Shown here: positions 1-64,000 of the stretch, one piece after another
Layout: the number at the start of each line of letters is the position of its first letter
Numbering within the stretch: the stretch's first letter is position 1
Origin: Candidatus Sumerlaeota bacterium
Lineage (GTDB): Bacteria; Bacillota; SLNR01
NCBI GenBank assembly: GCA_007132905.1
Contig: SLNR01000020.1
Location: 5,859-69,858, forward strand
Length of the DNA: 64,000 bases
Reading direction: 5' to 3'
Made by a program: the position numbers and the translations under genes
The notes under the pieces: generated by a model
The model's input: only the letters and a program-made list of their open reading frames with translations
Database searches by the model: none
What the model was told of the DNA's origin: nothing

Positions 1-1
1 C

Positions 2-487
2 AAACTTCCTTTAGATGTTCATCTTATGATTGAACAACCCGAGCGATATTTTGATGAGTTTATTCAAGCAGGAGCAAGTGCGCTTTCTTTTCATGTAGAA
101 GCTTGCGTACATCTTCATAAGGCCATTCACGAGATAAAGGAAAAAGGCGTGAGAGCAGGTGTAGGTTTAAACCCGGGAACAGCGCTTACTTCGATTGAAT
201 ATATTTTGCCCGATCTTGATTTTGTGGTAGTCATGACGGTTAATCCCGGTTTTGGAGGTCAGGCATTTATCCCTTCGGTACTTTCGAAAATTGAAGAACT
301 GCGGCGTATGATTGATGAGCAAAACCTCCCTACCATCATTAGTGTCGACGGCGGGATAAACGAAAAAACAGCACCGTTGGTAAAAAAGGCCGGAGTGGAT
401 GTCATCGTCGCCGGCTCGGCTGTGTTTGGCCAAAAAGACAGGAAAAAAGCTGTGAATAAACTTCTCGGGAGGAGTCAAAAGGATTGA
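2..487 (+). CDS. rpe: ribulose-phosphate 3-epimerase, C-terminal part (5' end lies upstream of the window)
   Basis: The frame is open from position 2. The translation LDVHLMIEQPERY...VMTVNPGFGGQAFIP...SVDGGIN...AGSAVFG matches Rpe barrel motifs. Confidence 0.85.
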   Translation, partial: KLPLDVHLMIEQPERYFDEFIQAGASALSFHVEACVHLHKAIHEIKEKGVRAGVGLNPGTALTSIEYILPDLDFVVVMTVNPGFGGQAFIPSVLSKIEELRRMIDEQNLPTIISVDGGINEKTAPLVKKAGVDVIVAGSAVFGQKDRKKAVNKLLGRSQKD

Positions 488-686
488 AGGATATTACTGT
501 GAGGCAAACGACAGTTTTTATTTAAAATGAGCCGACCTGAGAGCTTTGCTTCAGGAATGGATAGCTGAAAGAAAGTTTTACTAATATGAAATTTCAAACT
601 CACAATTAGACAATGATCCCGGTTGGCTAAATACCTATGCGAGATACTACATAATTGTCTAGAGCTATTTTATTGGGGGTAGAGAA

Positions 687-1562
687 ATGAAGGATTATTT
701 GGTTCGAGCTATTATCGGTGAGGGGGATGCGAGGGTCCTGGCTGCGCGAACAACTCATCTAGTCGAGGAAGCTAGGGAAAAACATGACACAGCACATACG
801 GTGACGGCTGCCTTAGGCAGGTCATTGAGCGGCGCTGCTATGTTGGGTGCGCAGTTAAAGGAAGAGGGTATTGTTACAATTCGTATAGCAGGAGGCGGCC
901 CTATCAAGGGTATTATTGCCCAAGCAGACCATCAAGGGAATGTAAGAGGGTATGCTATTGAACCTCGTCTTTTTGTCCCTTTAAAAGAGGATGGGAAATT
1001 AGATGTGGGTGGTGCTGTTGGGGATCAAGGGAAACTTTATGTGACTTACGACTTGAAGCTCAAAGAACCTTACACGGGCGTTTCAGAGCTTATAAATGGT
1101 GAAATTGGTGAAGATTTGACATATTACCTCGCCCATTCCGAACAGATCCCCTCCGCAGTTTCTCTGGGTGTTTTAGTAGGACCGGCGGGTGAAGTGCGGG
1201 CGTCAGGTGGATTTATGGTTCAGATGATGCCGAAGGCAGAATCTTCTCTGGTGGAAGAAATAGAGAACCGGATTTCCAAAGCGGCTTTTATTAGTTCACT
1301 TATTGAAGAAGGATTAACGCCGGAAGAAATAACGGAAAAACTGTTTGGTGAATTCAAAGTACAATTTCTTGAAAAAAGGGAACTGAACTACCATTGTGGA
1401 TGTTCCCGGGATCGCATCACATCGATGCTGCTGAGTTTAGGGAAAGAGGAGCTGCAGGACATGCTCGAAGAAGATGGGGGCGCAGAAATACGCTGCCATT
1501 TTTGCGGGGAGAAAAATGTTTTCTCAGAAGAAGAAATAAGGGTATTGTTAAAAGAGTTTTAA
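687..1562 (+). CDS. hslO: Hsp33 redox-regulated chaperonin
   Basis: 291 aa. The C-terminal zinc/redox switch CGCSRDR...CHFCGEK is typical of Hsp33. A GGGGT RBS-like element precedes the ATG. Confidence 0.9.
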   Translation: MKDYLVRAIIGEGDARVLAARTTHLVEEAREKHDTAHTVTAALGRSLSGAAMLGAQLKEEGIVTIRIAGGGPIKGIIAQADHQGNVRGYAIEPRLFVPLKEDGKLDVGGAVGDQGKLYVTYDLKLKEPYTGVSELINGEIGEDLTYYLAHSEQIPSAVSLGVLVGPAGEVRASGGFMVQMMPKAESSLVEEIENRISKAAFISSLIEEGLTPEEITEKLFGEFKVQFLEKRELNYHCGCSRDRITSMLLSLGKEELQDMLEEDGGAEIRCHFCGEKNVFSEEEIRVLLKEF

Positions 1563-1639
1563 GTTTGGTTTGCAGCAAAGTGGAAATGAAAAAAAGGATC
1601 TGGTTTTATCCAAATCCTCAATACTCAGTCGTGAATAGA

Positions 1640-1840
1640 TTAGATGGCGCGTTCAACTTTTCCTCCGCGAAGGCAGCGAGTGCAAACTGTGATGCGCTTC
1701 GGTGCACCGTCAACCATTACTTTGACTTTTTGGATGTTGGGGGCCCAGGTCCTTTTGGTTTTAATGTTACTGTGACTTACTTTGTGGCCACTCTGGCGTT
1801 TTTTGTCGCATATTTGACATTTGGCTTTCAATTGCTCCAC
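1640..1840 (-). CDS. rpmB: 50S ribosomal protein L28 (zinc-ribbon C+ form)
   Basis: 66 aa. It has the SGHKVSHSNIKTKRTWAPNIQKV core of L28 and two CxxC pairs (CQIC, CTRC). Confidence 0.9.
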   Translation of the reverse strand: MEQLKAKCQICDKKRQSGHKVSHSNIKTKRTWAPNIQKVKVMVDGAPKRITVCTRCLRGGKVERAI

Positions 1841-1899
1841 CTCCCTGAAAAAAGGCTTTTCTAGTTATCATTAGAGATTATTGCAAGCTGCACTCCTGT

Positions 1900-1929
1900 A
1901 TTTTACCATACTTTTGCAAAATGGTGCAA
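1900..1929 (-). promoter_or_regulatory. putative sigmaA promoter of rpmB
   Basis: The minus strand reads TTGCAC-18 nt-TAAAAT with a TG extension (TGgTAAAAT), about 60 nt upstream of the rpmB start. Confidence 0.4.
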
Positions 1930-2068
1930 GATATCTTTTTGCGGACCCATAGGAGTGTCCGACTTTTCAAAAAGCAGCAGGAAATAGAGTCCGTTGGGCG
2001 AATGTGCATTTAGAAGGAAGGCATGGCTTGCAGGTGATCGTGTTTTTTCCGTTTGAGGGGGCACTTTT

Positions 2069-2431
2069 ATGAGCAAAGAAGTGGTAAATGAATTTGGAAA
2101 AATTGAAATATCAGAAGAAGTTCTGGCTACTATTGCCGGAGTAGCAGCTGTTGAATGCTACGGTATTGTCGGAATGGCATCCAAAAAATTAAAAGACGGT
2201 TTAGTGGAGCTTTTAGGGCGGGAGAATTTGAGCCGCGGGGTTAAGGTTTCGATCGAGGATGATAAAGTTGTGATTAACTTAAATATCATTGTCGGATACG
2301 GAGTAAGAATCAGCGAAGTGGCTTCCAATGTCCGCGATAAGGTTAAATACATGGTGGAAACAATGAGCGGCCTGCCGGTAAGCAGGGTGAATATTCATGT
2401 GCGCGGCGTGAAGGTAAGTAATGGAAAGTAA
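2069..2431 (+). CDS. Asp23/Gls24 family alkaline-shock protein (YloU-like)
   Basis: 120 aa. The G(K)IEISEEVLATIAG...ECYGIVGM pattern is typical of Asp23. The gene sits directly upstream of a DAK2 gene, as in yloU-yloV. Confidence 0.85.
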   Translation: MSKEVVNEFGKIEISEEVLATIAGVAAVECYGIVGMASKKLKDGLVELLGRENLSRGVKVSIEDDKVVINLNIIVGYGVRISEVASNVRDKVKYMVETMSGLPVSRVNIHVRGVKVSNGK

Positions 2432-4121
2432 GGGGCTGAATCAGGGGATGGAGTATATTAATGGGCCTGTCTTGAAAGAAATGATATCAGCTGGCGCAAA
2501 TAGGCTTGATTATCATAAGAAATTGGTCGACGAGCTGAATGTGTTTCCTGTTCCGGATGGCGACACGGGTACCAATATGTCGCTGACCATTTTTGCTGCG
2601 GTAAAGGAGATGGAAAAAGTTCGTTCCGACTCCCTCCACGCCGTAGCGGGGGCACTGTCTTCAGGGTCATTAATGGGAGCTAGGGGCAATTCGGGCGTTA
2701 TTTTGTCTCAAATCTTTCGAGGCTTTACTAAAAGCATTGGAGGCAAAAAACAGATCGGCAGTCAAGAATTCAGTTTAGCCCTACAAGAAGGGGCCAACAC
2801 TGCCTACCGTGCTGTGATGAAACCGGTGGAAGGAACGATTTTGACGGTGGCGCGCGAGATAGCCAAGGCTGCCGAAAACGCATCGAAAGAAACAAAGAGT
2901 ATTGAAGTCATCCTAGAAAAAGCACTCGAAAAAGGACGTTTGACATTAGAAAAGACCCCGGAAATGCTTCCGGTGCTTAAGCAGGCCGGGGTGGTCGATG
3001 CTGGTGGGAAAGGGCTTATTTATATTCTTGAGGGAATGGCATCGACAGTGATGGAACAAGAAATACCTGCGGTCCTCGAGGAGGATCGTGTGGATGTTGT
3101 TCACGAGGTGATTGATGACGAGGAGAGTTTAAAAAAAGAGCTTATATACCCTTACTGCACTGAGCTGCTGCTTTACAGTTCTAACGGACAGCTGCTTTCA
3201 GAAACAAAGATTCGCAAAGAGCTAGATCGCTTAGGTGACTCCATGCTGGTGGTGGGATCTAGTGACATGATCAAAATACACATCCATACAAACGAACCAG
3301 GTGAAGTACTCCTTCATTGCGGAAAAATGGGTGAAATGAGAGATATTAAGATCGACAACATGAATTATCAGCACAGAACATCAATCCTCGAAGAAGAACA
3401 GGACCTGCCGTCCAAAGAAGAAGAAGGAATTAGTGAGGATGCTGCAGGTGATGGACAAATAAAAAAAGAATATGGATTAGTGGCTGTTGCTGCCGGAGAA
3501 GGTTTGGCGGAAGTTTTCAAAAGTTTAGGAGTGGATGAAGTCGTGACCGGAGGACAAACCATGAATCCTAGCACCGAGGAATTAGCTTCGGCTGCAAGAA
3601 ATATTTCCTCCGAGAAAGTTGTGATTCTGCCGAATAACAGCAACATAATTTTAGCAGCCGAGCAGGTGAAAGATATCCTGGACAGACCTGTTTTTGTCAT
3701 CCCTACCTCCTCAATTCCGGAAGGGATCGCGGCTCTTTTGGTTTTTGATCCTGCGGGGGAACCTGAAAAGAACCAAGAGAACATGCTGGCAGCCTTTCAA
3801 AATACAAAAACAGGCGAAGTAACTTATGCCGTTCGTGATTCAGCGTTTAATGGGATCGAACTCCAAGAAGGAGACATATTGGGGATTTCGAATCGAGAAA
3901 TCGTAGTTTCTGGCAAAGATCCGGGCCAGGTAGTTCTTGATCTTCTGGGAACCATTGTGAAAGAGGAAGATAGCTTAATTACCCTTTATTATGGCGAAGA
4001 TATTGAAGAAGAAGCGGCGGATCAGTTGCAGGAGAAGGTGGAACAGAGTTACCCGGAAGTAGATGTGGAAGTGTATCAAGGGGGGCAGCCTCTGTATTAT
4101 TATTTCATTTCCGTAGAATAG
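2421..4121 (+). CDS. fakA: DAK2-domain protein YloV, the fatty acid kinase FakA family
   Basis: 566 aa. It has the LNVFPVPDGDTGTNM DAK2 phosphate-binding motif. It overlaps the Asp23 gene stop by 11 nt. Confidence 0.8.
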   Translation: MESKGLNQGMEYINGPVLKEMISAGANRLDYHKKLVDELNVFPVPDGDTGTNMSLTIFAAVKEMEKVRSDSLHAVAGALSSGSLMGARGNSGVILSQIFRGFTKSIGGKKQIGSQEFSLALQEGANTAYRAVMKPVEGTILTVAREIAKAAENASKETKSIEVILEKALEKGRLTLEKTPEMLPVLKQAGVVDAGGKGLIYILEGMASTVMEQEIPAVLEEDRVDVVHEVIDDEESLKKELIYPYCTELLLYSSNGQLLSETKIRKELDRLGDSMLVVGSSDMIKIHIHTNEPGEVLLHCGKMGEMRDIKIDNMNYQHRTSILEEEQDLPSKEEEGISEDAAGDGQIKKEYGLVAVAAGEGLAEVFKSLGVDEVVTGGQTMNPSTEELASAARNISSEKVVILPNNSNIILAAEQVKDILDRPVFVIPTSSIPEGIAALLVFDPAGEPEKNQENMLAAFQNTKTGEVTYAVRDSAFNGIELQEGDILGISNREIVVSGKDPGQVVLDLLGTIVKEEDSLITLYYGEDIEEEAADQLQEKVEQSYPEVDVEVYQGGQPLYYYFISVE

Positions 4122-4140
4122 CGTAAGGAGGGGTTTGTGA

Positions 4141-4533
4141 ATGAAAAGACTAGTTAAAGATGAGTCAGTGTGTGTTGAATGTCATCGATGCGAGGAGGCT
4201 TGTGCAGGAACATATTTTAAAACGAAAGATATTTCCAAAGCTCGCCTTCATGTAAAAAGAAACGAAGGCGAGAAGCCGGACATCACTATATGCACCCAAT
4301 GCGGGAAATGCATGGAAGTTTGTCCTGTCAAAGCTTTGGGCCGAAATAAGAACGGGGTCGTTATGGTTGATCAAAAAAAATGTGTGGGTTGTTTTATGTG
4401 TGTAGCGGCCTGTCCCCTTGATGCCATGATGTATAGCTCAGATGAGACAGAACCCTATAAATGCATTGCCTGCGGGATCTGTACCAAACAGTGTCCCACA
4501 GGAGCTGTAACCCTTCAGGAGGTGGAAGAATAA
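4141..4533 (+). CDS. polyferredoxin with four [4Fe-4S] cluster motifs
   Basis: 130 aa with four Cys motifs: CVECHRCEEAC, CTQCGKCMEVCP, CVGCFMCVAACP and CIACGICTKQCP. Its stop codon abuts the aor ATG. Confidence 0.85.
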   Translation: MKRLVKDESVCVECHRCEEACAGTYFKTKDISKARLHVKRNEGEKPDITICTQCGKCMEVCPVKALGRNKNGVVMVDQKKCVGCFMCVAACPLDAMMYSSDETEPYKCIACGICTKQCPTGAVTLQEVEE

Positions 4534-6678
4534 ATGGACAAAGTGCTTACTTTGAATCAACTTAAAAAGTATCGCTACGAGAAAAAACCTATTGAGCGCG
4601 GCTACAATGACAGAACACTATATGTAAATGTATCTGATCAGCGGATTGAAGAAAAAAAAGTAAGTGAAGAAATGAAAGAGAAGTTTACCGGAGGAAAAGG
4701 ATTTGGGCTAAAATTGTTGTGGGATGCGACCAAACCCGAAACCAAGTGGAATGATCCCGAAAATGAGATTATTATCTCCCCGGGACCGGTGGCAGGGATT
4801 ACTCAATATCCGGGTTCAGGGAAATCCTTGGTGGTTTCGCTGTCTCCGGCGACTAATGTTCCCATTGACAGCAATGTGGGGGGATATTTTGGTCCCTATA
4901 TGAAGTTCTCTGGATTTGATGCCTTGGAACTTCAGGGGAAAGCGGAAAAAGAAGTGGTGGTTTACATTGACGGCAATGAAGGCACCGTATCAATCGATGA
5001 GATTGAGATCGATACGGATGACGCTCATCTTATCTCAGAAAAACTAACAGAACACTACGCAAAAAATGAGGATGATAAGAGACATATCTCGGTAGTTACG
5101 ACCGGATCGGCCGCCGAGCATATTTATATGGGGATTCTAAACTTCAGCTTTTACGATGTGCGCCGCAAAGTTCCCCGCATGAAACAAGCGGGACGCGGGG
5201 GAATCGGTTCGGTTTTGGCTGATAAGAATGTCAAGGCGTTGGTCGTTAAGTTTGAAGGCACCAAGGGAGATTTAAATAATAGCTATGATTACGATAAGGT
5301 GTCTCGAACGGGTATTAAAATCCATCGCGAGATTAACAAATTAGACGACAAGCAGTTTCGTATGCGCCAAGTGGGAACCGCCAATATTATCGACACCATG
5401 GACCAATACGACCTGCTGCCGGTAATGAATTTCCAATATGGATCCCACCCTGATGTTAAAAAGATTTACAGTAATGTTTTTCGGGACAACTACTTAACAC
5501 AGGGAATACCCGATGGTTGCTGGTACGGTTGCTCTCTGGCCTGCGCCAAAACAGCCGATCACTTTGAGATCAAAACAGGGCCTTATAAAGGTTCTAAGGT
5601 AACAGTGGATGGTCCGGAATACGAAACAGCCGCGGGGGTAGGTTCGAATCTTGGCATATTTGATCCCCAATACGTACTCGAATGCAACTTCTACTGCGAT
5701 ACCTATGGGATTGATACCATATCCTTTGGAACAGCCGGTGCTTTTGCTATGGAATGTTACGAACGGGGTTTGATTACCAAAGAGCATACCGGCGGTCTTG
5801 AACTGAATTTTGGCAGCGCGGTGGTAGCTCTTGAACTTCTTCATCAAATGTCAAGAGGCGAAGGCTTTGGCGTCCTTGTCGGAAAAGGTGTAAGAAGAAT
5901 GAAAAAGCATTTTGCGGAGCATTTCGGGGCAGATCCTAAGCTCATGCAGGATATCGGGATGGAATTAAAAGGCTTGGAATACTCTGAGTATATGCCCAAA
6001 GAATCGCTAGCCCAGCAGGGAGGTTATGCTTTGGCGAATAAAGGGCCGCAGCACGATGAGGCATGGCTGATATTTATGGACTTGGTGAACAATCAGCTGC
6101 CTTCTTTCGAAGACAAAGCAGAAGCCCTCCACTATTTCCCAATTTTCCGCACCTGGTTCGGACTAGCTGGTTTTTGCAAGCTTCCCTGGAATGACATCAT
6201 GCCGGAAAACAATAAGTACCAGGAAGAGCCGGCTAAAATACCCGAGCATGTAGAAAACTATGTGAATCTGTTTACTGCCGTAACGGGCAAAGAGATCGAT
6301 AACAAAGAACTGATGCTTCAGTCCGAGCGGGTATACAACTTCCAAAGAGTGTTTAATTTGCGGCAGGGATACGGAAAACGTGAAGACGACATGCCTCCTT
6401 ACCGATCACTGGGTCCGGTTACAGTAGAAGAATACGAGTCAAGGACCGAACGGTATGATGGGCAGCTCAAAGAACTTTTGGATATTGATCCGGAAGGAAT
6501 GTCAACAGAGGAGAAAATGGCTAAGGTCCGAGAGTACCGGGAAAAGCAGTATGAGACGCTAGTTGACGCTGTATACAAACGTCGCGGCTGGAATGAAGAA
6601 GGAGTCCCGACGGCAGAGCATCTACAAGAAATTGGCATGGATCTTCCTGAAGTTTTGGCCGTGGTGAATAAGAAATGA
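4534..6678 (+). CDS. aor: aldehyde:ferredoxin oxidoreductase family protein (tungsten/molybdenum bis-pterin enzyme), long form
   Basis: 714 aa. It has the AOR N-domain (GGKGFG, SPGPVAG), the motifs DGPEYET and DTISFG, and a Cys cluster DGCWYGCSLAC. Confidence 0.9.
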   Translation: MDKVLTLNQLKKYRYEKKPIERGYNDRTLYVNVSDQRIEEKKVSEEMKEKFTGGKGFGLKLLWDATKPETKWNDPENEIIISPGPVAGITQYPGSGKSLVVSLSPATNVPIDSNVGGYFGPYMKFSGFDALELQGKAEKEVVVYIDGNEGTVSIDEIEIDTDDAHLISEKLTEHYAKNEDDKRHISVVTTGSAAEHIYMGILNFSFYDVRRKVPRMKQAGRGGIGSVLADKNVKALVVKFEGTKGDLNNSYDYDKVSRTGIKIHREINKLDDKQFRMRQVGTANIIDTMDQYDLLPVMNFQYGSHPDVKKIYSNVFRDNYLTQGIPDGCWYGCSLACAKTADHFEIKTGPYKGSKVTVDGPEYETAAGVGSNLGIFDPQYVLECNFYCDTYGIDTISFGTAGAFAMECYERGLITKEHTGGLELNFGSAVVALELLHQMSRGEGFGVLVGKGVRRMKKHFAEHFGADPKLMQDIGMELKGLEYSEYMPKESLAQQGGYALANKGPQHDEAWLIFMDLVNNQLPSFEDKAEALHYFPIFRTWFGLAGFCKLPWNDIMPENNKYQEEPAKIPEHVENYVNLFTAVTGKEIDNKELMLQSERVYNFQRVFNLRQGYGKREDDMPPYRSLGPVTVEEYESRTERYDGQLKELLDIDPEGMSTEEKMAKVREYREKQYETLVDAVYKRRGWNEEGVPTAEHLQEIGMDLPEVLAVVNKK

Positions 6679-6863
6679 TCACGGTAAACAATCGTCCGTT
6701 GGAGCACTTTGACGGAATGACGATTGAGGATATTTTGGAAATGAAAAATTATACCTATGAGGGTCTCATTATTCGAGTAAACGGGGCCCTCGTAGAAGAC
6801 CGTGATTATCAAGTCCAAGATGGCGATGATGTGAAAGTTATCCATATTTGCCAAGGAGGATGA
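6675..6863 (+). CDS. ThiS/MoaD-like small sulfur-carrier protein
   Basis: 62 aa ending in GG. It has the ThiS-like pattern (ITVNN...VNGALV...DGDDVKVIH..GG). Its ATG overlaps the aor TGA (ATGA). Confidence 0.65.
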   Translation: MITVNNRPLEHFDGMTIEDILEMKNYTYEGLIIRVNGALVEDRDYQVQDGDDVKVIHICQGG

Positions 6864-6895
6864 ATTTATCAGGAGGAGTGTGGGCGATGGTTAAA

Positions 6896-7735
6896 ATCGT
6901 TACTGACAGCACGGCCGATCTACCTAAAGATTTAGTTGATAAATATGAAATCCATGTCATTCCTTTAAATCTCTTTTTCGGCGAAGAAACTTTCAAAGAT
7001 GGGATTGATCTTTCTCCCGAAGCTTTTATTCAAAAACTAAAAGCTTCTGACAAGCTGCCAACAACTTCCCAGCCTTCGCCGGCTGATTTTGCCGAAATGT
7101 ATAAGGAGCTAATTGAAGACGGGAGCGAGGTTGTGTCAATTCACATTTCTTCAGAATTAAGCGGGACATACCAATCGGCTGTTTTAGGGCGCGAGATGCT
7201 TGATAATCCAGAAAAGGTGTTTGTCATGGACAGTCTTTCTGCCACGGTGGGATTGGGCCTTATGGCTATTGAGGCAGCCAAAGCAGCCGGCGAAGGAAAG
7301 CCGGGTGAGGCAGTCAAAGAGCTGGTGGAGAAAATGATTAAAGGAAGCCATTTATTTCTGTCCATAGAGACCTTGGAGTATCTTCAAAAAGGCGGGCGGA
7401 TTGGCCGGGCACAAGGGATGCTGGGTTCACTTTTGAATATTAAGCCGATCCTTTACCTTGATGAAAAGGGCGTAGTAAGTCCCGCGGAAAAAGTGCGCGG
7501 TCACAACAAAGCCATGAAGCGAATGGTGGATATTGGGCTTGAAAAAGTGGAGGATCCGCAAAAGGTAATTTTCGGCGTAGCCCATATTGGCTATGATAAA
7601 GGGGCTGAGGTTGTTGTGAACAAAGCCAAAGAGAAATATCCGGATGCGCAGTACATTGTGTATGAGGGAGGACCGGTCATTGGTACCCACGTCGGGCCGA
7701 AAACAGTAGGTTTTATCGTACAGAATATGAATTAG
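6896..7735 (+). CDS. DegV family fatty-acid-binding protein (FakB-like)
   Basis: The N-terminus MVKIVTDSTADLP and the motif LSGTYQSA are typical of DegV. An AGGAGG lies 10 nt upstream of ATG 6896. The track start at 6848 looks like an upstream over-extension. Confidence 0.85.
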   Translation: MVTDSTADLPKDLVDKYEIHVIPLNLFFGEETFKDGIDLSPEAFIQKLKASDKLPTTSQPSPADFAEMYKELIEDGSEVVSIHISSELSGTYQSAVLGREMLDNPEKVFVMDSLSATVGLGLMAIEAAKAAGEGKPGEAVKELVEKMIKGSHLFLSIETLEYLQKGGRIGRAQGMLGSLLNIKPILYLDEKGVVSPAEKVRGHNKAMKRMVDIGLEKVEDPQKVIFGVAHIGYDKGAEVVVNKAKEKYPDAQYIVYEGGPVIGTHVGPKTVGFIVQNMN

Positions 7736-7767
7736 TCGGTATGTGGGTAAAAGGTTTATTTATAAGA

Positions 7768-7795
7768 GAAAGGGCCTCCGACCGGAGGCCCTTTA
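7768..7795. terminator. bidirectional rho-independent terminator between degV and the chemoreceptor gene
   Basis: A GGGCCTC/GAGGCCC stem is flanked by an A-tract on one side and a T-tract on the other, between convergent genes. Confidence 0.6.
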
Positions 7796-7856
7796 TGCGT
7801 TTTCTTTGCGCCGGGGAGAGATTAAATGCTGCCGTGTTTTAATGATACAGTATGAG

Positions 7857-9389
7857 CTATAAAGAGAGATCACCACCTAAAACTCCGACAGTACTCCCGT
7901 TTTGTTTTACCGGAACAGAAACGGTGATGCATGGTTTGAAGTCGACAATGGAAACGTATGGTTCGGATTGATATGTTTGGCCGGCAATAGCTTCTCTAAA
8001 CCATGGCCGGTAAGTGTTCGCTGAATCCTTCTTCTGAGTTACATCATCAACCGTGACTGAATCAAAAGTATTCCCCACGGCAAACCCGTCACGGTCCATT
8101 ATATATAAGATACTGAAGGTGTCTTGAGCGGCAATTTCTTCTTTGAGTATCTTTGAAGTTTTGTCTCGGTCAAGTTTGCTTATATCAGGGTGTTGTGCAA
8201 GTTTTTGGAGCCACTCTTTGGCATTATTTAACGCATTGTCAAGGCTTTCATTTGTTTTGGAATAACTTCCGAATTCCTCGATTACCTCCATTTGGGTGGA
8301 GGAAATCTCTGATAATTCAGTTGAAGCCTCCGAGATGGATTGCATCCCGGCTGACTGCTGCTGTACGGAAGCAGCGATGGTACTGATTTTGTCGGCCGTA
8401 CTTTCCACGTTATCAATAATTCTGTTGGTAAGCGATATCACATTTTGACTGTCTTTTGCGGCCGACAAAGTAGAGTCTTTAATCTTTGTAAATACTTCTT
8501 TTGTACGATGAATAAAATCAAGGCCTTTGCCAGCTTCTGATAAGCTTTTATTCATAGCAGATACAGTTTCTTTAAGTCCTTCGTTTATGTTCTCAATGAG
8601 TGTTCCGATTTGGTTTGCCTGTTGATCGCTTTGTTCGGCGAGTTTTCTGACCTCATCGGCGACCACTGCGAAACCTTTTCCACTATCACCAGCGTGGGCA
8701 GCTTCAATCGTTGCGTTAAGAGCCAGAAAATGAGTCTCCTGGGAAATATTGGTGATAATGTCCGCTATTTTTCGAATCTCATCGGATTGTTGATTAAGTT
8801 GTTCTAATACCTCCGCGGAGGTTTCGATCGCGTTGTTGATTTCTTCCATCTGTTCTACGGAATAAGAGATTTCTCGATCGGCCGTATTTACAAGCCCTTG
8901 GTCGTTTGTTTCGGAATTGGAAATCTTGCCGATGGATTCTTTCAAAGAGGCCAAGGCCGACGATACGCTTTTGACGTCTGTTAGCTGTTGGTCAGTAGAA
9001 TAGGTTACTTTTTCTGAGGAAGATGCGATTTCCTCCAGTGCCTGAGCGGCTTGATGTATAATTTCTTCTAGCTGTTTGGCGGTGCTGATTGTTTTTTCTG
9101 CGGTAACTTGGCTTCGGCCGGTAAGTTTTTGAATCTTATCATAGAGGGAAAAATAAGCTTTTGAGATTCTTTTTTTCCGTCTTTTGCCTTTGTCGCCCGA
9201 CAAAGCAAGCAAGTTGCCTTGGAGTAGTTCAGCAATTAAGTTTTCGTTTTCTTCACGATATCTGCCCCATAACAACCAAACAAAGCTGCCGGCAGCAAAG
9301 CCGCAAGCTGCGCTCAAAAAAGCATTTGCCGACCACCAATACACGCCTGAATGAACCAAAACAGTAAAAACAATAGATAAAAATCCCAA
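7857..9389 (-). CDS. methyl-accepting chemotaxis protein with a C-terminal Cache-like domain
   Basis: 510 aa with two N-terminal TM helices and the MCP signalling hairpin ([36 protein letters not shown]). The start is TTG, with AGGAGGGG 8 nt upstream. Confidence 0.9.
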
Positions 9390-9463
9390 ATAAAACCCCT
9401 CCTAAGAAGATGTATAAAATCCGGATGATTAAAAAGACGCAGCAGACAATGTCCATAAGGGGT

Positions 9464-9490
9464 TTATCGACAGAGATGAGGAATCCTTTA
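9464..9490 (-). promoter_or_regulatory. putative sigmaD (sigma-28) type promoter of the chemoreceptor gene
   Basis: The minus strand reads TAAA-15 nt-GTCGATAA, against the Bacillus sigmaD consensus TAAA-N15-GCCGATAT. It lies about 75 nt upstream of the start codon. Confidence 0.45.
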
Positions 9491-9642
9491 ATAATAAGCA
9501 GGGCTCTTTGAGGGATCTGATAATGAAGATGAAAGGGAGTTTGATAATAAATTTCAGTAAAAGGGATAGAATAACAGCATCATGACAGGATGACGATGAG
9601 GCTTTGGCGAATCTTACGGTGGTTGTTGAGAGGTGATTTGAA

Positions 9643-11958
9643 TTGGCGAAAGAAGAAATGGCCCGTTCATTTTTTCATGCATTCAGCAGGATGGGCGACA
9701 AGTCCCGAAAAGAAAAAAGGTGCCAATATGCTGCAGAAGCAAAGAAGATCCTTTTCGAGTTGAAGAAAAGCGGTTATCTATGCCGTTTGGACTATCAACG
9801 CTGGGATGAATACTTAGAAATAATAAGCAGTGATGGAGAAAATGCTGATCACATCGCCAACTTAAAAAAAGAAGTAGCTTACTGGCAGTCCGATGATTTT
9901 GCAAGTTCGGTTGTCAAAGCGAAGGGGGTTGGAGTTTCCCGGGCCGGGCAATTATCTAAGCTGGGCATTGAGACCGTATATGATCTATTCACCCATTATC
10001 CTAAACGCTACGAGGATCGAAGTAAAATAAGACCTATGGATCAAGTAACAGCAGGTGAATATGTGACGGTCGCCGGAACGGTCAAAGCAGTGAAAGAGAA
10101 AAGGGTTCGTAAGAATCTTTTCATTTTGGAGGCAGAGATTTATGATGAGCAAGGATGGCTGAAAGCCGTCTGGTTTAATCAAATGCACATCAAAAAACAG
10201 CTTAAAACGGGAAAACGCATTTTCCTAAGTGGGAAGGTAAACAAAAACGCCAGGAAACTGCAAATACAAAACCCCGATTATGAACTCGAAGAGGCAGAGA
10301 GTTTCGTTCATACCGGTCAGATCGTACCTGTCTACCCGGCGACAGAAAAAGTAGAACAAAAACGTCTGCGGAGAATCATCAAAGACAATTTTGACATTTG
10401 GCTTGATCACTGGAAGGACCCGCTGCCCGCCGAGATACGAAAGAAGTATCAACTTATGGAAGTGCAGAAAGCGATGAAAAATATCCATTTTCCAGAAAGC
10501 AAAGATGACTATAAAGAGGCGCGCCGCAGACTAATTTTTGAGGAACTGCTAATTCTCCAACTAGGGGTAAATCAAAATCGTTATCTTGAAAATCACCAGA
10601 AATCCGGCAGGGCCCATCTAAAAAATTGTGAAAGGACACAAAAGCTTTTGGGTTCTCTTTCTTTTTCTTTGACTAAAGATCAGAAAAAAGCGTCAGAAGA
10701 GATATGGGCGGACATGGAAAGGCCGCGGCGAATGAACCGCCTTCTTCAAGGAGATGTTGGTTCCGGAAAAACGATTGTGGCGGTCTTGGCTTTAACTAAA
10801 ACGGTGGACAGCGGTTGTCAAGGGGTTTTTATGGCTCCAACGGAAGTGCTGGCAGAACAGCATTTTCACAAAACAAAGCCCTTGTTTGAAAAAGCTGGCA
10901 TTCGAAGCTTTCTGTTAACCGGCAGTTTAAGTGAAAAAGAAAAGCAGTGTATCTACGACAAGATAAAACAGAGAAAAGCGGATATTGTCATAGGAACACA
11001 TGCTTTGTTTCAGGAAAAAGTGTCCTTTGATGACCTGGGACTTGCTGTAATCGACGAGCAGCATCGCTTTGGGGTGCAGCAGCGAAATGCTCTTCGTGAC
11101 AAAGGGCTCAAAGCTGACATATTGGTTATGTCCGCTACTCCGATCCCTAGAACTTTGGCGATGACAGCGTATGGTGATCTAGACATCACTACGATAAAGC
11201 AAATGCCAGCAGGCAGAAAGCCTATAAAAACGTATAGTGTAACTTCGGATCTTAGGCCGAGAGTGCACGCATTTATAAGAAAAGTGGTACAGCAGGGACA
11301 GCAGGTGTATGTTGTCTGTCCCTTGATAGAAGGCTCAGATCATTTAAACGTTCAGGCGGCCAATGATTTGGCGGCGACACTCAAAGAGGACATTTTCCCG
11401 GACCTTGCTGTGGGCCTTCTGCACGGGAAGATGATTAATAAAGTAAAAGAAAAGACAATGCAGTCTTTCAATGAAGGGAGCATAGATATTTTGGTTGCGA
11501 CGACCGTGGTTGAAGTGGGGGTGGACGTGGCGAATGCTTCTTTAATTGTGATAGAAGGAGCAGAGAGGTTTGGATTGGCTCAGCTTCATCAGCTGCGGGG
11601 CAGAGTGGGGAGAGGGGAAAAGACTTCATATTGTGTTTTGATCAATGAAGGATCGTCCAATGAAGAGGCATCCGAACGCATGAAAATAATGTGTGCCACT
11701 CAAAATGGTTTTCTGCTGGCTGAAAAAGATCTTGTATTAAGAGGCCCGGGGGAGTATTTGGGAACGAAACAGCATGGGCTGCCGGATTTAAAATTGGCCG
11801 ATCTTTTAAAACATCAAAAGGTTTTGCAGATAGCTAGAAAAGAAGCGGTTGTCTTGTTGAAAAAAGATCCGGACCTGTCTTTTCCCGAGCATAGCCAACT
11901 AGCGCGAGAGGTAAACAGAAAAATGACTCCGGCCAATTTTTCCCCGTTATCTGTTTAA
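9643..11958 (+). CDS. recG: ATP-dependent DNA helicase RecG (start codon uncertain; apparent N-terminal extension)
   Basis: Wedge-region motif THYPKRYEDR, helicase motifs GDVGSGKT, DEQHRFG and SATPIPRT, and the C-terminal RGPGEYLGTKQHG. Confidence 0.9.
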   Translation: MAKEEMARSFFHAFSRMGDKSRKEKRCQYAAEAKKILFELKKSGYLCRLDYQRWDEYLEIISSDGENADHIANLKKEVAYWQSDDFASSVVKAKGVGVSRAGQLSKLGIETVYDLFTHYPKRYEDRSKIRPMDQVTAGEYVTVAGTVKAVKEKRVRKNLFILEAEIYDEQGWLKAVWFNQMHIKKQLKTGKRIFLSGKVNKNARKLQIQNPDYELEEAESFVHTGQIVPVYPATEKVEQKRLRRIIKDNFDIWLDHWKDPLPAEIRKKYQLMEVQKAMKNIHFPESKDDYKEARRRLIFEELLILQLGVNQNRYLENHQKSGRAHLKNCERTQKLLGSLSFSLTKDQKKASEEIWADMERPRRMNRLLQGDVGSGKTIVAVLALTKTVDSGCQGVFMAPTEVLAEQHFHKTKPLFEKAGIRSFLLTGSLSEKEKQCIYDKIKQRKADIVIGTHALFQEKVSFDDLGLAVIDEQHRFGVQQRNALRDKGLKADILVMSATPIPRTLAMTAYGDLDITTIKQMPAGRKPIKTYSVTSDLRPRVHAFIRKVVQQGQQVYVVCPLIEGSDHLNVQAANDLAATLKEDIFPDLAVGLLHGKMINKVKEKTMQSFNEGSIDILVATTVVEVGVDVANASLIVIEGAERFGLAQLHQLRGRVGRGEKTSYCVLINEGSSNEEASERMKIMCATQNGFLLAEKDLVLRGPGEYLGTKQHGLPDLKLADLLKHQKVLQIARKEAVVLLKKDPDLSFPEHSQLAREVNRKMTPANFSPLSV

Positions 11959-12042
11959 GATATAAGTTTTGTCAGAATAGGAAATGAGAATAAATATATG
12001 CTATAATAAATTGACTTCATTTTCCAAAAAAGAGGTGTCGGT

Positions 12043-12612
12043 ATGCGTGTCGTTGCCGGAAAGGCAAAGGGAAGAAGACTAAAGTCGTTAAAAGGGGAAA
12101 ACACTCGACCGACGTCAGACAAGGTCAAAGAGTCGCTATTTTCGATCCTGGGCGGTCTGGTGATGAACGCAAAAATTCTAGACCTTTTTGCAGGTACGGG
12201 AAGTCTGGGCATTGAAGCATTAAGCAGAGGTGCAGAGTATGCGGTATTTATTGATAACGACAGAAATTCTGTGCGCGTTATTAATGAAAATCTCAAGCAA
12301 TGTGGTTTTTTTGAGCAAGCTCTTGTTATCAAGAAAGATGTATGTAGTGCTCTTGTAAGATTGTCTGTTGAAGAAAGGGGTTTTGATCTGGTATTTTTGG
12401 ATCCTCCCTACGATACCGACTGGGCTGAGCCTGTATTAGATTTGGTTGTCGAACATCATTTGTTGGCAGAAGAAGCGCTGGTCATTGTCGAATCGGGGAA
12501 AGAAAACGAAATAAACCCTGAAACACCGCACCTTACCAAACGAAGGGAAGCAGTTTATGGAAATTCTAAATTGACTTTTTTTGACATTAAGCCGGAAGGC
12601 GAGGGGGATTAA
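12043..12612 (+). CDS. rsmD: 16S rRNA (guanine966-N2)-methyltransferase
   Basis: 189 aa. MRVVAGKAKGRRLK...RPTSDKVKESLFSIL...LDLFAGTGSLGIEALSRGA...DPPY is the RsmD signature. Confidence 0.85.
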   Translation: MRVVAGKAKGRRLKSLKGENTRPTSDKVKESLFSILGGLVMNAKILDLFAGTGSLGIEALSRGAEYAVFIDNDRNSVRVINENLKQCGFFEQALVIKKDVCSALVRLSVEERGFDLVFLDPPYDTDWAEPVLDLVVEHHLLAEEALVIVESGKENEINPETPHLTKRREAVYGNSKLTFFDIKPEGEGD

Positions 12613-12613
12613 T

Positions 12614-13114
12614 TTGAAGATAGCTGTCTATCCGGGGAGTTTTGACCCGATCACAAACGGCCATTTGGATATTGTTGAGCGATCATCGGAGATGTTTGAC
12701 ACTATTATCATAGCTGTTTTTGCCAATCCTCGAAAAGAACCATTGCTGACTGTTGAAGAAAGGTTGGATTTGATTCGGGAAGTAACGCGCCATCTTCCCA
12801 ATGTGCAGGTAGATTCTTTTGAAGGTCTGTTAAGCGATTATGCACGGCAAAGAAGTGCCAAAGTAATCATCCGTGGATTGCGGGCTGTGTCTGATTTTGA
12901 GTACGAGTTCCAGATGTCTTTGATGAATAAAAAGCTTAATCCGAATGTTGAAACGATTTTTATGACATCAAGCAGCAAGAACATATACGTAAGTTCAACA
13001 ATTATCAAGGAAGTAAGTGCTCTCGGCGGGGCTGTCAGCGGCCTTGTTCCCAGAGCAGTAGAAAATCGCCTTGTTGAAAAATTCTACCATAGGAAAGACG
13101 GGGATAACGAGTAG
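12614..13114 (+). CDS. coaD: phosphopantetheine adenylyltransferase
   Basis: A TTG start gives (M)KIAVYPGSFDPITNGHLDI, the canonical CoaD N-terminus. The track start at 12581 would overlap rsmD. Confidence 0.9.
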   Translation: MKIAVYPGSFDPITNGHLDIVERSSEMFDTIIIAVFANPRKEPLLTVEERLDLIREVTRHLPNVQVDSFEGLLSDYARQRSAKVIIRGLRAVSDFEYEFQMSLMNKKLNPNVETIFMTSSSKNIYVSSTIIKEVSALGGAVSGLVPRAVENRLVEKFYHRKDGDNE

Positions 13115-13142
13115 ACAAATTAATACTACGGGAGGGTAAAGC

Positions 13143-13592
13143 ATGGAAATTCTTGGGATTATTGAACAAATCGAAACTTTAATTTCAAATGGCACCCGAG
13201 TTCCACTTACGGACAAAGTTGTCATTAGCGAAAACGAGCTCCTACAGTTGCTGGATGAACTTCATTCTGTTCTTCCGGATGAACTTGAGCAGGCAAACTG
13301 GATTGTGCGCGAAAGAGATAAAGTGATCAAAGATGCTGAAAAAGAAGCAGAGAAACTTAAGGAAGAAGCCAAAGCACATGTTGAAAAAATGGTGGATGAA
13401 GATGAAATAACCCGTCTTGCGAACGAACAGGCAGACGAAATTGTTGCCCAGGCCAAACGAGTTGCCAAGGAAATCCGGCAGGGAGCGAATGAATATGCCG
13501 ATGGATTGTTACTCAAATCCCAAGAACAGATGGAAGCCGTTACAGAAGCATTGAAAAATGCAAGACGCGAAATTGAATCAAAACAACAGTGA
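13143..13592 (+). CDS. conserved coiled-coil protein of unknown function (sometimes annotated ATPase subunit b/H-like)
   Basis: 149 aa. It is Lys/Glu/Ala-rich with heptad character, has a GGAGGG-type RBS upstream, and sits after coaD. Confidence 0.5.
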   Translation: MEILGIIEQIETLISNGTRVPLTDKVVISENELLQLLDELHSVLPDELEQANWIVRERDKVIKDAEKEAEKLKEEAKAHVEKMVDEDEITRLANEQADEIVAQAKRVAKEIRQGANEYADGLLLKSQEQMEAVTEALKNARREIESKQQ

Positions 13593-13624
13593 GGGACTAA
13601 AAATAAACACAGTTAACAAGCTTT

Positions 13625-13658
13625 AAAACCCGAGCTGTCAAGGTGACTGCTCGGGTTT
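13625..13658. terminator. bidirectional terminator between convergent genes
   Basis: AAAACCCGAGC...GCTCGGGTTT is a 10-11 bp stem with A and T flanks. Confidence 0.6.
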
Positions 13659-13739
13659 GGTGTTGGATGCAAACTTTCGTAAGGTTTATGCTTGTAGATT
13701 GAATGGAGGATTTGAGTGACCAAAGCAAGAAAAAAAAGG

Positions 13740-15050
13740 TTAATGAGTGATGATTTTGTGTGTATAATCCTGTCCGCCGGTTCTTTGTTGGGGGTTTAAA
13801 AAACCGAGAACATAGAGGTCGGTGGTTAGGATATCGAGTCCTAACATCTGGATTGTTTCGGATGAAACGGTTTCATTTGCTGAAGGTTTCATAAAAGGAG
13901 CCGGCCTTTGGATGATGGGAATGGCAGCCGATTCATTGACGGTTTGCAGCAGGCGCCTTCCCCTTTTTGAAAAGCCTAGGACACGAAGGTACGGGGGTGT
14001 TTTAAGGTTTTCGAAGATTTCGGCTGCTTCCTTTCTAAAATCGGCCAGAACATGAAAAAGAATCCTCTGGAGGGTCGTACGGGGAAATCGCTTTGTTTTT
14101 GTTTTATCCAATAGATCTTCAAGGGACACAGCTTGTCGGGCCGAGTTTTTCAATCTATTTTCAAGGCCTTCTCGGATATCAACAATGGAAGCGATTTCGG
14201 TCGGTGATAGACGCCTGAGCTGAGACAAAATCATGCTGGCAAAGTTTTCTTTAAAAACCGGACCTCGCCCTTTCGCTATGGCGTCGGACATGATCTCATA
14301 GCTCTTTTTTGGCATAACGGATTCAATCTGCTGAAGATTTCCTTCTGTTTGCGAATCGTTATGAGTTTTTTCTAAGTGATGGCGGATGGCGGTGGCGCTG
14401 GCGATTTTCTCTTTAGAGAATGTTTCTTCGTGATAATGAGGGCCGATCCGCGGAATGGCAATGGGCTTGATACGGCTTTTTTTTCTGATCAGCGCCTTTA
14501 AATACTCGATCCCAAGGATGTTATTTGGTTCGGAGATGCAGGAGCGAAACTTGTCAAGACTTAGATTTCCGCCAGTTTTTTCTCCAGCCGAGGTTTTCAG
14601 ATACTCAAGAAGTGCTTCTTGCCGGGCAGATGGAAAGGGCAGTCCTTTTGCGGACGCTTCTTTAAACAAATCCTGAAACAAGGGCGGTTCTTCTGCCAGG
14701 ATTTTGCTTATGGGCTTAAGTACATCGAGATCGGCTGTTTCGCTCCCAAAGCAGATGTGAGTGACAATACCGGTAGCCGAGAGCAGGTCGACGGCTCCTG
14801 TCGCAAAATATTCAGCGCTGCGGCCGGAAAAAGCATAGGGAAGTTCAAAAACCAGATCAGCACCACCTGACACAGCCATGGCAGCTCTTGTCCACTTATC
14901 AAGAAGAGCAGGCTCTCCTCTCTGCAGGAAATGACCGCTCATTACACACACAGCATAATCGGCTTTTGAAAGGCGAACCGATTCTTGAAGATGGTGAAGA
15001 TGTCCGTTATGGAAAGGATTATATTCAACGATAAGACCGGCAACTCGCAT
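13740..15050 (-). CDS. tmcAL: tRNA(Met) cytidine acetate ligase (YlbM/TmcAL family nucleotidyltransferase)
   Basis: 436 aa. The N-terminus GLIVEYNPFHNGHLHH is an HxGH nucleotidyltransferase motif. Length and pattern match the YlbM family. Confidence 0.8.
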   Translation of the reverse strand: MRVAGLIVEYNPFHNGHLHHLQESVRLSKADYAVCVMSGHFLQRGEPALLDKWTRAAMAVSGGADLVFELPYAFSGRSAEYFATGAVDLLSATGIVTHICFGSETADLDVLKPISKILAEEPPLFQDLFKEASAKGLPFPSARQEALLEYLKTSAGEKTGGNLSLDKFRSCISEPNNILGIEYLKALIRKKSRIKPIAIPRIGPHYHEETFSKEKIASATAIRHHLEKTHNDSQTEGNLQQIESVMPKKSYEIMSDAIAKGRGPVFKENFASMILSQLRRLSPTEIASIVDIREGLENRLKNSARQAVSLEDLLDKTKTKRFPRTTLQRILFHVLADFRKEAAEIFENLKTPPYLRVLGFSKRGRRLLQTVNESAAIPIIQRPAPFMKPSANETVSSETIQMLGLDILTTDLYVLGFLNPQQRTGGQDYTHKIITH

Positions 15051-15165
15051 ACAAAATACCCCCTAATAAATTGCTTTATTCCTTCTTCTATTCTGCAGGA
15101 TAATTACCTTGTAAGAATGAAGTTATACATATAGTTATTTTCTTCTAAATATTTTGATTTTTTAG

Positions 15166-15194
15166 TTGAATTTGCGGATTCGATCATGTATAAT
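15166..15194 (+). promoter_or_regulatory. near-consensus sigmaA promoter upstream of nfeD
   Basis: TTGAAT-17 nt-TATAAT with a TG extension (TGTATAAT), about 120 nt upstream of the nfeD ATG. Confidence 0.5.
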
Positions 15195-15313
15195 GGTCTG
15201 AAGCAGATTACAATAATGAAATAATTACAATATGCATTTTGTTCTGGTCTTTTTGAAGGTTTTGATATACAGTTAAAGTCCGGGTGAGAGGTTTTGCGAA
15301 GGGAGAGATTGAT

Positions 15314-16678
15314 ATGAAACGTGCATTGAAAGTTATGACGGCAACTGTGCTTTTCGCCATGTTGTTTGCGGCAACTTTGGCCGTTTTTTCAGAGCCGGTT
15401 TATACTCAGGAAAACGCAGTACCCGAGGTTCGGGTGTTGCGCATTGAGGGCATCATAACGAAAGGGACCACTCAGTTTTTGAAAACTTCCATTGATAATG
15501 CCCATGCGGATGGGATCGATGTGCTTGTTTTTGAATTAGATACGCCGGGAGGCCTAGTCGATGCCACGCTGGAAATCATGGCGGATATTCTAAATTCTCC
15601 TATCCCCATTGTTACTTATGTTGCGCCCAGGGGAGCGATTGCCGCCTCGGCGGGCACCTATATTTTGCTTTCCGGACATATTGCAGCCATGGGGCCGAGC
15701 ACAACGATTGGGGCCGCTATGCCGGTAATGCAGGATCCGACAACGGGAGAAAGAAATCCGGCGGACCAAAAAACGATCAATCTCTTAGCCAGCCACTTAC
15801 GAAGCATTGCACGAGAGAGAAACCGCCCTGTGGATATTGCCGAGAAATTTGTAACAGAGAACTTAACCCTTGATGATGTGGAGGCCATGGAAGTAGGCAT
15901 CATTGACGAAGGCGCCCAGGATCTTCCCGAGCTTTTGGAAAAACTGCACGGCAGAACCATTTTGTTAATGGGGCAGGAAAGGACTCTCAATACAGCAAAT
16001 GCCAATATTTCTCCTTTGGAGATGACGCAACAGCAGCGTTTGGTGAATCTTCTCAGCAATCCTGAAATTGCTTTTCTGCTCTTCATGATCGGATTTTACG
16101 GGTTGTTTTTGGGATTAAATATGCCTGGTACTTTTATTCCGGAAACAGTAGGTGCGATTGCACTGATTCTAGCCCTGTTTGGGTTAGGAATGTTCGAAGT
16201 GAATACGACCGGTATTGTTTTAATGCTCTTGGCTGTGGGATTTTTTATCGCCGAGGTATTTACGCCTACTTTTGGTATTTTCACTTTGGCAGGTGTGGTT
16301 TCCATGGTCATTGGAGCGCTGCTCCTTCCTTTTGAACCCCTTCTCCCCGCCGAGTGGTTTGTGACTTTTCGCCGGACGGTTTTGGGGATGGCGGTTGTTA
16401 CGGGTGGATTCTTGACTTTGGTTGTAACGAAAGTGGTCGCTATGAGGAAAGTTCCAGCCGCCCAAAGCAAACAAGGGATGCTCGGTTATGTGGGGAAGGT
16501 GACAGAATCCCTTGCTCCGGAAGGATCAGTGAAAATTCGCGGCGAGGGTTGGAGGGCTAAGAGCTATTCGGGTGAAACGATTGAAGAAGGGGCGACCGTC
16601 GAAGTGGTCGATACCAAAGGCATGTTGCTTCTAGTTGAAGAAAGCGACAAAAAAGCTAACAACAATTTGAAGCAATGA
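15314..16678 (+). CDS. NfeD-family membrane-bound ClpP-class serine protease (long form)
   Basis: Signal/TM segment, then a ClpP-like domain (ELDTPGGLVDAT, AASAGTYILL), several TM helices and a C-terminal OB-fold (GSVKIRGEGWRAKS). An RBS precedes ATG 15314. Confidence 0.85.
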   Translation: MKRALKVMTATVLFAMLFAATLAVFSEPVYTQENAVPEVRVLRIEGIITKGTTQFLKTSIDNAHADGIDVLVFELDTPGGLVDATLEIMADILNSPIPIVTYVAPRGAIAASAGTYILLSGHIAAMGPSTTIGAAMPVMQDPTTGERNPADQKTINLLASHLRSIARERNRPVDIAEKFVTENLTLDDVEAMEVGIIDEGAQDLPELLEKLHGRTILLMGQERTLNTANANISPLEMTQQQRLVNLLSNPEIAFLLFMIGFYGLFLGLNMPGTFIPETVGAIALILALFGLGMFEVNTTGIVLMLLAVGFFIAEVFTPTFGIFTLAGVVSMVIGALLLPFEPLLPAEWFVTFRRTVLGMAVVTGGFLTLVVTKVVAMRKVPAAQSKQGMLGYVGKVTESLAPEGSVKIRGEGWRAKSYSGETIEEGATVEVVDTKGMLLLVEESDKKANNNLKQ

Positions 16679-16749
16679 AGTTTTCAAAAACACTCTGCAA
16701 GACCGTGACAATAAACAGCAATCAACAAGCAGAAGGGAGATGTTGATGG

Positions 16750-17691
16750 ATGTTGGATCTGGTTTTGGAACAAGCAAGTTTGATTGGCGGTACTATCGTA
16801 GTAGTGTTCCTCATCATGTCGGCAGTTCGTATCGTTAAAGAATATGAAAGAATAGTCGTTTTTCGACTAGGAAGAATGATTGGTGAAAAAGGTCCCGGGT
16901 TTGTTTTGATCATACCTATTGTGGATAGGGTGGTCAGGGTTTCTTTAAGGACTGTTACCTACGATGTAGCCACACAAGAGGTAATTACTCGAGATAATGT
17001 GACTACGAAAGTAAACGCAGTCCTTTATTACCGGGTGATCGACCCGACTAAGGCGATCATCAATATTCAGGATTTTCACCAGGCAACTGCCCAGCTTGCC
17101 CAAACAACTCTGCGAAGCGTGGTGGGCACAGCGGATCTTGATGAACTGCTTTCAGAAAGAGAAAAACTCAACAAAGACTTACAGCGGATTATGGATGACT
17201 CCTCGGATCCATGGGGCGTGAAAGTAGCCATGGTCGAAATCAAAGATGTGGTCATCCCTCCGGATATGCAACGTGTCATTTCTCGTCAAGCAGAAGCCGA
17301 GAGAAATCGCCGTTCCATTATTATCCAGTCTGACGGTGAGAAAGAAGCGGCGAAAAAGCTTTCGCAGGCAGCCCAGATACTTGCTACAAGTCCGGGAGCG
17401 ATGGCTCTTAGGGCCATGCGCACTGCAGCAGAGGTGGCTGCGGAGAAAAGCAATACCTTGATATTCCCCCTCCCCATGGAATTGTCCAAGATCCTGACTG
17501 ATTCAAGTATGATGTCTATGGAAAAATGGAGCGAGTCTATGACCAAGCAGCAGGAAGAAACCGATAGAGAAGCAGAAGAAGAAAATGAAAAAGGCATTCC
17601 TTCAATTGAAGAAGAGTTTAAAGATGTCAAGTTTGAAGAGACTGATGAGCAAGAGGAAGAAGAAGAGAAAGACGAAGAAGATAAAAAATAG
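16750..17691 (+). CDS. SPFH/band-7 stomatin-like protein
   Basis: An N-terminal TM is followed by VKEYERIVVFRLGR...TRDNV...YYRV, the stomatin core. It forms the classic pair with the upstream nfeD. The tail is acidic. Confidence 0.9.
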   Translation: MLDLVLEQASLIGGTIVVVFLIMSAVRIVKEYERIVVFRLGRMIGEKGPGFVLIIPIVDRVVRVSLRTVTYDVATQEVITRDNVTTKVNAVLYYRVIDPTKAIINIQDFHQATAQLAQTTLRSVVGTADLDELLSEREKLNKDLQRIMDDSSDPWGVKVAMVEIKDVVIPPDMQRVISRQAEAERNRRSIIIQSDGEKEAAKKLSQAAQILATSPGAMALRAMRTAAEVAAEKSNTLIFPLPMELSKILTDSSMMSMEKWSESMTKQQEETDREAEEENEKGIPSIEEEFKDVKFEETDEQEEEEEKDEEDKK

Positions 17692-17805
17692 TAAAATTTG
17701 AAGATGGACACAAGCACGGTTTTGGCTGACTTGTTTGGGACAACATAGATCTTTTCTGCCCGACTGAAACCCTTATCAGGGTATCGGTCGGGCTGTCCCT
17801 TATTG

Positions 17806-17835
17806 TTGACATGCCTATGTAAAGTATGTTAGTAT
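17806..17835 (+). promoter_or_regulatory. putative sigmaA promoter of ackA
   Basis: TTGACA-18 nt-TAGTAT with a TG extension, about 85 nt upstream of ackA. Confidence 0.4.
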
Positions 17836-17917
17836 TACAGCGGTATTTGCTCGGGTCGATCTGCTAAATCTTGAACTGGTATGGATAAAAGAAAACAATA
17901 TATGGAGGCGTCGGTGA

Positions 17918-19114
17918 ATGAAGATCCTAGTTGTTAATTGTGGTAGTTCTTCACTTAAGTACCAGTTGTTTGATATGAAAGATGAGAAGGTTGTCGCAAA
18001 GGGGCAGATCGAGCGTATTGGCGATGATTCTTTAATGAAGCACGAGACGGATTCTTATCAGCAGGCTAAAGTGTCAGTTAATGTATCCGATCATATGGAA
18101 GCCATTCAAACAGTTATGGATGAACTTACGGATCCAAAAAGAGGGGTCATTTCTTCTGCGGCTGAAATACGTGCGGTAGGGCACAGGGTGGTTCACGGAG
18201 GCGAGAAAGTGGCCGGCTCGGTTAGCATTACCGACGAGGTACTTGCAATCCTGGAAGAATGTATTGAATTGGCCCCGCTGCATAATCCCGCCAACATCAC
18301 CGGCATCAAAGCGTGTCAAAAGTTGATGCCCGATACTCCTCAGGTAGGTGTTTTTGACACGGCGTTTCACCAGACGATGCATAAAAAAGCTTATCTGTAT
18401 GCAATTCCTTATGAATATTATGAGAAGTATCATGTGAGGCGGTATGGTTTTCACGGGACATCCCACAAATTTGTTGCCCAAAGAGCGGCCCGACTCCTAA
18501 AAAAAGAGGATAAGCACAAAATTATCACTTGTCATCTGGGCAACGGATCAAGCGTTACGGCCGTTCGTGACGGAAATTCTGTGGATACGAGTCTGGGCTT
18601 TGGGACATTGGCCGGGCTTCCCATGGGAACAAGATGTGGCGATTTGGATCCGGCGGTTATTCCTTATTTAATGGATAAAGAGGATTTGACCATTGATCAG
18701 ATTAGCAATATTCTATACAAAAAAAGTGGATTGTTGGGACTGTCGGGGGTGAGCAATGACTTGCGCGACATTCAAGCCGAGAAGAAGGCAGGGAACAAAA
18801 GAGCAGAAGTGGCTATTGAAGTGTTCGCTTATGCAGTCCAAAAATACATTGGTACTTACGCCGCGGCCATGGGAGGCGTCGATGCGGTTGTATTTACCGC
18901 GGGAATTGGCGAAAATGCCGTCGAGGTGAGGAAGATGATATGTAAAGATCTAGGTTTTCTAGGGGCTTTTCTCGATGAAGAGAAGAATCAACTTCAAGGC
19001 GAAGAAGCTGATATAAGCCTAGAAAAATCGAAAGTGAAGCTTTTTGTGATTCCCACTAATGAAGAATTAATGATTGCCCGGGAAACAAAAGAAATTGGTT
19101 TAGGTACTCAATGA
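17918..19114 (+). CDS. ackA: acetate kinase
   Basis: MKILVVNCGSSSLKYQLF, GHRVVHGG and RYGFHGTSH are canonical AckA motifs. Confidence 0.95.
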   Translation: MKILVVNCGSSSLKYQLFDMKDEKVVAKGQIERIGDDSLMKHETDSYQQAKVSVNVSDHMEAIQTVMDELTDPKRGVISSAAEIRAVGHRVVHGGEKVAGSVSITDEVLAILEECIELAPLHNPANITGIKACQKLMPDTPQVGVFDTAFHQTMHKKAYLYAIPYEYYEKYHVRRYGFHGTSHKFVAQRAARLLKKEDKHKIITCHLGNGSSVTAVRDGNSVDTSLGFGTLAGLPMGTRCGDLDPAVIPYLMDKEDLTIDQISNILYKKSGLLGLSGVSNDLRDIQAEKKAGNKRAEVAIEVFAYAVQKYIGTYAAAMGGVDAVVFTAGIGENAVEVRKMICKDLGFLGAFLDEEKNQLQGEEADISLEKSKVKLFVIPTNEELMIARETKEIGLGTQ

Positions 19115-19123
19115 GGTGATCAC

Positions 19124-19672
19124 ATGAAATTAGATATTCATGATATTAAAAATTCTCCGGGAGAAAGCAAGAGCTATGGATTTGATGAAGAATATCCAAA
19201 ATTTGCTTTTATGGGAGAGGAAATACGTTTTGCAGAACCGGTTCATTTAGCAGTCACTGTCACGAACATCGAAGTAGGGTTTTTAGTGCAGGGTTTTATC
19301 CACGCAGTTGTTAAGCGTGTATGTGCTCGCTGTACAGAAACTCTTACTGACGAAATCAATTCTGATTTCACCGGACTGTTTCAGCAGGAAAAAGAAAGCA
19401 CTTCTCACGCCGGTGAGGAAGACGAGGAAAGTGAAGATGAAGATGAGAATTTAGAAGTCTATTCTTACCATGGGAATACAATCGATATAACCGACATTGT
19501 CTCCGATACGATTACGGTGGAGATTTCCATGAAACCTCTATGCAGGGAGGACTGTCGGGGTTTGTGTCCCGTTTGCGGGCAGAATCTTAATGAAAAGGAA
19601 TGCTCATGCGATACAGAAGAGATAGATGAACGCTTGGCAGATTTAAAAAAGATCTTTTCGGAAAAAGAATAA
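19124..19672 (+). CDS. yceD: YceD/DUF177 family protein (large-subunit rRNA accumulation protein)
   Basis: 182 aa. It has the C-terminal CREDCRGLCPVCGQNLNEKECSC motif and lies directly upstream of rpmF, as in most bacteria. Confidence 0.85.
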   Translation: MKLDIHDIKNSPGESKSYGFDEEYPKFAFMGEEIRFAEPVHLAVTVTNIEVGFLVQGFIHAVVKRVCARCTETLTDEINSDFTGLFQQEKESTSHAGEEDEESEDEDENLEVYSYHGNTIDITDIVSDTITVEISMKPLCREDCRGLCPVCGQNLNEKECSCDTEEIDERLADLKKIFSEKE

Positions 19673-19702
19673 GGACTTTAGCAATAGAAGGAGGTGGGTG
19701 TT

Positions 19703-19876
19703 ATGGCTGTACCAAAGCAGAAGGTTTCCAAATCAAGAAGGAATAAAAGACGGGCGAACTGGAAATTAAAGGCCCCTGTATTGACAGAATGTCCCCAGTG
19801 TCATCAAAAGAAGGTGCCGCATCGGGTTTGTGCAGAATGCGGTTATTACAGAAACAAAGAGGTAGTCAGCAAGTAG
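19703..19876 (+). CDS. rpmF: 50S ribosomal protein L32 (zinc-ribbon C+ form)
   Basis: MAVPKQKVSKSRRNKRR...CPQCHQ...CAECGYY. GGAGG lies upstream of ATG 19703. Confidence 0.9.
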   Translation: MAVPKQKVSKSRRNKRRANWKLKAPVLTECPQCHQKKVPHRVCAECGYYRNKEVVSK

Positions 19877-19936
19877 CAGGAAATTATAAGAATAAGTTAC
19901 CGGGTTAACCTGGTGCTTATTTTTTTTATCCCCTTC

Positions 19937-19965
19937 TTGCAATTGAAAGATGAGTCATGTATACT
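19937..19965 (+). promoter_or_regulatory. putative sigmaA promoter of the fapR-plsX-fab operon
   Basis: TTGCAA-17 nt-TATACT, about 55 nt upstream of the fapR GTG. Confidence 0.5.
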
Positions 19966-20017
19966 AAATTTATTAGCTGATCATAATATTAGGTGCTATA
20001 TATGGGAAGGTGAGTAT

Positions 20018-20620
20018 GTGAAACGGCTGCGCAAGCAAGAACGACAGGAGAAGCTACGCGAGAAGTTAAAGGAGAACCCTTTTTGCACAGATGCAGAATT
20101 AGCTGAGCTCTTTGGTACAAGCGTACAGACGATCAGGCTTGACCGGGCAGCTTTGAAGATTCCTGAATTAAGAGAAAGAACGAAAATGATGGCAGAAAGG
20201 GCGGCCAGTCAAGTTAAATCCATCAGCAGTGAAGATATAGTCGGTGATTTAATTGACATTGACCTAAACATAAGCGGTATTTCTATGTTGGAAACAGATG
20301 AAGCAATGAGTTTTGCCAAAGGCAATGTAGTTAAAGGACATTACATTTTTTCTCATGCAGCTTCTTTGGCAATTGCTGTGATCGATGCGGATGTTGTTCT
20401 GATGGGGTTGGCCAACATTAAGTTCAAACGGCCTGTCTATTGTCGGGAGCGCCTAGTTGCCAAAGCAGAAGTTATTCGAAAAAAAACCAGCAATTATGTG
20501 GTTCAGGTTGTCACTAAAGTCAACGGTGAACAGGTATTTCGAGGGAAATTTGTACTTTTCATTATGGATGATCCGCAAGACCTTGAAGGAGAGATGGATT
20601 ATGATTCGGATCGCCATTGA
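20018..20620 (+). CDS. fapR: fatty acid and phospholipid biosynthesis regulator FapR
   Basis: A GTG start with a GGGAAGGTGAG RBS. The HTH is TDAELAELFGTSVQTIRLDR, followed by a C-terminal hot-dog fold. It lies upstream of plsX. Confidence 0.85.
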   Translation: MKRLRKQERQEKLREKLKENPFCTDAELAELFGTSVQTIRLDRAALKIPELRERTKMMAERAASQVKSISSEDIVGDLIDIDLNISGISMLETDEAMSFAKGNVVKGHYIFSHAASLAIAVIDADVVLMGLANIKFKRPVYCRERLVAKAEVIRKKTSNYVVQVVTKVNGEQVFRGKFVLFIMDDPQDLEGEMDYDSDRH

Positions 20621-21614
20621 TGCTATGGGGGGCGACCATGCGCCGGAAGAAATAATCAAAGGGGCTCAGCTTTCAGCCAAAGAAGGTCAGGAGCTTATTT
20701 TTGTGGGCGATGAAGAGCAATTGATACCTTTGCTAAAGAATTACAACTTTCATCGTACGCAAGCGAACATAGTTCACGCTGAAGAAGTCATCGGCGGTGA
20801 CGAACCTCCCGTGCAGGCGGTTCGAAAAAAACCCGGGGCGACTCTTCCAACAGCCGTCCGCCTGATCAAAGAGGGAAAAGCCGACGCTGTGTTATCCGCC
20901 GGAAACACCGGGGCCTTTATGGCCGCCGCGGTCCTTTATCTTAAATGCATTGAAGGAATTCACAGGCCGGCTATAAGTCCCGCCCTGCCAACACAAGATC
21001 CCGATCGCATGGTCGTTTTGCTGGATGTGGGGGCCAACATGGACGCCGAAGCGGTTCATCTTCTGCAGTATGGTATAATGGGCAGCCTATACGCTGAGAA
21101 AAGATTTCATATTAAGAGTCCGAAAATCGGACTGCTCAATGTCGGAGATGAAGCCGGCAAGGGATCAAAAGTCGTTCAGGACGCTTTTAAGCTTCTTCTG
21201 GACAGCAAAGTTCATTTTGTAGGAAATGTGGAATCTCGTGAAATATTTGCCAATAAGGCCGATGTGGTTATTTGCGATGGCTTTGTGGGTAATGCTGTAT
21301 TAAAAGCAGGCGAGGGATTGGTCGAGGCGATTTTTACCATGATGAAAAAAGAATTTACAAGCGGTGTTCGTGAGAAAGCCGGAGCAGCCCTGCTTCAGCC
21401 TGCCTTTTCAAATTTGAAGCGACGTCTTGACTACAGTGAATATGGAGGAGCCCCGTTATTAGGGATTAACGGAGTTTGTATCAAAAGCCACGGTAGTTCA
21501 AACGCCCAAGCGATCAGCAATGGTATAAAAGTGGCTGCCAACTTGGTGGAAGAAAAGCTGTTAAAGGAAATCAGAGAGCAAATACAAAGGCAGGAGGATG
21601 AGAACAATGACTAG
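20601..21614 (+). CDS. plsX: phosphate acyltransferase PlsX
   Basis: The N-terminus is MIRIAIDAMGGDHAP. It overlaps the fapR end by 20 nt. Confidence 0.95.
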   Translation: MIRIAIDAMGGDHAPEEIIKGAQLSAKEGQELIFVGDEEQLIPLLKNYNFHRTQANIVHAEEVIGGDEPPVQAVRKKPGATLPTAVRLIKEGKADAVLSAGNTGAFMAAAVLYLKCIEGIHRPAISPALPTQDPDRMVVLLDVGANMDAEAVHLLQYGIMGSLYAEKRFHIKSPKIGLLNVGDEAGKGSKVVQDAFKLLLDSKVHFVGNVESREIFANKADVVICDGFVGNAVLKAGEGLVEAIFTMMKKEFTSGVREKAGAALLQPAFSNLKRRLDYSEYGGAPLLGINGVCIKSHGSSNAQAISNGIKVAANLVEEKLLKEIREQIQRQEDENND

Positions 21615-22593
21615 AGCTGTGGGTATCGCCGGATTAGGGACAGCCGTTCCTCCGAAAGTGCTTACCAATAAGGAGATTGAAAAAACAGTCGATACATCCG
21701 ATGAATGGATAACTTCCAGGACTGGAATAAAAGAAAGGCGAATTGCCGAAGACCATGTAAGTACTTCTGATCTTGCTTTTGAAGCAGCCCACGAGGCGCT
21801 GGTATCTACCAATATGAAACCAGAGGAAGTTGATCTCATCATTGTGGCCACGGTAAGTCCCGATATGATTTTTCCGTCCACCGCTTGTTTTACGCAGGAA
21901 AAGCTGGGAGCGCATAAGGCAGCGGCGTTTGACCTAGGGGCCGGTTGTTCCGGATTTATCTATGCCTTGGCGGCAGGTTCCCAGATGATTGCGACCGGTT
22001 TGTATGATAATGCTCTGATTATCGGTGCTGAGGTGATGTCGAAACAACTCAACTGGAAAGACAGAAATACATGCATCTTGTTTGGTGATGCAGCGGGCGC
22101 GGCGGTGATCAAGCCGGTGGAAGAAGGAAAAGGCTTTTTGTCTTTTTATCTGGGAGCCGACGGGGGAGGGGCCGATCTTTTGTCGCTGCCCGGAGGCGGC
22201 ACAAAGCATCCGGCTACGCATGAGACAGTAGATAAGGGCCTCCACTATATCCAGATGGCAGGCAGCGAAGTATTTAAATTTGCCGTTCGTATTATGGGAG
22301 ATGCCTCTTTGGAAGTCTTAAAAAGAGCAGGGCTGTCGCCAGAAGAGGTTGACCTGCTGATTCCCCATCAAGCAAATACAAGGATTGTTGATGCAGCGGT
22401 GAAGCGCTTAGGGCTGGATAAAAACAAGGTTTGTGTGAATGTGGACCGCTACGGGAATACATCGGCCGCTTCGATTCCGGTTGCTTTGTATGAAAGCTTT
22501 GAGCAGGGACGAATCAAACCTGGAGACAACATCGTTATGGTTGGATTTGGAGCGGGTCTGACCTGGGGCTCGACTGTGCTTCGCTGGGCTTAG
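21607..22593 (+). CDS. fabH: 3-oxoacyl-ACP synthase III
   Basis: AGGAGG lies 9 nt upstream of ATG 21607. It has the motifs GAGCSGF (active-site Cys), HQAN and GNTSAAS. Confidence 0.95.
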   Translation: MTRAVGIAGLGTAVPPKVLTNKEIEKTVDTSDEWITSRTGIKERRIAEDHVSTSDLAFEAAHEALVSTNMKPEEVDLIIVATVSPDMIFPSTACFTQEKLGAHKAAAFDLGAGCSGFIYALAAGSQMIATGLYDNALIIGAEVMSKQLNWKDRNTCILFGDAAGAAVIKPVEEGKGFLSFYLGADGGGADLLSLPGGGTKHPATHETVDKGLHYIQMAGSEVFKFAVRIMGDASLEVLKRAGLSPEEVDLLIPHQANTRIVDAAVKRLGLDKNKVCVNVDRYGNTSAASIPVALYESFEQGRIKPGDNIVMVGFGAGLTWGSTVLRWA

Positions 22594-22703
22594 CTAGAAA
22601 ACCAAGCGTTAATCATACAACCTAGTCAAAAGGAAATGGTACTTACCTGTTCCATTCGATATAGATAGATAAAATCAAAAGGCATGATGAGAGGAGCCTG
22701 AGG

Positions 22704-23624
22704 ATGAAAAAGACAGCTTTTATGTTCCCTGGACAGGGAGCACAGTATGTAGGCATGGGAAAAGAACTTGCTGAATATTATCCCGAAGCAGACCAAGTAT
22801 TTGAGATGGCAAGCGAAGCCATCGGATATGATATGAAAAAATTGTGTTTTCAGGGCCCCGAAGAAGAACTTAAGAAAACAGAAAATACTCAGCCGGCGAT
22901 CTTAACAACTAGTATGGCTGCCTATAATATACTTGAGCGAAAAGGATTCAAACCGGAGGTGGTGGCTGGTCTAAGCCTAGGCGAGTATTCGGCTTTGGTG
23001 GCCTCCGGAAGTTTGTCACTGCAAGAGGCCGTTTTATTGGTAAAAGCAAGAGGGAAGTACATGCAGGAGGCGGTCCCTTTAGGGCAAGGGAAGATGGCGG
23101 CCATCATTGGTCTTTCAAGAGAAAAGGTGAAAAACATCTGTCGTGAAGCGGATGGCGTTTTGGAGCCTGCCAACTTCAACTCGCCGGGACAGGTTGTCAT
23201 CGCCGGCGAGACCGATGCTGTCGAACAGGGAGTGGAGATGGCTCAAAGCGAGGGAGCAAAGAAAGCCGTAGTGCTTCCGGTAAGTGCTCCGTTTCACTGC
23301 CGGCTTTTAAACCCGGCCGGGGAAAAACTAGCCGAGGATTTAGAGAAGGTAACCATCAATGACCCAAAAATCCCTCTCATTGCCAATGTACACGGTGATT
23401 ATGTCCATAAGGCCGAAGAGATCAAAGAAGCCTTGATTCGCCAGGTAAGTCATTCGGTTTATTGGGAAGACAGCATACAGAGGATGATTTCAGACGGCAT
23501 AGAGCACTTTGTGGAAGTAGGTCCCGGGAAGGTGCTGTGCGGTTTTGTTAAAAGGATTGACCGCAAAGCAGTTTTGCATAATGTCGAAGATAAAAAGTCA
23601 TTGGAAAATTTGCTTGATTATTAA
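22704..23624 (+). CDS. fabD: malonyl-CoA:ACP transacylase
   Basis: FMFPGQGAQYVGMG and GLSLGEYSAL are FabD signatures. Confidence 0.95.
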   Translation: MKKTAFMFPGQGAQYVGMGKELAEYYPEADQVFEMASEAIGYDMKKLCFQGPEEELKKTENTQPAILTTSMAAYNILERKGFKPEVVAGLSLGEYSALVASGSLSLQEAVLLVKARGKYMQEAVPLGQGKMAAIIGLSREKVKNICREADGVLEPANFNSPGQVVIAGETDAVEQGVEMAQSEGAKKAVVLPVSAPFHCRLLNPAGEKLAEDLEKVTINDPKIPLIANVHGDYVHKAEEIKEALIRQVSHSVYWEDSIQRMISDGIEHFVEVGPGKVLCGFVKRIDRKAVLHNVEDKKSLENLLDY

Positions 23625-23640
23625 AGGGAGGTCTGCTAAT

Positions 23641-24381
23641 ATGATGCTAGAAAATCAGGCGGCGCTTGTTACCGGCGGAGGCAAAGGAATTGGCCGTTCC
23701 ATTGCATTGGCTTTGGCTCATGAGGGCGCGGATGTTGTCGTAAATGACATAGACCGTGAGGCGGCCGAGAATACATCTGAAGAAATAAAGGCATTGGGAA
23801 GAGAATCAATGGTCGTTCTGGCTGATATCAGCCAAAGTTCTGAAGTAGAAGAAATGGTCAAAACGGTGCTGCAAAGATTCAAGAGGATTGACATCTTAAT
23901 CAACAACGCCGGGATTACCCGAGATGGCCTGCTTTTGCGCATGAAAGAGAACGATTGGGATGCGGTGATGAGCATTAATCTAAAGAGCGTCTATCTATGC
24001 ACAAAAGCGGTCATGAGAACAATGATGAAGCAGCGGTCCGGGAGAATTATCAATTTGGCGTCTGTGGTCGGAGTGATGGGCAATGCGGGGCAGTCCAATT
24101 ATGCTGCTTCCAAGGCGGGCGTGATTGGTTTTACGAAGTCGACGGCCAAAGAATTAGCGCCCAGAGGAATTACGGTGAATGCCGTAGCCCCCGGGTTTAT
24201 CGCCACCGAAATGACCGAGAAACTGTCGGATGAAGTAAAACAGGAATTCTTGAATAAGATTCCTTTAAACAAGGCCGGGACGCCTGAAGATGTAGCTCAT
24301 GTAGTGCGTTTTCTCGCCTCCCCTGATTCACATTATATCACCGGACAGGTGCTGCATATCGATGGCGGCATGGTTATGTAG
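23641..24381 (+). CDS. fabG: 3-oxoacyl-ACP reductase
   Basis: SDR motifs TGGGKGIGR, NNAG and YAASKAG. The RBS is AAGGGAGG. Confidence 0.95.
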   Translation: MMLENQAALVTGGGKGIGRSIALALAHEGADVVVNDIDREAAENTSEEIKALGRESMVVLADISQSSEVEEMVKTVLQRFKRIDILINNAGITRDGLLLRMKENDWDAVMSINLKSVYLCTKAVMRTMMKQRSGRIINLASVVGVMGNAGQSNYAASKAGVIGFTKSTAKELAPRGITVNAVAPGFIATEMTEKLSDEVKQEFLNKIPLNKAGTPEDVAHVVRFLASPDSHYITGQVLHIDGGMVM

Positions 24382-24428
24382 ATTCACATTAGATCATAGA
24401 ACATCGGCCACGGCGGAAGGGGGTGAAA

Positions 24429-24671
24429 ATGATGGCGAATGACACCGCGTATGAAAAAATAAAGGAAATTATTGTAGAGCAATTGGGCATTGATGAAGAG
24501 GAAGTGAAAGAAGCAGCCTCTTTCATTGATGATTTAGGAGCGGATTCCTTGGATATAGTGGAATTGATTATGGCTATGGAAGAGGAATTTTCTCTAGAAA
24601 TACCCGACGAAGATGCTGAGAAGCTGTTGACCGTTGGTGATGCAGTAAAGTATGTGAAAAGTGCTGAATAA
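24429..24671 (+). CDS. acpP: acyl carrier protein
   Basis: The phosphopantetheine attachment motif DLGADSLD is present. The protein is about 80 aa and acidic. Confidence 0.95.
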
Positions 24672-24678
24672 GAATTGA

Positions 24679-24706
24679 GAAAGTCCCGTAAAGAAACGGG
24701 ACTTTC
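24679..24706 (+). terminator. stem-loop between acpP and fabF (possible attenuator or processing site; no T-tract)
   Basis: GAAAGTCCCGT-aaagaa-ACGGGACTTTC is a perfect 11-bp stem. Confidence 0.4.
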
Positions 24707-24824
24707 CCAACATATAGCCTAATGATATAAGCAGTTTGAAAAAGGTTTAATGGTCAGAAAACAGGATGTATTGAAACGGCCGGACACCGCCGAGCTATTT
24801 AGAAGAAAGTATGGGGTGAGTGCA

Positions 24825-26066
24825 ATGAAAAATCGTGTTGTAGTGACCGGACTGGGAATCATTTCCCCGATTGGTACCGGCAAAAGCGCTTATTGGGAAG
24901 GGCTAAAAAACGGCCGATCCGGGGTAAAACCCATTGACCGGTTTGATGTAAGCGATTATCCTACAAAGATTGCGGCCACCGTCGACGATTTTAAAGCTGT
25001 CGATTATATCGATCGAAAAGAAGCTAAAAGAATGGATCGATTCACCCAGTTTGCGGTTGCAGGGGCCAAAATGGCGGTGGAAGACGCAGGCATTGATTTA
25101 GCCGGTATGAACCTGGAAAAAGCAGGAGTGTCTTTTAGTACAGGAATCGGCGGGATGGAGACACTTGAAACACAGTTTAAGGTGATATCAGAAAAAGGAG
25201 TTAGTAAGATGAGTCCTTTCTATATCCCCATGATGATCTCCAATATAGCCGCCGGGCATATATCGATGACCTATGGGCTAAAAGGACCGAACTTAACTTA
25301 TGTAGCAGCCTGTGCAGCTTCTTCTCACGCCATCGGAGAGGGGTTTAAAATCCTTCAAAGAGGCGATGCGGATCTTCTTGTTGCGGGCGGCTCAGAGGCA
25401 GCCATCACGCCTTCTGCACTGGGAGGGTTTTGTGCTATGCGGGCGCTCTCCACACGAAATGACGATCCCGAGAAAGCATCCCGCCCATTTGATCAGCAGC
25501 GAGATGGTTTTGTCATGGCAGAAGGCTGCGGTGTTGTGATTCTCGAGACCCTTGAGCATGCACAAAAACGTAATGCCCATATCTATGGAGAGCTAGTTGG
25601 CTTTGGAAATACAGCGGATGCTTACCACATCACAAAGCCGCCGCCGCAAGGAGAAGGAGCCTATAGGGCGATGAAAATGGCGCTTGACGATGCAAAGATG
25701 GAACCCGGGGAGATTGATTATATTAATGCACATGGGACTTCGACGGAATTAAACGATAAATTTGAAACAATTGCGATCAAGAACCTGTTTGGCGAACTTG
25801 CCAAAAAAGTGCCGGTAAGTTCGACAAAATCCATGACAGGACATCTACTGGGTGCAGCCGGAGCGGCTGAAATCATCAGCTGTATTTTGGCCATGGAAAA
25901 TCAGTGCCTTCCTCCCACCATTAATTATGAACATAAAGATCCCGATTGTGATTTAGATTATGTTCCGAATACATCGCGGTCTCATCAGATCCGGGCTTCT
26001 TTATCTAATTCTTTTGGATTCGGAGGCCAAAATGGGGTCTTGATAGTGAAGCAGTTTAGCAGGTGA
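24825..26066 (+). CDS. fabF: 3-oxoacyl-ACP synthase II
   Basis: [11 protein letters not shown], active-site ACAASSHA, and the HGTST and GHLLGAAG motifs. The track start at 24750 is an upstream extension. Confidence 0.95.
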
Positions 26067-26070
26067 TATA

Positions 26071-26793
26071 ATGGCAAAAAAGAGTGAAAGATCGCGACTT
26101 GAAGAAAAAATCGGTTACCGTTTTGGTGACCCGGAAATTTTGGAACAGTCGCTGGTGCATGCTTCTTATGCCAATGGGAAAAGAAAACATGAGCTGCCAA
26201 ACAATGAAAGGCTTGAATTTTTGGGGGACGCTGTTTTGCAGCTCGTGGTATCTGAATATTTATTTACAGTATACGAAGAACTTTCTGAAGGTGTCTTGAC
26301 ACGTCTTCGAGCTGCGGTTGTGTGCGAACCTGTGCTGGCTAAACTAGCTCAAGAAGAATTGGATCTGGGAAGTCACCTGCAGTTAGGAAAAGGCGAAGAG
26401 TCAAGCGGCGGCCGAAAACGTCCTTCTATATTGTCAGATGCATTAGAAGCTCTCATTGGCGCGATCTATCTTGACGGTGGAATGGAACCGGCGGCAAAAG
26501 CAGTCCTTCGCTTACTTAGTTCAGAAATTGAAGCGGCCCATGAAGGGAAACTTCAAAAAGACTATAAGACCACGCTGCAGGAGGCTGTGCAGAAAAATCT
26601 CGGACAAGCAGTTACATACCGTCTCATCTCCCAAGAAGGCCCTGACCACGATAAAACCTTTCACGTCCAGGCGATTAGCAAAGATGAAGTGCTGGGTTTG
26701 GGCCGGGGGAAAAGCAAAAAAGACGCCGAGCAGGCAGCCGCCCAGCAGGCGTTGGAAAAAATGAACATAGATGATTCGCCCGGCAGCAGATAG
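26071..26793 (+). CDS. rnc: ribonuclease III
   Basis: The signature is NERLEFLGDAVL, and a C-terminal dsRBD is present (GPDHDKTF...GRGKSKKDAEQAAA). Confidence 0.95.
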   Translation: MAKKSERSRLEEKIGYRFGDPEILEQSLVHASYANGKRKHELPNNERLEFLGDAVLQLVVSEYLFTVYEELSEGVLTRLRAAVVCEPVLAKLAQEELDLGSHLQLGKGEESSGGRKRPSILSDALEALIGAIYLDGGMEPAAKAVLRLLSSEIEAAHEGKLQKDYKTTLQEAVQKNLGQAVTYRLISQEGPDHDKTFHVQAISKDEVLGLGRGKSKKDAEQAAAQQALEKMNIDDSPGSR

Positions 26794-26983
26794 CTTCCGG
26801 GTTTTTTTATTTTACAGCTCAAAGTTTGCAGGTTTGGCTGTGATTATGAGTTGAAAGTCTGCTGAAAAAAGGATACTAGCGGCAAATGAAGAACCATGTT
26901 GTTTGAAGATTTTTCTAAGAAAGATACAAAGATGTGCGGCAGGAGATCTGTCAGCAGGCAGGACGGGCGCTGGAGGGAGACAG

Positions 26984-29900
26984 TTGTACTTAAAAAGGCT
27001 GGAAATCAATGGATTTAAATCGTTTGCGGATAAGACAAAGGTAGAACTGAAAGAAGGAATCAATGCGGTCGTCGGTCCCAACGGGAGCGGGAAAAGCAAT
27101 ATTTCCGATGCGGTTTTGTGGGTGTTGGGAGAACAAAATGCCCGCATTTTAAGAGGCAGTCGTATGGAAGATGTTATTTTCTCTGGAAGCGACAAAAGAA
27201 AGGTAAAGGGCCTGGCGGAAGTAAATCTAATCCTTGATAACAGCGACGGTACTTTTCCGCTTGATTACAGCGAAGTGAGCATTAAAAGAAGGTTGTACCG
27301 AACAGGCGACAGCGAATACTTCATTAACAAGACCCCCTGCAGATTAAAAGACATCCACGAGCTGCTCGTTGATACGGGATTTGGCCGGGATGCTTTCTCG
27401 CATATAGGGCAGGGCAGAATCGATGAAATATTAAGTGTGAAACCGGAGGAGCGGAGAACGGTAGTAGACGACGCGGCCGGTCTTATCAAGTATAAGAACA
27501 GAAAAAAAGAGGCGCACAAGAAGCTAGATGAGACAAAAAAAAGCATTGTAAGAGTGGAAGATATTCTCATAGAGCTTGAGTCACAGTTAGAGCCTTTAGC
27601 CCAACAGGCAGATAAAGCCAAGGAATACCTGAAGCTAAAAGAAGAGATCGATGAGCTAGAAATATCTAAAACGGTCTGGCTGATTCACAATTTGAAATCA
27701 GAGCTGACAGAAAAACAAAAAAAGCATGATTTGCTTGTTGATGAGATTACTGAAATGGAAGCACGCACGGCTTCTGTGGAGTCTTCTTTAGAAAAAAAGC
27801 AGCTTAAGATCCAGACTCTGGATCGAGAAATACGAGAAAAGCAGATGAATCTGCAGGAAAAGAAGAGCCGGTTGGAAAGATGCGAAGGAGATTTGCGATA
27901 TAGTCAAAGACAACAAGAAGACCTAAAGAAGAGCTTTCATAACACAGCCGCGGAAATTGACAGCCTTGAGCAAGAAAAAGAAGAAACAGCCATAGCGTAT
28001 GCCGGCGAAAAAGAAAAAATGAAAGAAGTAACGACATCTTTAGAGGAGCTGCTAGAAGAATCGGAACAGGAAAACCAAAAATATACCGCTGTGATCGAAG
28101 AAATCACACAAAAAGGAAAAAGCCTGGAGGAAAAAAAGAGTTTCTTGATCGACATAATGAATCAACTAGCCGATGCCAGCCATAAAATGCGCATGAAAGA
28201 GGCAGAACTAGACCGAAACGAAAACGAACTGGAAAAAAGAGGGTTGGAAAAGAAACAGGCTCTTCAGGAAATGGAAACATTATTAGAGAGAAAACAGGAC
28301 TTAGAAAGCCAAAAGGAAAGAGCGGCGGAGAGAAAAAATGAAAAAGAGCAATCCTTAAAGAGAGCAGACAAAGAAAAAGAAAATGTATTAGCAAGTATTA
28401 AGAACCATGATCAGGAAACCTCGGATCTGCAAGATAAGATCCGACAGATGGAGTCTCGTTTGAATGCACTGGAAGAAATGAGTAAAGGATACGAAGGGTA
28501 TCACAAAGGTGTCCGTTCGGTTCTGCTTGGCCTCCGTAAAAAAGCCTTTGACGGCGAGGGCATTTGTGGGGTTGTGTCAGAACTGATTCATGTTGAGAAA
28601 GAATTTGAGGCAGCGATAAGCACAGCTTTAGGAGGTTCGCTGCAGAATATTGTTACAGAGACAGCAAATGATGCCATGAAGGCCATTGATCATCTAAAAG
28701 AAAGCAAAGGAGGCAGGTGTACTTTTCTTCCCCTGGAATCCATTGGCGCAAAGCCAAGAACCGACACCTTTCAACGAATATCGTCAGAAAAAGGGTATAT
28801 TGGAGTGGCCGCGGATTTGGTGGTGTTTGAGGAGAAATACCAAGCGGTATTGGAACATCTTCTGGGAAATATTGCAGTTTTTAGTAATCTTCGCGATGCT
28901 TCAAAAGCAGCCAAAAAAGCCAATCATCGGTTACGGATTGTTACAGTGGATGGGGATATGATAAGTTCCGGGGGAGCTATGAGCGGAGGAAGTCAAAGTA
29001 GTTTTCAAATGGGGCTTTTAGGCCGCTCTCGTGAAATAAAGACGTTGAAAAAGAAAATCAATCAGAAAACCCAAGATATTGAAAACCGAAGCGAAAGAAA
29101 GGAAGCCTATGTTGGCAGGCTGGATATCGCCGAAGAGAGAATCCGCGAGCTTTCTGATGCTTTAAAGCAAGGAGAAATTCAGCGAGCCGAGATATCAAAA
29201 GAATTTGAGCAAATCGAGTATGAAAGGAAGCGACTGGCAAAGCAGCTAAATACAATAGAACATGAGGTCAAACTTCTTCAGGAAAACATGGATTCAGCAG
29301 CACAAGAGAGGGAAGTCCTCAAAAGAGAACAAAATATGAAGAATCAGTTGAAAGAAGAAACGAACCGGGAAATCGAAAAACTAACGGATACTTTAAGCGA
29401 AGAAGAGACAATTAAAGAAAATATGTCAGCCAAAGTCACGGACAGTCGTGTCGAGATAGCTTCCATCGAACAAAAAAAGCAGAATATGAATGAACAAGTG
29501 CAGATGTTTGAGAAAATGTTGGCCAAACATGAAAATAGATTAGAGAAGTTGCAAATAGACAAGAAGAAAGCACAAGAAGATTTAACTTTGACAGAAAAAG
29601 AACAGACGTCCTTAAAAGACCAAAGGGATGCTCTATTGTCTGAACGTACCACAGCGGAAAAAGACTTAAAAGATCAGGAAGAAGATAGAGATTCATTGGC
29701 ACAGAACTTGGAGGAAGAAGAAAAAGAGTTAAAGAAAGTCCGAAAAAAAGCAAACAGAGCGAAAGAAAAATGCCATGCCCTGGACATTGATATCACGCGG
29801 CAAGATATTGAAATCCGAAACCAATCAGAAAAGCTTTGTAACGAGTATTCACTGGATACAGAGAATTTGAACGGACAGACCTGCAAGCCCATTGATTTAT

Positions 29901-30556
29901 CAAAAACAGAAGAGCGGATTGGATCATTAAGAAAGCAGATGGATAATTTAGGAGATGTCCAATTAAGTGCCGTAGAAGAGCAAAAAAGGGTGCTTTCCCG
30001 ATTTGATTTTCTAAACAGACAATTCGATGACCTCAAAGAGGCCCAAGCAGATCTTCATCAAGTTATTGAAGACATTGATAAAGTGATGAAGAAAAAATTC
30101 TGGGAGACTTTTGAGCAGATTCGGATTCATTTCAATGAAGTTTTTGCCCGCTTGTTCGACGGGGGGAGTGCGGATTTAGTGCTGGCAGAACCGGCTGATC
30201 CACTCGAATCCGGATTAGACATAAAGGTGCAGCCTCCCGGAAAGAAGCTGCAAAACCTAACACTCATGTCCGGCGGGGAAAAGGCCTTAACGGCTATTAG
30301 TTTGCTTTTTGCGGTACTTAAAACTAGGCCGACGTCTTTTTGTGTTCTTGACGAAATTGATACCTCTTTGGATGAATCCAATGTGGAGCGCTTCTCCCGG
30401 TTTCTACGAGAATTGACCGACCCAACCCAGTTTATTGTCGTTACTCACCGAAAAGGGACCATGGAAACCGCCGATGTAATGTACGGAGTGACTATGGAAG
30501 AGGCGGGAGTTTCAAAGATGATTTCAGTCAAATTCTCTCACCAAGCTGTTTCTTAA
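26984..30556 (+). CDS. smc: chromosome segregation protein SMC
   Basis: A TTG start after GGAGGGAGA gives (M)YLKRLEINGFKSFAD and GPNGSGKSN. It has long coiled coils, a hinge, and a C-terminal LSGGEKALTAISLLFA...LDEIDTSLD. Confidence 0.9.
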   Translation: MYLKRLEINGFKSFADKTKVELKEGINAVVGPNGSGKSNISDAVLWVLGEQNARILRGSRMEDVIFSGSDKRKVKGLAEVNLILDNSDGTFPLDYSEVSIKRRLYRTGDSEYFINKTPCRLKDIHELLVDTGFGRDAFSHIGQGRIDEILSVKPEERRTVVDDAAGLIKYKNRKKEAHKKLDETKKSIVRVEDILIELESQLEPLAQQADKAKEYLKLKEEIDELEISKTVWLIHNLKSELTEKQKKHDLLVDEITEMEARTASVESSLEKKQLKIQTLDREIREKQMNLQEKKSRLERCEGDLRYSQRQQEDLKKSFHNTAAEIDSLEQEKEETAIAYAGEKEKMKEVTTSLEELLEESEQENQKYTAVIEEITQKGKSLEEKKSFLIDIMNQLADASHKMRMKEAELDRNENELEKRGLEKKQALQEMETLLERKQDLESQKERAAERKNEKEQSLKRADKEKENVLASIKNHDQETSDLQDKIRQMESRLNALEEMSKGYEGYHKGVRSVLLGLRKKAFDGEGICGVVSELIHVEKEFEAAISTALGGSLQNIVTETANDAMKAIDHLKESKGGRCTFLPLESIGAKPRTDTFQRISSEKGYIGVAADLVVFEEKYQAVLEHLLGNIAVFSNLRDASKAAKKANHRLRIVTVDGDMISSGGAMSGGSQSSFQMGLLGRSREIKTLKKKINQKTQDIENRSERKEAYVGRLDIAEERIRELSDALKQGEIQRAEISKEFEQIEYERKRLAKQLNTIEHEVKLLQENMDSAAQEREVLKREQNMKNQLKEETNREIEKLTDTLSEEETIKENMSAKVTDSRVEIASIEQKKQNMNEQVQMFEKMLAKHENRLEKLQIDKKKAQEDLTLTEKEQTSLKDQRDALLSERTTAEKDLKDQEEDRDSLAQNLEEEEKELKKVRKKANRAKEKCHALDIDITRQDIEIRNQSEKLCNEYSLDTENLNGQTCKPIDLSKTEERIGSLRKQMDNLGDVQLSAVEEQKRVLSRFDFLNRQFDDLKEAQADLHQVIEDIDKVMKKKFWETFEQIRIHFNEVFARLFDGGSADLVLAEPADPLESGLDIKVQPPGKKLQNLTLMSGGEKALTAISLLFAVLKTRPTSFCVLDEIDTSLDESNVERFSRFLRELTDPTQFIVVTHRKGTMETADVMYGVTMEEAGVSKMISVKFSHQAVS

Positions 30557-30580
30557 GCAATCTTATCAGGGAGGCGGACG

Positions 30581-31501
30581 ATGAACATATTCAATCGTTT
30601 TAAACAATCATTGGAAAAGACAAGGCAGAACCTGCATAATAGCGTAAGTGGTCTTTTCTCTCGGCACGGAGGCTTGACAGAGGAAATGCTGGAAGAACTA
30701 GAAGACATTTTAATCGGGGCTGATATTGGTGTGACCACTACCATGAAACTGGTTGATACCTTAAGGGAGAAAAACCGCAGGCAGAGAATGAAGACGGACG
30801 AAGAAATTGTAGAGGTTTTACAAGAAGAAATCGAAAAAATGATAACAAACGGCACCAATGGAGAAGAACCGGTCAAACAGGAACAACCGCTTTTGATAAA
30901 TTTGATAGTTGGTGTCAATGGTGTCGGGAAAACGACTTCCATAGCGAAACTAGCTCACATGCATAAACAGATGGGTAAAAAAGTAATGCTGGCGGCAGCC
31001 GATACTTTTCGGGCCGCTGCCATAGATCAGCTTTTGATTTGGGGGGAGCGGCTAAATCTGCCGGTGGTCCATCATAAAGAAGGGGGAGACCCCGCGGCGG
31101 TTGTCTATGACAGCATTGAGTCGGCCAAAGCCAAAAAAATGGATGTGCTGATTGTCGATACGGCAGGAAGGCTTCATACCAAAGTAAATCTCATGGAAGA
31201 GTTAAAAAAGATGAAGAGAGTCATTCAAAGAGAACAAGAGACAACCGGCTGCGAGACGCTTTTGGTCCTCGATGCCACCACAGGCCAAAACGGGATTGCC
31301 CAGGCAAAAATGTTTCATGAGGCGGTGGACGTTGATGGAATTGTTCTTACCAAACTAGACGGGACAGCCAAAGGCGGGATAGTGGTGGCTGTGAAAGATT
31401 CTCTGGGGATCCCGATTCGATATGTAGGGACCGGCGAAAGCCTTGAAGATATAAGTGCTTTCGATCCAAAAGCTTTCGCACAAGCTTTGTTTTCGGTGTA
31501 G
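30581..31501 (+). CDS. ftsY: signal recognition particle receptor FtsY
   Basis: SRP-GTPase motifs GVNGVGKTT, DTAGR and TKLDGTAKGG. Confidence 0.95.
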   Translation: MNIFNRFKQSLEKTRQNLHNSVSGLFSRHGGLTEEMLEELEDILIGADIGVTTTMKLVDTLREKNRRQRMKTDEEIVEVLQEEIEKMITNGTNGEEPVKQEQPLLINLIVGVNGVGKTTSIAKLAHMHKQMGKKVMLAAADTFRAAAIDQLLIWGERLNLPVVHHKEGGDPAAVVYDSIESAKAKKMDVLIVDTAGRLHTKVNLMEELKKMKRVIQREQETTGCETLLVLDATTGQNGIAQAKMFHEAVDVDGIVLTKLDGTAKGGIVVAVKDSLGIPIRYVGTGESLEDISAFDPKAFAQALFSV

Positions 31502-31524
31502 CTTTTCTTTTCTTTTTACTTTCG

Positions 31525-31611
31525 GCAGGAAAAAAAAAGCAAGAGAAGAATGATTTTAGGGAATGGGTAACTTAAGGGAAGAGTTGACGGTAAGTTCCTG
31601 CCTTTTTTTTT
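31525..31611 (+). terminator. possible large-loop terminator after ftsY
   Basis: GGCAGGAA (31525-31532) pairs with TTCCTGCC (31595-31602), followed by T9. The 62-nt loop makes this atypical. Confidence 0.3.
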
Positions 31612-31729
31612 CACTTCAGACTGTTTAAGAAAAAAGATGTTACATTCTGTATTTGGACTTAGACAGCAGTATTTAAAAATGCGGGTGGAGACTACGGCTA
31701 GGTATTAAAATAGAAGGGAGCGGGGATCT

Positions 31730-33091
31730 TTGGAGAAAAAACACAGGGAGCTTCTAAAAAAGCTGGTGCCTTCTCTAAAGGATGTGCCGTCTGATTCAGA
31801 TTATTGGCTGAAGAGATCCGAAAAGGCTTTGGGAAAGAGCACTCATGATCGAGAGGTGTATCCCGTACTTGATCCCAATAAAGGAGAAGGGCTGCGCTTG
31901 TATGATCTGGAAGGCAATGAATATATCGATGTGACCGCCGGCGTAGCGGTAAAGGCGCTCGGCACTAGAAATCCCGACCTTGTGGCGTTTGAAAAGGAAA
32001 TTTCTCATGTGACCGAAGAATATTCCGGTCAAGATTTTGACTATATTAACCAAACTGTTTTATCTGAGCGCCTCACGGACATTACCCCTAATAGCAAAGA
32101 AAAAGAAAAGCAGTGTTTTTTTACAACCAGCGGGGCAAGAGCTATTGAAAATGCAGTGAAATCCGCCATGGATACCACTCGTAAACATAGATTTGTGGGG
32201 TTTCGACCCGCGTTTCACGGAAGAACGGGGCTGGCTCTAACACTAACTGCATCTAAAGCTGCTCACCGAGAGTATTTCCCCGCCGCTTTCCCCGTTGTAA
32301 GGGCTCCGTATGCTTATTGTTATCGCTGTCCTTATAATCTTAAACCTGAAGATTGCGAGCAGAAAGCTTATTGCGTCGAGCAGATCTACGACATGGTCAG
32401 TATGGAAGGAACCGATATCGCCGGGATTGTCTTTGAATCTATCTGCGGGGAGGGCGGAATTATCGTTCCGCCAAAATCCTTCGCGAAGGGTTTGCGAAAA
32501 CTGGCTGATGACCTTGACGCCGTTTTGATCGCCGATGAAATACAAGCCGGATTGGGAAGATCAGGGAAATGGTGGGCCTATGAACATGCCGGGATTGAAG
32601 TGGACACGGTTTGCGCTGCCAAGGCTCTAGGTGCGGGTTGGCCAATGGGTGTTACGATCGGCGATAAACCGATGTTTACGGCCGATGGAAGAAATTCTGA
32701 GACTTTCTCAGCAGAACCTAGGATGGCTTTGTTGTCTTTGTTTGTGCTCCATTACATTGAAAAGCACAACTTGATCGAGAATGCAGAAAAAATGGGAGCT
32801 TATATGCTCAAAAGACTCAATGAGATGAAAGAGAAATTCAAGTGTGTTGGAGATGCACGGGGACTTGGTTTGATGCTGGGCATCGAGATTGTTGAGGATA
32901 AAAAATCAAAGAAAAGGGATCCGGAGAAGCGGGATGCTGTCTTGAAAAATGCAGTTCAAAAGCAAAGGCTGCTAATCCTTCCTTCCGGAAAGAATACACT
33001 TCGGCTCCTTCCGCCACTGACAATCACCATGGAGGAAGCAGAAGATGCTTGCAATCGATTAGAAAAGGCTCTGGAAGAAACGAGCGTTTAA
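31730..33091 (+). CDS. class-III PLP-dependent aminotransferase-fold enzyme (substrate unknown)
   Basis: 453 aa with a TTG start. Motifs are TSGARAIENAVK, DEIQAGLGRSGKWWAYEH and the PLP-lysine context CAAKALGAGWPMG. Confidence 0.85.
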   Translation: MEKKHRELLKKLVPSLKDVPSDSDYWLKRSEKALGKSTHDREVYPVLDPNKGEGLRLYDLEGNEYIDVTAGVAVKALGTRNPDLVAFEKEISHVTEEYSGQDFDYINQTVLSERLTDITPNSKEKEKQCFFTTSGARAIENAVKSAMDTTRKHRFVGFRPAFHGRTGLALTLTASKAAHREYFPAAFPVVRAPYAYCYRCPYNLKPEDCEQKAYCVEQIYDMVSMEGTDIAGIVFESICGEGGIIVPPKSFAKGLRKLADDLDAVLIADEIQAGLGRSGKWWAYEHAGIEVDTVCAAKALGAGWPMGVTIGDKPMFTADGRNSETFSAEPRMALLSLFVLHYIEKHNLIENAEKMGAYMLKRLNEMKEKFKCVGDARGLGLMLGIEIVEDKKSKKRDPEKRDAVLKNAVQKQRLLILPSGKNTLRLLPPLTITMEEAEDACNRLEKALEETSV

Positions 33092-33092
33092 G

Positions 33093-33137
33093 AATTGAAA
33101 GAGCGCTCCTCTTTTTTGGAGGAGCGCTCTTTCAATT
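33093..33137. repeat. 19-bp perfect inverted repeat (strong hairpin or terminator) after the aminotransferase gene
   Basis: AATTGAAAGAGCGCTCCTC-ttttttg-GAGGAGCGCTCTTTCAATT, read directly from the sequence. Confidence 0.7.
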
Positions 33138-33207
33138 CATTCTTGTGCGCGGAGTCTTGTTCTGGTATTCTACAAACTGAGTAGGACAAAGGAATGGAGA
33201 GGTGTTT

Positions 33208-34314
33208 ATGAAGATCGGCGAGCATAAAGCGATGGCGTTATGTAAACATTTTGAGATACCGACAGTCAACCACTATCTGATTGAAACCAGCTCAATCCCT
33301 GTGGATGACTGGGCACCCATGAAGATGCCGGTGGCTTTTCAAAAGATTTCTTTACAAGAAAAGAGCCCCACCCAAAGGGTTGAAGAAGAAGAAGATTTGA
33401 TTTTTTTTGTGGAGAATTTTTTTCAATCACGAGAAAAAGGGGATAAAATTTTCATAAAGGAGCTGCCGATTTTTAAAGAAAAAATCTTTGTAGACATGGG
33501 CATCAATTATCAAGCGGGGAGTGTTTTTTTAAGGATTGTACCTTGCAAAGGAGCTCTTGTAAAGGAAATTGAAATGGAAATGATGAGCGAGCAAGAAATA
33601 AGCCAACATCAGTTTTTTGAATTTGTCCGTAGCGGCGGGTTTCAGGGACATGTTCTAAATCAAATGGGCCGGCTGCTTTTTCGAATGACTCACATGTTTT
33701 TTCAGGCGGATTTAACAGAAGTCAAGCTGTCTCCCGTCCACATGACCCTGGAAGGGGATGTTTTGGTGGGCGGTGTTAAAATGGAGATGGATGATGCGGC
33801 TTTAAGCAGACAGGAGAAAGTCCTTGACTTTTATCGGGGAGATCAAGAAAACGATCTGCTGAGAGAATTTCGTCAGGCAAGTCTTGTCTATAGAGCAATT
33901 GACCTGCAAGGAGAGGTCGGCGTCATTGCCAGCGGAATCGGACTCACTTTGTCCTCGTTGGATTATGTGGTGCAGGCAGGTTTGTCGGCGTGCGGAAGTC
34001 TTGTTTTGGGCGGGGGCATTCTTGAAGAGAAAATGGCTTCCGGGGTTAGATTAATGAAAAAGATCAAGGGGATACAAGGAATATTGATTAATGTTTTTGG
34101 CGGGGCTAACAGCTGTGAGATTATGGCGAAAGGGATTGCCACCGGTTTGGAAGAAGAGCCGCAAGATATCCCTATTATTGTAAAAATGACCGGTCATGAC
34201 CAGGAAGAGGGATGGCGAGTGCTTGAAGAGGCGGGACTGTTTTTGGTTCGCAGTCCGTCTAGTGAACTTGCTGTGGAAAGCCTGAAGAAATTGACTTTAG
34301 CAGAAAGGAAGTAA
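33208..34314 (+). CDS. succinyl-CoA synthetase beta-subunit-like protein with a degenerate ATP-grasp site
   Basis: By-eye collinearity with SucC: IGEHKAMALCKHFEIP vs LHEYQAKQLFARYGLP; ILINVFGG vs VLVNIFGG; IIVKMTGHDQEEG vs VVVRLEGNNAELG. The GGRGKAGGV loop is absent. Confidence 0.6.
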   Translation: MKIGEHKAMALCKHFEIPTVNHYLIETSSIPVDDWAPMKMPVAFQKISLQEKSPTQRVEEEEDLIFFVENFFQSREKGDKIFIKELPIFKEKIFVDMGINYQAGSVFLRIVPCKGALVKEIEMEMMSEQEISQHQFFEFVRSGGFQGHVLNQMGRLLFRMTHMFFQADLTEVKLSPVHMTLEGDVLVGGVKMEMDDAALSRQEKVLDFYRGDQENDLLREFRQASLVYRAIDLQGEVGVIASGIGLTLSSLDYVVQAGLSACGSLVLGGGILEEKMASGVRLMKKIKGIQGILINVFGGANSCEIMAKGIATGLEEEPQDIPIIVKMTGHDQEEGWRVLEEAGLFLVRSPSSELAVESLKKLTLAERK

Positions 34315-34318
34315 AAAG

Positions 34319-35206
34319 ATGGCCGTCTTAATTGACAGTAATACAAAGATTATGGTGCAGGGTATAACAGGGGCACAAGGAGCTTATCATTCACAGCTGA
34401 TGAATCTGTATACAAAAGACCGCGTTGTGGGCGGGGTCAGTCCAGGCAGAGGCGGGATGAACATTTCCGGTATTCCTGTTTATGATACGATCTCGGCTCT
34501 GAAAAAAGAAGCCCAAGTGGATGCTTCTTTAGTCATGGTGCCTCACCAGCATGTCCTTGATGCTGTCTGGGAGGCTGTGGACAACGAGATTGAGCTGGTC
34601 GTCATTGTAGCAGAAAATGTTCCTCTGCATGATACCATACGAATGAAGTCGCTCTCTCGGGGTAGCAGGACAAAGATAATCGGGCCCAATACCATGGGCA
34701 TTATTAGTCCAGGGAAAAGCAAAATCGGTGTGATGCCGGAAAAGCTCTATAAAGAAGGGAAAGTGGGCATTCTTTCTCTTTTGGGCACGCTGAATTATGA
34801 AGCGGCTTGGAATTTGAGTGAAAACGGAATCGGACAATCCACCTGCCTGGCCATCGGAGGCGACAAGCTGACAGGAATCAGCATTACAGAGGGGCTAGAG
34901 TATTATCGGCTGGATGAACGAACCGAACAAGTCATCCTCATAGGCGAAACACCTTATCTTGATATTGAAGGGATCTATCATTATTTAAGCAGTGCTTCCT
35001 ACCATAAACCGATCTATGCCTTTTTGGCAGGACAGTCGGCTTCCTTGTATTACGGAAAAGATTTCTTTTCTCGGTTAGGTTGTGGCGAGCCATATCCAAT
35101 CGACATTAAAGAGGCGAGAAAAAAACTAGAAGCCTGCCGAGTAAGGGTTATGGACTCCATGACAGAACTTATAGATGGGATCAAAATGGCTCATCATGGA
35201 AAATAA
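34319..35206 (+). CDS. succinyl-CoA synthetase alpha-subunit-like protein lacking the phosphohistidine motif
   Basis: MAVLIDSNTKIMVQGITGAQG, GGVSPGRGG and GQSTCLAIGGD match SucD. The MGHAGA position reads FFSRLGCG. Confidence 0.7.
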   Translation: MAVLIDSNTKIMVQGITGAQGAYHSQLMNLYTKDRVVGGVSPGRGGMNISGIPVYDTISALKKEAQVDASLVMVPHQHVLDAVWEAVDNEIELVVIVAENVPLHDTIRMKSLSRGSRTKIIGPNTMGIISPGKSKIGVMPEKLYKEGKVGILSLLGTLNYEAAWNLSENGIGQSTCLAIGGDKLTGISITEGLEYYRLDERTEQVILIGETPYLDIEGIYHYLSSASYHKPIYAFLAGQSASLYYGKDFFSRLGCGEPYPIDIKEARKKLEACRVRVMDSMTELIDGIKMAHHGK

Positions 35207-35240
35207 AGAGCCTGAATATTTACGATAAAAAGCTAAAGAA

Positions 35241-36860
35241 ATGAGGGATTGTGAAGTGTATGATGTGATAATTAAAAACGGTATTATTGCCGATGGCACG
35301 GGAAAAGAAGTGTATAAGGGCGATGTAGCGATTGCTGGTGAAAAAATTGCAGCCATAGGAGATTTGGATTCAAGCCAAAGCCAAAAGGTCATCGATGTTG
35401 ATCAAAAGGTCATTGCCCCCGGCTTTATTGATATTCACTCCCACTCCGATGCCACCTTGTTAGCCAATCCGCTGGCTGAAAGCAAAGTTCGTCAAGGAAT
35501 AACAACAGAAGTTACCGGACAGTGCGGAACTTCGGCAGCGCCTGTGATGGGAGAAGGATTGAAAAGCATACAGAAACTCTATGATAAATTTGATGTGCAG
35601 ATCCAATGGAATACGGTGGCCGAATATCGCGCAGAACTCGAAAAGAAAAGAGTTTCTGTCAATACGGCCCCATTAATTGGCTTAGGGACGGTTCGAATGG
35701 ATGTGATGGGGCATGCTTCGCGAGCTGCTTCAGAAGAAGAACTGAAGAATATGGAAAAAGTTATTGATCAAGGTATGTCAGAAGGTGCTTTTGGAGTTTC
35801 AAGCGGACTGATTTATCCACCGGGCTGTTTTAGCAGCACAGAAGAACTAGTAAGAATGGCTCGTGTGGTAGCAAAATATAACGGACTTTATGTCAGTCAT
35901 ATCCGTGGAGAGAGCGAAACCCTTATAGCTTCTGTGAAGGAAGCTATTGATATTGGAGAACGCTCCGGAGCTCGAGTTCACATTTCTCATCATAAAGCAG
36001 CGGGGAAAGATAATTGGGGAAAGGTTGAAGAAACCCTTGGCATGATTGATGACGCTAGGTGTCGAGGCATTGACGTGGCGTTCGATGTTTATCCGTACAT
36101 TGCCGGCAGCACTTCATTGGTTACTTTGATTCCGTCTTGGGCGCATGAAGGCGGAACGGAAGCACTGCTGACTCGTCTTAAAGATGAAAAGATAAGAGGA
36201 CGATTAAAAAAGGAGATTCGTGAGGGGATTGAAGGTTGGGAAAATTTTGCGGCCGCCGCGGGCTGGGAGAATATCCTCATCGTGCGTCTTGAGTCGGATA
36301 AAAATAAGACATTTGAAGGGAAGACCATCGAAGAAGCCGCCAAACTTAGGGATCAAACCCCGATGGATACAATTTTTGACTTGGTCTTAGAAGAAGAAGG
36401 GCAGACTGTTTCTATGGTTATGTTTTTGATGTGCGAAAAAGACGTGGAACAGGTGATGAAGCATCATGCCGCCCATATCGGTTCAGATTCTGCAACAGTG
36501 GCTCCTTATGGAATTCTAGGATCAGGCAAACCTCATCCGAGAACCTACGGTACATTCCCCAGGGTTTTAGGAAAATATGTCAGGGAAAGAGAAGTTTTGC
36601 CGCTGGCAGAAGCGATTAAGAAAATGACGGGGGCCTCGGCGGACCGCATGGGCATGAAAGGAAGGGGATACATTCAAGCAGGTAATTACGCCGACATAGT
36701 GGTTTTTGACCAACATCAAATTGAAGATCAGGCCACTTTCTCAGCTCCTCATCAGTACGGCAAAGGAATCCATTATGTCTGGGTGAATGGCGAACTGGTG
36801 GTATGTGAAGGCGAGCATACCAAAAAAGGGCCTGGTAAAGCGTTGTTTTTCCAACCCTAG
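35241..36860 (+). CDS. N-acyl-D-amino-acid deacylase (D-aminoacylase) family amidohydrolase
   Basis: 539 aa. It has YDVIIKNGIIADGTG, the metal motif GFIDIHSHSD, and QGITTEVTGQCG with the family's Cys ligand. Confidence 0.8.
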   Translation: MRDCEVYDVIIKNGIIADGTGKEVYKGDVAIAGEKIAAIGDLDSSQSQKVIDVDQKVIAPGFIDIHSHSDATLLANPLAESKVRQGITTEVTGQCGTSAAPVMGEGLKSIQKLYDKFDVQIQWNTVAEYRAELEKKRVSVNTAPLIGLGTVRMDVMGHASRAASEEELKNMEKVIDQGMSEGAFGVSSGLIYPPGCFSSTEELVRMARVVAKYNGLYVSHIRGESETLIASVKEAIDIGERSGARVHISHHKAAGKDNWGKVEETLGMIDDARCRGIDVAFDVYPYIAGSTSLVTLIPSWAHEGGTEALLTRLKDEKIRGRLKKEIREGIEGWENFAAAAGWENILIVRLESDKNKTFEGKTIEEAAKLRDQTPMDTIFDLVLEEEGQTVSMVMFLMCEKDVEQVMKHHAAHIGSDSATVAPYGILGSGKPHPRTYGTFPRVLGKYVREREVLPLAEAIKKMTGASADRMGMKGRGYIQAGNYADIVVFDQHQIEDQATFSAPHQYGKGIHYVWVNGELVVCEGEHTKKGPGKALFFQP

Positions 36861-37147
36861 ATTAGTTATCCTTGAGCTTGTCCTTTTGGATAAGGACGCC
36901 TAATGGTGATACTAGCCATTCTAAAGTGAATTTTATTGCTTGGTTGTTCCTGATCGAAAATCTTCTTTTAGTTCTTTGCCAAGGGTTTCCCAGTGGACAG
37001 CTTCATAATTGTTTAAACGGTGTCGATATGACAAGCGAATTTGTGCTTATCGCTACTAAGGAGAGCCGTTAGCCGTTTTGTGAATATCATGGGATACACA
37101 GACCGGCAGCTAACTGCCGGATGGCAATTTGATGAGGGAGGGATTTC

Positions 37148-37435
37148 ATGAAAAAGGTAAAGGTTTACGGAAGCAAACACTGCCCGGACTGTAAACCTGT
37201 CTTGGATTTGCTGTTTGCCCACGGGATCGAATTTGAGTATGCAGATATCACAGAAGGGTTGTGGCAGGTCAAAGAGTTTTTAGATCTGCGGGAGAACCGT
37301 TCTGAATTCAACCGGATTCGGAAATCGGGGGCCATCGGGTTTCCCTGCATCGTTGTCGGTGATGAAGAAGCGATCTTTTTTCAGGATTTTGACATCGAAG
37401 AACTGGCTGCCCTTGTCAAAAGCAAAAAGCAGTGA
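37148..37435 (+). CDS. glutaredoxin-like thioredoxin-fold protein
   Basis: 95 aa. It has the CPDC redox motif after a beta-strand (KVYGSKHCPDC) and GFPCIVVG. GAGGGAGGG lies upstream. Confidence 0.7.
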   Translation: MKKVKVYGSKHCPDCKPVLDLLFAHGIEFEYADITEGLWQVKEFLDLRENRSEFNRIRKSGAIGFPCIVVGDEEAIFFQDFDIEELAALVKSKKQ

Positions 37436-37841
37436 TTTTGTTTGCGTTGAAAAAGAAACAGCGTAAAGATGAGATTTAACTGGTGGGCCCTCAAATAGAA
37501 AGGCGTTGACAAAACCTGCCGGGAAAAGAGTTACATGAGTATGCCCCGGGTACTACAAGCGTGGCCGCTGAGTCAGTCAGCTGCTTTGTACCTTTTGTGT
37601 TGCAGGTTGGCCCTATGCAAGGTAAATGTTGTTTTAGAAAAAATGTTTATTAAAATAGTGTACTTTATTTTGATAACTAGGCAACTTTTTGTTTCAATTG
37701 AGATATAAGTATTGATGCATAAGATGAATAATGAGTGTTATTAAAAGATGGGATAAGGGAACTTCTTGATTTAAATTCCGTCTAATTAAAGGCTGGATGA
37801 TCTAAAAGTCGATCTAAAATTATTTATAAAGGTGATCTATA

Positions 37842-38363
37842 TTGAAAAAATTTAAACTTTTTCTTTTAGGAACATTCATAACATTGATATTATCATCTAT
37901 CTATGTTGAGAAAAACTATTTGTACAGCCCTTTTACATTCCCACAAGGAAACATAGATGATTTAAGCAATTATTCCTTTTGGGATTTCAAGAAGCCCATT
38001 GTTATGCAAGCAGTCAAGTGGGATGAAGGGGAGCAAAGTTTTTCTCATTATGTTACAAATGAGGAAGATATAAAAAACTTACTCCAACAGTTTGATGAAG
38101 CCCGTAAAATAAAAGCATATTCAAGCACTCCCGCTGAAGACAGCGGAGCAAAGTACAGTATAATATTTAGACAAGTTGAAGGATTTAAGCAAGTTGAAGA
38201 TTGGGACCATGATATAGCTCAAGGAAGGAATTTAATTGAATTCCGCTTCTATGAAAATTATGATGTAATTGACGTCAGTGGAGTACATTTTTATGAATTA
38301 GAAACCGACTTCAGACAAGACATAGTAAGTCTTTTATACAAAGAAAAATGGCATTATTGGTAA
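37842..38363 (+). CDS. hypothetical membrane-anchored or secreted protein
   Basis: 173 aa. A TTG start follows AAAGGTGA. There is an N-terminal hydrophobic helix (LFLLGTFITLILSSIY), the gene is AT-rich, and I recognise no family. Confidence 0.45.
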   Translation: MKKFKLFLLGTFITLILSSIYVEKNYLYSPFTFPQGNIDDLSNYSFWDFKKPIVMQAVKWDEGEQSFSHYVTNEEDIKNLLQQFDEARKIKAYSSTPAEDSGAKYSIIFRQVEGFKQVEDWDHDIAQGRNLIEFRFYENYDVIDVSGVHFYELETDFRQDIVSLLYKEKWHYW

Positions 38364-38503
38364 TAATTGTATTAAAGGGGATTGAGCAAATAGTAGCAGG
38401 TATTTTCCAATTTGTATCTAATGCGGTAGGTGCAATATACTCTTTTAGGCGACACAAATAAACCTTTAAAGAAATAGCGAAAGGCTACCAAAAAAAATTT
38501 TAG

Positions 38504-38531
38504 AAGAAGGCAGTTTATGCCTTCTTTTTTT
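38504..38531 (+). terminator. rho-independent terminator
   Basis: AAGAAGGCA-gttta-TGCCTTCTT followed by a T-run. Confidence 0.6.
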
Positions 38532-38917
38532 GCATTTTAAATTTTGCAATACTTATGAGGGCTTTTTCTAAGGGTTTTGGTAGTACTTCTAAAGTTAAAT
38601 TCCGAACAGGTTTTAAACAGCTGAATAATTTGATCCTCCCTATCACTTTTCTTGACCTTTTAAAAACTTCGGATATGGTAGACTTTAGTTTTAAAGTTGA
38701 TTGCTTTCTGTCGAAAAACAACGGTATATGGCTAAAGCTATTGAAAACAGAAAAGGGATTTGCTATGATTAAACAATAAGGATAGTCAAGCATGGGCGGA
38801 GGATCAGCAGAGCAAGTGTTGGCAGGGTCCGGGCCGGTTACTCATTTGCTTGTCTGTTCTGGCTTTATTAAGAAAGGACACAGTTGATAAAAAACAGTAC
38901 TGTTAGGGAGGGATATT

Positions 38918-40234
38918 ATGTTAGAAACAGCATTGAACGCCATGGCACAGCAGTATCTGGATCTGACTCTTTGCAAGAGTCGTTGTGATGAGTCAGATAT
39001 TCAGTGGTACACTGAAGGACCTTTTTGGCGAAGAACAAACATGCGCTTTTCCCGGGAGTACAAAATTCTGCCTGACTACGAAATTGGTGATATGAAACAC
39101 GGAAAGACTTTGGAGGACGTTCTGGATGAATGCACCCATTTAAAAGCAAATCTAAAGTTGTATAAGGAGACTGCTCGACCCGATGAAATGCAGCGCATCG
39201 ATTACATCATTGATCATGTGGTTAACCTCCACACTCGAACCAGGCTGCTTTTAGGCGAGAAAATACCTTATAACACCATGACCGATCTTATGTACGGTCT
39301 GGTGGCACCGGCCTATGAACTCAAGCAATTTGATGATATTCTCGGCGAAATGGAGCAGGCGCTGCCCGGCAGCGGATCCGTTCAAGACAAAATCGCCAGG
39401 TTCCGGAAAAAGATTACCGTTCCTCCTGAAAAACTTTTGCAAGTTATGACAGACGGTACAAAGGCCTTTCACGATATGTCAATGGAAAATATGACTTTGA
39501 CCGGCAACAGTATGCCGCGGGTAAGGGTTCGAGAGCTGGCCGATCCCAAAATGGAGTTTCTTTCTATTTTGTTCGGATACGATTATAATCACCTTGAATA
39601 CGAACGTAATTTCAATCTTTTGTTCAATTGGACTGTGGATCATATTGTTGAATGCATCGGACATGAAATGGAACCGGGGCACCTGACCTATTATGAAAAG
39701 AGAATACAGACCTATATCGATACAGGCTGGCCGGAAATGGCGGTCGTCTCCTTGTATTCTTCTTCATCTGCCTTTACGGAAGGATCGGGGCGTTATGTGA
39801 TTGATATGTGTTTTGATCATTCCATGGACAAGAAAGTAGATTTTGAACGGGAATATATATTTAAAAAGGCCGATCTAGATATGGGCTTAGTTGAATTGAT
39901 GCCCTTATGGCATCAATTCAGCGAGATGACCGGTTACGGCAAGCTAGAAGCGTCTCGCCGGCTGTGGGACGGAGAGTGGTCTTTAGAAGAAGCTTTGGCG
40001 TTTTTGAAGCAGTATGGGTTTGTAGACAAAGATACTCAGACAGCGGATATTGAAAAAATGGCTTGCGATATGGGCCACTTCACATCCCACGAACACGCCC
40101 GAGATGTGGTAAAAGAATATTTCCGCTCTGTAACCTCCTCTGTTGAGGAAGAATGGCGCCTTTATGAAAAGCTTTGCTGCGCGCATATGTCTATGCGAGG
40201 GATGCAGGACAAAACTTACCGTATCGATTTCTGA
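38918..40234 (+). CDS. DUF885-like putative metallohydrolase (HExxPGH motif)
   Basis: 438 aa. AGGGAGGG lies upstream. The motif CIGHEMEPGHLTYY resembles the DUF885 HE..PGH signature. No signal peptide. Confidence 0.5.
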   Translation: MLETALNAMAQQYLDLTLCKSRCDESDIQWYTEGPFWRRTNMRFSREYKILPDYEIGDMKHGKTLEDVLDECTHLKANLKLYKETARPDEMQRIDYIIDHVVNLHTRTRLLLGEKIPYNTMTDLMYGLVAPAYELKQFDDILGEMEQALPGSGSVQDKIARFRKKITVPPEKLLQVMTDGTKAFHDMSMENMTLTGNSMPRVRVRELADPKMEFLSILFGYDYNHLEYERNFNLLFNWTVDHIVECIGHEMEPGHLTYYEKRIQTYIDTGWPEMAVVSLYSSSSAFTEGSGRYVIDMCFDHSMDKKVDFEREYIFKKADLDMGLVELMPLWHQFSEMTGYGKLEASRRLWDGEWSLEEALAFLKQYGFVDKDTQTADIEKMACDMGHFTSHEHARDVVKEYFRSVTSSVEEEWRLYEKLCCAHMSMRGMQDKTYRIDF

Positions 40235-40326
40235 TTTTTTTCTTTCGAGTGCGATCAAAGAAGAAAACCTTAATAGCAAAGTGACCTGCTTCTGTCAAGT
40301 GGAAGTAAAAAAAAGATAAACCTCTG

Positions 40327-40360
40327 ACACCAATCATGTAACTATGGTTGGTGTTGTTTT
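40327..40360 (+). terminator. rho-independent terminator after the DUF885-like gene
   Basis: ACACCAATCAT-gtaact-ATGGTTGGTGT is an 11 bp stem with one G-U pair, followed by TGTTTT. Confidence 0.6.
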
Positions 40361-40545
40361 CCAGTTGCTGAACTAAAAAAGAGTGCCCTTACTAAGGGGT
40401 CTATTCAGTTTGACCTTTTCAAATATCGAGGCTCATATTGTCATGAGCAATCTATTCGATCTGCCGCTTTTTGGCTTTTAAGCACTGCAAATACTTTTGT
40501 GTCGGTCCTCTTAAAATCTTCTGACAGGGCGGTTTTTTAAACCTG

Positions 40546-40668
40546 TTATGAGGACTTATATTTCATGAGCGAAAAGGTCTTGCCGGACAGATCTGCTTGG
40601 CTTAATCCTTTAATATTCCGAAGTTGTTCGACTTCCGACTGAGTCATGTTGAAGATTTTCTCTCTCAT
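40546..40668 (-). pseudogene. possible remnant of an XRE-family HTH regulator (40-codon ORF)
   Basis: The minus-strand ORF reads MREKIFNMTQSEVEQLRNIKGLSQADLSGKTFSLMKYKSS. LR..KGLSQADLS resembles an XRE helix-turn-helix. There is no good RBS and it is truncated. Confidence 0.25.
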
Positions 40669-40739
40669 AGGTGATATTTTATCAGAATAAATTTGACGTG
40701 ACATTATCACAGAATAACTACAAAAGATGGCCTTCGCCC

Positions 40740-40768
40740 TTGACAGAACCGGATTTTATGATTATACT
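40740..40768 (+). promoter_or_regulatory. putative sigmaA promoter of ylxM-ffh
   Basis: TTGACA-17 nt-TATACT, about 40 nt upstream of ylxM. Confidence 0.55.
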
Positions 40769-40808
40769 TTATCCTGTGAAGGTATAAAGCTTTACAGGGG
40801 CTGGTCTA

Positions 40809-41195
40809 ATGCTTGACAAGGTGGTCAGGTTGAACCAATTATACGACTGGTATAGCCCGCTGTTGACAGATAAACAGCGGGATGTTTTTGAGCTTTATTA
40901 CCACCATAATTTATCACTGGCAGAAATCGCCGAAAATCATGGAATAAGTCGTTCAGCAGTAAGAGATGCTTTGCTGCGTACCGAGAAGAGGTTGGAGACA
41001 TTTGAAAATAAACTTGGTCTTGCCGAAAAGCAAGCCAAGTCAGAAGAGATTATTGAAAACATGCAGCAAAACAGGCTTTTGCTTGGTCCGGAGGAACTAG
41101 ATCGAAAAACACAAGAAATTATTCATAAGCTTCAAGAAATGCTAAATGTTGTCAATGATGTCTGGACTTCTGAAGAAAACAGGAGGGGATCGTAA
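40809..41195 (+). CDS. ylxM: YlxM/p13-like putative DNA-binding protein (UPF0122)
   Basis: LYDWYSPLLTDKQRDVFELYYHHNLSLAEIAENHGISRSAVRDAL is the YlxM signature. The gene lies upstream of ffh. Confidence 0.85.
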   Translation: MLDKVVRLNQLYDWYSPLLTDKQRDVFELYYHHNLSLAEIAENHGISRSAVRDALLRTEKRLETFENKLGLAEKQAKSEEIIENMQQNRLLLGPEELDRKTQEIIHKLQEMLNVVNDVWTSEENRRGS

Positions 41196-42538
41196 TGCTG
41201 TTTCAAGGCCTAGCTGATAGGCTTCAAGATACACTGCAAAAGTTAAGGGGAAAAGGGCGATTAACAGAAAAAGACGTTTCCCAGGCTCTCAGAGAAGTCA
41301 GAATGGCTTTGCTGGAGGCCGATGTAAATTTTAATGTAGCCAAGGACTTTGTTGCCCGGATCAAAGAACGGGCCGTGGGCGAGGAAGTGCTGACAAGCTT
41401 GACTCCCGGACAGCAGGTTGTCAAAATTGTACACGAGGAGTTAACCGAGCTTTTAGGCAAAGAAGAAGCGAAAATTTCAACTGCATCAAATCCACCGACC
41501 ATCATCATGCTGGTCGGACTACAAGGTTCAGGGAAAACAACGACGGCAGGAAAGCTTGCCGCTCATTTGCGCCGCCAGGGGAAGAAACCACTTTTGGTGG
41601 CGGCGGATGTTTACCGGCCGGCGGCCGTAAAACAACTTGCCGTACTAGGCGAGCAGCTCGATATTCCTGTTTTTGATATGGGTACTTCGGCTTCGCCCGT
41701 GGACATCGTTGCGGGCGCTAAAGGCCAGGCTGGAAAATACGGGCAGGACACTTTGATTGTGGATACCGCCGGACGGCTTCATATAGACGAAGAACTGATG
41801 GGCGAGCTTAAAGAAATTAAGAGCAAGGCCAAACCACAAGAGATTCTTTTGGTGGTGGACGCCATGACAGGACAAGATGCGGTTAAAATAGCCGAGAGCT
41901 TTCATGAGTCTTTAGGCATTGACGGTTTAATTATGACAAAGATGGATGGAGATACGCGGGGTGGAGCTGCTCTTTCCGCCAAATCAGTAACCGGCCGGCC
42001 CATTAAGTTCGCCGGAACGGGCGAAAAGCTTGATGCGTTTGAAGTATTTCATCCGGAAAGAGTTGCGTCGCGCATATTGGGCATGGGAGATATGCTGACT
42101 CTCATTGAAAAAGCGGAAGCAACGGTAGATAAAGATAAAGCCAAAGAAATGGAAAAGAAAATTCGAGAAGCCGATTTTACCCTGGAAGATTTTTTTGATC
42201 AGCTTAAACAAGTGAAGAATATGGGGTCATTTGATGAACTGATGGGCATGATTCCCGGAATGGAAAAGATCAAAAAAATCCAAGGAGCTGCCGTTGACGA
42301 AAAAGAAATGGGCAAGGTCGAAGCGATTATTAGCTCAATGACCATTGAAGAGAGAAGGGAACCTTCCCTTATTGGGGGCAGCCGCCGCAAAAGAATTGCC
42401 AAAGGCAGCGGCACGAAAGTACAGGATGTCAATCGCCTTTTGAAACAGTTTGACGGGATGAAGAAACTTATGAAACAGATGAGCGGACAGAAAAAGCGCG
42501 GCGGAGGAATGGATAAGAATTTACCTTTTCTACAATAG
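41195..42538 (+). CDS. ffh: signal recognition particle protein Ffh
   Basis: GLQGSGKTTT, DTAGR, TKMDGDTRGGAAL and a Met-rich M domain. The ATG overlaps the ylxM stop. Confidence 0.95.
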   Translation: MLFQGLADRLQDTLQKLRGKGRLTEKDVSQALREVRMALLEADVNFNVAKDFVARIKERAVGEEVLTSLTPGQQVVKIVHEELTELLGKEEAKISTASNPPTIIMLVGLQGSGKTTTAGKLAAHLRRQGKKPLLVAADVYRPAAVKQLAVLGEQLDIPVFDMGTSASPVDIVAGAKGQAGKYGQDTLIVDTAGRLHIDEELMGELKEIKSKAKPQEILLVVDAMTGQDAVKIAESFHESLGIDGLIMTKMDGDTRGGAALSAKSVTGRPIKFAGTGEKLDAFEVFHPERVASRILGMGDMLTLIEKAEATVDKDKAKEMEKKIREADFTLEDFFDQLKQVKNMGSFDELMGMIPGMEKIKKIQGAAVDEKEMGKVEAIISSMTIEERREPSLIGGSRRKRIAKGSGTKVQDVNRLLKQFDGMKKLMKQMSGQKKRGGGMDKNLPFLQ

Positions 42539-42573
42539 GCAAGCAAGAGTAAGATATGAAGGGAGGTGAAAAC

Positions 42574-42843
42574 ATGGCAGTTCGCATTCGTTTAAAAAGA
42601 GTAGGGGCTAGAAAAAAACCTCATTTTCGGGTAGTAGTAGCCGACTCTCGTTTTCCTAGGGACGGTCGTTTTATCGAAGAACTTGGTTATTATAAACCGG
42701 CTTCTATCCCGGCGGAAATAAAGATCGATGAAGACAAAGCGATCCAGTGGCTTAACGAAGGAGCACAACCTTCTGACACGGTAAAATCATTGTTTAGAAA
42801 AATTGGTTTAGGAGCGCAGGAGAAAGAGAGCAGCGAGGAGTAG
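42574..42843 (+). CDS. rpsP: 30S ribosomal protein S16
   Basis: The N-terminus is [26 protein letters not shown]. Confidence 0.95.
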
Positions 42844-42874
42844 AAGGCTTGATGTAATGGTGGGAGGTGTGACC

Positions 42875-43120
42875 ATGGAAAGGTTGGTTGAAGTAATAGC
42901 GAAAGCCTTGGTGGATCAGCCAGAAGAGGTAAAGGTCTGCTCAGAAGAGGATGATAGAGCAATCATCTTGAAATTGCGGGTTGACAAAGAAGACATGGGC
43001 AAAGTCATCGGCAAACAAGGAAGAATTGCCAAAGCAATGAGAACGGTGGTTAATGCCGCCGGTGCGAACACAAAAAAAAGGGTTATTGTCGATATTGATC
43101 ATGAAGAAGAAGCATCCTGA
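42875..43120 (+). CDS. khpA: KH-domain RNA-binding protein (YlqC/KhpA family)
   Basis: LVEVIAKALVDQPEEV...DMGKVIGKQGRIAKAMRTV contains a GxxG KH motif. The gene lies between rpsP and rimM. Confidence 0.8.
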   Translation: MERLVEVIAKALVDQPEEVKVCSEEDDRAIILKLRVDKEDMGKVIGKQGRIAKAMRTVVNAAGANTKKRVIVDIDHEEEAS

Positions 43121-43152
43121 TTTTCTTTCGACCATGACTTATCAAACGGCAG

Positions 43153-43671
43153 GTGGGAAGATTGAGTGAGGACTTCTTAACCGTGGGATTGGTTGTTTCT
43201 GTTTGGGGGAACCGGGGAGAAGTGAAGGTTCTTCCGTTGACAGATTTTTTAGACCGTTTTTATCTATTAGAGAATATTATTTGGGAAAAAGACGGATACC
43301 GAATTGATTTGGCCGTAAAATCCGTTCGCCAGCATAAAAAGATGATTCTTCTTGCCTTAGCAGGATATGATTCCCCTGAAGAAGCAAAAAAACTGTCGCA
43401 AGGCTATCTTAAAATTCCTATCGAAGAGCGTATCAAACTGCCCGAGGGAGAGTACTATCACTTCGAAATAATCGGGATGGAAGTTTTTGATATCAATGAC
43501 AAGCGTGTCGGTGTCATCGATGACATCATCCAAACGGGAAGCAATGATGTGTATGTGGTTCGAAGGGAAGGGGAAAAAGATCTGCTCCTGCCGGCTTTAA
43601 GAAGCGTGGTTGTAAGTATAGACAAAGATAAGAATCGTCTTACAGCACATATTCCAGAAGGGCTGGATTGA
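43153..43671 (+). CDS. rimM: 16S rRNA processing protein RimM
   Basis: [27 protein letters not shown] and the PRC barrel. The exact start (GTG 43153 or TTG 43162) is uncertain. Confidence 0.9.
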
Positions 43672-43693
43672 GCAAGAAAAGGAAGGACAGGAT

Positions 43694-44461
43694 ATGAGTT
43701 TGCATATTGATATACTGACCTTATTTCCGGACATGTTTTCAGGTCCTTTATCCGAGAGCATCCTAAAAAGGGCGCAGGAGAAAGAGCTTTTGTCCTTGAA
43801 AATTACTGATGTTCGCGATTTCTCTCATGATAAGCACCGCACTGCAGATGATTATCCCTTCGGCGGCGGGGCCGGCATGCTGATGAAACCCGAACCCATT
43901 TTTGAAGCAGTTGAACATGTATCAGATTCCCGTAAAGAAAAAACAAAGGATCACCCTCATGTGGTAATGATGTGTCCTCAAGGAAAAGTGCTGGACCAAA
44001 AGGCCGCCCAAAAATTATCAAAGAAGGAGCACCTCATACTCATTTGCGGTCGTTACGAAGGTATTGATGAACGGGTAAGACTTCATCTTGTCGATGAAGA
44101 GGTTTCTATCGGGGATTATGTGCTGAGCGGAGGAGAATTGCCGGCAATGGTTTTGATTGATGCAGTGGCTCGTTTGATACCGGGTGTGGTGGGCGCTTAC
44201 GAATCTGTGGAGGCAGATTCGTTTACCGAGAGTTTGCTTGACTATCCTCAATACACAAGGCCGAGAGAATATCGAGGGTTGGAGGTTCCGGCAGTGCTTT
44301 TATCTGGGGATCATGAGCGGATTCGACGCTGGCGCAGGAAAGAAGCGATACGAAGAACGTATCTTAAGAGGCCCGATCTTCTCAAACGGCATGAGTTTTC
44401 TAAAGAAGACAAGGATTTACTTGAAGAGATCAAAAAGGAAATCGATGACAAGGGCATCTAA
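43694..44461 (+). CDS. trmD: tRNA (guanine37-N1)-methyltransferase
   Basis: [33 protein letters not shown] and [11 protein letters not shown]. Confidence 0.95.
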
Positions 44462-44506
44462 AAACAAAACGAAATTTATGCTTATGGTAAGAAAGGAGGA
44501 GCAGTC

Positions 44507-44848
44507 ATGGATCTTATCAAAACAATAGAGCAAGAGCAAATGAAAAACGACGTACCTGCTTTTCGACCGGGTGACACCGTAAAAGTGCATGTTCGAGTGG
44601 TCGAGGGCGCGCGTGAAAGAATTCAGGTTTTCCAGGGAGTGGTGATTAACCGCCGCGGTGGGGGACTGACAGAGACTTTTAAAGTTCGTCGTGTTTCCTA
44701 TGGAGTCGGTGTTGAAAGGACTTTTCCCATTCACTCACCAAGAATCGAGAAAATCGAAATAGCAAGGCGCGGCGATGTTCGAAGAGCAAAACTTTATTAT
44801 TTAAGGAACTTAAAAGGCAAGGCGGCCCGGATTAAAGAAAAGCGGTAA
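44507..44848 (+). CDS. rplS: 50S ribosomal protein L19
   Basis: [28 protein letters not shown] is the L19 signature. Confidence 0.95.
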
Positions 44849-44856
44849 CTTGCAGC

Positions 44857-44884
44857 AGGGGGCTTTTTTGTCCCCTTTCTTTTT
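44857..44884 (+). terminator. putative terminator after rplS
   Basis: An AGGGG...CCCCT stem followed by a T-rich tract. Confidence 0.45.
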
Positions 44885-44936
44885 ATGTCATTAAATTTTA
44901 CCATGGGACAGTTCATAAGAAATGAGGGAAGTCTTG

Positions 44937-45458
44937 ATGGCAAATGATTCTGGCAAAGTGTTCCGTGAAGTTTTTGAAACCATCATAATAGCTTTGGTGC
45001 TGGCATTTCTTGTACGCTCGTTTGTGGTGGAATCCTTTCTTGTGGATGGGCGTTCAATGGAACCGACACTCTATAACAATGAACGTTTGTTTGTGAATAA
45101 ATTCGGCTATCGAATCTCCCCTCCCAAAAGAGGAGACATTATTGTCTTTCAATACCCCAAAGACACCTCAAGAGATTTCATCAAACGGGTCATCGCTTTG
45201 CCCGGCGAGGAAATAGAAATTAAAGACCAATCGGTCTACATCGACGGCGTCTTACTCGAAGAGCCATATGTCGACAAAGGGGATTATGAGCCTCACCCGA
45301 AAGAGGAAATTCCTGAAGGCAAACTTTTTGTCTTGGGGGACAATTATGGAAGCAGTGAAGACAGCCGTTTTTTCGGGCCGGTTCCTTTAAAAAATGTTAA
45401 AGGAAAAGCGTTAGTTGTGTATTGGCCTGTAGCAGATTTACGTATTTTACAGCACTGA
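44937..45458 (+). CDS. lepB: signal peptidase I
   Basis: A TM segment, then SMEPTL (catalytic Ser), KRVIALPGE (Lys) and GDNYGSSEDSR. Confidence 0.9.
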   Translation: MANDSGKVFREVFETIIIALVLAFLVRSFVVESFLVDGRSMEPTLYNNERLFVNKFGYRISPPKRGDIIVFQYPKDTSRDFIKRVIALPGEEIEIKDQSVYIDGVLLEEPYVDKGDYEPHPKEEIPEGKLFVLGDNYGSSEDSRFFGPVPLKNVKGKALVVYWPVADLRILQH

Positions 45459-45486
45459 AGTCCCTTAGTAAAAAGGAGTTTAAAGA

Positions 45487-46365
45487 ATGAGCTCTCATTG
45501 GTATCCCGGCCACATGGCCAAAGCAAAGCAGACCATCAAAGAAAATCTAAAAAACGTAGATGTAGTCATTGAAGTACGAGATGCTCGTCTTCCGGATAGT
45601 AGCGGGAATCCAGACATTCACCATCTTCTCAGGGATAAGCCATCGGTGCTGGTTTTAAACAAGGCGGATCTCGCTGACTCCTACCTAACTAAGTTGTGGG
45701 AAAAACACTATGAGCATCAAGGCAGAGAGGTTGCAATTATGAATTCCCTTAAAGGACAGGGAAAAAACAACCTGTTGGAAAAAATAAAAGACATCAGCAG
45801 CAGCAAGTTTTCTGCTATGAAGCTGAAGGGCCGGCGTATGAGAGCGGTTCGATTAATGGTAATCGGGATTCCCAATGTTGGCAAATCACAGCTTATTAAC
45901 TGTTTGGCTAACCGAAAGATGGCGCGGACCGGAGATCGACCGGGAGTGACCCGGGGAAAACAATGGATTCATATTGACCAAAAATTGGCTTTGTTGGATA
46001 TGCCGGGGATATTATGGGCTAGACAAAAAGATCCGCAAGTTCAACAAAAACTAAATATTATCGCTGCTCTTGATAACAAGATGGATGATTTGGAAAAAGC
46101 AGCCATTGACCTGATACAGGTATTAATGAAACTAGAGGCAAAAGAATATCTAAAAAAGTGGACCCATGAAAAAGAAGATGTCTTGCAACCTGAAGAAGTG
46201 CTAAAAGCCATAGGTAAAGACAGAGGTTTTTTAATAGCGGGCGGTAGTGTGGACCTGCACAAAGCAGCGGTGCATTTCATTCGTGATTTTCAAGCTGGCA
46301 AATACGGCAGGATCACCCTGGAAGAACCTCCCCGAGAAGAGGTTAAAAAGGATCAAGAATCTTAA
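45487..46365 (+). CDS. rbgA: ribosome biogenesis GTPase A (YlqF)
   Basis: WYPGHMAKAK and circularly permuted GTPase motifs (NKADL, GIPNVGKS, DMPG). Confidence 0.9.
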   Translation: MSSHWYPGHMAKAKQTIKENLKNVDVVIEVRDARLPDSSGNPDIHHLLRDKPSVLVLNKADLADSYLTKLWEKHYEHQGREVAIMNSLKGQGKNNLLEKIKDISSSKFSAMKLKGRRMRAVRLMVIGIPNVGKSQLINCLANRKMARTGDRPGVTRGKQWIHIDQKLALLDMPGILWARQKDPQVQQKLNIIAALDNKMDDLEKAAIDLIQVLMKLEAKEYLKKWTHEKEDVLQPEEVLKAIGKDRGFLIAGGSVDLHKAAVHFIRDFQAGKYGRITLEEPPREEVKKDQES

Positions 46366-46385
46366 AAAAAAAAGCAGGAGGCACT

Positions 46386-46988
46386 ATGAAAAGAAAAGTG
46401 TGCGGGGTGGATGAAGTAGGAAGAGGAGCGGCTGTCGGAAGAATTTTCGCGGCCGCTTGTATTCTTTATGAACACAAGAAAATACCCGATTTAAACGATT
46501 CCAAACAATTGTCACCAAAAAAAAGATTGGCTCTTTCTTCTCTCATTAAGGAAGGAGCTCTTGATTGGCATATCGCAGCGGCGGATCTTCAAGATATCAA
46601 CAAGCTCAATGTTCATTATGCTTCTTTACTGGCCATGAAAAGAGCTACCGAAGGGTTATCATGCGGCCAGCCGATGTTGGTTCTTGCCGACGGACGATAT
46701 TCTCTGGAAGTGGCGTTTGAATGTAAGAATATTGTGGGGGGGGATAAGAAGGTGCCCGCCATCAGTGCTGCCTCGATTCTAGCCAAAGTTGCCCGCGATC
46801 GAGAGATGGAAGATCTTGATTTAGAATATCCACAATTTGGCTGGAAGAAGAATAAAGGGTATCTTACCAAAGAGCATCTTGATGCTTTAATGAAATATGG
46901 TCCGTCTCCTTATCATAGACAAAACTATAAACCCGTAAAAGAGGCAAAAAGAAAGCGAAGCGGTAAACTCAGAGAAAATTCCCAATAA
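46386..46988 (+). CDS. rnhB: ribonuclease HII
   Basis: GVDEVGRG, DSKQLSPKKR and SAASILAKVARD. The gene follows rbgA, as in Bacillus. Confidence 0.85.
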   Translation: MKRKVCGVDEVGRGAAVGRIFAAACILYEHKKIPDLNDSKQLSPKKRLALSSLIKEGALDWHIAAADLQDINKLNVHYASLLAMKRATEGLSCGQPMLVLADGRYSLEVAFECKNIVGGDKKVPAISAASILAKVARDREMEDLDLEYPQFGWKKNKGYLTKEHLDALMKYGPSPYHRQNYKPVKEAKRKRSGKLRENSQ

Positions 46989-47091
46989 ATCCAACGATGA
47001 CATGATGACATAAAGAAGACCGTATGTTTGGCCTATGGACTACTTTTTATAATATTTCTGTAAAAAAAGGAAGCGTAAGAAGGAAAAAGAA

Positions 47092-47109
47092 ACTATTTGT
47101 GAAAATAGT
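47092..47109. promoter_or_regulatory. 7-bp inverted repeat overlapping a candidate -35 upstream of codY (possible operator)
   Basis: ACTATTT-gtga-AAATAGT. It overlaps TTGTGA-16 nt-TAGAAT. Confidence 0.3.
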
Positions 47110-47226
47110 CATTATATATAGAATATAACAACAATTTACTTTTCATTAGTGCGCGTTTACTTTACAAGTGAAATGAAAAGGCGAATCGAAGAGGATTTCA
47201 GGATAATTGATCAGGGGGGATAGGGA

Positions 47227-48009
47227 GTGCAGACGCTGCTGGAGAGGGTGCGACGGATCGGAAAATTAATCTTGCGTTCCTATGGCGACCCGATGGATTT
47301 TGATGAGGCGGCCAGGATCATCGGAGAAGCTATGAACATCAATGTGTATATAGTAAATGGTGATGGCGATGTCCTGGGGGCGGCTTTATCGGAAGATTAT
47401 GATTGTCAGGTCATGGAAGAAATATTAGAAGAAGATCGGAAAATATCTCAAGAATTACTTGAAAAGCTTCTCAAGATAGAAGAGACGGTGACAAATGTAA
47501 GGGAAGAAAATGAAAACTGCATCGTAAGACCTTCCGCCGAATGCCCTTTTGATTATCAGATAAGCACCTATATTCCTATTTCTATTCGAGGAGAAAGGCT
47601 GGGAATTCTCATTTTGACCAGCCTGGACGAACCCTTTAATGAAGATGACTTAATTATTGGAGAATATGGTGCTACTTTGGTTGGTATGGAAATGATTCGA
47701 GCTCGGATAGAACATGCTGAGGAAAATGAAAGAGCTTCTGCCTCGATTGAACTTGTGTTAAGAACTATTTCATATTCTGAGCTGATTGCGATTGAATCGG
47801 TCCTTCAAGAATTAAATGGCGATGAGGGAGTTATTACTGCTGCAAAAGTAGCGGATCAGGCAGGGATTACCCGTTCTGTCATCGTCAATGCGTTGAGAAA
47901 ACTGGAAAGTGCCGGCATTATTAACTCCCGGTCGCTGGGCATGAAAGGGACGTATGTGAAGATTTTAAATGACCAATTGCTTGATGCGATTGAAGAGATG
48001 AGCAAATAA
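47227..48009 (+). CDS. codY: GTP-sensing pleiotropic repressor CodY
   Basis: The C-terminal HTH AAKVADQAGITRSVIVNALRKLESAGIINSRSLGMKGTYVKILN is nearly identical to the CodY signature. Confidence 0.95.
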   Translation: MQTLLERVRRIGKLILRSYGDPMDFDEAARIIGEAMNINVYIVNGDGDVLGAALSEDYDCQVMEEILEEDRKISQELLEKLLKIEETVTNVREENENCIVRPSAECPFDYQISTYIPISIRGERLGILILTSLDEPFNEDDLIIGEYGATLVGMEMIRARIEHAEENERASASIELVLRTISYSELIAIESVLQELNGDEGVITAAKVADQAGITRSVIVNALRKLESAGIINSRSLGMKGTYVKILNDQLLDAIEEMSK

Positions 48010-48039
48010 GAGTGTCTATGAGCGGTTTACAAAAAGACA

Positions 48040-48087
48040 AACGGGTTCTGATAGAAGATACGACAAAATTAGAGCCTGTTTTTTTTG
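48040..48087 (+). terminator. putative terminator after codY
   Basis: AACGGGTTCT...AGAGCCTGTT is a 10 bp stem with two G-U pairs, followed by T8. Confidence 0.45.
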
Positions 48088-48256
48088 TGTTTTTTAGTAA
48101 AATGGAACAAACAAAACAGAAAATGCCGGGCAGACTTCAAAATTCACGTAAGCTCAAGCAGAGAAATAGAGATGGTTTTTTCAGATGACAGGAAATAGCC
48201 GATAGGCGAAGAAAAAGACAGGCAAGGCAGGCTGATAAGAGGCGAGGGTGGTTTAG

Positions 48257-48481
48257 GTGGGAGAGTTTTTTTTATATGTTACATTTCAATCGGTACACGA
48301 AGCCATGAAAGCCGAAGATGTGTTCCATAAAACGACACTGTCTTTTAAAGTGGTTCCTGTTCCAAGACAGATTAGTTCTCACTGCGGCGTGGCTTTGCTT
48401 TTTTCGGTTAAGGACAAAAAGGACGTGGAAAAGATTGCTGTACAAAAGGGGCTGTCGATTGAAGAGTTTCATGTACTGTAG
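48257..48481 (+). CDS. DUF3343-like small protein (putative S/Se carrier-like)
   Basis: 74 aa. F.S.HEAMKAEDV......FKVVPVPRQISSHCGVALLF matches the DUF3343 pattern with its conserved Cys. Confidence 0.65.
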   Translation: MGEFFLYVTFQSVHEAMKAEDVFHKTTLSFKVVPVPRQISSHCGVALLFSVKDKKDVEKIAVQKGLSIEEFHVL

Positions 48482-48498
48482 CTAGAGGGGGTTTATCA

Positions 48499-49638
48499 GT
48501 GACCATATATTTCGATAACGCAGCGACAAGTTGGCCCAAACCTGAAAAGGTATACCGGGCGATGGATCACTTTATGCGGGAAGTTGGCGCCAATCCCGGC
48601 CGCTCAGGGCACCGCCAATCTATTGAAGCGGGGAGAATCATCTATCTTGTTCGAAAAAGTCTAGCGGAAATGCTGGGGGTCTGTTCTGAAGACCGGGTTA
48701 TTTTGGCGCTAAACGCCACCGATGGTTTGAATATGGCCATTAAAGGGACAGTTGAACCAGGAGATCACATCATCACCAGCTCCATGGAGCACAATGCGGT
48801 GATGAGGCCTTTGAGAGGGCTGCAGGATCAAAAAAAGATCGAATTAACCATCGTGCCTTGCAGCGAACAAGGGTATCTAGATCCTGATGATATTAAAAAG
48901 GCTGTCCAAAGAAACACAAAAACGATCATCCTTAATCATGCTTCCAATGTAACGGGAAACATTTTGCCGGTCAAGGAAGTAGGAGAGATTGCTAAAAACC
49001 ATCATTTGCGATTGATTGTAGATGGGGCACAAACAGCGGGGGTTCTTCCGATTGACATAGACGATTTGGGCGTTGACATCTATGCTTTTACAGGTCACAA
49101 AGGTCTTTTGGGTCCTCAAGGAACGGGAGGGCTTTGTTTAGGGAATCAAGTTTCTCTAAAGCCATGGAGGGAAGGGGGTACGGGCAGCCGCTCAGAAAGC
49201 GACAGGCAGCCGGATTTTCTTCCTGATTCTCTAGAGGCCGGGACTCCGAATACAGTAGGAGCAGCGGGACTAAAAGCAGCTTTGGATTTCCTTCTTCATA
49301 CCGGTATTGATCAAGTTCGCGACAAAGAACTGGCTTTGACTCAAAGATTGTGGGAGGGGCTTGACACCATCAAAAGGGTCAAAATGTACGGACCGGCTGT
49401 TCGAAAAGACGCTGTGGCTGTAGTTTCTTTTGTGGTAAACGGGCAAGATCCTGCTGTGACGGCCTTAACCCTAGAAGAAAAAGGGGGCATTGCCTGCCGC
49501 ACCGGTCTGCATTGTGCGCCTCATGCGCATAAAACCATCGGGTCGCATCCGACAGGAACCATTCGTTTTAGTTTGGGTATCTTTAATACCCCAGAAGAGG
49601 TGGACGCAGCTATAAAGGTTGTTGAAATGGTATCTTGA
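48499..49638 (+). CDS. class-V aminotransferase-fold cysteine desulfurase family protein
   Basis: IYFDNAATSWPKP, the PLP-lysine motif FTGHKGLLGPQGTG, and the C-terminal active-site-like RTGLHCAP. Confidence 0.85.
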   Translation: MTIYFDNAATSWPKPEKVYRAMDHFMREVGANPGRSGHRQSIEAGRIIYLVRKSLAEMLGVCSEDRVILALNATDGLNMAIKGTVEPGDHIITSSMEHNAVMRPLRGLQDQKKIELTIVPCSEQGYLDPDDIKKAVQRNTKTIILNHASNVTGNILPVKEVGEIAKNHHLRLIVDGAQTAGVLPIDIDDLGVDIYAFTGHKGLLGPQGTGGLCLGNQVSLKPWREGGTGSRSESDRQPDFLPDSLEAGTPNTVGAAGLKAALDFLLHTGIDQVRDKELALTQRLWEGLDTIKRVKMYGPAVRKDAVAVVSFVVNGQDPAVTALTLEEKGGIACRTGLHCAPHAHKTIGSHPTGTIRFSLGIFNTPEEVDAAIKVVEMVS

Positions 49639-49762
49639 TCAAACTGAAACTATTTGCCCGCCAAGGTTCCTTGTGATAAAATAAACTATCGGAAAAGGGG
49701 CTTGAAATGTGCGGAGATGGTGCAAGTGGCGTCTGCAATTTTTTTTGGGAGGGTAGGATACT

Positions 49763-50314
49763 TTGGATCAGGAAAATCCCCAAAATGAACCAGAAGTAAT
49801 ACCCAAAAGAAGAATTGGCCCGGTCCTTCGGTTGTTCATCATGGTGATGGTTCTTGCCTTGATTGTTGGATCCATTGGTGGATACGGAACGGTGCTGATC
49901 GAATATTTTCAGAGTAGCCGTGTGGGGAGGCAAGATCTTATCAGTAGAGGAGACCAAGCCTTTGCCGAAGAAAACTTCGAAGCTGCTATTGATTATTATG
50001 AAAGAGCTATTTTGCTTTCTCCCGGACATCCTGATAATGCAGCCCTCCATTCGGGCATAGGCACAGCTTACTATTATCAAGACGAGATCGACAAAGCACT
50101 TGTGTCTTTTCATAGATCACTGGAGATCGATCCGGATTTCTGGCCTTCTTTGTACAGTGCGGGGATTATTTATCATTTTGAGAGGCAGGACTATCAGCGA
50201 GCGTATGAACAATGGGATAGACTGCTAGAAATGGAGTGGGAAGATGACGAGGTACGAAAACATATTGAAGAGCTGCATGAAGAAGCAGAAGAAAAATTAG
50301 AGGTCGTAGGGTAA
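49763..50314 (+). CDS. membrane-anchored TPR-repeat protein
   Basis: A TTG start. One TM (LFIMVMVLALIVGSIGGYG) is followed by TPR-like repeats (AIDYYERAILLSP, ALVSFHRSLEIDP). Confidence 0.65.
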   Translation: MDQENPQNEPEVIPKRRIGPVLRLFIMVMVLALIVGSIGGYGTVLIEYFQSSRVGRQDLISRGDQAFAEENFEAAIDYYERAILLSPGHPDNAALHSGIGTAYYYQDEIDKALVSFHRSLEIDPDFWPSLYSAGIIYHFERQDYQRAYEQWDRLLEMEWEDDEVRKHIEELHEEAEEKLEVVG

Positions 50315-50394
50315 CTCATTTGCCGGCCGACCATAAGATGAAGCGAGAAGAAATTGCTGAATGTTCGCCCGCAGCCTGGTAAAAGATGAAAAAA

Positions 50395-50418
50395 AGGAAA
50401 CGGATCGTTTTCTTTTTA
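50395..50418 (+). terminator. putative terminator after the TPR gene
   Basis: AGGAAACG-gat-CGTTTTCT followed by a T-run. Confidence 0.4.
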
Positions 50419-50481
50419 GAGTGAGGGTGCTCATTCGTCAAAAATAGAGATAGAACAAGAAAAAAGTAGGAGGTTTTATTT

Positions 50482-51009
50482 ATGGAAGTGTATGAAGCTA
50501 TTAAAGGTAGAAGAAGCATAAGAAAATTCACAGACAGAGCCATCGAAAAAGAGACTCTCAAAAAGATCATTGAAGCTGCCACATACGCCCCGACGGCGCA
50601 TAACCAACAGCCTTGGGATTTTATTGTGACCCAAGAGGCGAGCAAAAAAGAGGCGTTAGCTGAAGGACACCGTTTTGCCCGTTTTGTTCCTGACGCGGAT
50701 ACAGCGGTGATCGTCTGCAGCCCCTTGAAAGTGGAGAAACCAGCCCATATTGGGCCAGCTTGTATCCAGCATTTTGATGTACAGGATACAGCGGCTGCGA
50801 TACAGAATTTGATGCTCGCCGCACACGCTGAGGGGATCGGTTCTTGCTGGATTGGAGACTATAATGAAGATTCAGTAAAAGATATATTTGATATACCCAA
50901 AGAATATGGGGTGATGGCCGTTATTGCCATGGGTTATCCTGCGCACCAGCCAAAAGGGAGCCGTAAACGCCGTTCTCTTGACGATGTGATCCACTTTGAA
51001 AAGTTTTAA
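50482..51009 (+). CDS. nitroreductase family protein
   Basis: AIKGRRSIRKFTD...APTAHNQQPW...GIGSCWIG are nitroreductase motifs. Confidence 0.85.
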   Translation: MEVYEAIKGRRSIRKFTDRAIEKETLKKIIEAATYAPTAHNQQPWDFIVTQEASKKEALAEGHRFARFVPDADTAVIVCSPLKVEKPAHIGPACIQHFDVQDTAAAIQNLMLAAHAEGIGSCWIGDYNEDSVKDIFDIPKEYGVMAVIAMGYPAHQPKGSRKRRSLDDVIHFEKF

Positions 51010-51147
51010 CAAAGGCCGTTCAAATCAGGGTGATTCATGTTTTCCCAATCAGTTGGATAGGAGATCAAAGCTATAAGAAAAGGTAGAAAGAAATGAGATT
51101 TGCGACAGGTCAAAGCAGTTTACGAAAAAGATGTGGAGGTACTGCCG

Positions 51148-52311
51148 ATGGACTACTTTCTAACGGAAGAACAAGAAATGATTCGAGACTTGGCAAGACG
51201 GATCGCAGAGGAACGAATCAAGCCGCAAGCAGCGGAGTTGGATGAAAGCGAAACGTTTCCGAAAGAGATTATGCAGACCATTGCAGAATCAGACCTTTTC
51301 GGGGTGTATATTGATGAAGAACACGGCGGCTTAGGGATGGGTGTTTTTGAAAAATGTTTAGTGATCGAAGAACTTAGCAAGGCCTGTACGGGCGTTTCCG
51401 TGACTTTGGCCGCCAGCGGATTAGCCACCTATCCCATCGTTCTGTTTGGTACAGAAAAACAAAAGGAACAGTATTTACCCGATTTGGCCAGCGGAGAAAA
51501 GCTGGGTGCTTTCGCGTTAACCGAAGCGGAGGCAGGCAGTGATGCAGCCAATATCAAAACAACGGCGGTCGAAGATGGCGAAGATTACATTATCAACGGC
51601 ACCAAACAGTGGATTACCAACGGCGGAGAAGCCGATGTGTATGTTGTCATTACCATGACGGACCCCAACAAAGGGGTCCGGGGAGCGACCGCCTTTATTG
51701 TGGATCACGATAACCCGGGCATACACTTTGGAAAGAAAGAGAAAAAAATGGGGATAAGGGCTTCGGCTACGCGTGAAGTCATTTTCGAAGATTGCCGCGT
51801 GTCAAGGCATCAAATGCTAGGGCGTAAAGGAATGGGCTTTGTGGTAACGATGAAAACGCTTGATATCACACGCCTGGGAGTAGGGGCCCAAGCGGTTGGG
51901 ATCGCACAGGGCGCGCTGAATGAAGCTTTGGCGTTTGCTCGCGAGAGAGTACAATTCGGGAAAACGATTTCGTCTTTTCAAGCGGTTCAGCATATGCTAG
52001 CGGACATGGCCACCCAGACAGAAGCAGCCCGTTCATTGGTGTACAATGCGGCCAAAATGATTGACGGCGGCGCAAAAGACTATTCCAAGGAATCAGCCAT
52101 GGCTAAGTTGTTTGCCTCCGATACGGCTATGAAAGTCGCCACCGATGCTGTTCAGGTGATGGGCGGTTCCGGGTATATGCGCGATTATCCCGTTGAAAAG
52201 ATGATGAGAGATGCCAAGATCACCCAAATATACGAAGGCACCAATCAAATCCTACGAAATGTGATTGGACTCGATTTAGTCAAAGATTCGAGGAAAAAAA
52301 CAAAAAGGTAG
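51148..52311 (+). CDS. acyl-CoA dehydrogenase (butyryl-CoA dehydrogenase / CarC-like)
   Basis: MDYFLTEEQEMIRDLAR, ALTEAEAGSDA, QWITNGG and the C-terminal YEGTNQI with the catalytic Glu. GTGGAGG lies 8 nt upstream of ATG 51148. Confidence 0.9.
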   Translation: MDYFLTEEQEMIRDLARRIAEERIKPQAAELDESETFPKEIMQTIAESDLFGVYIDEEHGGLGMGVFEKCLVIEELSKACTGVSVTLAASGLATYPIVLFGTEKQKEQYLPDLASGEKLGAFALTEAEAGSDAANIKTTAVEDGEDYIINGTKQWITNGGEADVYVVITMTDPNKGVRGATAFIVDHDNPGIHFGKKEKKMGIRASATREVIFEDCRVSRHQMLGRKGMGFVVTMKTLDITRLGVGAQAVGIAQGALNEALAFARERVQFGKTISSFQAVQHMLADMATQTEAARSLVYNAAKMIDGGAKDYSKESAMAKLFASDTAMKVATDAVQVMGGSGYMRDYPVEKMMRDAKITQIYEGTNQILRNVIGLDLVKDSRKKTKR

Positions 52312-52322
52312 TGTGATGATCT

Positions 52323-53114
52323 ATGCAAATTGTTGTCTGCGTAAAGCAAGTTCCTGATACCGGGGAAGTCAAAATCGATAAAGAGACAAACACATTGATC
52401 CGCGAGGGAGTACCGGCCATCATTAATCCTTTTGATACCCATGCCATCGCGGAGGCCATAAAAATAAAGAAAGAACAGGGAGGAACGGTTACAGTTGTAA
52501 CGATGGGGCCAAAACAAGCAGAAGAGGCCTTAAAAGAGTCGATTGCTTTGGGAGTGGATCAAGTCCGGCATTTGTGTGATTCGGCTTTTGCAGGGTCAGA
52601 CACCTGGGCAACGTCGGTTACGCTCACAGCAGCCATTCGAAAACTAGAGCCGATTGACCTGGTGATCTGCGGAAGGCAGGCCATCGATGGAGATACCGCC
52701 CAGGTCGGTCCGGGCACAGCTGAGTTATTAAGCATTCCTCATGTGACAAATGTCCGTAAAATTGAGGTCCTCGAGGACGGCCGCTCGTGTCGAGTGGAAA
52801 GATTAACAGATGACGGGTATGAAGTTTTAGAAGTCCAGGCTCCGTTATTGATTACGGTGGTAAGAGAAATCAATCAGCCGAAAATGCCGTCGCTGCGAGG
52901 AATGATGAAAGCAAAGAAAGCTGACATTCCCATCTGGGGGCACCGTGATTTAGGACTTGAACCCGAAGAAATTGGACTGCAGGGGTCTCCAACATGGGTC
53001 AATAAAGTGTTCAGCCCGGAGGCGGTACAAACGGAAGGGGAAATTTTTTCAGGAACCACCGAAGAAAACGCTGAATATTTAAGGGATGTTCTAAAAAAGG
53101 TAAAGGCTTTTTGA
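52323..53114 (+). CDS. etfB: electron transfer flavoprotein beta subunit
   Basis: MQIVVCVKQVPDT, INPFD and GRQAIDGDTAQVGP. Confidence 0.9.
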   Translation: MQIVVCVKQVPDTGEVKIDKETNTLIREGVPAIINPFDTHAIAEAIKIKKEQGGTVTVVTMGPKQAEEALKESIALGVDQVRHLCDSAFAGSDTWATSVTLTAAIRKLEPIDLVICGRQAIDGDTAQVGPGTAELLSIPHVTNVRKIEVLEDGRSCRVERLTDDGYEVLEVQAPLLITVVREINQPKMPSLRGMMKAKKADIPIWGHRDLGLEPEEIGLQGSPTWVNKVFSPEAVQTEGEIFSGTTEENAEYLRDVLKKVKAF

Positions 53115-53135
53115 CGGTGCGGGGAGGTTTGTTTA

Positions 53136-54320
53136 GTGGAGATTATGATCGAGAAAGAGCAATGCGATGGATGCGGCGTCTGCGTTGATATCTGTCCCTA
53201 TAAGGTTTTGTCAATAGAAGAGGAAACGGCTTATGTCAAGGGAACGTGTACCTTATGCGCTGTATGTGTAAGGCAGTGCCCCCAAGAGGCGATTTCCATG
53301 CCCGGCGGAAGCATCAAAGGTGAAGAAGAAGTGTCAAATTATAAAGGCCTGTGGATTTTTGCCGAGCTGAAAAAGAACAAGCCGATACCAGTTGTGTATG
53401 AGTTGATCGGGAAAGGAAGAGAGCTGGCGGATCAATTGGAAGAAGAGCTCTCTTTGGTGGTAGCAGGGCATGATGTGAAAGAGGCGGTTGAAGATTTATC
53501 GCAGTATCCTGTTGACCGCATTATCGCCTGTGAAGATCCTCTGTTGGAGGAATACCATGATGAGCGCTACACCCATATGCTGACCCGATATGTTCAAAAG
53601 TACAGACCAGCTGTGCTGTTGCTGGGTGCAACGACAAACGGGCGTTCATTGGCACCGAGGACGGCAGCCCGTTTAGGCACAGGCTTGACAGCCGACTGTA
53701 CAGAACTTGAAATCGATTTTGACCGCAAATGTTTGCTGCAAACCCGGCCGGCCTACGGGGGGAATATCCTTGCTACGATAACCTGCCAATACCAACGGCC
53801 TCAGATGGCCACTGTTCGGCCGAAGGTTTTTCCGAAAGCGGAACCTTCGGATCAAATGGAACCGGCAGTTGAATACGACCAGGTGGACATGGCTTGCCTG
53901 CCCGTAAAAGTAGTTTTAAAGGAAAAAAAAGAAGAAGTCTCTGATTTGGTCAGCATAGAAGAAGCAGATATTGTGGTGGCCGGTGGACGGGGACTCGGAT
54001 CTGAAGAAAACTTTGGTTTGATTGAAGAGCTGGCGTCTCTTATGGGCGGCGCAGTAGGGGCTTCCCGGGCGGTGGTCGATGAAGGGTGGACCCCCTACAA
54101 TCGGCAGGTGGGCCAGACCGGCAGAACCATCAGCCCGAAAGTATACATCGCCTGCGGTATATCCGGAGCCATTCAACATCAAATCGGAATGCGTTCCGCT
54201 GAAACAATTATTGCCATCAATAAGAATGAGGACGCGCCTATTTTTCAAATCGCCGATTATGGTATTGTCGGCGATGTAAATGAAGTCCTTCGCTTACTGA
54301 TAAGTCAGATGAAGGAATAA
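53136..54320 (+). CDS. etfA: electron transfer flavoprotein alpha subunit with an N-terminal 2x[4Fe-4S] ferredoxin domain
   Basis: The N-terminus has CDGCGVCVDICP and CTLCAVCVRQCP. The EtfA core follows (VAGGRGLGS, GASRAVVDEGW, QVGQTGRTISPKVYIACGISGAIQH). Confidence 0.9.
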   Translation: MEIMIEKEQCDGCGVCVDICPYKVLSIEEETAYVKGTCTLCAVCVRQCPQEAISMPGGSIKGEEEVSNYKGLWIFAELKKNKPIPVVYELIGKGRELADQLEEELSLVVAGHDVKEAVEDLSQYPVDRIIACEDPLLEEYHDERYTHMLTRYVQKYRPAVLLLGATTNGRSLAPRTAARLGTGLTADCTELEIDFDRKCLLQTRPAYGGNILATITCQYQRPQMATVRPKVFPKAEPSDQMEPAVEYDQVDMACLPVKVVLKEKKEEVSDLVSIEEADIVVAGGRGLGSEENFGLIEELASLMGGAVGASRAVVDEGWTPYNRQVGQTGRTISPKVYIACGISGAIQHQIGMRSAETIIAINKNEDAPIFQIADYGIVGDVNEVLRLLISQMKE

Positions 54321-54340
54321 AAAAGGCAGGATTTTCGCAA

Positions 54341-54364
54341 GCGGGGCAGGTGCCCCGCTTTTTT
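54341..54364 (+). terminator. rho-independent terminator after etfA
   Basis: GCGGGG-caggtg-CCCCGC followed by T6. Confidence 0.7.
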
Positions 54365-54444
54365 GATTTGGCAGGTTTTTGTATCTCTGTGGCGAAGCTG
54401 TTATTCTGTTTGGAAAAAATGCTTGCACAGAAAGGGGAAAAGTA

Positions 54445-55761
54445 ATGACAAAAAATGAATTGAAGCAACAGGTTTGTGCTGCTATCGACAAAAGAGCGAC
54501 CGAAATCATTGAAATGGGAGAAACCATTTTCAAGCAGCCAGAACTTGGATTTAAGGAGCATAACACGGCTTCTTTAGTGAAAGAAAAATTTGAGAGTTTA
54601 GGCCTTGAGTATAAGGATCAACTCGCGCTGACGGGTTTAAGAGCAGATATGAAAGGTCGAAGCAGCGATACCAGGGTGGCGGTTATGGGCGAGCTAGATG
54701 CGGTAATCTGTCATGACCATCCTTTTGCCGATAAAAAAACAGGGGCGGTTCATGCCTGCGGGCATAATGCGCAAATAGCTTCCATGATTGGAACGGCCAT
54801 GGGATTAAAAGATACAAACGCCATGAAAGAATTAGACGGCGATGTTGCTTTTTTGGCCGTCCCGGCGGAAGAATACGTGGAGATAGAGTACCGAATGAAG
54901 CTGCAAGAAGAAAAGAAAATTGAGTTTCTAGGCGGCAAACAAGAGTTTATTCGGCTAGGTGTCTTTGATGATGTAGATATGACTATGATGATTCATTCTA
55001 GTTCAAACCTGCCCGGAAAAAAAGCGCGGGTAGGAGGAAAAAGCAATGGTTTTATCGGGAAGGCAGTTAAATATATCGGAACAGAGGCGCACGCCGGAGG
55101 AGCTCCTCATCAGGGTGTAAATGCTCTTAATGCGGCCATGTTGGGTATGATGGGTATTCATGCTCTTAGAGAAACATTTAAAGACGATGATGCCATTAGA
55201 GTCCACCCCATTATCACCAAAGGCGGAGACCTTGTCAATATTGTCCCGGCGGATGTAAGAATCGAAACCTATATAAGAGGCAAAACCATGGAGGCCATAT
55301 TGGATGCAAACAAGAAGGTGAACAGAGCCCTTGAGGCCGGCGCCATGGCAGTAGGCGCGGAAGTTGAAATTACAGAGATTCCCGGTTACCTGCCGCTAAA
55401 AAATGATCCGCAGATGTCGGAATTTTTTAAAGAGAATATGGGGGAAATTATCGGCGAGGAGAATTTGTCATACGGAAAGCACATGGCAGGTTCCACGGAC
55501 ATGGGTGATGTAACCAATATCATGCCCGGGATCCACCCTGAGATTGGCGGGATTACCGGCAGGGCTCACGCCAGAGATTATGAAATTGTGGATAAAGAGA
55601 TGGCCTATGTTGTCCCGGCTAAGGGAATGGCTATGACCGTAGTGGATCTTCTTTATGACAAGGCACAACTGGGTAAAAAAGTGCTGGAAGACGCAAAACC
55701 CCCGATGACCGTAGCCGAGTACCTAGAAATGTGGCAGGAGCTTTTTTCGAAGGGAAAATGA
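54445..55761 (+). CDS. M20D-family amidohydrolase (N-acyl-amino-acid / AbgB-like hydrolase)
   Basis: The metal motif is HACGHNAQ. About 438 aa. AAAGGGG lies upstream of ATG 54445. Confidence 0.75.
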   Translation: MTKNELKQQVCAAIDKRATEIIEMGETIFKQPELGFKEHNTASLVKEKFESLGLEYKDQLALTGLRADMKGRSSDTRVAVMGELDAVICHDHPFADKKTGAVHACGHNAQIASMIGTAMGLKDTNAMKELDGDVAFLAVPAEEYVEIEYRMKLQEEKKIEFLGGKQEFIRLGVFDDVDMTMMIHSSSNLPGKKARVGGKSNGFIGKAVKYIGTEAHAGGAPHQGVNALNAAMLGMMGIHALRETFKDDDAIRVHPIITKGGDLVNIVPADVRIETYIRGKTMEAILDANKKVNRALEAGAMAVGAEVEITEIPGYLPLKNDPQMSEFFKENMGEIIGEENLSYGKHMAGSTDMGDVTNIMPGIHPEIGGITGRAHARDYEIVDKEMAYVVPAKGMAMTVVDLLYDKAQLGKKVLEDAKPPMTVAEYLEMWQELFSKGK

Positions 55762-55781
55762 AATGAGAAGAAAGAAGTGAG

Positions 55782-56786
55782 GTGGCAGTTATGATTTTGG
55801 CAATCTCTCAAAAAGACATGCAGCAGGCGGTTACGATGAAAGAAGCTATCGAAGCGGCCAAACAGGCATTTGCTGCTTCTTCGTCGGGCGGCGCCAATAT
55901 TCCCCTTAGAACCCAAATTGATGTCGATGATCACAAAGGGGTGATGCTGTTTATGCCGGGACGAATCGCAGAGCTCGATTCACTCGGGGTAAAAATTGTT
56001 TCTGTTTTTTTGGATAACCCAAGCAGAGACTTAGATACCATTCAATCGGTCATGCTGCTTCAAGACGAAAAAACGGGCGAAACATTATCGATTATGGACG
56101 GGGCTTATTTGACCGCACTTAGAACAGGAGCCGCCTCAGGGGTGGCGACCATGATGCTAGCTTGCGAGGACGCGTCTTCGGTAGCCATTTTCGGGGCCGG
56201 ACGACAGGCTCGCACCCAATTAGAGGCAGTGGCTTCAGTCAGAAAGATCACAAAAGTAATCGTCTATGATCCTAACCCGAGAGCGGCCCAAGCATATATT
56301 CGCGAGATGAGAGAAAAGCTTGGCTCGGCGGTGTCTTTTTGGGCTGCAGAAAACCCCGCCGAGGCGGTTGAAGCAGATATTATTGTAACGGCGACAGTTT
56401 CGTCGGTACCGGTCTTCCCGGGTCAAAAAGTAAAGCCCGGAACACATATCAACGGAATTGGTTCCTATAAGCCTGATATGCGGGAACTTGATGAGGATAT
56501 TGTAAAAAGGGCAGATAAAGTGGTTGTGGACAATCAAAAAGCAGCTTTGGAAGAAGCCGGTGATTTGATCATCCCTATGCAGGAAAAGGTTGTAGGCTCT
56601 GATAGAATTGATGCGGAATTAGGCGAGATCATAAACAAAGAAAAAACCGGACGGGAAAAAAATAGTGAGATTACCATTTTTAAAACAGTGGGCTTTGCCG
56701 CCCTCGATCTCGCTGTTTCTAAAATGATTTATGATCGCGCCGTAATAGAAGGGGTAGGAAAAAGAATCGATCTTATAGGAGGATAA
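55782..56786 (+). CDS. ornithine cyclodeaminase / mu-crystallin family protein
   Basis: DGAYLTALRTGAASG and the Rossmann motif FGAGRQARTQ. About 330 aa. Confidence 0.85.
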   Translation: MAVMILAISQKDMQQAVTMKEAIEAAKQAFAASSSGGANIPLRTQIDVDDHKGVMLFMPGRIAELDSLGVKIVSVFLDNPSRDLDTIQSVMLLQDEKTGETLSIMDGAYLTALRTGAASGVATMMLACEDASSVAIFGAGRQARTQLEAVASVRKITKVIVYDPNPRAAQAYIREMREKLGSAVSFWAAENPAEAVEADIIVTATVSSVPVFPGQKVKPGTHINGIGSYKPDMRELDEDIVKRADKVVVDNQKAALEEAGDLIIPMQEKVVGSDRIDAELGEIINKEKTGREKNSEITIFKTVGFAALDLAVSKMIYDRAVIEGVGKRIDLIGG

Positions 56787-56791
56787 AAAAC

Positions 56792-57955
56792 ATGGCAGAG
56801 GTAGAAAAAAATAAATTGGTGCATTGGGTAGACGAGCAAGAAAACGAACTATTCCAACGATGGGAAAATATGGTTAACATTGATACAGGTACTTACTGCA
56901 AAGAAGGCATAGATAAAATGGGCGGTCTCTTAAAGGAAGTTTTGGAAAAGGCCGGTTTCGAGGCAGAGGTTTATCCACAAGCAGACTACGGCAACCACTT
57001 AGTGTTAAGAAAGAAAGGAAACGGCAAGGGTAAAATTTTGCTGGTCGGCCATTTAGATACGGTCTTTGCAGATCAAGAAGCACAGAAGAGACCTTTTAAA
57101 ATTGAAGGGGACAGAGCCTATGGTCCCGGGGTTCATGATATGAAAGGCGGTCTAGTGGTCATGACAGGAGCTGTGGAAGCCTTGAATGCCCTGCATTTTG
57201 AGGATTATGAATCCATTTCGGTTCTTTTAAATAGCGATGAAGAGGTGGGTTCGCCTTCTTCGAGAGATTTGATTGAAGAAGAGGCAAAAAAAGCTGATGT
57301 TGTCCTTGTTTTCGAACCGGCGCGAACCGACCGTTCATTGGTGACCGCTCGAAAAGGAGTGGGGATGTATGCAATTGAAGTAACCGGCAGGGCGGCGCAT
57401 GCCGGGGCCGACCCGCAAGCCGGGGTAAGTGCGGTTGAAGAATTAGCTCATAAAATCCTGGATCTTCATGCCTTAAACAATTATAAAATCGGCACAACCG
57501 TCAATGCTGGGGTCATATCCGGAGGTACAAGATCGAATGTGATTGCCGAAAAAGCGAAGGCAGAGATTGATGTGCGGATTTTTACCAAAGACGAAGGAGA
57601 CCGAATAGATCAAGCATTACAAGCCATAGCAGGAAAAAACTATCTTGAAGGGGCAGAAACTAAATTGACGGGGGGGCTAAATCGGCCGCCTATGGAAAAG
57701 AACGAAGGAACCGTTCGCCTGCTCTCACTAGTTGAAAAAGCGGGAGAAGAATTGGGAATAAAGATTACGGATGTAGCCAGCGGCGGAGCTTCCGACGGAA
57801 ATTTCACAAGTGCGGTGGGAACCCCTACCATCGATTCCATGGGCACGGTGGGAGGATTAGCTCACGGGGTCAGTGAATATTCCGAAATAGACTCTCTTTT
57901 AGAAAAAGTAAAACTAACAGCGCTTACGATAGCGAACATCAAGAAAATCCTGTAA
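56792..57955 (+). CDS. M20A-family metallopeptidase (glutamate carboxypeptidase / CPG2-like)
   Basis: LLVGHLDTVF, GPGVHDMKGG, NSDEEVGSPSS and GRAAHAG. Confidence 0.85.
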   Translation: MAEVEKNKLVHWVDEQENELFQRWENMVNIDTGTYCKEGIDKMGGLLKEVLEKAGFEAEVYPQADYGNHLVLRKKGNGKGKILLVGHLDTVFADQEAQKRPFKIEGDRAYGPGVHDMKGGLVVMTGAVEALNALHFEDYESISVLLNSDEEVGSPSSRDLIEEEAKKADVVLVFEPARTDRSLVTARKGVGMYAIEVTGRAAHAGADPQAGVSAVEELAHKILDLHALNNYKIGTTVNAGVISGGTRSNVIAEKAKAEIDVRIFTKDEGDRIDQALQAIAGKNYLEGAETKLTGGLNRPPMEKNEGTVRLLSLVEKAGEELGIKITDVASGGASDGNFTSAVGTPTIDSMGTVGGLAHGVSEYSEIDSLLEKVKLTALTIANIKKIL

Positions 57956-57970
57956 CAAAAAAGGGTTAAG

Positions 57971-58020
57971 AAAAAACTCCCTAATGCTGATCAAAAGTGC
58001 AGCATACAGGGAGTTTTTTT
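57971..58020. terminator. bidirectional terminator between the M20A gene and mtnA
   Basis: AAAAAACTCCCT..ATGCTG...CAGCAT..AGGGAGTTTTTTT is a composite stem with A and T flanks. Confidence 0.7.
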
Positions 58021-58023
58021 GCT

Positions 58024-59073
58024 CTATGGGCTGCCCATATCGATAAGGCTTTCCACATAAGGCGGATGCAGAACGCCTTTTTCGGTAATAATGGCGGTTA
58101 TAAGCTCAGAAGGAGTGATATCAAAAGCTGGATTTGCAACCTTCACTCCCCAAGGGGCGATTTTGACATTATCTATCTGGGTCACTTCGCTGCTGTTGCG
58201 CTCTTCAATGGGAATTTGTGATCCATCTGAAATGCGCAGATCAAAAGTAGAAAAGGGTGCGGCTACATAAAAAGGGATTTGATGTCGTTTTGCCAGGACC
58301 GCAAGAGTATATGTGCCAATCTTATTGGCGGTATCACCATTGGAGGCTATGCGGTCTGCTCCAACCACCACACAATGAATCTTGCCCCGGCTCATAAAAT
58401 AACCGGCCATATTATCAGTGATCAAAGTGAAGGGAATGCGCTCTTGCTGTAATTCCCAGGCGGTCAGCCGTGCACCTTGAAGAAAAGGCCTTGTTTCACA
58501 GACCATGACTGAGATATTTTTTGCACTAGCCTGCGCGGTTTTAATGACCCCCAAAGCTGTTCCATAACCGGCGGTTGCCAAAGAGCCTGTATTGCAGTAG
58601 GTCAGGATGCAGCTGTCGGGCTGGATAAGTTCAGAACCATATTCAGCCAGCCTCATGTTTGTTTTTATATCATCCTCCATCAGGGAAAGAGCCTTTCTTT
58701 CAAATAGCTGTTCGAGGTGATCTGTTGAAAAAGAATCTTTTTGGGCACAGTAAAGCATCTTATTTACTGCCCAGGCGAGATTGGCGGCGGTTGGTCGGGC
58801 CGATCTTAGTACAGCGGCGGCTTCTCTGAGTGCCTCTTCCAGAGTTTGTTCCAATATCTCTTTTTCTTTTTGTTTCTTAAGAAAAGAGTTGAATGCCAAG
58901 ACCATGCCGAAAGCGGCCGCGACACCGATTGCCGGTGCACCCCGCACTTTCATGGACCGTATTGCTTGCGCCACATCAAGATGGGTCTGGCAGACATGAT
59001 ATTCTTTTTTGTGCGGCAGTAAAGTTTGATCTAGCAACTCAAGACGGTTATTCTTCCAAAGAATTGGTTTCAT
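58024..59073 (-). CDS. mtnA: S-methyl-5-thioribose-1-phosphate isomerase
   Basis: LELLDQTLLP, MKVRGAPAIGVAAA, VGADRIASNGDTANKIGTY and the eIF-2B-like fold. Confidence 0.9.
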   Translation of the reverse strand: MKPILWKNNRLELLDQTLLPHKKEYHVCQTHLDVAQAIRSMKVRGAPAIGVAAAFGMVLAFNSFLKKQKEKEILEQTLEEALREAAAVLRSARPTAANLAWAVNKMLYCAQKDSFSTDHLEQLFERKALSLMEDDIKTNMRLAEYGSELIQPDSCILTYCNTGSLATAGYGTALGVIKTAQASAKNISVMVCETRPFLQGARLTAWELQQERIPFTLITDNMAGYFMSRGKIHCVVVGADRIASNGDTANKIGTYTLAVLAKRHQIPFYVAAPFSTFDLRISDGSQIPIEERNSSEVTQIDNVKIAPWGVKVANPAFDITPSELITAIITEKGVLHPPYVESLIDMGSP

Positions 59074-59198
59074 ATTTCCACTCCTGACCTGTTGCCAATG
59101 GATGTATAGTCATCAAACTCTCGTTTTACCGTCATATAAAAGAAAGGTGCTCACAGGGCAGTAAAAGAGACCTTTTTCATTTAGGTGACAGTAAAACA

Positions 59199-60005
59199 TT
59201 AAGACCGGCCTGCTTCGAGGGCTGTTGCGCACAAGCATTTCCTTTTGCAATCAACCGGAGTTTTTTGAATCACGTGAAAAAGCAGGGATTTGACCTTTTC
59301 GAGATTATCGTTAAAAACTTGGATAACTTCACTGTGTGTGACGGGCGTGATATGAGGATCATCCTCTAACCCTGCGTCATAGTCGGTAATCAAGGCGATG
59401 TTCGCATAGCAGATATTTAACTCTCTGGCCAGCACGCATTCGGGATACTGGGTCATGTTGATGACTTCCCAACCCATTTTGCTAAACCAGCGGCTTTCCG
59501 CCTTCGTCGAAAAGCGCGGTCCCTGGATGACCACCACCGTTCCCTGCTGGTGCGCCGGGATGTCAAGTTCTAATGCACAATCATAAGCGAGGGCGCGAAG
59601 TTCGGGACAATAGGGTTCTGCAGCTGATATATGAGTAGTGATCGGTCCATGGTAAAATGTATCGGTTCGCCCTTTTGTCCTGTCAATAAACTGATCAGAA
59701 ATAACAAAATCACCGGGCTTAATATGAGGTTGAAGGCTGCCGGCTGCAGTAGGGGCATAAATTTTTTTCACCCCGAGCTGCTGCATTGCGTACAAGTTAG
59801 CTTGGTAGTTGATCATATGAGGAGGAAGGCGATGGTCTTTGCCGTGGCGGGGAAGAAAAGCGACTTTTTTCCCTTCCACCTCGGCAATGGCGACTTTGTC
59901 ACTAGGCGGTCCATAAGGAGTTTCTATGGCGAATTCCTGGACACCATCAAGAAAAGAATAAAAGCCAGAGCCTCCGAAAACGCCAACATCGGCCTTTTGA
60001 TGCAT
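59199..60005 (-). CDS. mtnP: S-methyl-5'-thioadenosine phosphorylase
   Basis: VGVFGGSGFY, FLPRHG..H..PPH.INYQAN and VINMTQYPE are MTAP signatures. Confidence 0.9.
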   Translation of the reverse strand: MHQKADVGVFGGSGFYSFLDGVQEFAIETPYGPPSDKVAIAEVEGKKVAFLPRHGKDHRLPPHMINYQANLYAMQQLGVKKIYAPTAAGSLQPHIKPGDFVISDQFIDRTKGRTDTFYHGPITTHISAAEPYCPELRALAYDCALELDIPAHQQGTVVVIQGPRFSTKAESRWFSKMGWEVINMTQYPECVLARELNICYANIALITDYDAGLEDDPHITPVTHSEVIQVFNDNLEKVKSLLFHVIQKTPVDCKRKCLCATALEAGRS

Positions 60006-60497
60006 CCTATTTCACGCCTTTCTTATTAGGGTCTTATATCATTTTCTGGACAAAAGGGATAAAATCCTGCTGTGAAGGTGTTCTGATTCACACAATCTGT
60101 GCCTTCAAGCTAAAAGAGGCCTTCATAAAAAAGCTTTTAAAAGAGATGCATAAGCACAAAGAACAGATTCTTGGATGATAGACCGCCGATCCTATGGATT
60201 ACGCTAAACAGGTTATTCTTGAAAGGCTAACATACTATGAATACATAAAGTCTAACTAAAATTTCTTTCTTCTAAGGCTGCAGGTTTACAGATAGTAAGC
60301 AAAGTAAGATCAATAATGAAAAACCAATTCTTTTTGTGTTTGAATGTGTAAAGAGGAACGGTGAAAGAATAATTTTGAAGGGTACAACCTTAAGCAGAGA
60401 AAAGATAGTAATGTGAATTCAGAAAAAAGACTGCATCACCCATGGGGAAGACAACCTTTCGTTCACAAAAACAAAATGGATAGGAGGCAGGGATCCA

Positions 60498-60794
60498 ATG
60501 AGCAAAAAAGAAATGTACCGTCAGAAGATGCAGGGTCAGTTGGATGAATGGAAAGCTGAGCTTGACAAATTAAAAGGGAAAACCAAACAATCCAAAGCAG
60601 AAATCAAAATGGAAGCAAAAGAAGAGATTGAGTATCTAGAAGGAAAGATTCATGAAAAGGAAAAGAAGCTCAAAGAAATAGAGATGGCCAGCGAAGATAC
60701 CAGGGAATCTTTAAAGGATGATGTCGAATCAGCTTGGGATTCCCTTAAGTCAGGCGTCGAGGAAGCGTCGTCTAAATCAAGAGATGAGCTGTGA
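60498..60794 (+). CDS. hypothetical coiled-coil protein
   Basis: 98 aa. It is Lys/Glu-rich with heptad character. AGGAGG lies upstream. I recognise no family. Confidence 0.45.
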   Translation: MSKKEMYRQKMQGQLDEWKAELDKLKGKTKQSKAEIKMEAKEEIEYLEGKIHEKEKKLKEIEMASEDTRESLKDDVESAWDSLKSGVEEASSKSRDEL

Positions 60795-60994
60795 TTATCA
60801 AGAAAGTCTAAAAGAAAGATAATCGCATTTTTTGAATAGACGATACAGATGTTTTTTTGGGCAGCGGAAAGAACAAGGATGGCCTTGTTTTCTAAATTGC
60901 GTGAAGCATTCATGGAATGAAAGAATTTTATGCTGATCCTGTTTGTACATAGGGTTGTAAAGATAAGTTTATCTGTTTATTGGGAGGGATGGGC

Positions 60995-61798
60995 ATGAGA
61001 AAGTGCAGGGTGGCTGCCGCACAGATGGATGTGGCCTTGGGTGATGTAGAAGCGAATTTAAAAAAGGTCCGGGAAATGATTTTGCGGTGTGCTCAAGAAG
61101 AAGTTGATTATGCTGTGCTTCCGGAAATGTGGCTGACAGGTTATGATTTTAAAAATCTGCCGGCCCTGGCTAAAGAACACAGTGCCAAAGCGCTGGAAGA
61201 AATAGCCTCATTGGCAAAAGACAATGACCTGAATATTATGGCCGGTTCTCTACCCGAATTAGACGGGGAGGATGTCTATAATACCGCCTATATGTTTAAT
61301 CGGAAAGGGGATCTGGAAACGACCTATCGCAAGATTCATCTTTTTAGCTTTACCGGAGAAGAGCGGTTTATCGCAGGTGGAGATAAACTACCAGATTTGG
61401 TCAAGTCAAAAGATAGCCATTATGGCGTAACCATATGTTATGATGTCCGCTTTCCCGAAATCTACCGACCTTTGGGCATACAAGGTGCTGAAATTATTTT
61501 TGTTCCGGCCCAGCTGCCCCATCCGAGGTTGAATCATTGGAGGATTCTACTTCAGGCCAGAGCGATAGAAAACCAGGCCTTTGTAGTCGGATGCAACCGG
61601 GTTGGCAAATTCAAAAAACTTGAATATTTCGGGCATTCCATGTTGATTGACCCTTGGGGAGAGATCTTAGCTGAGGGAGAGGAAGAAGAAGGGCTCATCA
61701 CGGCCGACTTTGATTTAGATCAAGCCGTCAATGTCAGAGAAAAGATGACGGTATATCAAGATAGGGTTCCCCAGATATATCATTCGTTCAAGGAATAA
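60995..61798 (+). CDS. carbon-nitrogen hydrolase (nitrilase superfamily; omega-amidase/MtnU-like)
   Basis: AAAQMD, the catalytic Glu in LPEMW, YRKIHLF (Lys) and the Cys in VTICYDVRFPE. Confidence 0.85.
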   Translation: MRKCRVAAAQMDVALGDVEANLKKVREMILRCAQEEVDYAVLPEMWLTGYDFKNLPALAKEHSAKALEEIASLAKDNDLNIMAGSLPELDGEDVYNTAYMFNRKGDLETTYRKIHLFSFTGEERFIAGGDKLPDLVKSKDSHYGVTICYDVRFPEIYRPLGIQGAEIIFVPAQLPHPRLNHWRILLQARAIENQAFVVGCNRVGKFKKLEYFGHSMLIDPWGEILAEGEEEEGLITADFDLDQAVNVREKMTVYQDRVPQIYHSFKE

Positions 61799-61822
61799 GC
61801 AAAACTTAAAACCAGAATAAAC

Positions 61823-61856
61823 AAAAAAAAGGTACCGTAGGGGTGCCTTTTTTTGT
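61823..61856. terminator. terminator hairpin with A-tract and T-tract flanks
   Basis: AAAAAAAAGGTACC-gtagg-GGTGCCTTTTTTT. Confidence 0.6.
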
Positions 61857-62156
61857 TACGCTTTGCATTTGAAGTTACTCATGGTAAGATTTCTAGTAAA
61901 ACGTATCCATCTGTACAGACAGTAAAATCACATTGGTGGGAGAAGACCTTGCAAAATTGAGATTAGAGCTTTCTTGTGTGAAGAAAGAATCTCCACTATT
62001 GCAGTGAAAATAAAATAGGAAGGATCTAACAATTCGGTAGAAAGCAGATTCTTCATTGCCTAAATCTTAAAATTTACTTTTCTTTTTGCGGTGTGTTATG
62101 ATAGGATAACTACGGCACAACACAAATCAGTTCAAAATAGTGCAGGAGGTGCTTGA

Positions 62157-64000
62157 GTGGCAAAGTCCCTGGTTATTGTAGAATCCCCGGCGAAAGCGAA
62201 AACGATTGAAAGGTTTTTGGGCAAAAAGTATATGGTCAAAGCATCCATGGGCCACCTGAGAGATCTGCCTAAAAGCAAGCTGGGCATTTCTATTGAAAAC
62301 GATTTTGAGCCTAAATATATCACCATCAGAGGAAAAGGAGATATTGTAAAAGAACTTAAGGATGCAGCTAAAAAGAGCAGTAAAGTATACCTGGCAACAG
62401 ATCCGGATCGTGAAGGAGAAGCTATTTCCTGGCATTTAGCCCATCTTTTAAAGCTTGATCTGGACGCACCTTGTCGTGTCAGTATTAATGAGATTACCGA
62501 AAGTGCCGTAAAAGAAGCTTTTGAAAATATTTCGATGATTCACAAAAAAAGGGTTGATTCCCAACAGGCCCGCCGGATTTTGGATCGATTAGTGGGATAT
62601 CAACTAAGCCCGTTGTTGTGGAAGAAAATCAAAAAAGGACTCAGCGCGGGAAGGGTTCAGTCGGTGGCGGTCAGATTGGTTTATGAACGAGAGGAAGAAA
62701 TTGAGGGATTTATTGTAGAGGAGTACTGGCATATTAAAGCGGTTTTCCAAGATGAAAACGAAGAGGCCAGCCTGGAAGCAAAGCTCATTGAGATGGATGG
62801 AGAAAAGATCGATATTGCCGAAGAAAAAAAGGCCAATGAAATAGCGGATTCTGTGCAAGAACACTCTTTTAAGATACATGAAGTTAAAAAAAGAAAACGC
62901 CGCAGAAATCCTGCGTCTCCTTTTATCACGAGCACTTTTCAGCAAGAAGCATCCAGAAAACTTGGGTTCGGGGCAAGAAAAGCCATGATGCTGGCTCAAC
63001 AGCTCTATGAGGGGATTGAAATCGGAGAAAAAGGCAGAGTCGGCTTGATCACTTATATGCGGACTGATTCTACAAGGGTTTCTTCAACGGCCGTTGAGGC
63101 GGCTCGCAAGTGGATAGAAGAGAAATACGATAAAAACTACTTAGGGACGAGCTTGAAGCGAAAAAGCAGTGGAAGGCAGCAAGATGCACACGAAGCAATT
63201 CGCCCTAGTTATCCTGACCAAGAGCCAAAAGACATCAAGAAGTATCTAAGCAAAGATCAATGGAAAGTCTACAAACTGATTTGGGAAAGATTTATGGCTA
63301 GTCAAATGAGCGCAGCTGAATATGATACGGTAACCTTGGATTTAAAAGGCGGTCCATATTTGTTCAGGGTCAGCGGAAGCGTCATAAAATTTGCCGGTTT
63401 TACCGCTTTGTATATCGAGGGGTCGGATGAAGAAGAACAAGATGAGGAGCTAGAACTTCCCAAGGTTAAAAAAGGGCAGCCGATGGTTTTGGATCATGTG
63501 GAACCGACCCAGCATTACACAAAACCGCCATCGAGATATACCGAGGCCTCCTTAGTGAAAGAGATGGAAGAGAAGGGGATTGGAAGACCCAGCACTTATG
63601 CGCCGACCATTGAAACAATCCGGCAGAGAGGATATGTGTATCTAGAGGAGAAAAAATTCCATATAAGTGAACTAGGACGCATTGTTACAGACGTCCTAGT
63701 CGAATATTTTGAAGATGTTATGGATGTGACTTTTACAGCTCACATGGAGGATCAGCTAGACAAGGTTGAAGAAGGAGAGGTCACCTGGAGAGAAGTGTTG
63801 AAAGATTTTTACCAAGGTTTCGATGATGATCTGGCCCTGGCCGAAAAAGAGATGGAAGAGATAGAAATTGAAGACGAAGTCACGGATGAAGTATGTGAAA
63901 AATGTGGAGAATATCTAGTAGTGAAGTGGGGCAGATACGGGAAGTTTCTTGCTTGTCCTGGATTCCCCGACTGTCGAAACACAAAACCTTTTCATCAATA
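62157..64000 (+). CDS. topA: DNA topoisomerase I, N-terminal about 614 codons (continues past the window end; absent from the ORF track)
   Basis: GTG lies 7 nt after AGGAGG. The translation reads (M)AKSLVIVESPAKAKTIERFLGKKY..ASMGHLRDLP, DPDREGEAISWH, and a Zn-finger CEKCGE...CPGFPDCRNTKP. The frame stays open to 64000. Confidence 0.9.
   Translation, partial: MAKSLVIVESPAKAKTIERFLGKKYMVKASMGHLRDLPKSKLGISIENDFEPKYITIRGKGDIVKELKDAAKKSSKVYLATDPDREGEAISWHLAHLLKLDLDAPCRVSINEITESAVKEAFENISMIHKKRVDSQQARRILDRLVGYQLSPLLWKKIKKGLSAGRVQSVAVRLVYEREEEIEGFIVEEYWHIKAVFQDENEEASLEAKLIEMDGEKIDIAEEKKANEIADSVQEHSFKIHEVKKRKRRRNPASPFITSTFQQEASRKLGFGARKAMMLAQQLYEGIEIGEKGRVGLITYMRTDSTRVSSTAVEAARKWIEEKYDKNYLGTSLKRKSSGRQQDAHEAIRPSYPDQEPKDIKKYLSKDQWKVYKLIWERFMASQMSAAEYDTVTLDLKGGPYLFRVSGSVIKFAGFTALYIEGSDEEEQDEELELPKVKKGQPMVLDHVEPTQHYTKPPSRYTEASLVKEMEEKGIGRPSTYAPTIETIRQRGYVYLEEKKFHISELGRIVTDVLVEYFEDVMDVTFTAHMEDQLDKVEEGEVTWREVLKDFYQGFDDDLALAEKEMEEIEIEDEVTDEVCEKCGEYLVVKWGRYGKFLACPGFPDCRNTKPFHQ

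Follow-up and report, generated by a model that had tools for sequence, protein, structure and literature searches.

The window analysed here, the whole 64,000-nt stretch of DNA, contains six genes packed on one strand, encoding an Asp23-like protein, the fatty acid kinase FakA, a ferredoxin, an aldehyde:ferredoxin oxidoreductase (AOR)-family protein, a ThiS-like protein and DegV (Table 1). Their open reading frames and profile matches agree with the gene content and domains given in an earlier note on this DNA. The operon lies in a syntenic slot whose conserved upstream limit is the divergent rpmB gene, found in the equal position at loci L034, L060, L062 and L063. FakA scores 653 bits against TIGR03599 (cutoff 396) and DegV 336 bits against TIGR00762 (cutoff 99.7), while the equivalog models FakA_VfrB (546 bits) and FakB1 (191 bits) were matched below their cutoffs of 975 and 350 bits.

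Table 1. Features of the operon and its borders (positions in the window).
Feature	Positions	Strand	Basis
rpmB (ribosomal protein L28)	1640..1840	-	PF00830 82 bits, TIGR00009 72.5 bits
asp23/yloU-like, first operon gene	2069..2431	+	PF03780 126 bits
fakA/yloV (DAK2-domain fatty acid kinase catalytic subunit)	2421..4121	+	Dak2, FakA-like_M and FakA-like_C; TIGR03599
Inserted cassette, 2765 nt	4122..6886		fakA stop codon to degV start codon
worS/aorA-like polyferredoxin, 130 aa	4141..4533	+	four [4Fe-4S] motifs; alignment to AorA 8c0z_C
worL/AOR-family tungstopterin oxidoreductase, 714 aa	4534..6678	+	AFOR_N and AFOR_C
ThiS/MoaD-like beta-grasp protein, 62 aa	6675..6863	+	PF02597, TIGR01683, C-terminal Gly-Gly
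degV/fakB-type fatty-acid-binding protein	6887..7735	+	TIGR00762
Intrinsic-terminator-like hairpin closing the operon	7769..7794	+	11-pair stem, 7 G-C; -22.8 kcal/mol, z = -4.3

Most of the tight spacing reported earlier is borne out by the DNA: the AOR start abuts the ferredoxin stop (TAA/ATG at 4533/4534) and the AOR and thiS genes overlap by an ATGA at 6675-6678. The 11-nt overlap of asp23 and fakA is valid only if fakA starts at ATG 2421; ATG 2448, which would leave a 16-nt gap after asp23, appears equally plausible as a start because homologues align from residues 6-10. Between fakA and the ferredoxin gene lie 19 nt that include AAGGAGG as ribosome-binding site. The thiS and degV genes are separated by 23 nt (6864-6886), not by the 32 nt previously given, and the ribosome-binding site AGGAGG within them, at 6871-6876, serves ATG 6887; TTG 6848, the degV start in a mechanical ORF listing, is an unlikely start.

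The ferredoxin, AOR and ThiS-like genes are found exactly between fakA and degV in three further genomes (L034, L036 and L041; L034 is the sequence of L040 and L036 the contig of L039). The flanking proteins of these genomes are 45-64% identical to those of the window (FakA 59-62%, RecG 45-51%), with Asp23 at 82% in all three. Gene order, tight spacing and the position of the terminator after degV recur in all three, and the arrangement thus goes beyond chance.

As had been proposed, the six genes are very probably transcribed as one unit, and overall we rate this as likely on the basis of the 0-23 nt gaps, the lack of a convincing internal terminator, the conserved terminator after degV, and bridging RNA contigs. 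The first convincing terminator does follow degV: the hairpin there is strong compared with shuffled sequence, while weaker forward-strand matches at 2040, 3717 and 4079 (z = -0.2 to -0.9) are no better than shuffled. Hairpins also stand directly after degV in L034 (11209-11230, then a seven-T run) and L036 (11202-11221). In a sister genome, RNA contigs bridge AOR-thiS-degV (X12 10136-10467, X11 10254-10525) and asp23-fakA (X11 5867-6099). The fakA-ferredoxin junction is covered by no RNA contig, and we infer read-through across it from the fak promoter. No sigma-54 motif and no Rfam element was found.

A soda-lake sediment metatranscriptome places transcripts of AOR, degV and fakA in situ. 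AOR is covered more deeply and more fully (five contigs, depth 3.9-8.8) than fakA (one contig, depth 2.4), with no contig over asp23 or the ferredoxin gene, in a data set of assembled contigs that is very shallow, may contain DNA, and measures expression poorly by contig depth; rpmB has the highest contig depth in X7. An internal promoter, or RNA segments of unequal stability, could underlie the difference between AOR and fakA. If a promoter in the 3' part of fakA mainly drove the cassette, with or without degV, its location would be incidental and its expression uncoupled from asp23-fakA, and the fakA gene of L034 does hold weak promoter-like hexamers at 7432-7459 and 7533-7562. However, the forward strand of the window yielded no promoter-like site from 2069 to 5252, promoter-like matches in the window, L034 and L036 do not exceed shuffle expectation, and the fakA-ferredoxin spacer (19-23 nt across the embedded loci) conserves only its ribosome-binding site. 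We therefore regard a separately driven cassette as unlikely.

The three genes between fakA and degV are, by their content, a 'Class II WOR' (WorL plus WorS) together with an AOR-linked MoaD, a combination already described as a mobile cluster. The translation of worS contains 16 cysteines in four CxxCxxCxxxC motifs, and aligns full-length both to AorA (8c0z_C, 5.5e-15) and to 9mqx_E, the Fe-S subunit of an AOR complex; WorS is thus predicted to be the electron-transfer subunit of the AOR. In WorL the [4Fe-4S] cysteines and the equivalents of Thr243, Glu313, Tyr427 and His448 of 1aor are conserved, and identities of 69-71% to UniProt entries listed as clade 7 place it, by proxy, in the uncharacterised WOR clade 7. 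The ThiS-like protein (PF02597 37.9 bits; TIGR01683 40.6 bits, cutoff 37.45) ends in CQGG and is a predicted sulfur carrier for tungstopterin synthesis. This protein and the ferredoxin belong to the usual equipment of AOR cassettes (PMC1779556, PMC13328260) rather than to a Fak pathway.

Elsewhere, in flanks of about 8 kb per locus, the cassette stands alone in many phyla, with the ferredoxin gene upstream in 13 of 33 loci and thiS nearby in 14 of 33. The recurrent partners of this AOR clade are genes for proline dehydrogenase-like proteins and hydroxyproline dehydratase, and proA/proB, which would yield P5C/glutamate semialdehyde in proline and hydroxyproline catabolism rather than lipids. 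A sigma-54 activator accompanies three of four other clade-7 contexts (L037, L056 and L059, with none at L058) and is absent from the window cassette.

These neighbourhoods bear on a metabolic coupling suggested previously, in which the AOR turns long-chain fatty aldehydes into free acids that DegV binds and FakA converts to acyl-phosphate for phospholipid, or alternatively reduces fatty acids to aldehydes, with the insertion retained because co-expression is of advantage. The tight packing, the RNA continuity across AOR-thiS-degV, and the persistence of the arrangement in four genomes whose RecG proteins have diverged so far would all suit such a role. Characterised AOR-family enzymes take a wide range of aliphatic aldehydes (the aldehyde activity of PfASOR is highest with hexanal), and plsX and fab genes in the same 64-kb window show the acyl-phosphate route to be in use in this organism. 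Yet Fak genes were found at none of 37 distinct other loci of the AOR clade (39 fetched), and some 24 other FakA loci were without an AOR, while the repeated partners of the clade are those of proline and hydroxyproline catabolism. With Clostridial cassette AORs, including those beside proline/hydroxyproline genes, the embedded AORs share 71-74% identity; they show no lineage-specific active-site change or distinctive substitution against 114 relatives, the only three lineage-specific substitutions at sites with at least 90% conservation in this set all being conservative. A literature search gave no link between FakA, DegV and aldehydes, and one insertion event accounts for the whole pattern. 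Coupling of fatty aldehydes to acyl-phosphate is thus unsupported and, in our judgement, quite improbable; co-transcription here is no evidence of metabolic coupling.

The boundaries of the insertion follow from relatives that lack it. In L060, L062 and the Paenibacillus locus L063 the order is PrkC-RsgA-Rpe-(Hsp33)-rpmB-(asp23)-fakA-degV-recG with no cassette, and fakA and degV are 16-53 nt apart (16-17 nt in L060 and L062, where FakA is about 51% and DegV 51-54% identical to the window proteins). DegV relatives with 48-54% identity sit immediately after fakA. Because the insertion-free relatives keep this adjacency within the rpmB...recG slot, degV is ancestral, and of the four genes earlier taken as inserted, the unit is, by these gene orders, ferredoxin-AOR-thiS only. 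The GC content of the cassette equals that of its flanks. Recurrence, for which the earlier note proposed a survey, was found in the three further genomes, all of one sparsely sampled lineage (sources: soda-lake sediment, anaerobic digesters and TOLCLC, a culture-type JGI sample), a distribution consistent with a single insertion, vertically inherited.

The surroundings of the embedded cassette have acquired genes: the window has an MCP gene and L036 has extra ORFs. Either selection for linkage or simple inheritance could account for the cassette keeping its exact position while its flanks diverged.

That the embedded form is instead ancestral in the wider group, fakA-degV adjacency arising by precise cassette loss, is highly improbable: the polarity does rest on few genomes, with L060 and L062 the only close outgroups sampled, but exact loss would be needed in several lineages, fakA-degV-recG also occurs in the distant Paenibacillus, Asp23-fakA-recG is general in Clostridia, with or without degV after recG, and the 71-74% identity of the lineage's AORs to Clostridial cassette AORs is far above that of FakA (40-52%), DegV (48-54% at most) and RecG to outside genomes, a difference that would fit either a conserved enzyme or later acquisition.

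We thus propose that a portable ferredoxin-AOR-ThiS cassette was probably inserted once between fakA and degV and is probably co-transcribed with them, with no metabolic link found. The three-gene tungsten-enzyme cassette would have entered the 16-17-nt fakA-degV spacer in an ancestor of this small anaerobic, Bacillota-like lineage. Transcription would now reach it from the housekeeping asp23-fakA promoter and end after degV, with a separate ribosome-binding site for every gene. By homology, WorL would convert aldehyde to acid at a tungsten-bis-pyranopterin site, electrons passing from its [4Fe-4S] cluster through the four WorS clusters to ferredoxin, and the ThiS/MoaD-like protein would provide sulfur for the pterin dithiolene. 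Fatty-acid phosphorylation by FakA and DegV would go on as usual, feeding PlsX/PlsY-type lipid synthesis without involvement of the AOR; we infer that the two systems are metabolically uncoupled.

The AOR-linked MoaD/ferredoxin cluster of Iyer, Burroughs & Aravind (2006, PMC1779556) is mobile, sporadic across distant phyla, and predicted to provide the AOR with its tungsten cofactor; there, as in the window and the fetched loci, the genes for the MoaD/ThiS-like protein and the AOR are strictly adjacent, and next to them is a 4Fe-4S ferredoxin gene. The window neighbourhood differs in having no MoeB, MoaE or pyridine-disulfide oxidoreductase, and in that a cluster that otherwise stands alone is embedded in another operon. 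Class II tungsten oxidoreductases consist of WorL and WorS, with PfASOR (clade 40) and CbGOR (clade 20) characterised (Putumbaka et al., 2026, PMC13328260). As in these, an AFOR_N/AFOR_C large subunit gene adjoins one for a four-[4Fe-4S] small subunit, no FAD, HydABC-like or membrane subunit lies nearby, and ferredoxin is the expected electron partner; unlike these, the window AOR has its close homologues in a clade with no characterised member. With 714 aa it exceeds PfAOR (605 aa) by about 110 aa.

The Aromatoleum aromaticum AOR (8c0z; PMC6365974) likewise has polyferredoxin, catalytic subunit and MoaD-like maturation gene(s) in order, and WorL aligns with AorB at 8.6e-52 as WorS does with AorA. 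The window enzyme belongs to a different clade and lacks AorC, the FAD-containing, NAD-reducing subunit, so neither filament formation nor NAD coupling is expected. E. coli YdhV/YdhY, a Mo-containing AOR-family protein and its ferredoxin-like partner, are the best NCBIfam matches, at scores far under cutoff (AOR 112 vs 868 bits; ferredoxin 65 vs 213 bits); a close homologue of the window AOR is auto-named 'putative oxidoreductase YdhV' in UniProt, yet the window AOR retains four second-shell residues missing from the YdhV and BamB clades. The Bacillota FakA/FakB operon, in its rpmB-asp23-fakA-(degV)-recG slot, agrees with the window in flanking genes, gene order and the pairing of fakA with degV that L060, L062 and L063 show; in the window lineage only, unlike other such operons, 2765 nt of unrelated redox genes split fakA from degV.

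Translation and profile searches recovered all six open reading frames on the + strand with the domain content claimed for them in the earlier note, whose observation is confirmed with small corrections. Reading of the DNA bore out the TAA/ATG abutment of the ferredoxin gene (fdx) and the aldehyde:ferredoxin oxidoreductase (AOR) gene at 4533/4534, as well as the ATGA at 6675–6678, where the start of thiS lies on the AOR stop. The 11-nt overlap of asp23 and fakA holds if fakA starts at ATG 2421, but becomes a 16-nt gap if it starts at ATG 2448. The gap before degV, put at 32 nt, is in fact 23 nt, with AGGAGG at 6871–6876 serving ATG 6887, and the fakA–fdx spacer measures 19 nt and includes an AAGGAGG site. 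That a terminator comes only after degV also proved right: the hairpin there is strong, and three weaker internal candidates on the + strand are no better than shuffled sequence.

Features of the fak locus and its surroundings in the window, and of related AOR modules at Clostridial loci (L numbers; coordinates are those of each locus)
Feature	Position (nt)	Strand	Remarks
Upstream genes			rpe, hslO, rpmB
Asp23	2069–2431	+	PF03780
FakA/YloV	2421–4121	+	Dak2 + FakA-like_M + FakA-like_C; TIGR03599 653 bits
Ferredoxin (130 aa)	4141–4533	+	four CxxCxxCxxxC motifs
AOR (714 aa)	4534–6678	+	AFOR_N + AFOR_C
ThiS/MoaD-like (62 aa)	6675–6863	+	C-terminal Gly-Gly
DegV	6887–7735	+	TIGR00762 336 bits
Terminator-like hairpin 3′ of degV	7769–7794	+	−22.8 kcal/mol, z = −4.3
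Downstream genes			recG, rsmD, coaD, then ackA, yceD, plsX
Genes further on in the window			fabH, fabD, fabG, fabF, rnc, smc, ftsY, then ylxM, ffh, rimM, trmD
Region of clade-7 WorS–WorL(–ThiS) module, L037	4285–10330		behind P5C-forming genes
Region of clade-7 WorS–WorL(–ThiS) module, L056	3107–9365		behind P5C-forming genes
Region of clade-7 WorS–WorL(–ThiS) module, L058	2977–9154		behind P5C-forming genes
Region of clade-7 WorS–WorL(–ThiS) module, L059	1354–9160		behind P5C-forming genes

The order asp23–fakA–fdx–AOR–thiS–degV–recG recurs exactly in three more genomes (L034 = L040, L036 = L039, and L041), the proteins of which are 82% (Asp23), 59–62% (FakA), 72–73% (Fdx), 76–79% (AOR), 60–73% (ThiS), 60–63% (DegV) and 45–51% (RecG) identical to those of the window. 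Protein searches and contig look-ups placed the closest DegV relatives outside this embedded group in two insertion-free genomes (L060 and L062, 51–54% identical), followed by Paenibacillus (L063, 48%). All three share the slot PrkC-RsgA-Rpe-Hsp33-rpmB-(asp23)-fakA-degV-recG, the gap from fakA to degV being 16–17 nt in L060 and L062 and 53 nt in L063; more distant Clostridia have asp23–fakA–recG, with degV sometimes after recG. Because the insertion-free relatives keep the pair in the same slot, adjacency of fakA and degV appears ancestral. The proposal that fdx–aor–thiS–degV had been inserted thus stands for fdx–AOR–thiS (window 4122–6886, 2765 nt), but not for degV, which was already the neighbour of fakA. 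Beyond the same organism again (L064) and distant loci that lack the insertion, a metagenome scan with FakA yielded nothing. The insert shows no compositional anomaly (GC 0.43–0.47, equal to the flanks), neither mobile-element genes nor repeats were seen at its borders, and ribosome-binding sites are the sole conserved part of the spacers around the cassette genes in the embedded loci compared. As read from these gene orders, the embedding in the fak operon is a presumptive single event, specific to this lineage.

By profile searches, the surrounding gene content is that of a classic Bacillota core region, and window DNA was found in soda-lake and alkaline-sediment metagenomes. The nearest sequences to its Ffh (41195–42538) are 61–64% identical and mostly from Bacillota. 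The sister genomes L039, L040 and L041 are labelled ‘Candidatus Sumerlaeota’; given this Ffh and a Bacillota-like gene order (prkC-rsgA-rpe-hslO-rpmB-asp23-fakA...recG, plsX-fab-rnc-smc-ftsY), the label may be wrong. In the window only, and not in L034, L036 or L041, a gene for a methyl-accepting chemotaxis protein (7857–9389, − strand) lies between degV and recG; its layout is unusual, with the signalling domain (residues 182–317) placed before a C-terminal sensor domain of the PDC type (424–510). At 31730–36860, four genes separate ftsY from ylxM–ffh, normally neighbours: they encode a class-III aminotransferase, an amidohydrolase and two succinyl-CoA-synthetase-like subunits, neither of which reaches its equivalog cutoff. 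This may be a further insertion into the core region that is specific to the lineage. In both soda-lake DNA runs (X1, X2), single contigs follow the window only from 2551 on, or only as far as 7613, and are unlike it beyond those points; the same behaviour is seen at 118, 10720 and 11084. Strain variation could explain such breaks, as could recombination at the borders of the fakA...degV segment or an artefact of the assembly graph.

The flanking Fak proteins can be placed at different levels. FakA scores 653 against TIGR03599 (YloV; cutoff 396) and 546 against the staphylococcal FakA_VfrB equivalog, below its cutoff of 975, so its membership is at subfamily rather than equivalog level. DegV scores 336 against TIGR00762 (cutoff 99.7) and 191 against the FakB1 equivalog (cutoff 350), and its closest relatives outside the lineage (48–54% identical) directly follow fakA. 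Domain and fakA pairing are those of DegV/FakB proteins, making the degV product a putative fatty-acid binder.

Both AOR domains score far above cutoff (PF02730, 169 bits; PF01314, 349 bits), and the protein is homologous to PfAOR (1aor, 1.7e-59) and to AorB of Aromatoleum aromaticum (8c0z_A). In the 1aor alignment, Cys stands at all four [4Fe-4S] ligand positions (PfAOR C288, C291, C295 and C494), and the D-x-x-G-x-D pterin motif is kept. Two reviews take Thr243, Glu313, Tyr427 and His448 (PfAOR numbering) as the signature of aldehyde-oxidising members, and the YdhV and BamB clades lack these four second-shell residues (PMC12096430, PMC13328260). All four are present in the window AOR, as T (GTA), E (GPEYE), Y (SEYMP) and H (PQHDE). 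Its domains, cysteines and second-shell residues mark it as a predicted tungsten enzyme of the aldehyde-oxidising AOR/WOR type. A YdhV-type molybdenum enzyme, named by the best NCBIfam matches and UniProt auto-names, was rejected on the score (NF007354, 112 against a cutoff of 868 bits) and on the second-shell residues, and the BamB type on the same residues and a 4z3w match of only 3.5e-31. The first three [4Fe-4S] cysteines (residues ~329–337) are spaced CxxxCxxxC, against CxxCxxxC in PfAOR; in the second pterin motif (PfAOR D489-x-x-G-L-C; residues ~545–551), the PfAOR Asp aligns pairwise with Gly; and the window AOR exceeds PfAOR in length by ~110 aa and has an N-terminal extension as well as inserts near residues 555–575 and 628–675.

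Three proteins that are 69–71% identical to the window AOR across 98% or more of its length (A0A1M6K4E4, A0A140KZK7, A0A1M6PSK0) carry the tag 7, taken as the clade, in the gene-neighbourhood Table_1 of PMC13328260. Among the 92 WOR clades (numbering of Schut 2021 / Putumbaka 2026), the window AOR may be assigned to clade 7 by this proxy of identity to tagged entries. Clade 7 comprises Class I and Class II enzymes with no characterised member, and is reported among the most abundant tungsten-enzyme clades of gut microbiomes (PMC13328260). Identity with GOR or ASOR (CbGOR, clade 20; PfASOR, clade 40) was rejected because the close homologues are tagged 7, CbGOR being set apart by clade tag only; PfWOR5/ASOR (6x6u) matches at no better than 1.9e-44, over residues 23–489. 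Among positions at least 90% conserved in 114 clade members, the embedded AORs differ at three, all being conservative changes (E to D, L to M, D to N) that some other members also carry, and this comparison gave no signal of neofunctionalisation.

Transcription of the six genes together, as the earlier note proposed, is probable: the spacers are short, the best + strand terminator lies immediately 3′ of degV in the window, L034 and L036, and RNA-derived contigs bridge junctions in the sister genome L034. There, X11 joins asp23 to fakA (5867–6099) and thiS to degV (10254–10525) and stops at the terminator hairpin (11055–11231), and X12 begins in the 3′ end of AOR, crosses thiS and reaches into degV (10136–10467). 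These are shallow assembled contigs with possible DNA carry-over, and their coverage lies outside the fakA–fdx junction. In a soda-lake metatranscriptome (X7, which shares its sample with one DNA run), contigs cover rpmB, fakA (one), AOR (five) and degV (two) of the window's own organism, none of them spanning a junction. The AOR contigs have depths of 3.9–8.8 (4810–6735), against 2.4 for fakA, and asp23, fdx and thiS have zero coverage, a hint that transcript levels differ among the genes of the putative operon. The same insertion might instead carry its own internal promoter, from which such unevenness could arise, a reading that we consider unlikely: the spacers leave no room for intergenic promoters or terminators; sigma-70-like matches do not exceed chance in the window, L034 or L036; no sigma-54 promoter like that of relatives was matched near 4141, window-wide matches being at chance level; and no Rfam element or riboswitch (e.g. 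Moco motif) was found in 1–12000. That an unrelated cassette rides on the fak operon transcript is the reading we hold to be likely.

True metabolic coupling of AOR and Fak would account for retention of the arrangement in all four genomes, and is distinctly improbable. FakA, DegV or Asp23 occurred within 8 kb of none of 33 distant AOR loci, and no Fak genes were found at the closer Clostridial loci (L037/L038, L056/L057, L058, L059; AORs 69–74% identical), 37 distinct loci (39 fetched) being checked in all; conversely, no AOR was seen at ~24 FakA loci outside the lineage, and a literature search returned nothing linking FakA, DegV and aldehydes. A more specific version is a long shot: the cassette would be kept because the two systems cooperate, long-chain aldehydes (e.g. 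released as ether or plasmalogen-type lipids are turned over) being oxidised to fatty acids that pass to DegV for phosphorylation by FakA. If true, this would be a ferredoxin-linked salvage of fatty aldehydes into phospholipid synthesis and a new input to the Fak pathway, and it would give a clade-7 tungsten oxidoreductase its first physiological role. Of the original interpretation, then, the insertion and probable co-transcription survive, but not degV as part of the insert nor the lipid role, from which the comparative evidence, drawn from gene neighbourhoods, points away for this AOR clade.

The partners of the clade elsewhere suggest amino-acid catabolism as its usual role, since they all converge on P5C/glutamate-5-semialdehyde. 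A five-gene oxidoreductase set (Fer2_4, Pyr_redox_2, Fer4, SO_alpha_A3/BFD, DAO) lies beside AOR in L037, L056 and L058, preceded by a sigma-54 activator in L037 and L056. The best solved relative of its DAO subunit is 1y56_B (300 bits; next match 154), which we take to be from the L-proline dehydrogenase complex of Pyrococcus horikoshii. At the Geosporobacter ferrireducens AOR locus, a glycyl-radical enzyme encoded alongside its activase is clearly a trans-4-hydroxy-L-proline dehydratase (HypD-type; 6vxc, 1172 vs 572 bits), with a sigma-54 activator and an NSS transporter just upstream; our literature search found no paper pairing this dehydratase with AOR. An NSS transporter also accompanies the five-gene set in L058 and in G. 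subterraneus, and in the latter (A0A1M6K4E4 neighbourhood) Table_1 of PMC13328260 lists proA and proB directly 3′ of thiS. Clade 7 may therefore be a glutamate-5-semialdehyde:ferredoxin oxidoreductase, a testable substrate hypothesis that follows from its place beside P5C-producing enzymes. In three of the four Clostridial clade-7 contexts examined (L058 excepted), the cassette comes with a sigma-54 activator and is taken to be sigma-54-regulated; here, it has shifted to a probably constitutive housekeeping transcript and has been kept over long divergence. Operon membership does not imply pathway membership unless an arrangement recurs independently.

The most plausible reading of the ‘embedded module’ is a portable cofactor-plus-enzyme cassette that found its way into a housekeeping operon. 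Its ferredoxin, a 130-aa WorS with four [4Fe-4S] motifs whose gene abuts the AOR start codon, aligns along its own length with AorA (8c0z_C) and with 9mqx_E, a small Fe-S subunit from a further AOR complex. Near AOR, where the neighbours are fak genes, rpmB, the chemotaxis gene and recG, there is no WorN/AorC FAD subunit, HydABC-like module or membrane/Tat feature, and no twin-arginine motif occurs in the N-terminus of WorS (MKRLVKDESVC). By gene content, with features of Classes III–V absent, the pair is a Class II WOR, that is, WorL plus a four-cluster WorS with ferredoxin as carrier, a class that makes up 16% of the WOR family and of which only PfASOR and CbGOR are characterised (PMC13328260). 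The ThiS-like protein (PF02597, 37.9 against a cutoff of 22.5; TIGR01683, 40.6 against 37.45) ends in ...CQGG, and its fold, Gly-Gly terminus and AOR adjacency are those of AOR-linked MoaD/ThiS proteins, making it a predicted sulfur carrier. Among the 33 distant loci, whose AORs (56–66% identical) come from Chloroflexota, Bacteroidota, Synergistota, Acidobacteriota, archaea and others, fdx lies directly upstream in 13 and thiS nearby in 14. The inserted unit, with degV outside it, is an already known type of portable AOR cassette: MoaD strictly adjoining AOR, with a 4Fe-4S ferredoxin beside them, was described in 2006 as a probably mobile cluster for tungsten cofactor supply (PMC1779556), and the aor operon of A. 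aromaticum follows the same logic (PMC6365974).

Follow-up and report, generated by a model that had tools for sequence, protein, structure and literature searches.

Succinyl-CoA synthetase (SCS) is a textbook two-site enzyme, and its chemistry depends on a swinging phosphohistidine. The described system closest to the gene pair reported here (its products are called β′ and α′) is SucCD (NF001913/TIGR01016 and NF004230/TIGR01019), especially the anaerobe-type clade that includes the 3-sulfopropionate-CoA ligase HpfYZ. FdrA/YahF-type proteins and ACD share with the pair the CoA_binding and Ligase_CoA/Succ_CoA_lig flavodoxin domains. Their domain organisation differs, and the scores fall far below the cut-offs (33 bits with the FdrA model, cut-off 433; 66 bits with ACD, cut-off 567). 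One member of the superfamily, Pat, has no catalytic His, is inactive as a ligase and is retained for regulation, as a module that binds acetyl-CoA (PMC8556138). The His-less domain fused to the Pat acetyltransferases is the only documented parallel that we found; as in Pat, the catalytic His is lost here and the fold is retained. Pat, however, is a single polypeptide of about 900 aa with the ACD-type domain order and a fused GNAT domain, whereas the pair consists of separate SucC- and SucD-type subunits of 368 and 295 aa. The match of α′ to Pat (9isq/9it0) is marginal (E 8e-5), compared with approximately 1e-65 to SucD, and sequence comparison places α′ unambiguously in the SucD line of descent.

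A gene pair homologous to SucC and SucD

The window is the whole stretch of DNA that was analysed, 64,000 nucleotides from a Candidatus Sumerlaeota bacterium. The two genes and the segments of interest within them are as follows.

33208–34314 (ATG to stop), + strand: β′, SucC-like subunit, 368 aa (reading frame, homology, AF2 fold)
33340–33381, + strand: β′ residues 45–58 (FQKISLQEKSPTQR), remnant of the K46/GGRGKAGGV nucleotide loop (alignments)
33718–33780, + strand: β′ residues 171–191 (EVKLSPVHMTLEGDVLVGGVK), former site II (alignments)
34319–35206, + strand: α′, SucD-like subunit, 295 aa (reading frame, homology, AF2 fold)
34334–34615, + strand: α′ residues 6–99, CoA_binding domain (PF02629, E 4.8e-22; Pfam, alignments)
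35036–35104, + strand: α′ residues 240–262, former phosphohistidine loop (alignments, AF2)

A sequence-only reading had described two adjacent genes, collinear with SucC and SucD. The reading frames were confirmed, and the homology is far past chance. A ribosome-binding site (GGAGAGG) precedes the β′ start codon, and that of α′ sits within the 3′ end of the β′ gene. The genes are separated by a 4-nt spacer in the window, whereas they meet in an ATGA overlap in the relatives. Both the two-gene β–α layout and the translational coupling are shared with SucCD.

The pair is made of true SucC and SucD homologues, as seen by sequence, by profile–profile comparison and by predicted fold. When searched against the PDB with HMMER, α′ matched solved SucD chains with E 7e-65, and β′ matched SucC chains with E 3e-25, covering residues 127–361 only. 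The β′ family profile aligned with canonical SucC over 366 columns (hhalign; probability 100%, E 2.7e-60). The AF2 monomer models have a pLDDT of 92.6 for β′ and 85.6 for α′. Foldseek returned SCS β and α chains as the respective best matches (E of about 1e-28); for β′ these were full-length chains with E 4e-29 and a TM score of only about 0.55, a low value that is probably due to domain orientation. The overall two-domain SCS fold of β′ (ATP-grasp plus C-terminal Ligase_CoA) is present, together with its Gly loops. The pair descends from the anaerobe-type SCS clade with the GGINNC and RGHxQEEGW motifs, and shares with it GG(I/V/A)N(N/S)CE.MAKGI and GH.QEEGW.

Curated models place the pair outside described families, as had been suggested. 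In Pfam, β′ gave Ligase_CoA matches only, and ATP-grasp_2 was not found. Its score with NF001913 was 141 bits (cut-off 370). For α′ the scores were 254 bits with NF004230 (cut-off 336) and 252 bits with TIGR01019 (cut-off 353), and its NCBIfam match ends at position 240 of the 291 in the model, just ahead of the His loop. All matches of the two proteins to SCS, malate-CoA ligase, ACD and FdrA models in Pfam and NCBIfam stayed below the curated cut-offs. The literature on SCS pseudoenzymes, on SCS-like proteins and on clusters of aminotransferases with the tungsten-type aldehyde:ferredoxin oxidoreductase (AOR) contained no such pair. We found no curated family or paper that describes it. JGI source annotations name close family members ‘succinyl-CoA synthetase alpha subunit’.

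Residues lost and kept in the two subunits

Losses were scored over eight β′ and five α′ family members, and they were seen in none of 16–23 canonical sequences. The motifs picked out by eye were all found in place, at α′ residues 14 (QGITGAQG), 38 (GGVSPGRGG), 172 (GQSTCLAIGGD) and 248 (DFFSRLGCG) and at β′ residues 50 (QEKSPTQRV), 171 (EVKLSPV), 187 (VGGVK), 294 (INVFGG) and 323 (IIVKMTGH).

In contrast to SucC, β′ lacks the equivalents of Lys46, the Gly-rich loop, Glu99, Glu107, Glu197, Asn199 and Asp213. All 16 canonical SCS sequences conserve these nucleotide, Mg and catalytic positions of the ATP-grasp domain, and all 8 family members have them replaced or deleted; MAFFT, L-INS-i, HMMER and hhalign agree that the loop and the Glu/Asn/Asp ligands are gone. 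Residues 45–58 carry a 4-residue deletion and contain neither a Gly nor the Lys46. At the former site II the changes in E. coli numbering are E197 to K, N199 to S and D213 to G, and several substitutions within the family reverse the charge (E99K, E107K/R, E197K/Q). Among the positions conserved at 90% or more in canonical β, β′ keeps 3 of 21 in the ATP-grasp half and 17 of 25 in the C-terminal half. The latter include G265, G267, GGG290–292 and GG320–321, loops that are also found in SucC. The distal-carboxylate element G-x-N is kept as G299-A300-N301 in the window. The alignments show that the nucleotide site of the β′ ATP-grasp domain is, by its residues, abolished, with the fold itself kept and the Ligase_CoA domain largely intact. 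The family has invariant residues of its own (K84, H148, R155, E193 and others), and 32 positions are invariant in the ATP-grasp half.

Unlike SucD, α′ has neither the phosphohistidine nor the phosphate-binding Ser. The former phosphohistidine loop contains a 6-residue insertion, and the family consensus there reads YG...F...G.G.PY; AF2 confidence is low across residues 240–262. At the position of His246-α of E. coli, which in canonical SucD is the phosphorylatable His of (K/R)MGHAGAI, the family has C/L/L/L/N (L-INS-i) or S/T (MAFFT auto). The exact register within the loop is ambiguous between alignments, and His is absent either way; MAFFT, L-INS-i and HMMER recover none. All α′ members share just two His, H24 and H104 of the CoA domain; past residue 104, over the C-terminal 190 residues, no His is conserved. 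The motif SRSGT, with which the ‘power-helix’ begins, has become SLLGT, and GEIGG, adjacent to Glu208-α, has become GETPY in all members. The phosphate-holding Ser is thus replaced by Leu, and the pocket has turned aromatic and hydrophobic (Leu, Tyr, Trp, Pro). As in SucD, the CoA-binding motifs (QGITGAQG, PGRGG, VP and E99, which is Gln in three relatives) and Glu208-α (E210 in the window) are kept, as are the Asn of GPN and the distal-carboxylate Tyr (Y160 in the window). At least 90% conserved in canonical α are 101 positions, 69 of which remain, and the losses cluster around the phosphohistidine pocket. L154, L155, N159, W164, T211, P212, Y213, G256 and Y259 are invariant and specific to the α′ family.

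Previous work on site I assigned S155, H249, N124 and the β Gly to phosphate, Mg and the C1 carboxylate, and the distal carboxylate to a Tyr and a G-I-V/N motif (PMC11489063). The equivalents of S155 and H249 are lost here; those of N124, the β Gly, the Tyr and G-x-N are kept. The losses are selective, and they spare the α CoA-binding domain, Glu208-α, the β Gly loops and the distal-carboxylate elements. The proposal that every catalytic residue has gone therefore stands for the His and the ATP-grasp ligands and fails for Glu208-α, the GPN Asn, the β GGG and GG loops, and the Tyr and G-x-N.

With the ATP site, the phosphohistidine and the phosphate-holding Ser lost, there would be no phosphate relay between NTP and the acyl group, and the pair would not be an NDP-forming ligase. 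The scores under the cut-offs and the 3 of 21 ATP-grasp positions likewise support the earlier suggestion that it cannot carry out nucleotide-dependent thioester formation. One may argue that the losses are alignment artefacts and that the pair has remained an NDP-forming acyl-CoA ligase with non-canonical residues, given the full-length fold, the high model confidence and the retained Glu208-α and β C-domain Gly loops. However, four independent alignment methods concur on the register, the Gly-rich loop is lost by a physical deletion, all members have replacements at seven nucleotide, Mg and catalytic positions, the C-terminal part of α′ has no conserved His, and the scores are far below the curated cut-offs. 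We consider such a ligase extremely improbable. A register shift restoring the His or the ATP ligands was not recovered by MAFFT auto, L-INS-i, phmmer against the PDB, hmmscan or hhalign.

The cassette and its distribution

The pair is the centre of a small conserved cassette of amino-acid metabolism. The surrounding features of the window are as follows.

30581–31501, + strand: ftsY, left border of the cassette slot, conserved across loci
31730–33091, + strand: class-III (ArgD/AstC/GabT-type) PLP aminotransferase, first cassette gene (profile match, synteny)
33092–33138, + strand: perfect 20-bp hairpin, terminator- or attenuator-like, directly 3′ of the aminotransferase stop
35241–36860, + strand: Amidohydro_3 protein (D-aminoacylase/N-acyl-D-glutamate deacylase type), last cassette gene
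40809–42538, + strand: ylxM (40809–41195) and ffh (41195–42538), right border of the slot

The gene order ftsY, class-III aminotransferase, β′ and α′, D-aminoacylase-type amidohydrolase and ylxM–ffh is found in six genomes. In the window ylxM–ffh lies approximately 3.9 kb past the cassette, compared with directly after it in the relatives, and extra unrelated genes have entered the region. The hairpin is present at the matching position in 9 of 9 orthologous loci. A promoter scan gave nothing above the shuffled expectation, and a search of the whole window with Rfam, in which a riboswitch or RNA leader was sought as a clue to the substrate, gave no matches.

Both flanking enzymes look active. 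The aminotransferase (Aminotran_3, E 1e-90) has an invariant PLP Lys (K298) and DEIQ motif, and its top NCBIfam match is ‘acetyl ornithine aminotransferase family’. Homologues with 56% identity adjoin ornithine carbamoyltransferase or amino-acid kinase genes and are ArgD-like by context; the contexts of homologues with 37–41% identity were uninformative on the substrate. The amidohydrolase retains every metal and catalytic motif (HSH, GQCG, SHIR, SHHK, GSD). An archaeal homologue of this enzyme has a neighbourhood with nothing in common with the cassette.

In three sister genomes the slot holds a ferredoxin, an AOR and a MoaD-like protein. The positional exchange with the pair is exact, between orthologous aminotransferase genes (73–77% identical over all nine genomes) and amidohydrolase genes (58–62%). 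Intact SCS pairs of the sister clade adjoin acylating aldehyde dehydrogenases (Aldedh) or 2-oxoacid:ferredoxin oxidoreductases (KOR), unlike the present pair, whose neighbours are an aminotransferase and a D-aminoacylase-type hydrolase.

N-acyl ‘protect, transaminate, deprotect’ pathways include the arginine succinyltransferase (AST) pathway with AstC, AstD and AstE and the acetyl cycle of arginine biosynthesis with ArgD and ArgE. The cassette resembles them in combining an acetyl/succinyl-ornithine-type class-III ω-aminotransferase with an N-acyl deacylase that has an intact metal site, and the aldehyde oxidiser of the sister cassette would occupy the place of AstD in the pathway logic. It departs from those pathways in having an Amidohydro_3 homologue of D-aminoacylase instead of AstE or ArgE, a tungsten-type AOR as oxidase in place of the NAD-dependent AstD, and no AstA/ArgA-type acyltransferase. 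Measured against these established pathways, the likeness may be taken as one of analogy and not of membership. Among the genes of the cassette we found no acylating aldehyde dehydrogenase, GNAT domain or AstA/ArgA/ArgJ-type N-acyltransferase.

The exact exchange would fit a pair that takes the place of AOR in the pathway and handles the semialdehyde or carboxylate of the aminotransferase. It could, for example, trap the aldehyde as a CoA thiohemiacetal that a dehydrogenase from another locus would use, or bind the dicarboxylate that is formed. The retained distal-carboxylate Tyr and G-x-N, and the partnership of intact sister SCS pairs with aldehyde dehydrogenases, point the same way. Yet a redox cofactor site and a hydride acceptor are both missing from the pair, its phosphate/C1-carboxylate site is destroyed, and replacement in a variable slot, into whose region unrelated genes have also moved in the window, can be coincidence. 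This substitution for AOR is quite improbable in our estimate.

The family is small. The pair is carried by six genomes only, all of them uncultured MAGs. A word-indexed search of 5.8 billion proteins gave four to five relatives per subunit. When 1.84 billion representatives were searched exhaustively with HMMER, the scores fell from 340 bits to 211 bits for the next match, an intact SCS. A scan of GTDB genomes found three loci with the pair, and a metagenome scan using β′ patterns found no members.

Loss of the catalytic machinery raises the question of whether the genes are decaying relics of an SCS operon that have no function. The pair evolves faster than its neighbours (46–55% identity between genomes, compared with 61–75% for the flanking enzymes), and in one MAG (JAXGQE01) the α′ gene is split into 54 and 254 aa. 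This identity is, at the same time, comparable to that of SMC of the same genomes, and the remaining five genomes have unbroken reading frames despite an amino-acid divergence of 45–55%. The pN of 0.06–0.12, set against a saturated pS of approximately 0.7, gives a pN/pS of about 0.1 or less. Because of this ratio and the new family-specific invariant residues, decay was rejected; the conserved remodelled loop, the conserved gene order and translational coupling, and the confident AF2 models also speak against it. Pseudogenes are therefore scarcely credible. Purifying selection together with conserved synteny indicates a retained function and supports the repurposing that had been suggested.

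A proposed role for the pair

Our main reading, which we hold tentatively and as somewhat short of probable, is that the SCS scaffold has been reused as an ATP-independent module that binds CoA or acyl-CoA and works with the cassette. Homology and translational coupling suggest that α′ and β′ still form a heterodimer. CoA or a (di)carboxylyl-CoA would be held by the preserved Rossmann domain of α′ and the C-domain pocket of β′, which appears to keep what binds succinate at its distal carboxylate, the Tyr and the G-x-N backbone. An ATP-independent step at the thioester level could then take place at the former site I, either the transfer of an acyl group onto or off CoA or the hydrolysis of the thioester. 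It would serve the ArgD/AstC-like ω-aminotransferase and the N-acyl-amino-acid deacylase. Given AOR in the sister slot and Aldedh or KOR beside the sister SCS, the pair would derive most simply from an ‘aldehyde → acyl-CoA → acid’ module, whose descendant may have dropped the ATP coupling and kept the handling of acyl-CoA.

Several observations argue against this reading. No conserved residue that could be a new nucleophile or general base is evident at the former site I, and the His replacement is variable. With Leu in place of Ser and a hydrophobic aromatic pocket, a plugged, non-catalytic cavity fits equally well. The change of α′ E99 to Gln in three relatives, the conserved hairpin between the aminotransferase and the pair, and the lack of an acylating aldehyde dehydrogenase or acyltransferase in the cassette also count against it. 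Moreover, the module that the pair replaces is an oxidoreductase and not an enzyme of CoA chemistry, so that a shared position need not imply a shared function.

The same variable position and the pocket rebuilt with Leu, Tyr, Trp and Pro would suit a pseudoenzyme that performs no chemistry. Such a Pat-like sensor or scaffold would bind CoA, acyl-CoA or a different ligand in the remodelled ATP-grasp cleft and would thereby stabilise the aminotransferase or the amidohydrolase or control it allosterically. It has a precedent in the Pat-type proteins, which are present among the weak PDB matches (9isq), and the faster evolution of the pair agrees with it. Against it, no GNAT-type effector domain is fused or adjacent, sister genomes fill the slot with a true catalytic module (ferredoxin and AOR), and keeping an entire 368-aa ATP-grasp subunit, with its 32 invariant positions in that half, would be costly for sensing alone. 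We regard this explanation as unlikely, if still substantial.

A bolder form of the catalytic idea is rather doubtful. Here the SCS scaffold would have become a new ATP-independent CoA-thioester enzyme at the former site I, replacing the AOR module in this lineage. The candidate activities would be a (di)carboxylyl-CoA:amino-acid N-acyltransferase or a thioester-cleaving enzyme. If true, this would be novel chemistry for the SCS fold, a phosphohistidine enzyme re-evolved without its histidine.

The scope of the finding is a tiny family in six MAG species of uncultured organisms, with a role that is proposed from sequence. Within that scope, a free-standing α/β pair in which both active sites are lost and which is kept across approximately 50% divergence would be a clean natural case of pseudoenzyme formation or of neofunctionalisation. 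The in-place exchange with ferredoxin and AOR gives a concrete hypothesis on the pathway step that the pair serves. For the uncultured hosts, an annotation of these genes as ‘succinyl-CoA synthetase’ would wrongly credit them with substrate-level phosphorylation by SCS.

The gene pair, its fold and its selection

The two genes are co-oriented in the window:

33208 (ATG) to stop 34314, + strand: beta', the SucC-like subunit, an ORF of 368 aa
34319–35206, + strand: alpha', the SucD-like subunit, an ORF of 295 aa

The mechanical ORF list begins beta' at a GTG at 33202; the ribosome-binding site (RBS) GGAGAGG and database entry P0121 both point to 33208 instead. alpha' follows after a 4-nt spacer, with its own RBS inside the 3' end of beta'. 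The motifs that the sequence-only reading had quoted are all present where it placed them. alpha' aligns with solved SucD chains (E 7e-65), and most alignments end near residue 241, just short of the phosphohistidine loop. Pfam assigns it CoA_binding (E 5e-22) and a partial Ligase_CoA domain; the NCBIfam SucD models score 252–254 bits, below their cut-offs of 336–353, and the match ends at model position 240 of 291. beta' matches SucC over residues 127–361 only (E 3e-25) and scores 141 bits against an NCBIfam cut-off of 370, and its Pfam search gave no ATP-grasp hit. The five-member beta' profile was aligned by hhalign to 16 canonical SucC sequences with a probability of 100% (E 2.7e-60, 366 aligned columns), and the N-terminal half is thus homologous to SucC. 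The AlphaFold2 models are confident (pLDDT 92.6 for beta' and 85.6 for alpha'), the weakest part of alpha' being loop 240–262. The top Foldseek matches were succinyl-CoA synthetase (SCS) beta chains for beta' (E 4e-29, full length, TM ~0.55) and SCS alpha chains for alpha' (E 3e-28, TM ~0.71). The pair is derived from SCS.

Among the three closest genomes (L001, L002 and L005), synonymous differences are saturated (pS ~0.7), whereas non-synonymous differences are 0.06–0.12 for beta' and alpha', 0.05 for the neighbouring aminotransferase and 0.08–0.10 for the amidohydrolase. The pair is under purifying selection. Between the window and L002, identity is 50% for SMC, 64% for FtsY, 75% for the aminotransferase, 46% for beta', 55% for alpha' and 61% for the amidohydrolase. 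The ATP-grasp half of beta' evolves faster than the C-domain (32–36% versus 54–62% identity to the window). Even so, 32 of its positions are invariant, and many of these are new to this family (K84, S132-Q133, H148, G154-R155, E193-M194). A decaying pseudogene pair was rejected on the low non-synonymous against saturated synonymous differences and on these family-specific positions. In one MAG, JAXGQE01, alpha' is split into 54-aa and 254-aa pieces (L006 9895–10765, the same as L013 11131–11995) beside an intact beta'; this is either an assembly-error frameshift or a real inactivation in one lineage.

Loss of both phosphoryl-transfer sites

Residues were mapped onto E. coli SucC and SucD from the K-12 record, in gene numbering. 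The following beta positions are all conserved in 16/16 canonical or sister sequences.

Residues of the beta' family at E. coli SucC positions
K46: Q/E/I
G52–K56 loop: four residues shorter, without Gly
E99: K in all members
E107: K/R/S
E197: K/Q/M/T
N199: S/A/V/T/G
D213: G/S/A/N

The ATP-grasp half keeps 3 of the 21 positions that are at least 90% conserved in canonical beta subunits. The C-terminal half keeps 17 of 25, including G265, G267, GGG290–292 and GG320–321; G-x-N is kept at residues 299–301. Of 101 canonical-conserved positions alpha' keeps 69, the CoA motifs among them, and its 32 losses are concentrated in three segments around the phosphohistidine pocket.

Segment changes in alpha'
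SRSGTLT(H/Y)E..S to SLLGTLNYE..W
GEIGG..EE to GETPY
K(R/K)MGHAGAI to (S/T/K).(L/M/F)G(C/L/N)G.(P/L)Y, preceded by a 6-residue insertion

No family member has a His in this loop in any alignment register; a second MAFFT register aligns the canonical His to S/T. The only His residues common to all alpha' proteins are H24 and H104, both in the CoA domain. The claim that every canonical catalytic residue was lost stands for the nucleotide-site ligands, the Gly loop and the phosphohistidine, but not for Glu208-alpha, which is kept as window E210.

An active-site analysis of the related HpfYZ (3-sulfopropionate-CoA ligase) and of pig SCS assigns binding of phosphate, Mg and the C1 carboxylate to the SRS Ser, the His, the GPN Asn and a Gly of beta; the distal carboxylate is bound by a Tyr (His in HpfZ) and the G-I-V backbone (G-I-N in HpfY; PMC11489063). 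Our family has neither the phosphate-site Ser nor the His; it keeps the Asn, the Gly loops, the invariant alpha' Y160 and the beta' G-x-N. The phosphoryl-transfer machinery is thus lost at both sites, and by all sequence criteria nucleotide use and phosphoenzyme formation are impossible for the pair. It keeps the CoA pocket and, at site I, the elements that recognise a dicarboxylate's far end.

A conserved cassette with an exchangeable module

In 6/6 genomes (window, L001, L002/L012, L005, L006/L013, L014), rnc, a radical-SAM gene, smc and ftsY are followed by a cassette of class-III aminotransferase, beta', alpha' and an Amidohydro_3 amidohydrolase, and then by ylxM, ffh and rpsP. The pair is an integral part of this cassette. 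D-aminoacylase (1m7j, E 5e-91) and N-acyl-D-glutamate deacylase (3gip) are matched by the amidohydrolase, in which the HxH, Cys, His, His and Asp motifs, ligands in 1M7J, are intact. The aminotransferase keeps its PLP lysine (K298), and its top NCBIfam match is the acetylornithine-aminotransferase family. Its 56%-identical homologues adjoin ornithine carbamoyltransferase or an amino-acid kinase and are therefore ArgD-like. Among solved structures, those closest to it include Pyrococcus entries, some deposited as aminotransferase and others as class-III-fold amino-acid racemases; racemase activity is therefore possible. The gene (31730–33091) is unusually conserved, at 73–77% identity across genomes with FtsY at 52–65% and SMC at ~50%.

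Immediately 3' of the aminotransferase stop lies a perfect 20-bp hairpin (33092–33138; GAATTGAAAGAGCGCTCCTC / GAGGAGCGCTCTTTCAATTC). Strong hairpins occupy this place in 9/9 loci. Those of the beta'alpha' loci have the common core stem GCGCTCC...GGAGCGC and then a T-rich run; the loci described next have a different, equally strong one. By terminating transcription only in part, the hairpin may give the cassette genes unequal expression.

The most informative context result comes from three sister genomes (L019/L023, L020, L021) with the same ftsY and ylxM-ffh borders, an aminotransferase 73–74% and an amidohydrolase 58–60% identical to those of the window. In place of beta'alpha' they encode a poly-ferredoxin (131–137 aa), a 616-aa aldehyde:ferredoxin oxidoreductase (AOR) and a 77-aa protein ending in Gly-Gly (...AGG), which we read as MoaD/ThiS-like. 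This is an in-place module exchange.

AOR module, orthologous to window 33139–35240
L019: 3288–5783
L020: 4340–6835
L021: 5121–7619

In the window, ~3.9 kb between the cassette and ylxM-ffh (36861–40808) is missing from all relatives:

37148–37435: glutaredoxin-like protein, 95 aa
37842–38363: 173-aa protein with an N-terminal hydrophobic segment
38918–40234: 438-aa protein, no Pfam match

A downstream cluster (51100–57955) encodes an acyl-CoA dehydrogenase, EtfB, EtfA with an N-terminal 2x[4Fe-4S] ferredoxin domain, an M20 peptidase, an ornithine cyclodeaminase/mu-crystallin protein and a second M20 peptidase. This gene set points to growth by amino-acid fermentation. A scan of the ORFs at 31.7–36.9 kb and 37–60 kb showed no canonical sucCD.

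Relatives and proposed role

The family is very small. A search of 5.8 billion proteins returned four close relatives of alpha' (51–55%), followed by intact SucD proteins, and four of beta' (42–45%). An exhaustive HMMER search falls from 340 bits (a family fragment) to 211 bits for the next hit, and a metagenome scan with beta' patterns gave no additional members. The genome records carrying the pair are MAGs labelled 'Candidatus Sumerlaeota bacterium', as are loci L002, L005 and L006. The window order rnc-smc-ftsY-ylxM-ffh-rpsP-KH-rimM-trmD-rplS-lepB-ylqF-rnhB-codY (26903–48009; CodY at 47227–48009), like the presence of CodY, is one we take to be typical of Bacillota, and the label may need checking.

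The next clade (P0129, P0130, P0132, P0134–6 and others) has all catalytic residues and shares GGINNCE.MA.GI and RGH.QEEGW with beta'. Its members adjoin an intact SucD, accompanied in L017 by a four-subunit 2-oxoacid:ferredoxin oxidoreductase and in L015 by an aldehyde dehydrogenase that belongs to a glycyl-radical/Fe-ADH cluster. The latter (L015 1574–10091) holds P0126, the nearest intact relative by word search, and encodes a glycyl-radical enzyme, its activase, an Fe-alcohol dehydrogenase, an aldehyde dehydrogenase and SucC/SucD-like proteins. Its layout matches the published HpfG/HpfD/HpfX/HpfYZ genes of 3-sulfopropionate formation (PMC11489063).

An omega-aminotransferase would yield a semialdehyde, and AOR would oxidise aldehydes to acids; the intact SCS relatives would act after acylating aldehyde dehydrogenases (aldehyde to acyl-CoA to acid + ATP). 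Given these roles, the slot between aminotransferase and deacylase plausibly encodes a module handling an aldehyde or acyl product. beta'alpha' plausibly descends from the CoA-dependent form of such a module; its ATP coupling was lost, and it would now carry out or regulate a step at the acyl-CoA level that needs no ATP. The AST and acetyl-cycle arginine pathways follow a similar logic of N-acyl amino acid, omega-transamination, aldehyde oxidation and deacylation; the likeness is an analogy only.

The pair may be a catalytic module, as suggested by the catalytic module that takes its slot in sister genomes and by its full ATP-grasp subunit. It may instead be a sensor or scaffold like the fused domain of the acetyltransferase Pat (PMC8556138), as suggested by the lack of a fixed residue where the His stood and by the pocket's shift to hydrophobic side chains. 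Our evidence accommodates both.

The proposal that the pair belongs to no described family is supported: neither Pfam nor NCBIfam models capture it, and literature searches yielded no description of it. In the wider superfamily an inactive protein lacking the His is already known, the Pat domain (PMC8556138), so the pair is not a new category. Confined to a handful of uncultured genomes and with a role predicted from sequence and context, the pair is a clean case of a two-site enzyme gutted selectively, and its genomic setting offers a hypothesis open to test.
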